Shown here one piece after another: positions 1 to 64,000 of a stretch of 64,000 nt of DNA. How positions within the stretch are numbered: the stretch's first letter is position 1; each line of letters opens with the position of its first letter. The notes beneath the pieces are model-generated. The model was not told the DNA's origin. It worked only from the letters and a program-made list of their open reading frames with translations, and ran no database searches. A program made the translations under genes and the position numbers. The DNA is from Octopus sinensis (Eukaryota): assembly GCF_006345805.1 (NCBI RefSeq), contig NC_043004.1:44950001-45014000 (forward strand), given 5' to 3'.

Positions 1-702
1 TTGTCATGCATACAGCTAGTCTTTGAACAGTGAATATTTAAACAAGTTCATCATAACAGCCACGTTTAACTCCACTTGCATGGTGTGCAAACATCATCCC
101 TGCAGTTTATGGATTGTTTTGTGATAATAGCAGCCACTGCGTTCCAAAATTCCATCATGCAAAACACACACACATACCCTCTCTCTGCCTTTCTCTTTAG
201 AAAAGATTTTTTTCCTAAAGAATCTGGAAGACGTGCTTGGCTTATAAAATAATAAAGCAGAAGCAGTATCATTCATGTTGTCAATCACATTTCACTCATT
301 TTCCAAAAAAAAAAAAAAAAAAAGAAAAAAGAAATAAAAACAGAATAAGAGAAACAAATTATACATATATCAAAGTTCTGCAATTCCTCACTATGACCAC
401 CTCCACAGTAACAAAAAAAAAAGAACAAAAGTACCTTGTAACACAAATGACTACTAAACCATTCTGTTGATGATGAATGGCAGTAGTGATGATAATGATG
501 ATGATTTGTAAAGTTGGCATAAATCTTGGAATTAATTAGACAAGAAAATAGGAGGCTGTAACAGTCATGCCCCTTTACCAAAGGTTTTATTCACAAAATT
601 GAACGTCATGTGATTATTTGTACTTTCAAGCTTTTTGTTCAAGGAAAAGGAGACTGCTTCTGGCCCTTCTTTGGGTTTCCAATACTAGGCATGAAGAGAG
701 AT

Positions 703-821
703 TATTTACATTATTTACAATTGACGGATATTTGTCCTCATCTTGTTTTGGCTGATATACCCTCCAGCCTTCAGCAGGTGTCTTGGGGAAATTTCGAACC
801 TGGGTAAGGTATTTTTCGGTG

Positions 822-870
<49 letters not shown>

Positions 871-1104
871 AGTCACTGCCTGGAAATAAACTTGGGATCT
901 TGGGGTTAGTAGCCCACGCTCTTAACCACTACGCCATGTGCCTGTTGTGGTTAAGAGCGCTGGCTACTAACCCCGAGATTCTGAGTTCAATTCCAAGCAG
1001 TGACCTGAATAATAATAATAATAACAAACAAGATGAGGACAAATATCCGTCAAATGTAAATAAAGTAAATAATGTGCATAATTCCTCATCTCTTAACTAC
1101 AGAA
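703..1104. mobile_element. Palindromic (head-to-head) tRNA-headed retroposon with Penelope-like hammerhead remnant
   Basis: tRNA-like heads in inverted orientation at 869-942 (minus) and 947-1008 (plus), each followed outward by (ATT)n/(AAT)n. Outer arms also match as inverted copies (gacggatatttgtcctcatcttgttt ~723-748 vs aaacaagatgaggacaaatatccgtc ~1026-1051). The 12-bp direct repeat atgaagagagat flanks it at 691-702 and 1105-1116. Confidence 0.75.
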
Positions 1105-1252
1105 ATGAAGAGAGATATTCTTAAACCAGAGATCTGGCCTGAATGCTTGCAAGAGAGTGGACTCTGCTAAAGACATCCAAGTGCTAAGATGGTGGTGTTA
1201 AATCGGGTGACAGACTGTGTCTTCTTCCTGTAATAATATTTAAACTTAGAAG

Positions 1253-1468
1253 GAGGCGAGCTGGCAGAAACATTAGCATGCTGGGCGAAATGCTTAGTGG
1301 TATTTTGTCTGTCTTTACATTCTGAGTTCAAATTCCGCCGAGGTTAACTTTGCCTTTCATCCTTTTGGGGTCGATAAATTAAGTACCAGTTGTGTACTGG
1401 AGTTGATCTAATCCACTGGCCCCTGCCCCCAAAATTCCGGGCCTTGTGCCTTGAGTAGAAAAGAATAT
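1253..1468 (+). mobile_element. tRNA-derived SINE family A (central gcctttcatccttt..gggtcgataaattaagtaccagt domain)
   Basis: Head ggcgagctggcagaaac with B-box-like gagttcaaattcc. Related copies at about 6870-7075, 9740-9880(-), 26915-27110, 32400-32620(-), 38000-38280(-), 39593-39818, 52170-52590, 53180-53355, 55440-55635 and 55920-56115. Confidence 0.85.
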
Positions 1469-1614
1469 TTGAACTTAGAATACAAAGAGCAGGAACGAAT
1501 ACCATAAAGAACTAAGTCCAATGTTTTTTTACAGTTCCACCAGACCTGCATTCAAACAGACCTGTGATGAAAAGTGTTCCAGCCATGGCACTCCTGACTT
1601 ATATTTACACACCA

Positions 1615-1791
1615 CAGAGTCTGCCAGAAAAATGTATACACACTTCAGGAGAGGAAAAATATTTTAATTCAGTGTTATCACACTTTGATAAAACATCTAA
1701 AGGGGTATTTATAGAGGTACTTTTACAAGTTGAATATTTATACAGATTTTTCCTTTCCTGAAGTGTGTATACATTTTTTTGGCAGACCCTG
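1615..1791. mobile_element. Tc1/mariner-like MITE (~177 bp, ~45-bp TIRs)
   Basis: Left end cagagtctgccagaaaaatgtatacacacttcaggagaggaaaaat. The right end reverse-complements to cagggtctgccaaaaaaatgtatacacacttcaggaaaggaaaaat. TA follows the right end; the left TA has decayed to CA. Confidence 0.75.
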
Positions 1792-3932
1792 TATATATCT
1801 CACCGCATTATGAAATATGTCCTTCCTTCTTTTGTTGCAGATCATTATTTCTTTGGAAAGCCATTTTTATTCATTTTAAATATTACTGTCATCATCATTA
1901 TTGTTGTTGATTTTAACCTCCACTTTTTCTTGCTTGCATGAGTCAGATGGAATTCATTGAGATGGATTTTTTAAAGCCAAATGCCCTTCCTGTTGCTAAC
2001 TGTCTCTTTTTTCCAAGCAAGTAATATTTCCCTATGAACAGATATGTTTTCAAGTAAGATTAAAAATTAAAGGCACCATTGCATGGTAGTAATGCTCATT
2101 TACAATCATTGTGTAATGTAAAGATGAAGAGACACAAATGCACGCATGCACACACACGTGTACAACAGGCATCTTTCCATTTCTGTCTACCAAATCTACT
2201 CACAGCTTTGGTTGACCTGGGGCTCTTGTACATGACATTTGCTCACAGTGCAATACATGGAATTGATCTCAAAACTATCTAATTGGGAAGCAAATTTCCT
2301 AACCACACAGTCATCATACCTGCTCGTATTTGTATAATATAGCTTCTCAGAAAATAGGTAAGTGATAGTGCTATGCCTTGTGCATTGGTTATTTATACAG
2401 GTAGCATCACTGCTGTCCATGTTCAATATATTAAACACAGAAACTAAAACAAGATCAACCCCAGTACACAACTGGTACTAAAACAAGATCTTAATGGAAA
2501 TATGATGCTGAAATGCTCATTTATTTCTTCATTTGTGATATTCATTTTTTTTTTAATGCTGGCATCAATTGAACTGACACTGACTACTGAGGCATTATTT
2601 TACAGCTTGAACCTTTCCTGTAAATAAACCTTACCCCTTTTTTTTTTTTCACGTAAGGGATCTTTTAATTATATTTGATTTGTCTTTGAAAATAGATGTC
2701 TTGCAAACAACTTGCACATGCAAGAGCGACCAGTCAAAAACTCTGTATACTGGAAGCCAGCAAGTGTATGGGGTCATCGGGAGAGAATGCACGCCGTTTC
2801 AGGGCCTACCTCTCGACGGCATCAATGCGCACCAGTCCCCCCCCCTCACTGATATGAGGACCCGCTTGCTAGATCAGCTGGTTATCAAATAAAGCTCAAT
2901 ATCCTTCTAGCCATCGCTCATCGTCTCTTTTTAACCAAATCCAGTGGCTAGCCTTCTCCACTGTAGACTGGATATCGGTCATGGTGGTATTGACTTTTAA
3001 AAGTACAGGATGACATTTTTTTAAATGCTTTGTACTGCAGGAATCAGATATATCCACTCAAAATATCATTAGCCATAACTGTGGAAAACTGTTTTATATA
3101 CTTGTTTATCTTTTGTTGAGGAATATCATGTTTAAAACTATTTTTTGTTGATATATGTTAACTGAAGCAACATGTCTTGCATAAAATTCTAATTTTACAT
3201 TTTGCCAGGTATTTAACATCATCACGGGAAATAAACATGAAATTTAATTTCACAGTTAGAGGGTTTGCAAGACATGTCAATGTAACATCAGCATTTTGTT
3301 GAAATGGTTTCATGTGAAGACCCACAATGTAAATATTCACACACACACACACACATGTGGACAGACTACCAATTCTACTGACAAGGCATTGGACTGAGGT
3401 TATAAATAGAAGAAACTTGCTTAAGGTGCTATGTAGTGAGATAGAACTCGAAATCTCATCATTACAAAGTGAAGTCCATAGCCATAAGACATCTTACAGA
3501 TTTTATTTGCTCAACTGAAATGAACAAACTCTCTTCTCCATGTCCTTATAGAGCTTCATACATCTCCAATTCTATATATTTATGTATTCATAACCCATAC
3601 TGTGTTGGCACTACAGAAAGAGTCAGACCATCAACTTGCCTTCTTTAAGCAGCCATAAATGAAAAATGCTTCACCTTGCTTCATGAGGAATCTCTACCTT
3701 TTATTAATTTTGGTTGGTCCTCAGTTTTCTGTTGTTTATCTTTTTGCCAATAATACCAATGAGTGGTTTTGTCATGTAATAGGATACAGATGGTTCTAAA
3801 CCATATCATCAAATCACAACATCTGGTGTTCACCAGGCAATGTGTTTTGCATGGTAGAATGTTGTTTGCATTTTAAATAAATAGCTTTTACTACATTGGT
3901 TGGGCCACTTGAAAGGAAAGGTTAAAGTAAAT

Positions 3933-4320
3933 AGGCGCAGGAGTGGCTGTGTGGTAAGTAGCTTGTTTACAAACCACATGGTTCCGGGTTCAGTCCCACT
4001 GCGTGGCACCTTGGGCAAGTGTCTTCTACTATAGCCTCGGGCCGACCAAAGCCTTGTGAGTGGATTTGGTAAACGGAAACTGAAATATGTATATATATAT
4101 ATGTGTGTGTATATGTTTGTGTGTCTGTGTTTGTCCCCCTAGCATTGCTTGACAACTGATGCTGATGTGTTTATGTCCCCGTTAATTAGCGGTTCGGCAA
4201 AAGAGACCAATAGAATAAGTACTGGGCTTACAAAAGAATAAGTCCCGGGGTCGAGTTGCTCGATTAAAGGTTGTGCTCCAGCATGGCCACAGTCAAATGA
4301 CTGAAACAAGTAAAAGAGTA
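3933..4320 (+). mobile_element. tRNA-derived CORE-type SINE family B (OR2-like)
   Basis: A-box-like tggctgtgtggtaag, B-box-like ggttcagtccc, then caccttgggcaagtgtctt resembling the CORE domain. Copies at about 2160-2320(-), 6070-6430, 19240-19345, 20700-20830, 30510-30845(-), 32840-33200, 35490-35880(-), 41190-41350(-), 47580-47720(-), 50835-50990, 54670-54830(-), 59820-59965(-) and 62320-62510(-). The family name is from recall, not a database search. Confidence 0.8.
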
Positions 4321-5512
4321 AATCTTGATGGCATTTACCCCAGTCAATTCAGTCTTCTTTCAAAAAAAACAAAAAAAACAAAAAAAAAAAGAAATGGGGC
4401 CTAATTTTAATGTGAGACTAAGTATATTCAGATATCAGAGAATCCCTGTTTATTCATGGTATCATACTGTGTTTTCTGGCATACAAGTCCCCATAATATG
4501 TAGCATAAACATGTAGTGTAAACATTCATACAGCGTCATTATTGTTCCAAATCTTGCTGCATTTCACATGGAATTTTTGGTCCTTTAAAGGTATCTTGTG
4601 TATAAGTCAGTATAACCGTTTTGGGTGTAAATTTTGGTTAGAAAAATTTGATTTGTACACTGAAAAGTATAGCCCTCGGTTTACTAAGAACTGACTCAGT
4701 ACCACCAAATGTGACTTCATTCAAAAACAACGAAAATTACGAGTAGGTCACATTGAAAGAAAAAAAAAATGAAAGAAATACAAACAAAAATACCTTCCCT
4801 TGCTCCTAAATATAAAAAAAAAAAACAAAATAAAAATACATAGGCACATGTCAAACATGCACAGTTACATATACACATAGATTATCTGTATTACATGCAT
4901 TACTACATATTTGCAGTGAATTAGATGTATAAAACAAACAAAACCCAAAGAGAGTGCTCACATTTCTCCATAGCTATTTATACACACACTCACATATATA
5001 TATGTGTATATATGATGATGATATATATATATATACGCATCTGTTCCATGGGGATAGTAGATAAGTCAAGTGCATTACGTTTAGTAACATCTATTATTAG
5101 CGTGGCTAGGTATTCCTCATTATTATTACTATTATTATTATTATTATTATTGTTTCATTAGTCTTACTTTTGTTGAGTGCATTTCACTACACAAGTGAGT
5201 GCAGGTCTGTGTGTCTAGGGTACATGCAGTGTTTATTTTTCATTTACTGTATTGATTATTATTATTATCATTATTATTATTATTATTATTGAATGAAGTA
5301 AACATTTCTGTTGCTAGGTAGTTCTCCTATAATATCTCTCTTTCAAATTATTGTCTCTGTGACATTAACACAATATAATTAGGGTGATACTAATATATAT
5401 ATATATATAGTCCTTATGATTTAATGTCCTTGTTCCATGCCAGCATTAGATTGGACAAATGCTTATGTATTTGTGTGTGTATCTATCTAACTATCTATAT
5501 CTTATATATATA

Positions 5513-5568
<56 letters not shown>

Positions 5569-8500
5569 TGCATCAGGATGAATAGCAAGAGAAGAGGTAT
5601 GTGATTACTTTCATTAAGTGACAGCTGTTTATGCAATAAAGGACTGTGTACCTAGAGTTGAGTATGAGCACAACATCTTATTGCTTCCTCAAATCCTTTT
5701 GAAGTATTTGTATACTGCAAAGTATATTGAGTTCTAAGAAACGGTTATTGGACTCGGGGTATAAAAGTTTATGTCTGTGTGTGCGTGTGTATATATATAT
5801 ATATATATTATATATATATATATATATACATATACACATATGCATATATATATATATATATAAATATACATATACACATATGCATATGTGTATATATATG
5901 CTGGAGAAATATTTTCTTTGACAAGAGATGAGATAGAAGAGAGTGATAGATAGGATACACCCGGGCCTCTAGAACAGCCATGAATGAATTATAAAGATGA
6001 TCACGTGAGGGAAAGAAAGATGCATGATGGTCATGCATGAGTAACAAGAGAGACCTATATATCCTCTGGACTCAGTGATATGGTTCTGGGTTCAGTCACA
6101 CTGTGTGGCACCTTGAGCAAGTGTCTTCTACTGTAACATGAGGCCAACCAATGCCTTGTGAATGGATTTGGTAGATGGAAACTGAAAAGAAGCCCACTGT
6201 ATGTATATATACGTGTGTGTGTGTTCGTGTCTGTGCTTGTCCCTGGTATCACTACTTGACCACTGGTGTTTGTGTGTTTATGTCCCTGTAACCTAGCAGT
6301 TCTGCAAAAGAGACCAGATAGAATGAGTACTAGGCTCAAAAAATAAGTCCTGGGGCTGGCTTATTTGATTTAAACCCCTTCAAGTTGGTGTTTCACTATG
6401 GCCGCAGTCAAATAACTGAAACCCAGAAAAGAATATGCATCTGTGTGGTCAAGAGGTTAGCTTCATATCCATGTGGTAGACGTTTGGTCAAACTGCACGA
6501 ATAGTGTGGATGGTGTCCTTTGCCAATGCTTTTGGTTGACCAATATACACTACAAGTAAAATTTGGTTGAGAGAAACTGGAAGGAGGCCATTGCATATAA
6601 ATAAATATGTGCACCATTCATAAAAAATGTGTTTGTCTGCAGATCTCCACGGAAGTATATCAGAACTGTTCATTGTTTGAGAAACCTTGTGGGCTGGTAC
6701 CAAGAACGACTTCCAGTTACGAAAAATCCTGTTTCACTGAAGCCTTCTCTAGCATATGTATTCATGCTAGATGTTAAAATGATCACACACACACACACAC
6801 ATTCGACAGGGTGATGGATTGATGAAGTTATAAAAATGTTAATGAAATATTTTGTGATACTTATTTATTGCATAAGGTGGCGACCTTGGTAGAATTGTCA
6901 ACATGTTGGGCAAAATGCTTTGTGGCATTTCATCTGTCATTACTGTCTGAGTTCAAATTCAGGCAAGTTCGACTTTCTTTCATCTTTTGTGTGTTGACAA
7001 AATGAGTACCAGTCAAGTACTGGGGTGGATGTGATCAACCAACCCCCTCCCTCCAACATTTCAGGCATATAGTAGAATGGATACTTATTTATTGCTCTTT
7101 ATATAAACTAAAATCCTCCAAAGGTCAACTTAGCTGTTCATCTTCCTGGTGCTGATAAAATAAACACCAGTTAAATACTGAAGGTAGTGAGATTGACTCG
7201 TCTCTCCATCCAAATTTGTAGGCTCCTTTCTGTAGCTGATCTGCTTTGGGATCACCATCCCATTTCTTCCTTGTACTTCCTCTTGCTCAGATTCCTTCCA
7301 TTGGACTACTTGTCACTTCTTCACTCAGCTACCACATACATCATGTCTACCCCCAAATAGTCTTCTTTCTTGCATGCTACATCCGATTACTCTTATACCC
7401 AACTTTCCTCTCAGCTCCTCTCTGTGCTCTGCCATTTATTTGCACTAACACTAAGCATCCACTGGGGCATGTTTGCTTTATTTCTTTTTATTGTGTGCGC
7501 ATATTACCCATTCTGTGTCCATGTTTTTCTACTATACAACATTATGCTTTGTACTCAAGTATCATACAATTTGTCCTTCACTTGGAAAGCGAATCCTTTT
7601 GATGCCAGCTGAGGTAATAACTCTTTGAACTTTCTCCTCCCTGTTCTTGCTCTGGCTGCTATGCATTCAAAGCATTCACCTCCACCGTTGTTTAGGTCAC
7701 CTAGCTAATGGAAGTTATATAATAACCTCTATCATATGTCTCTCTCTTTCTGTCTATCTCTCTCTCTCACCCATCTATCCACATTTATCCTTCTTTCACT
7801 GAATCAGTCAGGTCAACCTGTCGCCAATCAGCTACAAGCCATGAATCGTTCTGTTCATCACTATAATCGTCAACCATTCTTCACCAGCAGTTATCAATCC
7901 AATCCATCTATGCATTATCACAAGCCAGTTACAGTCAGCCATACAAAATGCTATAATCCCTGACATGCTTGCATCCTTATGCGCTCGCACTTAATACACA
8001 TGCGCATACACAGGATCCTATATGCACAAATTTATACACTTCTCTTATTTCTTTCTGTCATCATAATCCAGTTTTGATTTCTTCTTTGAAGAATCAATCT
8101 CCCACACTACTGTGAACTGTCCTGTGCATGTGATGGGGAAAGGGATGAGATGAAGTGGAGGTCTTTTGCTATCTGTCTTCAACTGCTTTCTCATATGACT
8201 GTCTGTCTGTCTATCTCTCCCTCTTCTTCTCACTATAGCTTGCCAAATGTATGTCTGCCCTCCTGCCTCCTTCTCTATCATTTTCTCTTGTTCTTAGCTT
8301 TACTCTGTTCACCTATTTTATCTATCCCTGTTCCACCACTTCTCCCACTTCCGGCTATTCTTGAACTTTCAAATAACATCAACCACCTCTTTTTCTTCCT
8401 TCCCTCCTCATCACATTCATTCATTCTTTCATTCATTCATTCATTCAGTCGCTTATCTATCAGGAGATTTTAACACAGAACAATGAAGCTGTTGTATATA

Positions 8501-10089
8501 CAGCGAAACATAAATAACTCTATGTGTTTGTGTGTATTTATGGGAGCCATTTGTGAGAAATTCCCTTACTTCATTATTGTCTCTGTAAAGGAAAAAAGGA
8601 TTCATTCCACTATAGTCTGAGTAGCTATTATTGATACTAGATATTATAATAGTTGGTACTACAACTAGTTGTGTAATCACTGCTAGAAATAGCTACTAAA
8701 TCTTCCTTGAATCTAACACCCTACTTGTATTGAGAAACTAAGCTCACACTGCATTACATAGTTGTAAGATCTCTTTAAGAAGGGTCATGTTTAGAACAAT
8801 TTTCATTATTGATCAGCTTTTCCAGAGCTGATCTACAGCTAAACATTAACTGATATAATTGTTTTTATGTCTACTTTTCCTTGCTTGTATGACTTCTTGT
8901 GTGGGGAAACAGATTAGCAATGCAGTGAAGTGTTTACTGGTTCTTAATAAATATTGACTTTGCCCTGTGATTTGAGTACTTTTCCTTTCATTTGTGAACA
9001 AAATATATAATTTTGTCTTAATGTTTTTTACGTAAGCCTTCTACACCCCATGGAACATAGCCCATTGACAACTATTTTCTCCACACCTTGATAGTTTGAA
9101 TTGTTACCGAAGCTACTGTAACTCCCTTTTTCTTCAAGGTAGGAAAATTGGCTCTACGCACATACACACTTGTCCATGTTCATGTGTACACATCTCTAAG
9201 AAAAGGTAGTTCACATTTGCCTATCGTCTACCCTTTGACTTGACCAGTATGGGAGGCACTATCAGGAGCTTGTGCACCACTGGCATAGCTCTCAGGGTCA
9301 TAGAGGAACACAAGCTACTCCACTGCAACAAGGAATGGACTATGTAGTGGATATATTTCATAAGACAATGGATCCCCACCCAGCACAATTTGCTAAATTA
9401 TCTTGAACTTTTTTAATAATGTGGCTTGCTTGATTATGGGTCATGTCTCATGTGACCTGCTTCTCAAAAAAGGTTACTCATGCTTATCTCAAATGTTCCT
9501 TACCAATGTGCAGAACTTAGTAAGATTTTGTTCTTGGATGAAAAAGTAGCAATTACCTATATACGGAAGTCTCTTTTTTCCATGTCACAGACATTGTCCG
9601 AGGTCAAGGTCAAGGGTCAGTAAAGTTTCATACCAATGTTGTCATAGTCCTTGCTATCAGAATGCAATGTGTCAGGACACATACTTCAAGGTGGTACCAT
9701 CTGCTGATCTAGCAATTTTACCAGTTTGTAACAACTCTGGACGAGTGTGTGTATATTTATCAATCCTGAAATGTGGAAGTATGAAGTTGACCTTGGTAGA
9801 ATTTGAACTCAGGGCATAGAGAGCCCAAAAAATACTGGAAGGCATTCTGTCAAACATTTGAACAACTCTGCCAGTTTACTACCCTAAAACACATACATAC
9901 TCACCCACACATACAATGTAAGTAATGTGTGTGTGTGTGTGTGTAATGTAAATATGCTATGCACATGTATGAGTATGTATGTTAATGTAAATATGCAGGT
10001 ATATGCATGTGTGCAGGAATATATGTCCATCCATCCATCTTTCTGTTTATGTGTGTATATGTATATACATACATATAAACATATATATA

Positions 10090-10153
<64 letters not shown>

Positions 10154-10859
10154 TACATATATAGAAGGTAAATATTCATGTATGTATGTGTATGTAAATA
10201 TTTAAGTGATACACACACATATAGTGTATGAATGTATACACATATATATGCCTACACGTGCACTCTCACACACACCAACACATACATATTTTTGTATATT
10301 TTTGTTTATGTATGGGTACATACGCATATATATGCATACACGCTCTCTGTCTGTCCGCCTGTCTGTCTCTTTGTATTAATTGTGACCAATGTAGCTGACC
10401 CCACCGAGCTCTGCTTGCAGACACAGTGATAGCGAGCGTCTGGTTTGGAAGGTGCAAGGTGACCATAAATTACCATAAGGTCACGGAGGTCAAATGATTG
10501 CCAGTAAATCTACCATTTACTAGTTTACATTTGGAGATCCTGGCTGCTTCCAGACTGGACAGAAGACTGTAAATATGGATGACATATGAGAATTGTTCAT
10601 CTGCAGAAACAATAGGAGAGAGTGGTGTAGGGGAGAGATATCAGCGAATTATTAACAAAAGAAAGGGCGGGGAAGCAGTAAAAGTTATTGATCTCTTTTA
10701 CATTAAGCAAGTTAGACCTCCTTCACTGCAAACTAATTTCTTGTATTTAGTATGCTGAGCAACCAGTCCCCCAACCCCTGTGGTATTTCTTCCTACGTCT
10801 GTATTGTTAATATTCATAATCAGTGACACTATATTCTCTCTATGTGTGTGCATCAATAC

Positions 10860-10970
10860 ACACACACACACCCTTACACACACACACACATACACACACA
10901 TGTATATATATGTATATATATATATATACACACATATATATACGTATAAATATATATATATTTATATATG

Positions 10971-11011
<41 letters not shown>

Positions 11012-11047
11012 GATATAAATATATATATATACACATAATATATATAT

Positions 11048-11097
<50 letters not shown>

Positions 11098-11120
11098 ATA
11101 TATGTATGTATGTATATACA
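10860..11120. repeat. Compound (CA)n/(TA)n/(TATG)n microsatellite
   Basis: Directly visible low-complexity tract; it explains the overlapping YIYI/THTH ORFs. Confidence 0.95.
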
Positions 11121-11789
11121 TATGCTGTTGTGGCTGGGGAGAGTCATTTTCTTTTTTTACCTTATAATCTAACACACTCACTGGTAAAATTTCCACTTTT
11201 TTTCCTATTTTTATTTTCCTAAAATTTTCGTTGTGTCTTGCAACCTTTTCAATAGTTTTGAGAGTCAAAACCATTGAAAAGGGTGATAAGATAAGTACTT
11301 GTCAAATGCTGGGGTTCCTGTATTCGGCTTATCCCCTTCCACTGACATTGCTGGCTATATGCCAAAATTTGAAACCAGTATATTATGCAAGCTTAAAACA
11401 TACATATACACACACACACACACATGTCGACTTGCTTTCGTATTATGTGATAGTTGTGGGTGGCCTTTGTTTCAAATCTTTTGTGAAAAGATGCCCTTTC
11501 ATAGGGAAATATTAGGTTGCTTGGAAACAGTTGAGGGTTTACCTCTAACTTAACTATTGTTTTTCCTGTTATGGTGTCTGAGTAATTAAGCTCGGTGTTT
11601 TATAAACTCAGTGTATGCAAATGAAATGACATTAAATTAAAATAACCATCTGTGTATTATAATTAGCATATATCCACCAGTGAAAGGAACGATGGAAACA
11701 CTACTGGGACACTGATTTTTCAGATTTTTGTATGCTAGGCTACTGGTTTTAAATTGATATTAATTAAATTAATATTCAATTTATCTCCC

Positions 11790-11816
11790 TCATTATTTAT
11801 ATGTATATATGTATGT

Positions 11817-11850
<34 letters not shown>

Positions 11851-11891
11851 ATATATATATGTATATATATATATGTGTGTATATATATGTT

Positions 11892-11922
<31 letters not shown>

Positions 11923-12042
11923 ATATATATGTTTATATATATATATATGTATGTATATATATATATATGTATGTATATATATATGTATGTGTGTATATAT
12001 ATATGTATGTATATATATATGTGTATATATATGTGTGTGTAT

Positions 12043-12129
<87 letters not shown>

Positions 12130-12130
12130 C
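11790..12130. repeat. (TA)n/(TATG)n microsatellite
   Basis: Directly visible ~340-bp tract. Confidence 0.95.
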
Positions 12131-12221
12131 TAATGTAGGATAAAAATTTTTTGGGGCAAAAAATTTTATCAATGGCCAGCATATCAAAAATACCTTTAAA
12201 GGTTAAATTTATAAAGGTTAA

Positions 12222-12263
<42 letters not shown>

Positions 12264-15200
12264 ATATATATATATATTGTATTTTTCATTCAGCATATCT
12301 ATGAAGAAATTTTCTCTCAGACAAAATACACAGGATTATGCTGCTTTTCAATAGTGTATATACATTAAGTATGATACGCAGATAGCTATTTCAATATTTT
12401 ATGTCTTTTTAAGAATATCATTGTTTTATCAATGGCTTGATTGAATCTCTGCATATGATGCACTTTTTATGTGTAGTTGTTTTTATTCATAACAAACTCT
12501 GTATAAATCCATTCATTGTCATCGACATCATCATCATCATCATCATCATCGTCGTCATTGATATGTATTTACTTCTAAATGGCATGGGTTAGACAAAACT
12601 TAGGCAGATTTTCTACAGCTGGATGTTGTTTATTGTTGCCAGTCTCCAATTATTTTTAAGCAAAGTACTGTTCATTCCACTGGCCCTCACACATGATCAT
12701 CATCATTTAACATCTGTATTCCATGCTGGCATGGTGTAGATGGGTTGACAGGATCTGATGGGTTAAGGGCTGCATCATGCTCCAATGATTGCTTTGGCAG
12801 GGTTCCTACAGCTAGGTGTTCTTCCTGATGCCAACCACTTTAAATTGTGTACTGGTTCTTTTTCCATGCTACTAGTAGTGTTGATGTTGCCATGCAGCTT
12901 GCAAGACTAGGAGCCCTGAAGGCAGTGAGGGTCAGCTTTTTGTGACAAGGAGATGAGAGTTTAAAGTATGAAAAAAGTAGTGGGTAAGCAGAGCAGGTTC
13001 TTGTAGTGAGGCTGTATGGTTACTCATATTTAGTAAGGGAACGAGAGACTGATTACTAGATGTGAAGAGATAGCTGTTTGAGATAAGGTATATGGGTGGC
13101 TCCTCAGGGCCTGAGGTGAATAGAAGTGGATGGAAATTTGCAAGATTGTATGAGGAGCAGGAGAGAAGGGAAGGTAGCCTGCAATTATAAATGTATTAAA
13201 AAACTCACCTCAATACAGGGCCTTAATAGTTTCATAAATGATAATCTTATTGGCATTGTTTGATTTTTTTTCATAGAGTTTGCAATTATGTACCTAATGT
13301 TTTTGCTATGTTTGGTTCTATCTATATGTTCACCTTCTTTGTTCCACTCTCTGTTATAATTTCTATATTATCAATGATAATTAGTCACGTATCTTTGTAA
13401 TTTATCAACTTACCATTCCATTTTTCCTGTTATTTATTGATGAACCACTATAAATCTATATTTCTCTTCCTACCTGCTTACTTATTCATGTATCTATCTT
13501 TATAATCCTACCTATCTAGCCAAATATGTCCAGTTGTCTGCTCTTCTGTCAGTCTGTTTGTCTATTTGATATTTACTTACTGATGTCCATATGTCTACTT
13601 GTTTCTTTTTCCCCCTGTATACCTACATAGATCTTGGAATATACATCTCCATTTGCTAATCTATGTTTTCATCTGTGATCCACTGAATGAGAAACCACAT
13701 AACTTCACACACAAGGCACAAGTAGTCCCAGGCTATATATGCACGTTTGTGTATTTCACTATCCTGGCAGTGTATCCTATTCAATTATCTTCACAAACAT
13801 TTAAAAGATGAATAGCAACAGAACAAAATCTTCACTTAACAGGTGGATACGAACTCACGACATTCTGCCATTCAAGCACACCTGTCTACATTGGCGCCGC
13901 CAAACTTTTCCCCATTCATTCTCTACATCAAAATCTGAATGTATGCAGTAATGTAGCATACACATGCATCCACTCACTCCCCAACCCATCAGCAGAGGCA
14001 TGTCTTCATGCAGCATGCATATACAGACATAACCGAAGACACTGCAGATGGCTAACAGTCTAGGAATAATAGCCGACTACTTAAAGCATATATGCATGCA
14101 TGCTCTGACAAATGCCTTGAATGTTGTATATGAAAGTATATAATTTCATCTGCATGCGTGTCCATTGTAGGCAGAGCCATACTGACATATAGGCACCTAC
14201 ATACATTAGGCAGGCAAACATTACGTATTAACGTATGCAATAGATTTTTCAGCTCTCGCGTGGTCATATGTGTATGTGGTTGATGTGGATATGTAATTTT
14301 GCCTGCATATCTCTCCCTCTTCTTGGTTACACACACATACGCGCATAAATATATGTACTCACTTATCAGATGTAAACCAAGATACAATGTGTTTGTATGC
14401 ATGTATTTATATATGTGTGTGTCTGTGTATATATATATATAATACATATATATATATGTAATATATATATATATGTATATACACACACATGCACTTTCAT
14501 ATTTACATATATAAACACACAAAATCAAACACGCCAATAAACAATATTCATACAAAAGAGTGTGTGTGTGTTGGAGTATGTAGATATGAAGCTTCTTGCA
14601 GAACTGAACATTGCCAACACTTCAAAGATGAGTACTAACTCCAGAACTTTCCTCACGCTCTCATACACACATACAAACATAAGCACGCATGTATGTTTGT
14701 ATGAATTTCTCTCTCTCACACACACACACACACAGAAATATATAAATAGTTATATGAATACATGGACCAATGCTCACAGTCACATGCATGCTTCTACAGA
14801 TATATATATATATATATAATGAGGGTTCTTTTAGTTCTTTTGAACAATGCCAGTTCACATCAAAGCCAGGTACCAAATGTTGAAATGATGTTTTATTACA
14901 TACAATAACCAGTATATAAATAAATAAATATGAAAACATTTGTCTTGGAGTTACAGATTTCAATATAATATGTTGGTAAGAGAAAGCAAGGTTTAATTGC
15001 TTCCTGTTGCATTCAGACTTAAACTAGCTAATTCCATTTTTTTTCTCTTCTTCCTATCTTCTCTATTTTCTTTTACTGTCATTCTTTACATCTTTACCTC
15101 TCTATCTTTCTATCTATCTTTTCTCTCCTGTGTACATACAGTTATGGAAATTTCTGTGTGTGAGTGCATGAATATGTATTTATATGTATATAGTTATGTG

Positions 15201-15615
15201 TGTTCTGTGAGTGTGTGTGTGTGTGTATGCCAGAATGGAAAATGAATGTTAAATGATGATGATATACATCTGTATGTAGGTATACATATTTTGCAGCTAT
15301 ACACTCACACACAAGAGTAGTTTGTGTCCAACAGAATGCTCTGCAGTATTTTTTTCCATCACTCTACATCGTGAGTTCAAATCCTGCTAAGGTTAACCTC
15401 AAAAATGCATGAATAAAAAAAATGTATCAATACATGCTAGTGGATAGATGAAACTATGTCAGACTGGACACCATGTGGTTCTTAGCATTCTGAGTTCAAA
15501 TCTTGCCATGGTCTGCTTGAGTTGTAGATTTAACCTGTTGCCACCTGAAATCTTGAGTGCATTTAGCAGCCCACTCTTTTGCAAGCTGCAAGCATATGGG
15601 CTTGGTTTCTGGTTT

Positions 15616-16292
15616 GAAGATATCCTCCTACCTTCCTGCACCATTAATCAATTGGGTTTGATAAATATTTGTTTCTTTGACCTATTCTTGAGTATAGTTG
15701 GGATGTTAATTCTAAAACTGGCATCAGTTATGATCTTTCAGCTCTACTAAATTAAAGATCTGTTATTTTGATATGTACATAATATTAATGCTTTTAGTGC
15801 ATTGCATGCTATTAAGACAACTATGCATTAATAAATCAGTTTATTTTGGCACAAAAGCTTAAAGGTATTGAACAAAGACAGTCTGTTTTGGCTACTTATG
15901 CAGTAAATTCCCTGAATTAAAATCAGAAGAAGAAAGCAGTGATTTTTAATGGTCCCTAGATAAGAGAGCTTATAAAAAAATATTTATCTCATAAATTCAG
16001 TGGACAGGCAGTGTCTTATGAATGAATGGTTTTAGTTTGTTCTAGTCATCAAAAACTTACTTAAGCAGAGGACATACTATCCAATTTTAATAAGCTTTGC
16101 TGTAACATGAATATCAAGGTCCATTATCTCTTTGGTTACTTAAATCACTTTCCATAAAAGCTTTATGATTTAAACAAAGAGCAAGATGAAAGATTTTATC
16201 TGAGTATGAAAGCACTGGAAGAGCAGTACCAGTGAACATTCAGCAAGGCAGTCCTGATAAATTTCTTTCTAGAAAGTCCTATAAAAAATTAA
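15616..16292 (+). pseudogene. Decayed CMC-superfamily (Chapaev3-type) DNA transposase, C-terminal part
   Basis: Manual translation across stops and frameshifts gives, in order: EDILLPSCTINQLGLI, KVLNKDS/CFGYLCSKFPEL, KAVIFNGP*IRELIK, FVLVIKNLL, CNMNIKVHYLFGYLNHFP*KLYDLNKEQDERFYLSMKALEEQYQ, SPDKFLSRKSYKK. These match in order the recalled family motifs LLPPLHIKLGL, KALDKDGxCFKYLCSKFP, KEGIFVGPQIRELIK, CNMSLKVHFLHSHLDxFPENLGAVSEEQGERFHQDIKxMExRYQ and HSRKSYKR. Confidence 0.8.
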
Positions 16293-16554
16293 AAAAAAAT
16301 TCTGCAGCATTTACTGACTGGTCGTTTTATATGTTTTGTGCTTTTTTTTTCTTTTTTGGTGGGGTTGATTTCCTTGTAAAAGATATTTGGCTACTATTTC
16401 TAGCTGGTCACGACTGTAGAGGCTTCCTCATTGGCTCCTGTCTGGCCAACTCTTGCAATGTTTTGTTGCATTAGAACATCTAAACTAATTCTGTCAATAG
16501 ATCAGCTGAGGCAGATTAAAGTAAACCTGAACAGTGGCTTCATCACCAATGGTT

Positions 16555-16593
<39 letters not shown>

Positions 16594-17174
16594 ATAAGAT
16601 TAGACCTAAACATATAACAACTGAAGGAAGAAGTTATGCAATGTTGAGATTTACAGCAAAGCTATCATTACATTCAAAATCTGTCCACAGTTTCTACCAG
16701 CATCGTTAGAAAATACAATGAATATAAAATTCATTGTATGGTAATGAAATGGTAATGATTTCTCCTCTCCTCTTGCAACCTACAAACTAGATTTATAGGA
16801 TCACCGTACTTCTCTGTCATCAATGGCTCAACAGTTTTCTTTTTATCAATCACTACATTTTTCTAAAAATGTATTTAATGTATGACATGAAATGGAAAGC
16901 CAACTGTGGCATACCACACTTACTCATGCACACAGCAAAAAGAACCTCTAACGAAAAAACAACCACACACGCCATTCCCCCTTGTCCATAAACACTGGAC
17001 AAGCAAAATAACATTGTGTTGTCTTCTAAGTATAATTATGGTGATGTTTCTTTGGTAGGCTGTTGTTTATATTTTGTCATGTGATACAGTGTATCATCTG
17101 CTCAGTGTGTAGTCACATCCTCCATCTGTTTATTCTCAAATTCCTACACCTTATTTCTCTTTCCCTAATACCTA

Positions 17175-17222
17175 TGTGTGTCTGTCTGTCTGTTTGTTTG
17201 TTTATCTGTCTGTCTGTCTGTC

Positions 17223-17311
<89 letters not shown>

Positions 17312-17469
17312 ATAATTATCTATCTATCTCTGTCTATCTGTCTATCTCTATCTATCTATATAATTATCTATCTATCTCTGTCTATCTGTCTATCTCTATC
17401 TATCTATCTAATTATCTATCTATTTATCTCTTTCTGTCTATCTGTCTATCTCTATCTATCTATCTATCG

Positions 17470-17500
<31 letters not shown>
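17175..17500. repeat. (TCTG)n/(TCTA)n tetranucleotide array with short internal duplications
   Basis: Directly visible; the block tctatataattatctatctatctctgtctatctgtctatc is repeated. Confidence 0.95.
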
Positions 17501-17564
17501 ATCACATAAACATATATACATAGCATGCACACATGAATACACACACACACACACACACACACAC

Positions 17565-17602
<38 letters not shown>

Positions 17603-18264
17603 TAGCATTACCTTTATTCTGTCTGTGTTTCCCTCTCTTTCTCTCTCGTCAATAGTGTTTGTCTTTTCTCTAATTCACTTTCTCTCTGTATATCCTGGTT
17701 GCTTCATCTGAACTTTCTTGTCCTTTCATAACTGTTCTGTTGTTAATTATATTATTTATTCCTCATTCTCACTCTCTCTGAAATGCTTACTTTTTTTTTT
17801 TCTTATAAACACTCACCCACATACACACACATGTTCACCATATGTATCCAATTTTATAAAATATGGTAGATATTACTGTCACTCTTTAGCATATTGAATT
17901 TATAACGTCAACCAGATAGGTACAGTTTTGTTTTGAAAGTACGTGATAATTTTCAAATTCATGCACACATGATGCATATGTTACATACGATGTACACCTA
18001 CACTACTATCTCCATAACTCAGGTGAGACTCTTGTCTAATATTGATCCCACATCTGGAACTGTGCTACTACTCAGCTGATTAGCATAAAGTCTCCAACAA
18101 ACACACTTGCTGTCTCCTCTCTATTTCTTTTTTCTACCTCTATCGTCCCTGTTTTATGAATCTAGCTGTTCTCATGTTGCCTCAGGTCCCTTATCTTCCT
18201 CACTTCTGCTTCTCCTGTTGCTCATGTTGTATATTCCTTCCCTGTACCTGATTTTTCTACAGTC

Positions 18265-18400
18265 ACCAACCTTCAACAGTTCAGGAAGAATGTTAATGGC
18301 ACCAATCTCTCATGTATTGGCGAGATCTGTGGCCCCTACCAAAGAAAGAACATTGACTTTCTAGAAGCTTTGGTCACAAAGCCTTTCCAGATTGTTGATT
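18265..18400 (+). pseudogene. Possible highly decayed CR1/L2-like LINE RT C-terminal fragment
   Basis: One frame reads GTNLSCIGEICGPYQRKNIDFLEAL, resembling the LINE motif RPxLEYxxxIWxPYxKKxIxxLE. The match is short and weak. Confidence 0.3.
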
Positions 18401-20166
18401 TTGTTCTGAACCAGGGTTGGTCACTTAGGGCAACACACTCTAAATTAAGCAAATATTAAATTTACCTTAATAATCAAATGAAATACAAGTACCTGTTCAT
18501 TAGTATAATTAATACAAAAATATTGTGTTACGGGCAAAGTATTATTCTGTGATAGTTTCCATTAAACTAATCTGACAGCTGCCGGTATTTTAAATTCTTG
18601 CTCATAAATTAGTACAGATTATAAAAGGTTCTGGATGATCAGTAACCAGAAAGTCAGTGTTATAATTGTGTGTGTTTGCATATGTGTGTGTGTGTGTGTG
18701 TACTCTAAAGTACATGTACTTTAGAGTATATATAGTTTACTTATAATGCCCCCATCCCACATAATGCATTCATACACACGCATCAATAAAAACATGCAAA
18801 GCAAATATAGTTAGACAATGGACAGTTTTTTTTTTCTATGAAATCTTCCTATGAACACATATACGTAAATATCCCACTCCCACACACAGCCAACACACAA
18901 AGAGGATCAATGAATACATAGATGTGTGTTTCTGTTTTTGAGTACAAACCCAGAGCACATGCTGTGTATAATTTTAAGTCATTCCACGAAAATAAAAAAA
19001 TAAATATAAAATGTGCCTATATTGATTTGATCTACAAAATAAATCTACAAAAATTGATTGATTAATGAACACATAGGCACCTACACACACATACAAACAG
19101 GTATCTACATGTGCACACACATACACCTACAAATAAATACACAAATTATTTACAGACATCATGCAAAGATGTATATGTTTACAGAACAAACAAACTATAT
19201 TCTTATAAATACAAATCCTTATACATGCATGCCTGCACATTTACTTCCCAACCACATGGTTCTGGGTTCAATCCCAGAGCCTTTTTTTTATAACTCTGAT
19301 CCAACTAAAAATTTGTGTGTAGATTTGGAAGAAAGAATCTGAAAGAACCCTGTTGCATGCACACACATACACACACATGCACACATATACAGTGTGCACA
19401 CATATGTGTGCAAACATGTGTGTATGGCACATACAAACATATATGTACAACATATGTAAACACACACACATACATGCACACGCATGTATGTATACATATA
19501 TAAACACGTGTAAATGTTAGTATCTCCTTTTCTTCACATTTTCTGATAGTTTTAAACAAGTCTTAGCATCATATATGTGTTGTCATTAATTTCTAATCTT
19601 CTGTGAAACCATCTCCTGTCATGGGGAAATATTAAATTACTTGTAAACAGATAAAGGCTTGATAACAAAAAAGGCATCCAGCTGTAGAAATTCTTCCTGA
19701 AAGAATTCTGCCTGGGTTATGCGAACATAGAAAAAGATATGTTACAACAATGATGATGTATCTATATGCGTGCATACCACCAAAGGCATAATTATGTAGT
19801 TAGTGACATAACTAGATGGTTGGCATATATTTATAACAAACTGTTTAGCACGTAGTGCATTATGATCAATACAGTTTACATATGTAAAATTAATGCTTAA
19901 CATGAATGCTACTGAACATTACTGGGGGGAGTGACACTGTGGCAAGTTTCTGAAATCATTGTGAACTCCATTTGATAAAGGGAATTTCCTAGAGTGCCTG
20001 CTGAATCTTATATATAAGTGTGATATGTTTAATGGATAAAATCACAAAGACGAAACATAGATTATTTATATAGCCCAGCAGATCTCAACCATGGTTACAT
20101 GTAACTTTCAAGCATCTTTCCAGCAGCCCTTGATGGTCTTCCCTCTATAAATATAAAAACTTTTAT

Positions 20167-20582
20167 GGATCTTTTCGGCTTGAATGGAAGTTTTTAACAT
20201 AATTTCTAGGTAACTAAAAAATTTTAAACTTCATATGCTGGTAGAATGTGTTTATAAAACATCTTTTTCTCTTGGCTTTATTGAGAAAATTCTATAGTTT
20301 GTAAGATATTTGTTGTTTTTTTCTTCAATTTCTGCAATTTCAACCAATCACTGACGTCTATTGAAGGTGAAAACATTCTGTGCCGTATGAATATGTCCCT
20401 CGTTTAAGAAACAGATTGGGTTTATTTACATTTGTGAAGAAAAAAAGATACCCTTCCCCCCACCCCTAACCCTAACCCTAAAATAGATTGAAATGCAATA
20501 GATCGATACTAGGGTCATAATTATGGGTGACAATTTCATATGACAGCACTAGAAAAAACTGCCGTTCAAACTGAAAAAATCC
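20167..20582. mobile_element. MITE with ~29-bp GG-terminal TIRs and internal (CCCTAA)n, copy 1
   Basis: Ends ggatcttttcggcttgaatggaagttttt and aaaaactgccgttcaaactgaaaaaatcc. Closely similar to the copy at 28049-28486. Confidence 0.9.
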
Positions 20583-21315
20583 AATTTTTCTTCAACTGAC
20601 TTGTCTTTTACTTTTTGGTGTGAACACCCTAAAAAAACTTCTGGGTTTTGAATCTGGTCCAAATATTAGAAAGGCTGAGAACCACTGACATAAGCACTTC
20701 ATGTCTTTATAGTTAAGAAGTTTGCTTCACAACCATGTAATTTTGGAGTCACTCTCAATGCTTAGCACCTTGGGCCAACCAAAGGCTTGTGAATAGATTT
20801 AGTCGATGGAAACTGATTGAAGCCTATTAAGTGTGTATACATATATATATATATCTGTGTGCTTAGTACGTTAGTGAGTTCATATTTCTCTTTGTCTTAT
20901 TGTGTGTTTGCTTGTATACAATGACCTAAAGGTTCATGCGGACAGAGCTGTTTGGTTGTTGTCCATTCTGAATGCATGCCCAAACTTCTTGATGGGTTAC
21001 ACAATCTTTATAAACAAGAGGTTAATTTATATGGTGCCGTTAGTCTCTAGTGCTCTGTGTAACCATGTTTGGGTTAGTCATTGTTTAGTAGACTGAGGGA
21101 TTGCTACCTCACATGGAAATGGGTAGGTTTGGCATCAGGAATGGCATCTGGCTATAGAAAACTCTGCCCCAGCATACTCTTGTCTAATCTTTTCATGTAT
21201 GGAAAAGTAGACATTAGGCCAATGATGATGCTGATGATACATCGATATTTAAATATCGATATTACCAAGTGGCCAGCATGGGAAAAAATACCATACAAAG
21301 GTAAGAATTTTTTAC

Positions 21316-21457
21316 AACTAAAAATAAGGGTGTCTGAGAGACACCACGATGCTGAAATAGCAGTCAAATCCCTGACTCTTTAAGGTGGTCTTTAGAGTCA
21401 GGGATTTGACTGCTATTTTGGGATGGTGGTGTCTCTCAGACACCCTTATTTTTAGTT
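21316..21457. repeat. 142-bp near-perfect inverted repeat (hairpin or foldback MITE)
   Basis: Arms 21316-21379 and 21394-21457 are 60/64 Watson-Crick complementary, with a 14-nt loop. Confidence 0.9.
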
Positions 21458-21498
21458 ACACACACATATATATATAATATATATATATATATAGTGTA

Positions 21499-21536
<38 letters not shown>

Positions 21537-22451
21537 GTGTATGTGTGTGTGTGTGTATGTATATATATATATATATATATATCATCATCATCATTTAACG
21601 TCTATTTTCCATGCTGGCATAAGCTGGGCGGTTTGACTGAGGTTTGGAGAGCCAGCGGCTGCACCAGGCTCCAGTCTGATCTGGCAATGTTTCTACAGCT
21701 GGATGCTCTTCCTAACACCAACCACTCCAAGTGTGTAGTGGGTGTTTTATATTTATATAGGTGTGTTTATGTACTTTTGTCTTGACATCAAGGTGAAAAA
21801 TGAGTATCACTGTCATACAAGCAGTCTTCTGTAAAAAAATATATCTGGGCATATGAAATAACCTCATTGGGAACAGGTAAGGGTTCCCTACAGGATGGGT
21901 CTCAACTCTAGAAGATCTGCTTCAACAAATTCAGCCTGGAAAAATTAACATCTGTTGATTATCTGACTGAAGTTGACTCTCTGGGCTTTTAGTTACCAAC
22001 ATCAACACCATTAGCGGGAGATTTTCTTCATGTATTGCTTGTGTATTTTCAGTTGACTGAAGCTTTCTACCTCACCATATTACATTTGTGAGACGCTTCT
22101 GTAAGAGTATATATATTATGTAGAACACTCCCTGGAGGTATGTTCCCACAATAATATGTTGATATACAATACATAAATATAGCATTCAAAATTGGAAGCT
22201 TGAAGAAAGAGGCTCCAACAAAAGAGCTAAAATTTACATTAAAAATGGAAATGATTGAAATCTGTAATGAATAAAAGTTCTTATAAGAATACCCACATGG
22301 AGGTATTCTGATTTTTCAAACTTACAACACCTGATATCAACATGGAATAAAAGGTGTGAATTTGCTCAGAGAGATACTAGCTTTTCCATTGTTTTTCAGC
22401 TCTGTCTGTCTGTCTATTTGGCTGTCTCTGTGTGTCTCTCTCTCTCTCTCT

Positions 22452-22790
22452 GCCCCTCCCTCTGCACTCCTCTCTCTCTCTCCTGCTCCCTCCCTCTGCA
22501 CTCTTCTCTCTCCTGCTCCCTCCCTCTGCACTCCTCTCTCTCCTGCCCCCTCTATCTGCACTCTCTCTCCTGCCCCCTCCCTCTGCACTCCTCTCTCTCC
22601 TGCCCTCTCCACTCCTCTCTCTCCTGCCCTCTCCATCTGCACTCCTCTCTCTCCTGCTCCCTCTGCACTCCTCTCTCTCCTGCCCCTTCCATCTGCACTC
22701 CTCTCTCTCCTGCTCCCTCCCTCTGCACTCCTCTCTCCTATCTCCTCCCTCTGCACTCCTCTCGCCCTTGCTTCCTCCTATTTTTTCTTT
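22452..22790. repeat. Pyrimidine-rich minisatellite (~24-32-bp unit ctctgcactcctctctctcctgctccctcc)
   Basis: About 11 visible tandem units, followed by a CT-rich tract to ~23155. It explains the 302-aa LSPAPS ORF. Confidence 0.9.
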
Positions 22791-23489
22791 TCCCTTCACT
22801 CCTCACCTTTTGTTCTTTTCCTTTTTCTCACTAACTTCTATTCTATCTCACACCTGTCTGTCTGTCTCTCTCTCTCTTGCATTCTTTTTTTTTTCTGCCT
22901 CTATCTTCTGTTCTCATTTCCTTTCCATCTCTATCATCTACTCTCTTCTTCTTTCTGCCTCTACCTTTTACTCTCTTTTATTTGTCTTTTTCTGTCTCTT
23001 TCTGTATTTTTCTCTTTTTCTCTTTGTCCATACCTTTTATTCTCTCTTTTCTTTCCGTCTCTACATTGTACTCTTTCTTGTTCAGTTATCCTGACCTTCT
23101 ATTCTCTCACTCTCTTTCTTTCCGTCCCCACCTCTCTCTCTCTCTCTCTCTCAAAAGCATCTTACTTAATGATAATACTGCGAATACCATACACAGCGGC
23201 CATCATTCTAAATGACAGCGCTATACTAGACAGCCAATCAATCTATGAGTGTCTTATACAATAAGACCAAAATAGAGTCATGCGCATACAGCTTATTAAA
23301 TCAGAAACAAATTATGTCAAAATAGACGCAAAACAAAACAAGAAACACAACCAAATGCAAAAAGACATGGAATTTTTGTGTAGGATGATGATGATTTATT
23401 CAAAATGTCTGAGATTCCAGCTACTTGTTTTCGAGTTTCCATCTTTTAAAGAATTATTTAAGTGTAATATCATGTAGAATTGTTTTAGT

Positions 23490-23860
23490 TGTTTCGCCCT
23501 GGGTCAGCTCTAGTAGAGCTGACAGCTAGACGTATGATTAAAGAAAGACATTCCATCCTTGCAAAACCATACCATCTTCTGTTCTGGGGTAATGTTTCTC
23601 AGATAATCATTATCTAATGTGGCCTATTTTAAGATGTTTTTGTGTGAATATGTATGTGAAAGGCATGTGGCTTTGTCGTTTCTAAAATGCGCACTGACTT
23701 TCTCTTTGTATCATTATTCTCTCAATAGGCTTCAAACAGACTTTAACTACTTTATCCAAGTGTGATTTGAAGGAACTTTGGTTGCTATTTCTAACGGATG
23801 GTGTGACCATGTGATAGTTCCCTTATTAGCCCAGTGCAGAATTGTTGTTTAGGTCCACTC
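23490..23860. mobile_element. Unclassified interspersed repeat (ttgtttagccc..ggttgctatttctagc family)
   Basis: 23760-23860 aligns by eye with 24555-24660 (gaaggaxtttggttgxtatxtctaac..gtgaccatg..gcagaattgttgtttagg). A reverse-oriented relative lies near 8670-8860. Confidence 0.5.
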
Positions 23861-24209
23861 CTGATCAGTAGAATCAAAGACATTAAAAAATGACCAACTT
23901 ATTTCTTTTGTTGGACCTGTTTCGTTTAAGATGTTTCTGTGTGAATTCATGAAAGCAAGTGGTGTGGGTGTTGGGTTTATGATTGTTTGGTCGTAGGTTC
24001 TAGTCCTGTGGCTGAGCAGTATGTTGTGTATTTTAGCAACAAACCTCGCTTCACATTGCTTTAATTTACTCACTCGAAAATGTTTATTAGCAGCAGTTGG
24101 TGGTGGTGTACATGCAGGTGTGTGTGTGTAGCGAGGTTTATTAAACATGCTACAGACTGGCATTCCATTCAGTGAGAAGGGGAGTTTTGTACTCTCCGTT
24201 GCTTAAATC

Positions 24210-24490
24210 ATCATCATCATCATTTAGCGTCCGCTTTCCATGCTAGCATGGGTTGGACAGTTCAACTGGGGTCTGGGAAGCCTGAAGGCTGCACCAGGCC
24301 CAGTCTGATCTAGCAGTGTTTCTATGGCTGGATGCTCTTCCTAACGCCAACCACTCCATGAGTGTAGTGGGTGCTTTTTACGTGCCACCCGCACAGGTGC
24401 CAAACGGGGCTGGCAGACAGCCACGGACGGATGGTGCTTTTTACGTGCCACCGGCACGGAGGCCAGTTGGGGCAACGCTGGCAACTAAAT
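24210..24490 (-). mobile_element. Retroposon family C with RTE-like 3' end and (TGA)n tail
   Basis: Contains ggttggcgttaggaagxgcatccagc and ends ccaacccatgctagcatggaaagcggacgctaaatgatgatg on the minus strand. Carries ~2 copies of the ~62-bp unit expanded at 42829-44520. Other copies at about 12540-12900(-), 21100-21235, 21585-21760(-), 27840-28035, 31470-31675, 42090-42295, 42390-42570(-), 45290-45440, 50070-50290(-) and 57910-58060(-). Confidence 0.8.
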
Positions 24491-25120
24491 GCAGTGGAAA
24501 TTTGAATAAACTCTGACATAATAGGCCTGTAGGCTTAAGACAGCATTTAACTAGTGTGTTCTGAAGGAGTTTGGTTGTTATATCTAACAGCTGAAGTGAC
24601 CATGCAATGGTTCCCTCACTAGCTTAATGCAGAATTGTTGTTTAGGCTCCTTAGTTAAACCTGATTGAGCAAATGTATGCAGACAATAACCAGCCCATCA
24701 TTTTTATAATTTTTTTCAGCTGTACCTTGAAAAACATTTAGTTTGTCCCTTTATAAGATGGTCATTTGTGGTTTGAGAGAAATTTTACTATTTATTGCAG
24801 TTTAGGGAGTCATATAGAGCAGAAGTGGGAAACCATATTTCATCAGGAGCAAATTACAAGTGTATAAGAATGTAATAAGATGCATTTTTGTTGCAGAAAA
24901 TTAAGCAATCTTTAATTTTACAAATTCATGGTTATGTCTTGTCACCATCATCACTTTTACATTTGTTTATTACACAGGTTGGCTTGGGATAAACAAAATT
25001 TCTTGAGGGAGTGTTCTATAGTTGGATGCTCTTCTTCATGTGGTGCCAGTTTTCTTTAATTATTCCAAGTCTTTAGACATTGAACTGTCAAGCTTCAGGA
25101 TTTTTGTTTACTCACAACAT

Positions 25121-25453
25121 CATAAGCAGAAAGTGTAACCTCTCGAGAGAGCTGTTCTTCACTCCTGCTCCAGAGCATCGGCTGCGGGGTCACTCCGAAA
25201 AGCTCTATCTGCGACGATTTCATCTCAATCGAAGGAGAGGGGCTTTCTCCGTCCGGGTTGTGGATCCGTGGAATAAGCTGCCGGTTGAGATAGTGAAGAT
25301 GCCGACGACCGCTCGGTTCAAAGTCTCTCTTGACCAGAAATGGCCTGAACTCTTTGCATGAACACCACCCGGTACATAGCTTATTGTCCCCCTACATGGC
25401 CTTCCTTTTTGCTTTTTGAGCCAAAAAATTAACTTAACTTAACTTACCTTAAC
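25121..25453 (+). mobile_element. 5'-truncated CR1-clade LINE (ORF2 C-terminus, 3' UTR, (AACTT)n tail)
   Basis: ORF end reads RLRGHSEKLYLRRFHLNRRRGAFSVRVVDPWNKLPVEIVKMPTTARFKVSLDQKW, the typical xRGHxxKL..R..FSxRVVxxWNxLP..FKxxLD terminus. Stop at 25359-25361, then an aacttaacttaactt tail. CpG-rich and uninterrupted, so probably young. Confidence 0.9.
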
Positions 25454-28048
25454 AATGTAATCACAGATCAAGTGGTTGTTAAAGTAAAGACAAAGACACA
25501 CGCATGCATGCACATTTGCACACATACGCGCACACACACACACACACACACATGGCTTCTGTACAGTTTCTGTCTATCAAAACATTGAATAATTCCTTCA
25601 TATCAAGCTCTGTTGTTTTTAAAAGGGAACGCACTTTGGATGCTAGTCAGAGACAGGATGGTCACAGCAGGATTGCTTTAAAACATAGACCTGTTTAATC
25701 AAGGCTAACCTGTCGCTAAACACCATCAACAACATCATACATATCACTTCTTATGCTTAGATATTCTATGTCATATGATAACAAATGGTACCATCTCACA
25801 CAACATTTAAACCAAAGATATTTATTCAAGGTGTTTTACTCATATTTCTATGCTAAATGTATGTGTGTGCGTGTATATATACACATACACACACACACAT
25901 ATCTAATTCACATTTATTTACATCATTTGTAAATACTGTCATTTCAACACATGGTATTAATTTTATTGCGATGTTCAGTCTTTACTCTGTTACACTATTT
26001 ACTGTACGTTAGTGATGAATAGAAATACGATATTGTTGCATAGCACCGTATAAGATTACTCTACTTATGCACTAAGATCTAAAGTTGTTGGAAAATTATA
26101 AATCATGTCTAATTAAGGTATATTTATTTATAAAAGGTCAGAAACTACAAAAAAAAAAGATAAAAAAATTAAAATATCCTCTTTTCTCCACCCTCCTTAT
26201 AACACCCGTCTTCAAGATAAGGTTACTTAGAGGAAATCAGTACTGTTTGGGGTAGAAAGCCATTTATTACAATTGCATTAACCTTCATATTTACACTTTT
26301 ATTCATTCTACAATTTCAGTGACTTCTATTTCTGTGTCTAAGTCTAAATCTGAAAAGCAGAGGTGAGGTTCTTTTTTTATTATCGTTTATCTTTCTAAGT
26401 GGGTGGGACATCGTTAAAGTAAGTAGCCGTACCTATAGTTTACTGGGAGTAGGTGTCAATCTACTGTACAATCATACAACCTCTTCCTCGTTAGGTTAAA
26501 GTAGAAAAAAATATGTAAAAGAAAAGTCTAAAAAAAAAAGATCAACAAATTACTAATAGCTAAGGGAGACACCACACTATATCAATAACTTCTAAATTAT
26601 TACCTTGGAGTCTCTACCCTTTTCTCTGTTGAGGAAGGCAACTCATTATGCACTAATTAGTTATTCCAGTTTTACACATCCAGGGTATCATAATATATTT
26701 ATTTGCATTTTCTTTCTATTGACTTTTATCCGCAACCAACCTCACATGAACTCACTAGTATAGTTAGAGTGTGTGCTGTCTCTGAGCTCCCACAAAAAAA
26801 AATGCAGACCCAAAAGCAGTGCTACCTAGGGTGGACTGATTCCCCTCCCCCCTCCAGCTATGCTAGTGCATGAGCTCAAGTTCCAACCCTCTATTATTAT
26901 TATTATTATTATGGTGGGGAACTGGCAGAATTATTAGCATGCTGGGCAAAATGCTTAGCTATTTTGCTCGTCTTTATGTTCTGCATTCAAATTCAGCCGA
27001 GGTCAATTACGCCTTTCATCCTTTCGGAGTTGATAAATTAAGTACCAGTCAACTTACCCACTCCCCACAAATCTCAAGCATTGTGTCTATTGTAGAAAGG
27101 ATTATTTTTATTACTTGTGTGTGTGTGTGATAACTGGAAATGTTGAAGGAATTGATCTGCGCAGCATACACCCTGAATGTATTGTGAATTGTACTGCAAC
27201 CTGTCCAGTTAATTGTGCCATCATGGAAGTTGCATGTGTGAATACAGACAATCATACACATATGGGAAGTGACAAAGAAAAGGCATATTGAGTAAAGATG
27301 AAATAACGATAAAAAATACATAACCCAAACTATCACGTTGTTAGAAATCTTTTTGTATCGCAAGTGTCATAAGTGTTTCACTCGTTACCCTGTACTCTTC
27401 ATCTGAGTGAGGCATTGCGGATTGAATTAGCCTTTTCCTACTGGAGTATTCTATTTGCTGTCTCTTGTCAATCACGACTATTTCGAGGTGGTCTCAGTTG
27501 CCTTGGCTATCTCCCTAGTGGTTCCATCAGTTATTTGGGTCCCAAACCATTGGTGGTAACTCTGTTTATACAGTTGCTTCAAATAGTTTTGTGTCAGAAG
27601 GGTGAGATATTCAAATATCTCTATTGTTTGACAAATGACTGGGTTCCCTTTCCCCATAGAGCTTTGTAGTTCTATCCCAGTTGTTTCACATGTAAAGTTT
27701 ATATAAATAGCTCCTCTGTAGTAAGACAGCTTTGTTTGCCCCTCTATATATTCTAACCTCTCATCTAGCACACGGTCACTTCTCTCAGTTCCAATCTGTC
27801 TCTCACTTGAGAGATTTTTGCCTTGCAAGCTACTTGGCCTTTCCACTGGCGCTAGTGCTATGCAAAAGCACCTGTGCTGTAGCCATGTAAAAGCCACCTA
27901 GTACACTCTGTAAAGTATTTAGTGAAGTCATAGAATACTTGCCAAAACAGACTGGTGCCGCTTTCTGGCTTGCCAACATCTGTCAAATCGTCTTACCTAC
28001 CTACGCCAGCATGAAAATAGACTTTGATGATGATTGAGGTAAATTATC

Positions 28049-28486
28049 GGATCTTTTTTGGTTTGAACGGCAGTTTTTAACATAATTTCTCAGTAACTAA
28101 AAAATTTTAAACTTTGTATACTGGTAGAATGTGTTTATAAAACATCTTTTTCTCTTGGCTTTATTGAGAAAATTCTATAGTTTGTAAGATATTTGTTGTT
28201 TTTTTTCTTCAATTTCTGCAATTTCAACCAATCACTGACGTCTATTGAAGTAAAAAAACATTCAGTGCCGTATGAATATGTCCCTCGTTTAAGTAACAGA
28301 TTGGGTTTATTTACATTCGTGAAGAAAAAAAGATACCCTTCCCCTAACCCTAACCAACCCTAACCCTAACTAACCATAACCCTAAAAGAGATTGAAATGC
28401 AATAGATCGATTCTAGGGTCATAATTATGGGTGACAATTTCATATGACACCGCTAGAAAAAACTGCCGTTCAAACCGCAAAGATCC
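28049..28486. mobile_element. MITE with ~29-bp GG-terminal TIRs, 8-bp TSD and internal (CCCTAA)n, copy 2 (Merlin- or hAT-like)
   Basis: TIRs ggatcttttttggtttgaacggcagttttt / aaaaactgccgttcaaaccgcaaagatcc. Perfect TSD aaattatc at 28041-28048 and 28487-28494. Confidence 0.9.
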
Positions 28487-30470
28487 AAATTATCTAGCAG
28501 ACTTGACTCTGTTTTTAATTCCCTACTGGTATGCAATGTTATGTAAAATCCAAACTGAAATTCTAAATCTATAGTCTCAATCACTCTACAATACTCTGAT
28601 GAGACACAATGTTGCTGTTGTCCACACAATGCATCCTGGGAAGGCTGCTCAACTGATTTGCATAAAATCACTTACAAACATGTTACAGCCTTTGGCTCTT
28701 TCTTGGCCATTTCTACCACTGCTACAATGTCCTATACTTCTCTGAGCCGTCTTCTACCAGTTCCATTCATGTATTCCTGATGTATCTTTCCTCCTCTCAT
28801 CACCTATATTATCTTCAACCTCCCTTGCTCTGTACTTTATTCCTTCTTCTCCACAGTGTTGGTTCTCTGGAACTCCTTTCTTACTCATGTCTGCTATATA
28901 GATTCAGAGTTTTGCAAACAATTTGAATGTAAAAAAAAAACCAACAACATGGAGCCTGTTGACTGATAAAAATGAAATCAAATGCCTTGAGCCTCAATTA
29001 CATAACTTATCAATTATAGATAGAATTTATTGCTGTATATTTTTTTTCATCAAGGTTAGTATCTCCATTTTGTATGTGTACATTTGTTCATATATGTGTA
29101 TGTACATATATGTGCTTGTGTGGGTACACATGCACACATACACATACACAGATATAATTACATAAGCAATACCCATAAGCTACTTCTATGTAAAAGGTTA
29201 AGGGAAAGTAATATCAATATGTTAATTAAATTTGTTATGAAAATACAAAACAAAACAACAGATGCTGTGTTTAAACCTCAGGGCTCTCAACAACCAGGGA
29301 AATAAACCATAGCGATCAATTTATTAGTTTTGATTTTTTGTTATGTCCATTGTTTGGGTTTGCTTATTCGCCATAGTCAGTAGGAGTAAAGGGTGATAAC
29401 AGATATAAACAATCTCGGACTACATTCATAATACTAGCTGCACCAAACCTACTCATTAGCTTACTCAGTACCACTGTGATTCTTAAGTCTGGATGTTAGC
29501 AGGCTGGGTTATAACTCCAAATTACTTTTGTGCTGGGGTTGGCAAAGTAGTCAGTGTTGGCCCCTGGCCGTCTATGTTGCTATTCATAGGGACAATAGAC
29601 ACCTTAAATGATTTTTGAGCATTAAGGATGTTGAAATTTATTAGCAATCAAGCCATATTTCGCATTAAATATTCCAGCCTTATCAGTAAAATATAACTGA
29701 ATTTTTGTTGTTTCTTATCAGTTTCATTAAGTATTTTCATTAAATTTCTTGGTAATGAGACAAAAGAACAATGGAATTATTGTTTTAAATCAAAAAATTT
29801 TTTTTTGGTTTATTACACTTTCTAATTTTAGTTTAGAAATTTACATGTGGATTGATAATTTATCAACGATTCCATGAATGATATGAGAAATTTGCTCACC
29901 TTTGCTTTAGAGTAAGGCTACAAATACTCACTGATATAAATGATTTCATATACTCTATGTTGCTACATTCAGACCTCCCCCCACTCTCTCTCTCTCTCTC
30001 TTGCATGCACACACACACCACATTAGTGGTTGGGGGGCCTAAGCTTCTGATGGAGCCATAGAGGCGCCGTTGTGACATATGGTATGTCTCAGGTATTTTA
30101 GTGATACTGTCAGGAGGGAGCAAGATCATTGTATCTTCACTTGAAAGGAATGTTCTGCATGCAAACTGCGTGTAAAATATAAATGTATTTGCTTATATAT
30201 CATCGTTGTTATTTGATAATGAGATGATAATAAATACACAAGTATGACTGTAGTTAAAAAGCTTATTTCATGATCATATGGTTTTGTGTTCAGTCTCACT
30301 GCATGGCACCTTATGCAGCTGTCTTTTACTATAGTCCTTGTGTCGAGAAATGCTTCGAGTAGAATTAATTGATGGAAATATGAGAAACCTGTTGTATATA
30401 AGTGAGTGTGAATATATGCATGTGTGTGTGTGTGTGCATATATATGTGTGTGTACATGTGTATGTGTCTG

Positions 30471-30514
<44 letters not shown>

Positions 30515-31069
30515 ATTCTTTTGTTTCAGTCATTTGACTGTGGCCATGCTGGAGCACTGCCTTAGTTGAACAAATCAACCCTAGCACTTATTCTTTGTAA
30601 GCCTAGTATTTATTCTATAGGGCTCCTTTGCCAACCCGCTAAGTTACAGGGATGTAAACACACCAACATCAGTTGTCAAGTGATGGTGGGAGGACACATA
30701 GACATACACACGACAGGTTTCTTTCAGTTTCCGTTTACCAGATTCACTCACAAGGCTTTGGTTGACCTGAGACTATAGTAGAAGACACTTGTCCAAGGTG
30801 ACAGGCTGTGGGACTGAACCCGGAACCATGTGGTTGGGAACCCCTATCTCAATTTGTGTATATCTGTATATACATCTGTCATGTGTATGAATGTTCACAG
30901 AAGAGCAGTGGAATAGAAAAAACAAAAACAACTCCTAACTGAAAAAACAGGTAAGGCCTGGCAACAGGAAGGGTATACAACTGAAAAGTGGTGCCTCACA
31001 TAGTCCCCCATCTAATACCACATAGCATAGGGAAAAAATTGAACATGTGAATAAATGTGTATATATATA

Positions 31070-31109
<40 letters not shown>

Positions 31110-33679
31110 ATATATATACATACATACATACAAACACAGATATTTTGTCAAAGGGGTAGTGTTTAGCTACTTGCATTGATGCAAGAGTGAGTGGAGCCGG
31201 AAAGATTCACCTTTCCTATTTTTCTTTTCCTGTGTCCCACCCTGATATCTCATCACCATCATCTTTATCACTCTTTCCAGTCCCTTCCTAATTACTCATA
31301 CCGACTCACTATTGTATAATGCAAGTAGCTATGTATCTTTTCTATTGCAAAATATCTGTTCTGTATCTTTTCATACTTTGACCTCCCATCGACTTGTATA
31401 AAGTTGCCTCCTTCTCTACTGTAATTCCACCCAGTTGAAAGCAATATTAGTCTTGTGAGGCTACATAGGCAGACCTCACCATGAAAAAAGCACTGGTGCC
31501 ATGAAAAAAAAAGCACCCAGTGCCCTCTGTAGAGGTGTTGGCATTAGGAAGGGTACCTAGCCCTGAAGACCATAGCAAAACAGGTGTTAGAGCATGATGC
31601 AGTTATCTAACTCATTAGATACTGTTAAACCGTCTGATCTATGCCAACGGAAAAACACAGATGTTAAAGATGATATATACTTGCATGCACGCACATGCAT
31701 GTGTGTGCGTGCACATACACACACATGCACACACAGATGTACACACTCAACCATATATAGACGCGTGCTCATACATACATACATACACAAAAGTAAAAGT
31801 ACTTCATACATATTGCAGAATATAATTACTTATTATGTTGTGCAGCTGGTACAATATTTGGACTGGAAATTGTCCTTCTAGTTATATTTACACATTCCAA
31901 ATATACTTGCATACATTTATCCTTTTAGAACTTTGACATTTGACCAATATTCCTGATGTATTATAGATTAATTCTGTAAATCTAATATTATTGCAGCCAC
32001 CCTGCTAGGCAGTTTTTGCCATTTACTTCTCAGTATTTATTTTACATGTGCAAATATATTATACATGTAAAATTTTTCCCTGCAACAGTAATATGTTCAC
32101 ATAGAATTCACTGAGTGCACAGAAGGTTGAACATATTAAAATAAGTTTGAAATTTACATGTTATGTAATCATAAATTTTGCATAAAGTTTTCAATCTACA
32201 TATACAGGATCATTAATAAAACACTGAATGTGGTCATTTATTACCACAAGCTCTGAAAGTACTGCACCTGCTTCAAACAACTATTACCTTACTGTATTTT
32301 CACTCTTCAATTTCATTTAAGCAATGGTTTCATATCACAAACTTGTACAAACAGACACACAATATTGATAATAATTATTTCAAAGTTTGAGAAAAGTCCA
32401 GCAATTTTAGAGAGAGGAAGCTGGTTGTTACCATCATGTTCAATACTTGAATGGTACTTTATTTTATTGGTTGATGTTGATGATGGTCCCTGGAGGATGA
32501 AAGGCAGAGTTGACATCAATGGGAATTGAACTCAGAATATGAAGGAAAGTTGGAACAAATACTGTAACGCATTTTGTCTGACATTCTAAAGATTCTGCCA
32601 TCTCACCTTAATAACAATAATTTCTAATTTAAGCACAAGGCCAACAATTTTTAGGGAAGTGGGTTAGTTGATAGTATCACCTCCAGTCCTCAGATATTTT
32701 ATCAACCCCTAATTTAAATGTAAGATCAAGGCAGCATTATTCAAATGAACATAGACTTACATAATTTTTTGTGGTTAAAATTGATATATAGACTACAAAA
32801 CACACACACACACACACCTGTTTTATGTGTACAAGCATTGGTGCATTAAGGAACTCACTTCACAACCATGTAATTTTGGGTTCAGCCTCAATGCATAGCA
32901 CCTGCTACTGATGCACTGGGCTGACCAATGCCTCGTGTGCGAAAGTAGTAGATGGAAACTGTGTGAAAGCCTATTATGTGTGTGTGCATGCCTTTGTATT
33001 TGTCCACCGCCACTGCTTGACATCTTGTTTTAGTTACTTATCCTTATAAAGTTGCAGTTTAGGAAAAAGCGACTAAGAAAGTTAGTACAAGGCTTAAAGC
33101 AAGAAGTAGGGATAAATTTGTTCGAGGCAGTGCCCCAGCATGATGGCAGTCTAATGATTGAAAGAAGGAATAGACTTCAGAAAATTAAGAGAATAAAACA
33201 CACACACATTTTACTTTATATACAAAATATGTGCCAAAATAGTTTTATTTGCTCTAAAGTGCACTGCCAGCAAAAAAAAAAATTTAGGAGCCAATAGCTT
33301 GGAGGGAATATTGCTTGCAGCATCCCTAGTAGTGCTGTAAGTAACCAACCACTCACTACACCATACCTGAGGAAGAAATAAAGGAAAATATTAAACGCCG
33401 ATGTATTCAGATCAATACATGTTACTCCACTTAACATACAAACTGTTGTCCTGAACACATGATGTTGGCAACTATCCTAGTCGCTTCAGGTCCCCCCCCC
33501 CGCTTTCTTTGTCTTTATCATTTTAACATTAGTTTTGTTTATTTATTTTATTTAATTTTATTTAAATACTTCTGACATCTCTATTCTGTTTATTTTACTT
33601 CTTACCAAATTTTAAATTTAAAACCAATATCTTCTTTAAGATGGCATTTAAGTGCTGAAGAAACAGCTCTTTTTTTACC

Positions 33680-33790
33680 TTACTACTACTACTACTACTA
33701 CTCTTACTACTACTACTACTACCACCACCACCACCACCACCATCACCACCACCACTACCACTACCACCACCGCCACCACCACCACCAAAA
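33680..33790. repeat. (ACT)n/(ACC)n trinucleotide tract
   Basis: Directly visible; source of the poly-Thr and poly-Gly/Ser ORFs. Confidence 0.95.
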
Positions 33791-34421
33791 CCACCATTCT
33801 TCTGTCTCCTCCCATTCCCCATGTCCTCATTATTCTCTTCGTTCTCTTGGAATCTCCATTAATGTGCCGGCACTAATTACCATAGAAACTGATGCCAGCT
33901 AGCTAATGTGATTAATACCAGAACGTTATTATATCCAAAAAGTACTTCAGAGAGAAACTGTTTGTTTGTGTACATATTTATATATGCATTCTTAATGATA
34001 TATATGTGTGTGTAACATATCTTTGTAGCTATGCATATTTATATATACATTTATATGCGTGTATGTACATGTTGATAATTATAGTTTATTTGATTGTCTT
34101 TGTACATTTGCATTCTGACATACATACATACGCACATACATACACACACACACACAGACACATGCAAGTATAGGTCTACTCTGATGTACACACACACACA
34201 CACACACACACATGCATTTCACACATAAGCAATATAAGTTACTTGGTGTATATATATTCATGTACAATTCAGGTTTCCAAGTGTAACAAAAGGTAAAAAA
34301 ATACATGTAGATTTATATATAGAAGGCATGAAGAAAAAATAATCAAAAAACTCAAGTTTCATGTTTCTCTCGGTGTGCAATAAATTCTGTTAGGTATATT
34401 GATTGATTTTTTTCCTTTGTA

Positions 34422-34472
<51 letters not shown>

Positions 34473-35884
34473 AGGCCAATATATTTGTGAAAGAAATGGC
34501 ATTGTCGATTAAATTGGTGCTTGTTAGTATATAACTGGTATTATTTGCTTTATTGATTACTAACCTGCTCCATCATATGCATGTAATGCAATAATCTGTA
34601 TTGGACACATTTTCAGTTGAAAACATGGTACATATAGTTAATAACTAATTACTCTGTCTTAATGAGCGTTCTGTGCTTACACAGGTGCACTCACCAATGT
34701 GAGATAATGTTAGTTAATTAACGACACATGGAAAATGTTGACATAGTTAAGCATGTTGGCAGTTGATGAGGGTAATCATCAACACTTGGTGTTTGAGTAT
34801 TCATTTAAAAACAAGATTGAGATGGGTAGATGGTGTCTATGGTCTTTTACTGGGTCTCTGAAAAGGGTGGTAGGGAGGGAGAAGTTATCCTTAAGAAGAG
34901 AGTGATTAGAGTGTTGCAAAGAAGCAATGATGGAAAGAAACAGATTAGAATGAGTGCTAGTGTTTAATTAGAAGAGGCATTGTAACTGATGTGCTAATGG
35001 CAAGAATAAAACTCCACTGTTCCAATGCAAAACCTGATGATTCCATTGTCAGCTGTCTGAGACATGAAAAAATGAAAAGATGTTCAAAAGTGATTAGGTG
35101 TAGCAGGGCAATAGAGACACATTTTAGTCTTTGACACAGCAGGGCAGGTGTATGCTACTGAATTCCAGACAGATGTTGGTGGCTTTCCAGGAGCACTTTC
35201 TTCAATTGATTTGGATGGGTAGTGGAGTGGAAATAATCCTAGACTTGAGTGCCTATTCTGACGGCCTACTGCAGCTCTAGGTTCTGGAGGGAAAATGTTG
35301 TGGAAAGCTAACAATAGTAGCTGAATTACAGTTGTTGTTAAGAAGTTGTGTGAGAGACAAATTGTATGATTTGAATGATCTGCCCTACAAGCCTTATGTA
35401 GACATGCCAGACTTGTTTGCTGGTGCTTAGGCAGATGTTTACTACTACTGACAGCAGAATAGTTGAATCCCAGGACTAATAGCTGAGTATTATTCTGTTC
35501 CTTGTTTTAGCCATTTGACTGTGGCCACGCTAGAGCACTGCCTTGAAGGGTTTTTTTGTTGTAGAATTCCACTCCAGGACTTATTCTTTGTTAGCCTAGT
35601 ACTTATTCTTTCGGTCTCTTTTGCTGAACTGCCAAGTTATGTGGATGAAAATGCACCAACATTGGTTGTTAAGCGATGGTTGGGGACAAACATGGACGCA
35701 AAGACACACACATATGACAGGTTTCTTTCAGTTTCTGTCTACCAAATCCAGTCACAAAGCTTTGGTCAGCCCAAGGCTGTAGTAGAAGACACTTGTCCAT
35801 GGATCCACTAAGTGGGACGGAACCTGGAAGCATGTGGTTGGGAAGCAAACTTCTTACCAAACAGGCATGCCTGCACCTACTAGT

Positions 35885-36180
35885 GAACAAGGAGGATATA
35901 TTAGATATAATTTTCAACCCAATAACTCTGCTGAATATAAGGTTTAAGATTTTGGCCAAGTTGCTATCAAAGCGGTTGATACTTATCGTGAGTACAAGAA
36001 GCACAGTCAAAAAGACACAGCTCTGTACAGCACTGGGCAGGTCTTCTGCATGCAAAAGCTCTACCTTATGCCACATATAGAGATGGTAGGTAATAAACCT
36101 GGCTTCAGTGAGGCTCTGATAAATTGTGAGGAGTTTTTAACAGAGTTGACCATTGCTTCTTGATAGTTGCCCTCAGTCAG
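35885..36180 (+). pseudogene. Decayed Tx1/L1-clade LINE reverse transcriptase fragment
   Basis: Translates as FNPITLLNIRFKILAKLLSKRL..QLCTALGRS, then after frameshifts KLYLMPHIEMVGNKPGFSEALIN..FNRVDHCFLIVAL. This matches the RT motifs RPITLLNxDxKILAKxLAxRL, QxCxVPGRSI and ALIxLDQxKAFDRVDH. Confidence 0.8.
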
Positions 36181-37404
36181 TTTCTGTTCTTCATTTGTAG
36201 AATATTCTATTGCGCTGCATTGTAACTTGTGACTCCATTACCCTTGTGGCAAAATATTGATACCATCATTTACACTTCGATATTATTCTTACGAAACACT
36301 TTTTCCTTCAAGTTGACTTATAAAGAAAAGAAAAATCTATATTTCCTACTATCTAGATTTTTATGTTTTACAGTTTTTGTTTTCATTTTATGAGTTCCAC
36401 TCACCCCATACCAGTGCTTACAGAACCATTGCTCAATGAAAAAAAATGATACAAAATCAATTATAATGGTGATTATTATTCTGGAGTACATTATACAACA
36501 ATAGCCACAACATCAAAACAATGGTAATATTAACGCACAACGTGACTAGTAATTATGATGACGGTGGTGAAGGTGAAATTTAAAAGAAATTAAATTGATG
36601 TACAAACATCAAACAAAAGCTGTTTTATGTCTATGTTGCCAGATGGTATGTCATGTGTTCACCCATTCATCCTCTCTCTCTCTCACTCTCTCTCACACAC
36701 ATACACACACACATGCACACATATGCACTAGAATGTGACATGTATATTGTTTTGATGATGTGATCACACACAGATTTATATAGTGAAACCCTCCCACATA
36801 CACACCTGGGTGTGGCATGTGCATACTTGTGATTACATGCGTACATATTCATATAAACAAACATACACACATATATTGAAGCATGTGCACAGTTTGATGT
36901 GCCTAGTGGATGCATTTTTGTATTTGCTAAGTCAGAACATGCATCCACTGAATGATGCATGCAAGCACAAACGTACATCTACATTGTTATACATATACAC
37001 ACACACACACACATACACATGCACACATACATACAAATGCTGTTTTATATGTGTGTATAGATGTACTTGCATCCACACACATCATCATTGCCCTTTTCCG
37101 TCAGCCTTATATAGTGGCATAAATTTGATGAGGAGGGGGCCATCATATTTTGAGCCAGCTTAGGTATGTTGAGAAATCATGTCTTACTTGTGCATTTCAT
37201 TTTAACAAGGTTTCTATGGCTGGATGCACTTCCTATCACAAACTGCTTTACGTGTTCCTGCATGTCGTAAAGCAACAGTGCCTCAGACGGTTTACTGTAA
37301 CCCATGTCAGCATGGATAAACAGATGTAAACCCTCTGAGGATTTATGAACATTTTATCATACATATATGTGTGTGTGTGTGTGTATATATTTTTATACAT
37401 GCTT

Positions 37405-37445
<41 letters not shown>

Positions 37446-40400
37446 AAACTTACTTGGAAAAGGATGCGTGGTGTTTGATCATATAATAACATAAATAATA
37501 TATAAATTTATGCATATATACATACATATATGTACATACCTACATATATATGTATATATACATGCATATATGGGTGCAGGACAATATATATTTGCTAGAA
37601 TAAGCAGGTGAAATAGAACTCTATATGTAGAGAGTATTTGCGCACACACACACACGCACACAAATTTTTATTATTTTTGATTGGTAGAAAGTTTTTAAAG
37701 TTAAAAGAGAAAATTGTGAGTCGGATTTGGACTCGGAATTCAAAAAGTTTTGAATAAAATACCACAAGACATTTTCTGTTCAAAACTTTGTAACTCCAAA
37801 TAAGACTGATGTGCCTTTCAGAAAGGTGTTAGTAATCTATCTACACATAAAATAATGTAATATATTCTTGGAATTGCATTAAATATTAAGTATTGAATGT
37901 AATTTGAAACTTGTGAAATGCTTTATTTTCTTTCTTCCATTTTTACCATAATGATGTTGATGGCTATAGTTTTCTCTAATATAGGCAATAGGTCAGCATT
38001 TCTTCAGGGGTGGGTGGGGATTAGTCACTACCATCATTTCCAGTACTTGACTGATATTTCATTTTTATCAACCGTGGAAAGATGAAATGCAAAATTGATC
38101 TTGGTAGGACTTGAACTCAAGGCTTGGAAATTTGAAGGAAGGATTAGTCAATTATATCAACTCTCTGTTCTTGAGTAGTAAAGATGAAAGAGACAGTTAA
38201 TGTCAGTTGGATTTGAACTCAGAATGCAAAAAACTTGGATAAAATACTACAAGACAAGACATTTTTTGTCCAATGCTTTCTAACTCCTAATGACTTGGCT
38301 TGGTTTGTAGTGACCCATCCAACCCATGCCAGTCTGGAAAGTGGATGTAAACTGATAATGGTAATGATGAGGATAAAAAGCTTAATTAATCACGAATCCT
38401 TAATGGTAATTAAAACATAAAGATATTCAGTAATGAAATTAATTAATGGTTAAAATGCAATCTATAATATTGTTTTCATGGTATTAAGAAGACTTAAAAT
38501 TCTCTCATTCTATAATTACTTCATCAAAGTAGTTCTCGTCATCATCATCGCTGCCATCGTCATCTTTGTTGTCACCGTCATAGATGTGTGGAAATGGTTG
38601 TTGTGTCATAATGTGTAGTGTAGATAAAAGAAAGGAAATAATGAATAAATGGATTATAGAAGGCACATTAATGTGTCAGGAGTTAGAATAAGGCAGGTAA
38701 GCTTTTTATATGCAATATGGGCAGTTGTTGTATCATATTGTGTTACCATGGAAATGAATAGTTTGATAAATGATATTAAGATTTAAGCTTTTCAGTCAAC
38801 ACAAGTGTTTGTCGGGCTGGTGCTTTACTCAATTTCTCTATAATGTGAAGCTGATGAGAGATGAATTTACCTATGGAGATGATGGGAAATCCTGCTGTGG
38901 CTGTTTGTACTATTGCTTTTCTTTGGCTTAGGTAATGAAAAAGAAAGGAGAATGCAAGGAGTTTCCAGCTATAAAAACAAGTGCTTTTGTAAATGTATCA
39001 CCTGTCCCAATGTAAAATAAAAACAAAACAAAATATATTACGTGCATTAACATTCATTTATAGGGTTTTTGAGGAATGCATTTGGCCTAGTGGTTAGGGT
39101 GTTTAGTTAGGCTCATGATCATTAGGTTGTGGGTTCAGTTCCTTGACTACTTTCAACAAAAAAACTCAGTCTCATGTTACTTCAGCCTTCTCAACTAAAG
39201 ATGAATACTAGCCAAATGTTGATCCAGCCTTATCTCCCTCCATCTGTTTCATCCTAGATATTCTGCTGAATCAAGAGTGAGAGAATTAAGATAATATCTA
39301 TGCCTGCTCATGATGACAGGCATTTAAAGCAGTTAGTAAAAGCATGGTACATGCTACTAATTCATATTGTGAGAGAGATAGAGTTTTTTTACTTACAATA
39401 ATTTATATGTTTCATGGTTACCATTTTAGATAGACAATTTATAATTGTTGAATAACTATTTAGAAGTCTTTGCATATGAAAACATTCATGTAAAACCTTA
39501 GTACACATATATATGTTACATATTGTATTTTGTTAACAATAGAATCATTGGATATATGTTTCTAACAGGCTAGTCAGTGGTTCACTGCTTTTGAGCTGGC
39601 AGAAACGCTAGCACGCCGGGTGAAATGCGTAGCCGTATTTCGTTTGTCGTTACGTTCTGAGTTCAAATTCTGCTGAGGTCGACTTTGCCTTTCATCCTTT
39701 TGGTGTCGATAAATTAAGTACCAGTTACGCACTGGGGTCAATATAATCGACTTAATCCGTTTGTCTGTCCTTGTTTGTCCTCTCTGCGTTTAGCCCCTTG
39801 TGGGTAGTTAAAAAAATAGCTTTTACCATGATATGAATATGAGTGTTTGATAATCTGGCTAGAATACACACCATAAGCTATTTTTGTTCTAACACATTGA
39901 TTTAACATTTTCCTCATCAGTGTGTACATCTTACGCCAGAACATATTAAATTTATATATATGTACACAATCTGTCCAACCCTGTCAAACTGTTCAATTTA
40001 TGCTACTTGGAAGATATCTGTTAAAAAAATGATTTGATGTTGTGTACTGTCTGTGTACCTCAATAGGCACACCACATCCTTTCATGTTTTAAGTGGTACC
40101 TAAAAAGGTTTACAACAAGAAAGGCATCCATTAAAAAAAAAAAACACTTTCTCAAGACTTGTCCAATCCATGCCAGCACTGAGAAGTGGATGCACTATTA
40201 AAATGAGGCTGACAGGGACAAATATTTGTTGAAGTTTCACTGTAGTTTTCACCTTCCAAATTTCACCCGCAAAGTATTGGTCAACTTAAAGCTATTATAA
40301 CAAACAGTTGCCCAAAGCGCCACATGCATGATGTGATTGAATTTGAAACCACTTGGTTATGGAGCAAACAGCTTAACTACACAGCTAAGCACACATGTGC

Positions 40401-40926
40401 ATGTAACTGCTACATATTTTAGTGTAAAGTAATATAATAGTTTGTGAGGTACCTTTGTTAATGTAACGAGCTAGCTATATGAGCAATACTGACAAGTTCT
40501 GTGCTGAGCTAGGAATTAGCCGATACACTAACCCATAACGAATAATCCTTTTTAATGGTTTATCAATAATGTGTCCTTATTTTGTGATTTGCATGTTAGT
40601 AGTAACTATACCATTTGTTTAATGGTGTGTATTCAATATTATTATTATTATTGCAGCTTGTCATTTCTGTGTCATGGCAACCTGCATTTCCCTTTCTTTG
40701 TGTATGTATGTATATGATTATAGTTCATCATCATCATTTTAGTGTTCAATTTTCCTTACTTGCATGAATTAGTGTGAGTTTATAGAGGTAGATGCCCTTC
40801 TCGTTGCCGCCTGTGTCCATGTTAGGTAATATTTCCCTATGAGCTGAGATAATTTTCACGGAATGCTGGAAGTGAACATCACTTGTATGATGGCTCATTT
40901 ACAGCTATCACATGATTTCAAGGTGC

Positions 40927-41099
40927 GCACACACACACGCACACACACAACACACACACACACACGCACACACACACACACACACCACACCACACACACA
41001 CACCACACACACACACACAACACACACACACACAACACACACACACACAACACACACACACACCACACACACACACACACACCACACACACACCACACA

Positions 41100-41137
<38 letters not shown>

Positions 41138-41143
41138 CACACA

Positions 41144-41187
<44 letters not shown>
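40927..41187. repeat. Interrupted (CA)n microsatellite (~260 bp)
   Basis: Directly visible. Confidence 0.95.
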
Positions 41188-41188
<1 letters not shown>

Positions 41189-41404
41189 CTACAGACTTCT
41201 TTTAATTTTCATCTATCAATCATCTCAAGGATTTGGTCAACCTGGGGTTGTAGTTGAAGGTGCTTGCCCAAGGTGGTGTGCAGTGGAACTGAACCTGAAA
41301 GCACTTTGTTAGAAAGCAAGCTTCTCATCCATAAAGCCACACCTGTGACTGCAGCCATGAATGTACCTACAGCCACACTTATGGCTTCACTGTGCCTGCA
41401 CCTA

Positions 41405-41632
41405 TATACATACATACATACATATATATATATACATACAAGTATATATACATATATATATATATACATATATATATATACACGTATATATATATATACA
41501 TATATATACACGTATATATATATATATATACATATATATACACATACACGTATATATATATACATATATATACACATATATATACATTTATATACGCATA
41601 TATATACACATATATATATATACATATATATA

Positions 41633-41708
<76 letters not shown>

Positions 41709-41720
41709 CACACACATATA
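41405..41720. repeat. (TA)n/(CA)n/(TG)n compound microsatellite
   Basis: Directly visible. Confidence 0.95.
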
Positions 41721-42296
41721 TATCCTTTAAATTTGTTTATGTGAAACATTTTAAATGTGCATAGAAAAGCTCCTATTCTATTATGATGACTACAGGCTAA
41801 TGATGCCAACTGGCACTATCAGTTTTTTGTGGTCGCACCGAACTGTGCTTATATAATGTAGGATAAATATAGTATTAACAACAATATTAATCCTTGGATG
41901 GAATTTATAAATATTTTAATGCATCGTTACCCGTGTTTCCACAAATCACACATTTCTTAAGACCATTGTACATCAGGATTATGGATGATCTTTGGAAAAA
42001 ACCTGTGTTTTGTGGAACATGCATAGTAATGCATTAAAATATTTATAAATTCCATCTAAGGATTATTGTTGTTGTTGTTGATGCCTGTGCCACCTTACTT
42101 GCTCCTGTGCCAGTGGCACATAATAAGCACCCACTACACTCTTGGAGTGGTTGGCATTAGGAAGAGCATCCAGCTGTAGAAACCTTGCCAGATCATATTG
42201 GAGCCTGGTGCAATCCCTTGCTTGCTAGTCACTCAGTCAAACCGTCCAACCCATGCCAGTATGGTAAGCTGACGTTAAATAATGATGATGTTGATG

Positions 42297-42350
<54 letters not shown>

Positions 42351-42659
42351 TGCACACACACATACATACACATGTATACGTACGCATGTATCATCATTGT
42401 TTCACGCCTGTTTTCCATGCTGGTATAGGTTGGACGGTTTGACTGGAGACTGGCAAGCCAAGAGGCTGCACCAGGCTCCAATCTGATCTGGCAATGTTTA
42501 TACAGCTGGATGCCTTTCTTAACACCAACCACTCCGAGAGTGTAGTGGGTGCTTTTTACGTGCCACCAGTATGTATGTATATAATGTGTGTGTGTGTATG
42601 TAGCAGGGTGCCATATGATGACTTGTAGCATGAGTAAATCAATATCCACACACATGCAC

Positions 42660-44680
42660 GCATCATCATCATCATCATCATATGTCCGCTTTCCATGCTA
42701 GCATGGGTTGGACGGTTCAACTGGTGTCTGGGGAGCCCGAAGGCTGCACCAGGCCAGTCAGATCTGGCAGTGTTTCTACAGCTGGATGCCCTTCCTAACG
42801 CCAACCACTCCGAGAGTGTAGTGGGTGATTTTATGTGCCACCGACACAGGTGCCAGACGAGGCTGGCGAACGGCCACGTGGATGGTTTTTTTTATGTGCC
42901 ACCGACACAGGTGCCAGACAAGGCTAGCAGACGACCACGCTCGGTTGGTGTTTTTTTTTATGTGCCACGAACAGGTGCCAGACAAGGCTGGCAGACGACC
43001 ACGCTCGGATGGTGTTTTTTATGTGCCACCGACACAGGTGCCAGACGAGGCTGGCGAACGGCCACGCTCGGATGGTGTTTTATGTGCTGTGCCACCGACA
43101 CAGGTGCCAGACAAGGATAGCAGACGACCACGCTCGGATGGTGTTTTTTTTTATGTGCCACCGACACAGGTGCCAGACGAGGCTGGCGAACGACCACGCT
43201 CGGATGGTGTTTTTATGTGCCACCGACACAGGTGCCAGACAAGGTGGCAGACGACCACGCTCGGATGGTGTTTTTATGTGCCACCGACACAGGTGCCAGA
43301 CGAGGCTGGCGAACGGCCACGCTCGGACGGGTTTGTTTTTATGTGCCACGACACAGGTGCCAGACAAGGCTAGCAGACGACCACGCTCGGATGGTGTTTT
43401 TTTTTTATGTGCCACGACACAGGTGCCAGACGAGGCTGGCGAACGACCACGCTCGGATGGTGTTTTTATGTGTGCACCGACACAGGTGCCAGACAAGGTG
43501 GCAGACGACCACGCTCGGATGGTGTTTTTATGTGCCACCGACACAGGTGCCAGACGAGGCTGGCGAACGGCCACGCTCGGACGGTGTTTTTATGTGCCAC
43601 CGACACAGGTGCCAGACAAGGCTAGCAGACGACCACGCTCGGATGGTGTTTTTTTTTTATGTGCCACCGACACAGGTGCCAGACGAGGCTGGCGAACGAC
43701 GACCGCTCGGATGGTTTTTTATGTGCCACCGACACAGGTGCCAGACAAGGCTGGCAGACGACCACGTCGGATGTTGTTTTTATGTGCCACCGACACAGGT
43801 GCCAGACGAGGCTGGCAAACGGCCACGCTCGGACGGTGTGTTTTATGTGCCACCGACACAGGTGCCAGACAAAGCTAGCAAGACGACCACGCTCGGATGG
43901 TGTGTTTTTTTTTATGTGCCACCGACACAGGTGCCAGACGAGGCTGGCGAACGACAGCTCGGATGGTTTGTTTTTATGTGCCACCGACACAGGTGCCAGA
44001 CAAGGCTGGCAGACGACCACGCTCGGATGGTGTTTTTATGTGCCACCGACAAAGGTGCCAGACGAGGCTGGCGAACGGCCACACTCGGACGGTGTTTTTA
44101 TGTGCCACCGACACAGGTGCCAGACAAGGCTAGCAGATGACCACGCTCGGATGGTGTTTTTTTTTTATGTGCCACCGACAGGTGCCAGACGAGGCTGGCA
44201 AACGACCACGCTCGGATGGTGTTTTTTTATGTGCCACCGACACAGGTGCCAGACAAGGCTGGCAGACGACCACGCTCGGATGGTGTTTTTATGTGCCACC
44301 GACACAGGTGCCAGACGAAGCTGGCGAACGGCCACGCTCGGATGGTGTTTTTATGTGCCACCGACACAGGTGCCAGACAAGGCTAGCAGACGACCACGCT
44401 CGGATGGTGTTTTTATGTGCCACCGACACAGGTGCCAGACAAGGCTAGCAGACGACCACGCTCGGATGGTGTTTTTTTTATGTGCCACCGACACAGGAGC
44501 CAGATTTGGCTGGCGATCGGCCACGATTGGGTGGTGATTGTTACGTGCCCACAGCATGGAGGCCAGTCGGTGCGGTACTGGCTACACCCACGTTCGGATG
44601 GTATTCTTGTGTGCCACCGGCACTGGTACCACAAAGATACAAATTCCATTGATGTTCATCTATTTTGATTTTGTTTGATT
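42660..44680 (-). mobile_element. Family C retroposon carrying a greatly expanded internal minisatellite
   Basis: The (CAT)n tail and RTE-like end at 42660-42828 match the 24210-24490 copy. The array is followed by the element's other end near 44520-44680. Confidence 0.85.
42829..44520. repeat. Minisatellite, ~62-bp unit x ~27, with dimer and tetramer higher-order structure
   Basis: Unit atgtgccaccgacacaggtgccagac(a/g)aggct(a/g)gc(ag/ga)acg(a/g)ccacgctcggatggtgt(t)n, counted by eye. A-type (gacaagg) and B-type (gacgagg) units alternate. Confidence 0.95.
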
Positions 44681-46910
44681 TATATTCATAATTGGCCTAG
44701 GGATTAAGGTGATAAGCTCATTCATTATCTTACTGTCTTGAGTTTGAACTCTGGACCAGGGAGTGCTTTGCGTTTTTGAACAAAGCACTTCAGTTCATAT
44801 TATTCCAGTTTACTCAGATGAAATGAGTACCAGTTAGGTGATTGTACGAGCCTCTCTCCTACCAGCTATCTCATTTTGGATGTTCCCCTGATGACCTATG
44901 ACCTAACAGTTATGGTGACCTTCTGCATTTAATCATTTGTTTTCACTTTTGCATTTTACAGTTGGTAAGGGGCCACATTCAGGGGTAGTTTTTACTGTGT
45001 TTACATTACACAGCATGGCTTTACTATGTTATATTTGTTTGTTTTAAAGGCCTCTTTTCCAGACTTGCATTTTTCAGATAGAATTCATTGAGGCAGATTT
45101 TCAATGGCTGGATGCCTTTCCTCTTGCCAACCCTCACTTTTTTTCCCAGATATGTTTTTATGGAAGATTGTGCACTAGGAACTCAACTTGTATGATGATA
45201 ACACTTGTTTACACCTGAGATCATGTACTGGAACGAAAACAGTTGCAGCATGTGTGCATGCGTGCATATCAACACAAGGAGACAACACACACCTGCTGGA
45301 TGGTTGGTGTTAGGAAGGGCATGCAGTTGTAATAGCTGTGCCAAAACAGATGTCTGGTGCAGGCTCTTGCCCGGTCAGCTCCTATCAAACTGCTCAACCC
45401 ATGCTAGCATTGAAGGTGGATGTTAAACAATGATGATAATGATATATATATGACAAACCTGGTTCAGTTTCTGTTTTCCAAATCTGGTTCAAGGCAGACT
45501 GTGGATCCAATTCCACAGCCATGCTAAAGAAACATAGTATGTTTGTGTATATTTATTTCTTAAAGGCACACCCTTCCACTAGCTAATACCCATACAATGT
45601 GTTTAGCTGATATCAGTGAAGAAAAATATCTCCAAAGAAATATTTATTTGGTATTTGTTTCTGATGTGACATTGAAAGATATTTGTATCTAGTCAGCTAA
45701 CCAGGTTATCTGCATCTGCATCTGTCTGTCTGTCCGTTTGTCTGTCTGTTTGTCTGTCTGTCACCTTACCCCTGTTGAGAAACATGAAAACCAGCTAGGG
45801 AATTTTATTTAAGAGAACATAAAAACATCAAATGATGGGAATTGTTGGTTGGTACAGAAAGGAAAGGTCTCTCAGTAGCAAAGTACTTTGACGATGATAA
45901 ACTGGTAATTGCCCAAATAACTGGATAGATAGATAGGTATTTTGGCAATCTAGCGTTAGGGATAGATAGATAGATAAATGGATAGGTTTAGGGATAGATA
46001 GGTAACTGGATAGATAGATAGACAGATGGTTGGTTGGTAGGTTAGTTGGTAGATAAGCATAACATTTAGAAGGCTGATTAATAGTGATGCAGGCATATAT
46101 GATGTTAGTTAATTGAGTAGTTAAGTTGATAGGCAATAAACGCGCACAAACATTTGCACACTTATACACATGCACAGAAATAAATACACATAGATGGAAG
46201 AGAAGTGGCATTTTAATTAGGTATGTATATCGAAATGTAACTTTTTTCTCTTCTTCAGAAACTATATCTGATGATGACTGTGATGATAATGATGATGATC
46301 AATGTCTTTCTCTAGTTTATGTAAATAAGATTGGAGTGTTGGAGGGAGAACTCGATATAGCTTCTGCATGTTCTTTATATTTATTTGGCAGTAGATATTA
46401 GAGATGGCTAAAGCACGAGAGAATCGTTAACTGAATGCTTTACCATATTTAGTTTCATATCGCATGTTAAGGTGTTCAAAATCTCACAAGGGTTATTATT
46501 CAGTTAGCTTCATCTTCCATTCCTTCCAGAGTTGATAACATAACTAACTACTAACGACGTATGGCATCAACTGATTAATTTAACGTTTAGTGCAGGAGAT
46601 GCTGATGGTAGTGGAAACAGATACAGCACTGGCTACTTGATTATAACGAGTCTGGTGCCTCGTATGCCTTCAGTTCAAATTCTCCTGAAGTTTTCATCAC
46701 TTCACAGATAATAAAATAGTTTCTACTGATAAAATAAATGCTAGTTAGGTGTTTGATTGGGGGAAATCTAGTATAATAAGCATGATGGTGTGGTTGTGTA
46801 GATAAGTTTACTTTGCATTCAGAATGTTCTGAGTTCAGTCTCACTGTATAACAATTATGGTGTCTTCTACTATGGCTTTGGGTTCTTCAGTACCTTGTTG
46901 ATGGAATTTA

Positions 46911-46971
<61 letters not shown>

Positions 46972-46972
46972 A

Positions 46973-47245
46973 TACATTATGGCTGCCCCCTCGTTATCGA
47001 GTATGGCCATTGCACGAAGCTTAACTGTTACTGGTGCTGTGATCGAATGTGACTTTTTAGCCCAGCTAAAGATCTACAATGTCTTGTACAGAATTGGCAA
47101 CTAATACCTTTACTGGTAATAGCCGGCTGTAGTTGTAACTGGGCTTCATGTACCTTTGCATGTTGTTTAAGTCCTCCTGCCGAATTACACTCTGTTCCAC
47201 ATGCCTGATAGATATGATTAGTATGGCGTGTTACACTACCATCAT
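46973..47245 (-). mobile_element. 5'-truncated RTE-clade LINE 3' end with terminal C2H2-like fingers
   Basis: Minus ORF ends YQACGTECNSAGGLKQHAKVH..CQFCTRHCRSLAGLKSHIRSQHQ* (stop 47028-47030). A short 3' UTR follows (ggccatactcgataacgagggggcagccataatg) running into a microsatellite, as is typical of RTE ends. Confidence 0.7.
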
Positions 47246-50200
47246 ACATACATACATACACAAGATTTTTCATCATTTTAATGTTTATTTTTTCAAGCTT
47301 ATATGTGTCTGATGAAATTCGTTGTGGCAAAACAGGATGCCCTTCCTGTTCCCAATCCTTACCTGTTTCCTAGCATGATAATATTGGTAATATCTTCCTG
47401 TAGCCAGACATGTATGCATGGATGGCTGGAAGGGAATAACATTGCTTATATGATGGTGACACCTGTTCACATATAGAACATGATGTCAAGACATGAGCCC
47501 ACTAAGGCACACACACACACGCTCTTGCATGTGTACATGATTGTGTGTTAGTGTTCCCATCATATATATGATAGTCACCTTTCCATTTCTATCTATTTTA
47601 TCTATTCAAAAGGCTTTGGTTGGCCTGTGTCTAGAGAAAAAGACACACACACAAGGTGTGGTTGTGTGAGTCTGAACACAAAACCTCACAGTTGGGAAGC
47701 AAGCTGCTTAACCACTCTGACATGCTTCAGTCTACTTATTCTATGCTGATCAAATGCTAAACAGTAACACCAACAATGTCTACAATGCATTCTGGCAGTG
47801 GCAGGGGTGTTAAAAATAATTCAATTCTTCCTTCATTATACAAAACTTATGACTAGCTTGTGTTTCCAATTTTTAATGAGTATTCATTGAAATAACTGTG
47901 TAAAGATGAACAACAGAAGCAATAGTTGCAACAATGAAGTGAAAAACAATTCCAACAACAACAATACCGAAAATGAAAAGCTTTTGTTATTGTCGCAGAA
48001 GTTTATATGTTCATGAAATAACTTCATAAAAATTTGGGGACAATAGCAAAATTTGGTCACTGAACAAAACGTGACTTGACTTTCAGTCCATTGAGGCCTT
48101 GCTTGTGTGTGCATATGGATGTGTACTGTGTAGCTATCTGGTGTTTGAATTAAAACTGTGTTTGTCTGTATATGATGTGTAGATATGTATGTGTGAGTTT
48201 GTGGGCTTTGTGTGTGCATATAGCTATCTGATGTGTGTGGGAGAGAGTGAGAGATATGTGTAAGTTTGTGGGTATTATTTCTGAGTATTGATATGTATGT
48301 GTGTAGCTGTATGATATGAAATTAAAATGTGTCTGTGTGTGAGATGTGTGTGAGTGCATTTCTGTGTGTTTTGTTTGTGTATGCATGTGTACAAATTTAT
48401 CTGATATGTGAATTAAATATAGAATGTATGTGTGTGTGCTATATGACATGTGTGGATTTGTGTACAATGTGTGCATATGAATATGTATATAGTTATCTGA
48501 TATGTGATTAAAATATAGAATGTGTATGTATGTGTTCATGTGTATTTTGTGTATATAATAATGTGTTCATGCCTGTATGTTAATGTATATTTGGGTACAT
48601 CTAATAATGTGTGCGTTTGTATATGTATATCATGTTAATATGTGTGTGTCTTCTGTATATACGTATAGATATTTGTATGTAATTGTAGTTTGATTCGGAA
48701 TTGCATTATTTAAATATTCAACTGAAGAAGAGAAACAGTGAGAACAAGCATCCAAACAATCATAAGTGTCCTTCTCTCTCCTGTGGAACTTGAAGTAACA
48801 TGATTTTGAGTCACTGTGAATACAAGCAAAAATAAACTACACAAAACATGTCGAGTGCTCTTTTCTGTTGTTTGCATACACTCACACCCATACCCATACA
48901 CATGTATATTCATACTTATACTTATATGTATATCATATATATATATATATATATATATATACAACTTATAAACAAGGGCAAAAGAAAAAAATTTTCTAAT
49001 GCCAAATATGCCGAAAATAGACACTTTGTCAATAACCATATAATTTATCACTATCAGTACGCGTCTCGAAGAAAGCCAACAGAAATTTCTAGAGTTTAGT
49101 GTTGTCCTCTAGCTCACCAGCTCCTTTCAAACTGTCCAACTCATACCAGCATAGGAAATGTATGCTAAATGTTGGGGATATTTAATGATCATTATAATCA
49201 GCTGGATATGGTGTCAAAGAATTTATAGATATCTAGGTGTTGGTGGTTGGGGTGGAGACTGGGAATCTGTGTTATTTTTTTAATTGGGAACAAGACTTTA
49301 TTATTTCACTTGAAAAGAAGCATTTTTCTCTTGGGCTTATCTTAATTGTACTCAGCTTATCAATCTGTAAGACTTGAAAGGGAAAGTCAAGAGACCACCA
49401 CCAACTTCCTACAGGAAAGATAATTTCACATAGCGATGAAGCAAAAAATATAATAAATTCTTCCTTATAATATGCACATCACTTGTGTGTATGTATTTGT
49501 GCCAATTAATATACGTATGTGTATAATGCTGTAACATGTGCGGTATGTATATAATGTTTTGTAGTATGTGCTTGTACAATATTTGCGGGGGGGCAAATGC
49601 ATATACATTGTTCTCTGTATGTGTCTGGGGGTTCATTTACATTGCTATATGTGTGTGTGGGTGTATATGTATATATACACATACACACACGCATATATAT
49701 ATATATATACACATAGATAGATAGATAGTAAGTTAAATATAGTTACACTTAATACATATATTTTCATGGAGCATAGAATACAGATTATAAAATAATATGC
49801 ATGCATGTACATACATACATACATGCATGCATACATACATGCATGCATACATACATACATACATATAAAAATAATGTAATGTCTTTTCTCTCTCTCTCTC
49901 TCTCTAATTTTTTACTCTATTTTATACCCTGTATTTTGTGCTTTATGTAAATATATGTATCAAGCTTAACTGTTTTCATCTATTTTACTATCGCCATAAC
50001 AGGGCAAGGCCACGCCTTACCCTGAATGAAGAAGTTTGTATTCATTTCAACACTACTCTGTGTTATCTATCATCATCATCATCATCCTTTCACATCTGTT
50101 TTCCGTGCTGGCATGGGTTGAACAGCTTGATCAGAGCTGGTAAGTTGGAGAACTGCACCAGGTTCCAGTCTAATTTGGTTTGGTTTCTGTAGCTGGACAC

Positions 50201-52744
50201 CCTTCTTAATGCCAACCACTTGACAGTGGGTGCTTTCAATGTGGCACTGGTATAAGTGCTTTTGTATGGCACTGACACAGGACTCTTTAGGGGAATATAT
50301 ACATACATATATATAGGCACACTAGGATGCTACCCATCTTCGGAAGTATACATTTGCCACAGTGGATAATAACAGGAAATATTGCATACATGCAGTAATT
50401 ATATAACTTATAATCAAATTTCTGGGTGTTTTTAGATAATGATGAAATGAATACCAATTTTCAAATAATAGACTGCAACCACATGGCTGAAACAAATAAA
50501 TGAATAAAATGAATTTTAATAAAAGAATTTTCTCATTTGTATATTTGCAATAACTTTGTTATTTTTTTTAAACCTTATGAACATAATTACATTGTACTCT
50601 GTCAAAAGCCTATCTCTGCAAAATTTTATTTAATATCAAAATGTATATTTTCAAGTGTTACAAAGCACTTGCCATGCACCTCTATCCCCATCTCCCTCTA
50701 AACAATGTAAAGCCTGACTGGTGAAGTCAGCTATCCAACCAACTTTATGTGTACATACACACACACACACACACGTGTGTGTGTGTGTGTGTGTGCATAT
50801 ATAGATATATATACACATACATAGATTTAGGTGCAGCCGTGTGATAAGAAATTTTCTTCCCGACTTCATGGTCCTGGGTTCAATCTGCCAGTGTGGCCTT
50901 GTGGGCAAGTGTCTTCTGCTATAGCCCTGTCCAACCCTTGTGAGTGGATTTGGTTGACAGAAACTGAAAGAAGATTCTGTGTGTGTCTGTGCAAATATGA
51001 AGCTGATAATGCAGTATTTGGTGTTTTTAGAAGATATCCACGTTTAGTTAGATATATGGATTGCTTTGCATTTTGGTATTAATACTACTTCTGTTGCTTA
51101 TACACACACACACACAAAGATACTCATGTATATATATGAACATACACATGAATGTCAATTTTGTGTAGCAACCTGATATGTGAACTGAAATATATTGAGA
51201 AGTATGTTTAGCCATGGGAAATATTACCTCATTTGAAAGCAGCTGAGAATTGGCAACAAGAAGGACATTGGACCACAGAAAATATGCTTCAACAAATTCT
51301 GTCTGACTCATGCTAGCATTAAAAAGTGGCTGTTAAAACTTGTTTATGCGTACATATTGTATGTGGATGTACGTGTGCATGCATGCGTGTGTGCAGATGT
51401 ATTGATAGGTATTGCTTAGTAGCTTTCTGATATGCAGATTCAAATATAGAGTGTATGTATGAATTTGTCTAGACAGTTACTGAAAAAGCCTATTATATAT
51501 AGTTCTATTATATAATAGAATTCTGGATTTTATGTTCTCAGATCAAATAATACTGTAGTCTACTTTACCTTTCCCCCTTATGGGGTGAGTAGTGGTGATC
51601 ATAAAATATCAAATCGAATACTGTAATTAATTGATTACTCACATTGCTGGAAACTTTGTAATCTTGTGATTATGTTATGAATTATTATGAGCATCACAGA
51701 TGTCTATGTCATTAGATTCACTTGTATAACATTAGAGCTGTAGTGGAGTTAACTGATGCTTTTCTTTAATTCTTGATAGAAATCTTAGGTTAAAACAGGA
51801 ATTTTATTCTACCAAAATATGAAGACAATTTAAATTGAAAGATATCGGTGATCTCAAACAAATTAATTTTTGCACTTCATTGATAGATATCAATGCTCAG
51901 TTGCTGTTATAAAATTTTTTTTTAAATGTTCATTGAATATCTCTGCTGTATTCTTAATGAATGTCTTGCCCTTATCACTTATCAGATTTCTCACAAAAAA
52001 TAATTATTTGGTTTTAATTATTCCAGGTTCAATAAAATAAGCATCTAGTCACGATGATTGATTCTGTCTGCCAGCTTCTGCACACTTCTTTGTCTTAGTT
52101 TGATTGAGAAATCATTATCATTATCCCTACCACATCATGATCACCACCCCATCATCATCATCATCATATCATCCAGGCAGCAATCTGGCAGAATCATCAG
52201 TCTATTGGAAAAGTTACTTTGCAGTATTTGCTCTGGTTCTTTATGTTCTGATTTCAAATCCTGCTGAGGTCAGCATTGCCTGTCATCCTTAGGAGGTCAA
52301 TCAAATAGGCTACCAGTCATGTACTGCACTTGGTGGTATTGACTAATCCTCATCCAGCTAAAACTTCTGGCCTTATGCTAAAATTTGAAACAATTATTTT
52401 TGTTAAGGTAGTAGGCTTGGACAATTGCTAAGGCATTGGAAAAATTCCTTTCATTATTTGACCTGGTTCAGTATGTTCTGAGTTAAAATTCTGCCATGGT
52501 CAACTTTGATAAAATGAAGTACCTGTCAAATACTGTGGTTGATGTAATCAACGTGCCTTGTCTCCTTAAAATTGCTGGCGTTGTGCTAAGAATAGAATTA
52601 TCTTTATTGAGGGTGAGAGCAGCACATGCCATCAAAGTGACACTGGAGTACAGATATACGAAGCCCAATATACTTATCATGACTATCTGTCTGATAAGAG
52701 TACACCAGGCATAAGCATCACAACCATATATGCACAACATGGTG

Positions 52745-53160
52745 ATTTAATAACATGATAAACAGCACACGACCTTTCATGTGGGGCCCAGTTAGGATTT
52801 TCTTCAGGTCAAGTAGTCCATCCTGTTTGAAAGGTTCCTGAATTACGGTTGTTTAAGGATGATGAACAAAACACCAATTGTTTCCAGAGGTGAATTATTC
52901 AAAGCCCAAATAATTCCCCTCAACACATGGCTATGGTGTTCCCCTACTTCTTCTGCTTGTGATTAGAAATACACATATCATCAGCCACTAAGGGACATGC
53001 TCAAGTGGTTATGGTTAAGTAACAGACAAGTTAATCTGTGGTATTGAGCAGAATATTTGCTTTAGCCTATCTTTTACTCCAAGGCAAAATGGGTGCATGG
53101 TAACAATTCCAATCAGTCAAGAGCAAAATCTTTGACAGCCAGGGTACCACATCATCATCA
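52745..53160 (-). mobile_element. Unclassified retroposon-like fragment ending in (TGA)n
   Basis: Higher-complexity block bounded by catcatcatcatcaac at 53150-53165. Only one copy in the window, so the class is inferred from the tail. Confidence 0.35.
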
Positions 53161-53410
53161 TCAACAACAACATTATTAAGGCAGTGAGCTGGCAGAATCT
53201 TTACTGCGCTGGAAAAAGTGTTTAGCCAGAGTCAACTTTGTCTTTCATAATTGTGAGGTTTATAAAACAAGTACCAGTTGAAAATTGGGATTGATATAAT
53301 TGACTTAAGCCCCATCCCCAAATTGCTGGCCTTGTGTCAAAATTTGAAACCATTATTGTTGTTTTTGCATTAACATTGCATAGATAATAATTGTTGAAAA
53401 ATATATTTAT

Positions 53411-53442
53411 GTTCTTTTATTTTTTTTCTTTTGCAGGTAAGT
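53411..53442 (+). promoter_or_regulatory. Candidate recursive splice site (3'ss immediately followed by 5'ss)
   Basis: gttcttttattttttttcttttgcag|gtaagt, with AG at 53435-53436 and GTAAGT at 53437-53442. About 50 nt upstream are AG-free; candidate branch point ttaac near 53371. Confidence 0.6.
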
Positions 53443-54625
53443 CCAATGCCCTAAGAAGACAATTGGCAGGCATTCTTATGTTTTTAAAACTCTTGTTTAA
53501 ATCCAGCTTTTTGTCCACGGCCTAAGTTTATACAGTGAGTACCAGTTAAATATTGTGATCTATTCAACCAGCTACAAAAGACCTATAAATTTATTTGCTG
53601 TCTTTAGAATTTATTAATATTTCCATTTCATTTTTGTATTTGGGTTGCAAGATTCTTGATGTGAACTTGTGTGTAGCAACAAAATGACTTTGACAAACAC
53701 AACTGATTGATTGATTAATTGAATAATTAATATAACAGTCAGTAGGTTGGTTAAATAGCTAACCTATTGACTGTTGAACCAGTGCATGTGTTTATTGTTG
53801 GCATAATGACCCTCTCAAGATACAACAAAATATTTATGTTGATATTACTATATGGAGTTTATTCAAAGTTCTTTACTTAAAAAAATAATTTTTTGTGACT
53901 GAATCAGAAGAGGTTGAGCAGTGCCCATGACTCCAGGTTAAGATTGTGTGAAACTTGGGGAGGGGCACAATTTTCCTCAAACTGGGGACCGGGCCTGAAC
54001 ACTTTGCAATAGAATGGTCTCCATTTGAAGCAACTGGGGGGCTAGATATGGTGTTAAAATGGACGACAGGGTATTAAGCATACCACCCAAGTTAAAAACG
54101 ATGTGTTGAATTTATTTTTTTGTTTCAACTTAAATTAATTATATTTAGTCTTTTATATTTCCTATTTGGCACACTGGTTGAATGATTCTGTTGTCGGATA
54201 AATCTATCTTGGATAGATTTCAGAAATGATTATCTGTCGCTGATGAGAATAGAAGCTGTAAAAAAAAATTGTTTTAATTTATTGTGCGTAGTTTGAAATA
54301 TATGTATACTTACATACATATATACATACATACATACATAAACATGTGTGTGTATATTTCTATCATCATCATTATCATTCTCATGTCCACTTTTTCCATA
54401 CGGGTCAGGCGGAGTTCAGTAAAGAAAATTTTCTTCAGCTGTCTTTCCTCTCACCAGCACTCATATTTTTCCAAGCCAGATAATACTTCATGACAGGACA
54501 TGTTTCCGTTAAAAGATCAGAAACAAATGACGTTTCTTCTGTGATGGTGACACTGTGACAACTATCACATGATGTCATGATGAAGATACAGGCATATATA
54601 CATGTGCACACATACATACACACAC

Positions 54626-54663
<38 letters not shown>

Positions 54664-54876
54664 GAGTGTGTGATGGGCTTCTTTCAGTTTCTGTCTATCA
54701 AATCCACTCAGAAAGATCTGATCTTCAGGGTCTCTTGTAGAAAACACTTGTCCAGGGTGCCTAGCAGTGGTACTGAACTCAAAACTACATAGTTGGGAAG
54801 TAAACTTCTTAACCACACAGCCAGCCAAGCCATCTAACCCATGCCAGCATGGACAACGGACGTTAAATGATGATGA

Positions 54877-54917
<41 letters not shown>

Positions 54918-55002
54918 AATACACACACACATACAATCATCATCATTTAACATATTTCTTCCATGCTAAAATGGGGGTTATGTGGTTCAACAGGATCTAA
55001 CA

Positions 55003-55052
<50 letters not shown>

Positions 55053-55635
55053 GCATGTATGCATGGCTCACTGGTTGTACCTCCATGTGCATTACGACAT
55101 GAATATATACTTGACTGTATTCAATTATATATAGGAAAAATGTGTCAAAGCCATCAGGAGGCATCGATGCTTCCTAGGGCTAAACAGAGGTGGTGTAACC
55201 CCCTACTGTCATGTTCACGTTAGATTGACAGTATAAAACCATTCTATATTTTAAGAGTTATTTATTATTCGGGGTCAGTTTCATGACTTACAAAATATTC
55301 CGAGACATGTGTATGCATAAGTAATATAAATTTTCATGTGATATATAAGTATTCATATATCTAATTTTATATTCAGTTGAAAAAGGATATACAAGTTTAT
55401 GCACAATCACACATTTTTGCAAAAGCACATTGTTATTGGCAGACTTGTTAGAGTTGAACATAATTGCCTTTAATTCTTCTGCTCTTTATGTTCTCAGTTC
55501 AAATCCTGCTGAGGTGAATTTTTAACTTTCACCCTTTTTGAAGTCTGATAAAATATAGTATTGGTCAAATATCAGGGTTAGTAGAATTGACTAACTCTCT
55601 CAAAATTGCTGGTCTTGTGCCAAGATTTGAAACCA

Positions 55636-55800
55636 TTATTACCCCCATCCTTCGCTAAGGCGGAGGTATTGTTTTCACTTGTGTTTGTTTGTCCATGGAC
55701 AAGATATCTCAAGAACCGCTGGATGAATTCAGATGAAAATTTCAGGCATTTGGCCTCTGTGACCGGCCTGAACTCATTAGATTTCGATCTGTTACCAGAC
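55636..55800 (+). mobile_element. Non-autonomous DINE-1/HINE-like (or Crypton-annotated) element fragment
   Basis: Starts ttattaccccc, then a small hairpin ccttcgc-taag-gcggagg, gtttgtttgtc microsatellite-like bases and a gatatctcaagaaccgctggatgaattcagatgaaa core. This layout is shared by these element types. Confidence 0.55.
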
Positions 55801-57143
55801 AAGAATTCTGGATTATTTGTTATATTTACTTTATTTACATGAAGTATTATGACCTTGTGGTTAATAAAGAAATCATTATTATTATTGTTACTATTAGTAT
55901 TATTATTACAACAGTTAAGATGGTGAGCTATCAGAATTGTTATCGCATCCAGACAAAATGCTAGCAACATTTCTTCTGGTTTTATGTTCTGAGATCAACT
56001 TTACCTTCTACCCTTTTGGGGTTGAAAAATTAAGTATTAGTGAAACACTGGGTTCAATGTAATCGACTAGCACCCCCTCTCTCAAAATTTCAGGCTTAGT
56101 GCCTTTAGTAGAAAGGATCGTTGTGGTTGTTGTTATTATCATTATTATTATTGTTATTCATATCTGGATGTTAGCAGTATTTGAGGCATTTGCTTGTAAT
56201 ATAATGTGGAAATGGACAGAATGAGCATGCAACATTCATTGTGTTTATGAATATATATATATATATGTATATATATATAAACACACATGCACACATACCC
56301 TCACACTCTCCCCCACACACACACACATGAGCATGTGTGTGTATACACATATTGAAGCAGAACTCTTTATTTCTCTCAATCACTTAACCAATATATCTAA
56401 AAATATGTTTATATGTGTGTGCACATACTACATATCTGAATGTATCCTCATCAGCATATATGTGTGTATGTGTGTTAAAAAAAGCACAGGTGTATGCACA
56501 CACTCCTGCATTCATGGACACATATATTTAGCCCTACTGAAATGAATAAGAATTCAAGTCAGAGTAGCACAAATAGCTACTGTCCAATTATGAGTCCTGT
56601 GAATTAAAAAAAAAAGAAAAAAAAGAAAGAAAAGCTACAATATGTTTCATATGACAAGAACTACCTTACCTTAAGAGCAAGCAGTACATACAATGCAGTG
56701 TTAGCAGGGTGCCAAATATTGGCAGATCTGCCAGAACTGTCTTAACCATGCCAGAATAAAGGAATAGATATTAAAAACCATTGACAAGAATTTCTTTCTC
56801 TCTCCCTCTCTCTCTCTCTCTCATATGTATGCATCTATATAATCATGTAACCAGGATATGTATAGCATGGCACAATGGATATTAAATCAGCCATTATTAT
56901 TTTCTCTGTGTGTATGTGTGTGTGTGTGTGTATGTTCTAATATGTGTCTTCGTACTAATGCATGTTGTTCTGCATGTGTGTCAGGCTTTTTTGTATGTAA
57001 TAATTTTAGTTAATGCTGAGTTATTCATAGGACGTATGTGTGTATGTAATATATGCATATACAGGATCATGAACAAACACACACAAACACACATTTTTAT
57101 GTTTCTATTTAGCGGTATATATGTATCTATATGCATATATATA

Positions 57144-57193
<50 letters not shown>

Positions 57194-57340
57194 CATGTGT
57201 ATATATGGTTGCCGCTGTGTGTGTGTATGTATGTATATATGTATTTGGTTATGTATGTGTGTATGTAAGTATTTGGTCATGCATGTGTATTTATATAGAT
57301 GTATGTATTTGGTTATGTATGTATGTATTTGGTTATATGT

Positions 57341-57825
57341 GGAGGCACTATGGCCCAGTGGTTAGGGCAGTGGTCTGTATTCTTTCGAAATATTTTACTA
57401 ATTCGAATCATTACTCTAAATAAAATTATTGTTTTCCTAATCATGTAACTTTTTCCACTGTCTTTTGAAGTAATTCGAGATGAGAATATTCTTAGATTTC
57501 TTTTCCTGTCTGGAGCTGAAAATAATATCATCAGCTTCATTTAATACTTACTTTCCCATACTTGCATGGATCAGATGGATCACGGTTTTGATTCCCAGAC
57601 CGGGTGTTAGTATTTATTGAGTGAAAACACTTAAAGCTCCACGATCTCCAGCAGGTGCTTGGTGGTGAACCCTGCTCACCTGCATTTCAAAGGGCCAGCC
57701 TTGTCACACTCTTTGTCACGCTGAATCTCCTCGAGAACTATGTTAAGGGTACACAGGTCTATGGAGTGCTCCGCCACTTGCATGTTAATTTCATGAGCAG
57801 GCTTTTCCAGGCCGTAGTAAAATTT
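57341..57825 (+). mobile_element. tRNA-derived SINE family D, split by a ~200-bp insertion
   Basis: A-box part ggaggcactatggcccagtggttagggcagtggtct (57341-57376). B-box part ggatcacggttttgattcccagaccggg resumes at ~57577, and the body runs to ~57825. Confidence 0.7.
57377..57579 (+). repeat. Local direct duplication of 59367-59567
   Basis: Shares gaatcattactctaaataaa, gtaactttttcca, gtcttttgaagta, tttcttttcctgtctggagctgaaaataatatcatca and tttcccat.cttgcatggatcagatgga with 59367-59567. Confidence 0.9.
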
Positions 57826-57843
57826 GGTTACATATGTGTGTAT

Positions 57844-57906
<63 letters not shown>

Positions 57907-58141
57907 TCACCATCATCATCATCATCATTGTTTAGCGTCCGCTTTCCATGCTAGCATGGGTTGGACGGTTTTAACTGGGGTCTGGGAAGCCAGAAGGCTG
58001 CACCATGCCCAGTTTGATCTGGCAATGTTTCTACAGCTGGATGCCCTTCCTAACACCATATATATATATATATATGTATTTATTTGATTATTTATGTATA
58101 TATTATTTATTTGGTTATGTATGTATATATGTATGTATTTG

Positions 58142-58239
<98 letters not shown>

Positions 58240-60914
58240 TTATATGCATAAACATGCGTACACAAACAGGTATACACACATACAATTGTATAGTTCAATA
58301 AGTCTTAAATTTTATAAATGTACACTTGTTTCTTTTCCAAAAATGAGCAATTTTGGTGCAGCAAAAGTTGTGGCTAACCAAGAAAGATTGGGGTCATTGT
58401 CAGAATCAGCACCATCAAATTAGCTAAAAAACGTATTTTGTTTCTTGGCACCAAAAATTGTTTTGACCAGAATTCATATCAAACTAGCTGCTGTGTACGA
58501 CCTGGGATCCACAAGAATAAAAAAGAGACAGAGATAGACAGAAAAAAGGACAATGTCCCTTGCGTTTGAAAACTATGGAAATATCTTTAAAAGACATTTC
58601 ATTTAATTTTTCCACAATTTAATTGCTTTTCATACTTTATTCTACGTTGAAAAAGTTGCAAAGACTGAAACTGGTGCTAAAATGTTCTTAATGATAAAAT
58701 TATTTTAGCATTTTCTACCTTGTCTTATTTTCCTTATATATATTACAATTTTAGCATCCACTTTTCTATATTGGAATGGGCGAGACAAAGCTTATGAACC
58801 TTATTGACGCAGATTTTCTACAAACGTATGCTCTTATTTGTTCCAACCCATAAGTGTCTCAAATTTTCACTATGAATCATTGGGTGTTATATACACATAT
58901 ATAACTTATATATGAGAATAGCTGTCTATGCATTACTTTACAACCTCCCATGATTGAAAAACAAATATAAATTCATAGCATTCAACAATTATATTAAGCC
59001 GTTTCCTTTACTTGTTAGTCACTGTGGAGACTTTCCTTCAGTTTGTACCTTGCTTAACTTGTTTGTTCTCTGAAAGTGCAAATACTAATATCTACACACA
59101 CACACTAGGACTCCATATCCAGGCCGTGCCCATGTTTATTAGTAGCTAAAGTAAATAAAATCACATGAATTCACTATAGTTTTATTTTGGATATATTGCA
59201 TTGAAAAAGATACTGAATGTTTTTAGTTTGTAAGAAATATTTATTCATTCACAGTACTATTCAAACAATTCAGAAGTTGTTTGAAGCTGAGCTTCATATA
59301 CTATACACAAAAAACACTAAACAAGTATGAATCTACTTGGAAAACAGTTTTTAAAATATGAATGCAGTATTCTTTTGGAATATTGTACGAATTTGAATCA
59401 TTACTCTAAATAAATTGTTTTCCTAATAATGTAACTTTTTCCAAATGTCTTTTGAAGTACTTTGGAGAATAGAATATTCTTATGTTTCTTTTCCTGTCTG
59501 GAGCTGAAAATAATATCATCACCATCAATCAATACTTACTTTCCCATGCTTGCATGGATCAGATGGAATTTATTACAGTAGGTTTACTAAAGCTGGATGC
59601 ATGCCATTCCTGTTGCCAAACCTCACCTGTTTCCTAGCAGTCTTATTTTACCTTTGTCATATGTTTCAAGGAAGTCTGTAAATGAACAACATGACTTGTA
59701 TGATGATGATGATGCTCATTTGTAATCATTATTTAATGTCAAGACAAGAGTATACACATATAAATGTTACACATGCATGCACACACACACACACACACAC
59801 ATACACACACACTCACCATGCTTCTTTCAGTTTCTGTCTACCAAATCAACTCACAAGGCTTTGAAGTCAGCTGTAGTAAACCCTTGCCCAAGATACAGCA
59901 CAGTATAACTGAACAAGAGACCACATGGTTGGAGCAGAGCTTCTTAACCACACAGCCACACCTGCACCTTCATATTTCATATTTCAATGAAAGTCCCTTA
60001 GCCTATGACCTTCTCCTTAAGTTGTGCTGCTATGCAAAACTTCGATTACTTAGGTTGAAACTGTGGTCTATACCACAGATCATATATTTATAAAATTCAT
60101 TTTTATGCATGAACATGTGTATATTGGAGAGATGTGTTGACTTTTTATTTTATTTTTATTTTATTTATTTTTTTGACTCCATCATTTGATAGATGATGTC
60201 ATGTTTCTTGACAACAGAAAAGCTGTATCCTTTTGGGTTGGTCTTAAAACCAGTGATATTGGGCCCCCTGTCAGCAGAGCATGACAGCTGCTGTTCCTAT
60301 TCTTGCAGTAAATACCAGTAATATACAGGGGCCATTTTAATCAATTTTATCATCTCAACAATATAACCGTTCTTTTAACGTTTAGTGCATTACATTAGAA
60401 TACTTGCTGACATTTGGAAAAATAATGAGAACTCTGTGCATGATCATGAGTATGATGAAGATGTTGGTGGTGGTGGCCATGAGAATGACAAAGTTAGTGG
60501 TGATTACAATAGGATATAAATGATGTTAATGAATAGGTTGGTGTTGCTGACGTGGTAAACCCCGATGTAGCACGAGATAAAGATAATGATGATTGTAGGG
60601 TCTTTGGTGTTGAATTGGTATGTAGTAGAATATGCGTTTGGAAATGGATGGGGAGTGGGAATTACAATTGTTGAAATTATTATAATGTTAATTTGGATGT
60701 GATGCAATGTTGACGAGGATAATGATATAGTGGCAAACCACTGAAATCAATACTGTAATAGTGTATGATGACTGATGATAACGATCATGGTGATGATCAT
60801 GATGATGATGATGATATTGATCACGATGACATTCGTGGTGATGAAAGGTTACTTATTAACATGTCTTTTTGTGTATGTATATATATTTATGTATACTTAT
60901 TTAATTAGTTATTT

Positions 60915-60921
60915 CCAATAA

Positions 60922-60976
<55 letters not shown>

Positions 60977-61138
60977 GTGTGTGTGTGTATATATATATAT
61001 GCATGTATATATATATGTATATATATATGTATATATATATATGTATGTATATATATGTATAATATATGTATATATATATATATGTATGTATATATATATG
61101 TATATATATATATATATATATGTATGTATATATATATG

Positions 61139-61186
<48 letters not shown>

Positions 61187-61402
61187 TGTATATATGTATG
61201 TATGTATGTATGTATATATGTATGTATGTATATATGTATGTATGTGTATATATATATGTATGTATGTGTATATATGTATGTGTATATATATATATATGTA
61301 TGTGTATATATATATATGTATGTGTATATATATATATGTATGTGTATATATATATGTATGTGTATATGTATGTGTATGTATATATGTATGTATATATGTA
61401 TG

Positions 61403-61430
<28 letters not shown>
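60915..61430. repeat. (TA)n/(TATG)n compound microsatellite (~500 bp)
   Basis: Directly visible; it explains the 126-191 aa YIYI ORFs. Confidence 0.95.
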
Positions 61431-61433
<3 letters not shown>

Positions 61434-63652
61434 GGTGTGTGATTGATATGTTGATGTTATATATATATAGATGCATATATACATACATATGTATTTGTGT
61501 GGGGGTTCTATTATATATTGTGTGTGTGTGTGTGCATGAATGAAAGAACAATGACCACCTTGGAATAAAAAAAAAATACCTGCAATTTCACATAAGTTCT
61601 TTATTGATTGGCTGCATTGTGCAGGAATTGTGCTGTATAGTACCAGGGAGTAACCATTGTGACTTGTGTCAACAGAACTATTATGACAGTTGGAGGTTAA
61701 TAATATGGCTTTTACTTTTAGTGTGGAACTATTTCCTTCTACCTCTTACTTTCTTTCCCTGTTCTTTCCCACAAATTACTTATAGAAAGAAAATTACAAT
61801 GCATTTATGTATTTATATGTTCTCAGTTCTAGCTATATTGAGGTGTTGCTCATATATTTTCTTTGACTCTTGTTCCTGTACATACACATAGACACTTTGA
61901 AATAGCATCTTCTTTATATCAGCATATGCACAATCCCCTTTTGGCTTTTGCGCACAAATTCATGCACAAATATAGACTGTGAGGATTATATTAGATAGTT
62001 AGAAACCTATCGATCTACCTATCTAATTATCTCTGTATACACCTTCTCACCTTTTCCGCTTTCTTTCTGGCTGCATCATTCGTCACTTAACTCACGACTA
62101 TCATATGCAGCACATCTCCATATCATCATTACTTTCTTACTTATGGACACATACATACGTGTGTGTGGGTATGTATGCATCTCTCTCTCTATATATGTAT
62201 GTGTGTCTACATATCTATATTTATATATGTGTGTGTATGTGTGTATATGTTTATGCATGCATATGAGTATATTTGCATGTACATATGTGTGTGTGTGTGT
62301 GTATATATACAGGATGTAAATTGACCAATACCAGTTGTCAAATGGTTGAGGGGGACAAGCACAAAGACACACACACATATATGATGGGCTTCTTTCAGTT
62401 TCCATCTACCAAATCCTCTCACAAAGCTTTGGTTGGCCAGAGGTATAGAAGAAGAAACTTGTCCAAGGTGCCATGTAGTGGGACCATATCCAAAACCATA
62501 TGGTTAATAATTGGCTGGGTTATAGGTAGGAGAAGGTGGGGCTCAAGAGGATGTCTGTGTCTGCTTGTGACCCCATAGTCACATAAAAGTATAGCGCATG
62601 TTGCCAAGCTGTATTGTACTATCAATGTATTTCATGAGAAAATGAAATAGAAAATTGTGTCATTGTTGGTCTTCCATTTTTAGATGTCAACATGTTGTGT
62701 CTATCTATAGTAGAATCAAATTACATCTCAAATACTTCAGGTTACTTAGTTGAGAACATGTACTGCAGGATAGGAATAACTCCTTGTTCTGTACAGTGGT
62801 TGCAGGACTATTAAGTTAATGAATGGTGTAATAATTTCAGTCCTTCCTGTGGGTCTGAATGTGTAACTCTGGCACTCAGCCTTTTACTGACCAAACTTCT
62901 TAAGTTATCTTAGAGTCCCTTTGCCTTTGAAGCCAGATCTTATTTCTAACTATCACTTGTATGTGGCAGCTGCAGTATTATGTATGATGATTAGAGTGGA
63001 TCAGTTCCAAAGTAGTCCACAGTAAAGTCATCTCACACAAACATATATATACACATATACAGCTGGGTAAACCTTTTGGCCATAAACAATAGATCGTATT
63101 CTTTGCATCTGACACTTCCTTGGAGACAATAATTTTACAAGATTGTTGGTATCTGTCTTATTTCTCAATATACTTTTCTTAATAGCATCTTTGTCACTCT
63201 CTCTCTCTCTTTCTCTCTCACACATTGTTCTAATAGCTTTTGAACTTATCATGTGGTAGTTTCTTTTCTTCAAACTTTTAGCACCACTTCCATCTGCATT
63301 ACTAAAGACAACAACAACAGCAGCAACAATAATAGAGTCAACCAACCCATGAACAGAACCAGAGAAACAAAGAACTATACACCTACTCCTCAAAAAAAAA
63401 AAAAAAAAGAAAGAAAAAAAGAAAAGAGAAAATGACAATAACAACAACAGCAAAAAACTTGTCTATTTATTACTGATATTCCAACATCAAATAAAGGGAA
63501 CTGTATATTAACAAAGAGGTGGTGGAATTTTTTCATGCCCATCACCAACTGTTGCATCTGAAATTCAACCACAAACCCCATGTTTACCACATCAAACAAA
63601 AATCTTGCTCTTGTAGTTAATGTTGTTGTTCTCCTATTTCTTCTCATCATCA

Positions 63653-63687
<35 letters not shown>

Positions 63688-64000
63688 GTTATCATTATAT
63701 AAACCCCACTTGGTAAACTTTTGTAGTTGAGAAAGTATCAAAAGTTTCCAGGTACACAAGATGCATTATCGGGAACATTTAAAAGTGACCCCTTAGGGAT
63801 TTCTTGCTTGAGTGTTGTGCATGCATGTCTGTATGTAATTATGTCTTTGTTTGGTTAGTTAATAAATATAACTGATTAACAGAGTGTATGAATGTGTTGG
63901 GATCCATGTGAATCACTCCATGTATGTCCATGAATGTATGTCTGTGTTTATACATATTAGTATTTTCATGTGAACATTTTCTTTTAACCTATGTATGTGT

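What the first reader, a model, noticed from the sequence alone, without database searches (positions are those of the whole stretch)
53365..53540. Candidate recursive splice site (ratchet point) with a poison RS-exon
Seen: a ~20-nt U-rich tract, GCAG, then immediately the perfect donor GTAAGT (junction 53436/53437), with an AG-free zone upstream. A second donor, GTGAGT, lies at 53535-53540 and defines a 98-nt cryptic exon with stops in all three frames (TAA at 53438, 53452 and 53523). Established: this is the architecture of recursive splice sites in long Drosophila and vertebrate introns, where a downstream cryptic 5'ss defines the RS-exon. The downstream donor overlaps a decayed family A SINE motif (gagtaccagtt), so a SINE may have supplied it. 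Inference: the window lies in a very long plus-strand intron removed stepwise. I am not aware of recursive splicing being characterised in cephalopods.
Basis: partly seen in the sequence, partly recalled or inferred. Interest (0 to 1): 0.72.

Follow-up and report, generated by a model that had tools for sequence, protein, structure and literature searches.

The report
Unproven recursive-splice-like motif between SINEs
A textbook-looking "splice acceptor fused to splice donor" motif really is present in this octopus DNA, but nothing available here shows that it lies in a transcribed intron, is conserved or is used, so it stays a candidate.

Summary
A T-rich tract (19 of 20 pyrimidines) is followed by GCAG|GTAAGT at 53436/53437. 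A 52-nt AG-free zone lies upstream. A second donor, GTGAGT, sits at 53535-53540, and the 98 nt between have stops in all three frames. The acceptor-donor core is rare: about 0.01 expected per 64-kb window, and it is the only strong instance in 118 kb of octopus DNA examined. That still implies hundreds of chance copies in a genome of a few Gb.

The "poison" property carries no information, because 50% of random 98-nt stretches here are closed in all frames. A downstream GTRAGT is expected at 8% of positions. That donor does lie inside a decayed, 5'-truncated SINE copy (53526-53622), two substitutions from the family's TTAAGTACC box. The core itself is unique sequence in the spacer between two tandem SINEs.

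I found no exon, no host gene, no usable strand signal, no orthologous sequence and no RNA data. The central inference, a long plus-strand intron removed stepwise, is therefore untested. My estimate is about 0.6 for a neutral, unused or only cryptically used motif, about 0.15 for a genuine recursive site, and about 0.12 for an ordinary cryptic or non-coding exon. No held paper characterises recursive splicing in cephalopods or molluscs.

The parts
53178..53357 (+). SINE copy 1: near full-length member of the tRNA-like-headed SINE family, with an internal deletion, immediately upstream of the candidate
   Evidence: nhmmer with a window-derived profile: model 4-223, E 4.6e-39. Followed by a GTT/ATT-type tail.
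53358..53525 (+). AT-rich unique spacer between the two SINE copies. It holds the branch region, the pyrimidine tract, the AG|GTAAGT core and most of the putative RS-exon.
   Evidence: No other copy in the window or in 54.6 kb of O. vulgaris DNA, apart from low-complexity T-run hits. Not SINE-like: local alignment score 23 against a shuffle mean of 22.8, P = 0.48.
53384..53434 (+). AG-free zone, with candidate branch adenines at 53409 and 53419
   Evidence: Read directly. 7% of AG-AG gaps in the window are this long or longer.
53411..53432 (+). Polypyrimidine (U-rich) tract
   Evidence: 19 of 20 pyrimidines and 17 of 20 T upstream of NCAG. TRF sees it as a weak 9/14-nt T-rich repeat.
53433..53442 (+). 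Juxtaposed acceptor and donor GCAG|GTAAGT (junction 53436/53437)
   Evidence: It is the only AGGTRAGT of four in the window with a pyrimidine tract.
53437..53534 (+). Putative 98-nt RS-exon or cryptic exon. It is non-coding, with TAA at 53438, 53452 and 53523.
   Evidence: Closure in all three frames is seen in 50% of random 98-nt stretches.
53535..53540 (+). Downstream donor ACA|GTGAGTac
   Evidence: It lies 9 nt inside SINE copy 2. The family consensus here is TTAAGTACC, two substitutions away.
53526..53622 (+). SINE copy 2: decayed, 5'-truncated copy (model positions 124-226)
   Evidence: nhmmer: model 124-162, E 0.022 window-wide and 4.9e-5 on the 281-nt region. Smith-Waterman score 44 against shuffles of 21.7 +/- 3.3, reached by 0 of 500 shuffles. 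Direct repeat with 53258-53291, 79% identity.

Best explanation
This is a splice-competent-looking but unvalidated motif that most likely arose neutrally in repeat-flanked, AT-rich non-coding octopus DNA.

The origin is as follows. Two copies of an abundant SINE inserted in tandem orientation. The 168-nt AT-rich spacer between them happens to carry a long T-run followed by GCAG|GTAAGT. The second copy is 5'-truncated, and its conserved TTAAGTACCAGTT box mutated (T>G, A>G) into GTGAGT 98 nt downstream.

The anatomy and the origin of the donor are shown. The rest is inferred: most likely the site either is not in a plus-strand transcript or, if transcribed, acts at most as an occasional cryptic splice site. 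It is not a selected ratchet point.
For: - **Motif strength:** the motif is real and strong. Its expected chance density (about 0.01 per 64 kb) still predicts hundreds of such sites in a genome of a few Gb.
- **Accessory features:** they are what random sequence gives. Stops in all three frames occur in 50% of 98-nt stretches, and a downstream GTRAGT at 8% of positions.
- **Donor origin:** the donor sits in a decayed SINE. That family has about 18 copies in 64 kb and is shared with O. vulgaris loci, so it is a ready neutral source of near-donor sequences.
- **No gene evidence:** 119 unique ORF segments of at least 50 aa gave no Pfam domain. The long ORFs are microsatellite, minisatellite or TE remnants. 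There is no Rfam family or tRNA.
- **No plus-strand excess:** relaxed RS-like motifs number 2 on + and 4 on -.
- **Prior:** only about half of a large animal genome is intronic (PMC5534336), and half of that is on the right strand.
Against: - The full combination (19 of 20 pyrimidines, CAG|GTAAGT, AG-free zone, plausible branch points, donor at 98 nt) is rarer than one per window. It never arose at this stringency in 750 simulated windows.
- In Drosophila, strong juxtaposed motifs in long introns are highly predictive of use (PMC6110457, PMC8605326).
- The core is not part of a detectable dispersed repeat.
- If octopus has hundreds of functional RS sites, a motif this good could have a sizeable posterior probability of being real.
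- Absence of exons in 64 kb is equally what a very long intron would look like.
Confidence: 0.6

Rival explanations
1. It is a genuine recursive splice site (ratchet point). The window lies in a plus-strand intron longer than 64 kb. The 98-nt RS-exon is defined by the strong acceptor at 53436 and the SINE-derived donor at 53535. It is ligated to the upstream exon, and the regenerated xxx|GTAAGT donor then outcompetes ACA|GTGAGT, so the RS-exon is removed with the downstream intron segment.
For: - Every sequence feature of the fly and vertebrate RS architecture is present. These are ultra-strong SA|SD and a short, out-of-frame, poorly coding cryptic exon with its own donor (PMC8605326, PMC6224609, PMC6110457).
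- The ratchet-point donor (GTAAGT) is at least as good as the RS-exon donor, whose exonic side ACA is weak. In flies this predicts skipping of the RS-exon (PMC8605326).
- The motif is rare by chance.
- The core is not in a repeat.
- No exon in 64 kb is compatible with a very long intron.
Against: - There is no evidence of plus-strand transcription, of a host gene, of conservation or of use.
- The prior that a random position is in a plus-strand intron is about 0.2-0.25.
- In humans only a minority of experimentally called RS sites, and few motif matches, behave as classical sites (Table 1 of PMC10156609).
- There is no second strong site on the plus strand in 64 kb.
- Part of the architecture, the donor, is young SINE debris. 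That argues against deep conservation of the RS-exon, though not of the core.
Confidence: 0.15
2. It is an ordinary cryptic or alternative exon, not a recursive site. 53437-53534 would be a SINE-assisted 98-nt cassette in a plus-strand transcript: a poison exon, an untranslated-region exon or a lncRNA exon. It would be included through its acceptor and the GTGAGT donor, and the GTAAGT at its 5' end would be incidental.
For: - A strong acceptor and a good donor 98 nt apart fit exon definition.
- The donor comes from a SINE, as in Alu-type exonisation (established knowledge).
Against: - It has the same lack of transcription evidence as the recursive reading.
- A regenerated perfect GTAAGT donor would be expected to compete strongly with ACA|GTGAGT (PMC8605326).
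- The interval has no coding potential.
Confidence: 0.12
3. The core belongs to an unrecognised dispersed element. One possibility is the A-rich 3' tail and end of a minus-strand retroposon: the minus strand reads ...GGACTTACCTGC-AAAAGAAAAAAAATAAAAG. Another is the degraded 5' half of SINE copy 2. In either case many paralogous copies would exist and the motif would be a repeat by-product.
For: - On the minus strand the T-tract is an A-rich run directly abutting the core.
- MAFFT placed TTGCAGGTAAGT against the SINE head CTGGCAGAAACG.
- A non-significant alignment of 53458-53507 to model 38-92 is collinear with copy 2.
- Retroposons dominate the window.
Against: - No second copy of 53358-53525 exists in the window or in 54.6 kb of O. 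vulgaris DNA.
- The SINE profile does not reach the core (P = 0.48 for the spacer).
- There is no Rfam or U1-like match.
- Only 118 kb could be searched, so low-copy families cannot be excluded.
Confidence: 0.08

Closest known systems
Drosophila intronic ratchet points (zero-nucleotide recursive splice sites with cryptic RS-exons; Burnette 2005 and Duff 2015 from my own knowledge; Pai 2018 = PMC6110457; Joseph/Lai 2021 = PMC8605326)
   Same: A long pyrimidine tract followed by AG|GTAAGT. A short, non-coding, out-of-frame cryptic exon closed by a downstream donor. The ratchet-point donor is at least as strong as the RS-exon donor.
   Different: Fly sites are defined by location in introns longer than about 10 kb, by splicing intermediates and by ultraconservation of the core. 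None of these could be tested here. Fly RS-exons are typically about 50 nt, whereas this one is 98 nt. Here the RS-exon donor is SINE debris.
Vertebrate recursive splicing with RS-exons (Sibley 2015 from my own knowledge; Blazquez 2018 = PMC6224609; lariat survey PMC10156609)
   Same: An RS-exon defined by a downstream 5' splice site. Inclusion would introduce premature stops. It is expected in very long introns of large genomes, typically in neuronal genes.
   Different: Vertebrate sites were called from saw-tooth, junction or lariat data. Many lack a strong motif (Table 1 of PMC10156609), and motif matches alone are poor predictors. No expression data exist here.
SINE (Alu-type) exonisation and pseudo-exons in long introns (established knowledge; DMD pseudo-exon review PMC7175933)
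   Same: A retroposon supplies a near-consensus splice site that a few point mutations activate. The result is a non-coding cassette with premature stops.
   Different: Classical Alu exons take both the U-tract and the acceptor from an antisense element. Here only the donor comes from a sense-oriented SINE, and the acceptor lies in unique spacer. Inclusion in RNA is unknown.

Membership tests
Recursive splice site (ratchet point) | [quoted passage not shown] | tested here: met
   19 of 20 pyrimidines followed by GCAG|GTAAGT at 53436/53437. About 0.01 expected per 64 kb.
Recursive splice site (ratchet point) | Lies on the sense strand inside a long intron (more than about 10 kb in flies, often more than 150 kb in vertebrates) | not testable with these tools
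   No annotation of this locus could be reached and no exon or host gene was found. Composition skews are uninformative, because in O. vulgaris L002 the skew does not follow gene strand.
Recursive splice site (ratchet point) | Splicing intermediates: upstream-exon-to-RS junction reads, saw-tooth nascent RNA profile, segment lariats | not testable with these tools
Recursive splice site (ratchet point) | Evolutionary conservation of the SA|SD core above its flanks | not testable with these tools
   No orthologous sequence was obtainable. Protein searches returned only paralogous TE-derived O. vulgaris proteins, and an exact-core scan of metagenome contigs found nothing.
Recursive splice site (ratchet point) | Downstream 5' splice site that defines a short cryptic RS-exon | tested here: met
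   ACA|GTGAGTAC at 53535, 98 nt downstream. The test is only weakly discriminating: 8% of positions have a GTRAGT within 30-250 nt.
Recursive splice site (ratchet point) | RS-exon is non-coding, out of frame or carries a premature stop | tested here: met
   98 nt is not a multiple of 3, and there are stops in all frames. The test is not discriminating: 50% of random 98-nt stretches are closed in all frames.
   The core and spacer are unique in the 64-kb window and in 54.6 kb of O. vulgaris DNA, and they are not SINE-like. Only 118 kb could be searched.
SINE-derived (exonised) cryptic exon | At least one splice site lies within a recognisable SINE copy | tested here: met
   The donor at 53535-53540 lies inside SINE copy 2, 53526-53622. 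The acceptor is outside any SINE.
SINE-derived (exonised) cryptic exon | Exon present in spliced transcripts | not testable with these tools
   No RNA data are available.

The most novel reading that the evidence does not exclude
The site is a conserved, constitutively used ratchet point in an octopus intron longer than 64 kb. It would be the first recursive splice site documented in a cephalopod or any lophotrochozoan, and its RS-exon donor was recruited from a SINE. That would suggest that recursive splicing is a general bilaterian solution for very long introns, and that retroposons can create or renew RS-exons.
Probability: 0.1. Interest if true: 0.6.

Novelty: new member of a known kind. 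Interest (0 to 1): 0.25.

Why it matters
Recursive splicing has been characterised in flies and vertebrates. I found no paper in the held library that studies it in cephalopods or molluscs. Octopus genomes are large, repeat-rich and have very long neuronal genes, so they are a natural place to ask whether stepwise intron removal is general to bilaterians.

A validated site whose RS-exon donor came from a SINE would also show how transposable elements feed this mechanism.

As it stands, this is one unvalidated motif instance. Its main value is as a seed for a genome-wide test of motif enrichment on the sense versus the antisense strand of long octopus introns, combined with public total RNA-seq. 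It is not a discovery in itself.

Tried and rejected
1. **Host gene or exon search.** Four Pfam-free routes failed.
   - Six exact-ORF look-ups in the assembly collection found nothing.
   - Pfam on 119 concatenated unique ORF segments gave 0 families.
   - A homology search with the minisatellite ORF gave nothing.
2. **TE-derived ORFs.** Homology searches returned only paralogous O. vulgaris proteins at 76-77% identity. These confirm an octopod origin but not the locus. Their loci, L001 and L002, served only as background.
3. **Strand of transcription from composition.** T>A is constant across the window, and G-C skew flips near 32 kb. However, in L002 the skew has the same sign across a plus-strand and a minus-strand gene. 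I rejected this as an indicator. The AATAAA and GTRAGT strand counts follow the base skew and are not significant.
4. **U1-like or other RNA on the minus strand.** ACTTACCTG is the complement of the donor, but there is no Rfam or tRNA hit.
5. **SINE origin of the core.** MAFFT suggested that the core aligns to the SINE head. Profile and shuffle tests did not support this.
6. **Exact 25-mer scan of metagenome contigs for the core.** It returned 0 matches.
7. **First Markov simulation.** It timed out and was rerun.
8. **Correction of my own misreading.** I first read the second donor as CAG|GTGAGT. It is ACA|GTGAGT (rechecked).

Full report
**Observation.**

The sequence is as described. Reading 53400-53450 gives aatatatttatgttcttttattttttttcttttgcag|gtaagtccaatgcc.

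- The AG is at 53435-53436 and GTAAGT at 53437-53442.
- Of the 20 nt at -22..-3, 19 are pyrimidines and 17 are T.
- The nearest upstream AG is at 53382-53383, so the AG-free zone is 52 nt. Only 7% of AG-AG gaps in the window are that long.
- yUnAy-like branch candidates lie at A53409 (-27) and A53419 (-17).
- GTGAGT is at 53535-53540. Its exonic side is ACA, so it is a good but not perfect donor.
- The interval 53437-53534 is 98 nt, with TAA at 53438, 53452 and 53523, one per frame.

**Chance.**

- The window contains four AGGTRAGT octamers on the two strands. Markov models predict 1.8-6.4. Only this one has at least 14 of 20 upstream pyrimidines.
- In 250 simulated 64-kb sequences per Markov order, a site with at least 16 of 20 pyrimidines appeared in 0%, 2.4% and 6.4% (orders 1, 3, 5). 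One with at least 19 of 20 appeared in none of 750.
- Markov models under-produce low-complexity runs. I therefore also multiplied the octamer count by the observed fraction of positions preceded by at least 19 of 20 pyrimidines (0.0037 on +, 0.0011 on -). That gives about 0.01 per window.
- No further instance occurs in 54.6 kb of Octopus vulgaris DNA.
- The core is therefore rare: about one per several Mb. On a genome of about 2.7 Gb (my own knowledge) that is still a few hundred chance instances.
- The accessory features add little. 50% of all 98-nt stretches in the window are closed in all three frames, and 8% of positions have a GTRAGT 30-250 nt downstream.

**Surroundings.**

The window is AT-rich (about 36% GC) and full of microsatellites. 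It contains a 62-nt GC-rich minisatellite (42824-44549) and retroposons.

A SINE family was profiled from window copies. It has a tRNA-like head (GAGCTGGCAGAA...) and a conserved AAGTACCAGTT box.

- It has about 18 significant hits, 13 on + and 5 on -.
- The copies often occur as tandem pairs and are flanked by (ATT/GTT/CAT)n.
- The same family is present in O. vulgaris loci L001 and L002.

Copy 1 is 53178-53357 (E 4.6e-39).

Copy 2 is a decayed, 5'-truncated copy at 53526-53622.

- It matches model positions 124-226.
- nhmmer gives E 0.022 window-wide and 4.9e-5 locally.
- The alignment score is 44 against shuffles of 21.7 +/- 3.3, reached by 0 of 500 shuffles.
- It forms a direct repeat with copy 1.

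The downstream donor lies 9 nt inside copy 2. The family consensus there is TTAAGTACC and the locus reads GTGAGTACC, which is two substitutions away.

The 168-nt spacer 53358-53525 holds the branch region, the T-tract, the core and most of the "RS-exon".

- It has no other copy in the window or in L001/L002, beyond T-run hits.
- It is not SINE-like (P = 0.48).

So the core is not demonstrably part of a dispersed repeat, although only 118 kb could be searched.

**Taxon.**

- A 5'-truncated LINE reverse-transcriptase C-terminus (25080-25361, +) matches an Octopus vulgaris protein at 76% identity.
- A C2H2 zinc-finger ORF (47031-47369, -) matches another at 77%.
- These were the only hits among 5.8 billion proteins.
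- Together with the shared SINE family, this supports an octopod origin. Neither hit is the orthologous locus.

**Is there a plus-strand intron?**

I could not establish this.

- Exact-ORF look-ups found nothing.
- 119 unique-region ORF segments of at least 50 aa gave no Pfam family.
- The minisatellite ORF has no homologue.
- There are no Rfam families or tRNAs.

The window thus shows no exon on either strand. That fits both a very long intron and intergenic DNA.

Composition does not settle it.

- It shows a constant T>A excess on the plus strand and a G-C skew that changes sign near 32 kb.
- In L002, however, the same-sign skew runs across a plus-strand and a minus-strand gene. I therefore do not use skew as evidence.
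- Relaxed RS-like motifs are not enriched on the plus strand (2 against 4).

As a prior, about half of a large animal genome is intronic (PMC5534336), and so about a quarter at most is plus-strand intron.

**Mechanism.**

If the locus is transcribed on the plus strand, the expected sequence of events is as follows.

- The acceptor at 53436 and the donor at 53535 would very probably be recognised by exon definition.
- The regenerated xxx|GTAAGT donor would then compete with ACA|GTGAGT.
- By the donor-competition rule shown in flies (PMC8605326), the ratchet-point donor should win and the 98-nt exon would be removed. That is recursive splicing.
- In mammals, EJC-dependent repression of recursive 5' splice sites could instead retain such an exon (PMC6224609). 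That would produce a poison cassette.

All of this is inference from architecture. No step is shown here.

**Weighing.**

For the recursive reading:

- the motif is excellent and rare;
- in Drosophila such motifs in long introns are predictive and conserved (PMC6110457, PMC8605326).

Against it:

- transcription, strand, use and conservation are all untested;
- the chance expectation genome-wide is in the hundreds;
- in humans motif strength is a poor predictor (Table 1 of PMC10156609);
- half of the architecture is SINE debris or generic properties of AT-rich DNA.

| Reading | Probability |
|---|---|
| Neutral, unused or marginally used motif | about 0.6 |
| Genuine recursive site | about 0.15 |
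| Ordinary cryptic or non-coding exon | about 0.12 |
| Core belongs to an unrecognised repeat | about 0.08 |

**Novelty.**

No paper in the held library combines recursive splicing with octopus (0 papers). With cephalopod there is 1 and with mollusc there are 2, each mentioning both terms only once and on unrelated subjects.

If validated, this would be a new member of a known kind in a new phylum, with a modest twist: a SINE-derived RS-exon donor. A single unvalidated motif merits low-to-moderate interest. The useful follow-up is a genome-wide sense-versus-antisense enrichment test plus public total RNA-seq.

Noticed in passing
window 42824-44549: A GC-rich (about 57%) minisatellite with a 62-nt unit repeated about 27 times and higher-order periods of 253 and 315 nt. 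It is open in several reading frames on both strands. The longest ORF (307 aa) has no protein homologue.
   Followed up: partly
window, e.g. 52175-52398/52406-52598, 6874-7082/7105-7240, 38275-38119/38119-37965, 32711-32614/32607-32371; L002: The SINE family often sits in head-to-tail pairs and is flanked by (ATT/GTT/CAT)n microsatellites. This suggests insertion into the tails of earlier copies. Orientation is clustered: 13 on + and 5 on - in the window, and 12 of 13 on the minus strand in O. vulgaris locus L002.
   Followed up: partly
window about 3833-4181, 6058-6360, 35515-36076, 50654-51079, 54559-54936, 59726-60090, 62210-62575: A second dispersed repeat family, visible as recurring pseudo-peptides (…FPSTKSTHKALVGQ…, …GFGRQKLKE…) in ORF translations, usually next to CA/TA microsatellites.
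   Followed up: no
window 25080-25361 (+) and 47028-47369 (-): A 5'-truncated LINE reverse-transcriptase C-terminus and a C2H2 zinc-finger ORF. Each has a single hit among 5.8 billion proteins, an Octopus vulgaris protein at 76-77% identity. One hit carries the odd source label 'llap_6084 [Octopus vulgaris]'.
   Followed up: partly
window 1-64000: In unique sequence, T exceeds A by 2-9% in every 8-kb bin. G-C skew is about -0.06 in 1-32000 and +0.05 to +0.07 in 32001-56000. The cause is unknown. In O. vulgaris control loci, skew did not track gene strand.
   Followed up: partly
window 22337-23264; 40800-41760; 60900-61540: Long low-complexity blocks: a CT/AG-rich tract and CA/TA-type compound microsatellites. 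They generate most of the long spurious ORFs in the window.
   Followed up: no
L002 10001-24102: The annotated O. vulgaris 'gene' for P0002 (104 aa) is a two-exon model. It joins a TE-derived zinc-finger exon to a second exon across an intron of about 13.8 kb. This shows that the public annotation contains TE-derived models.
   Followed up: partly
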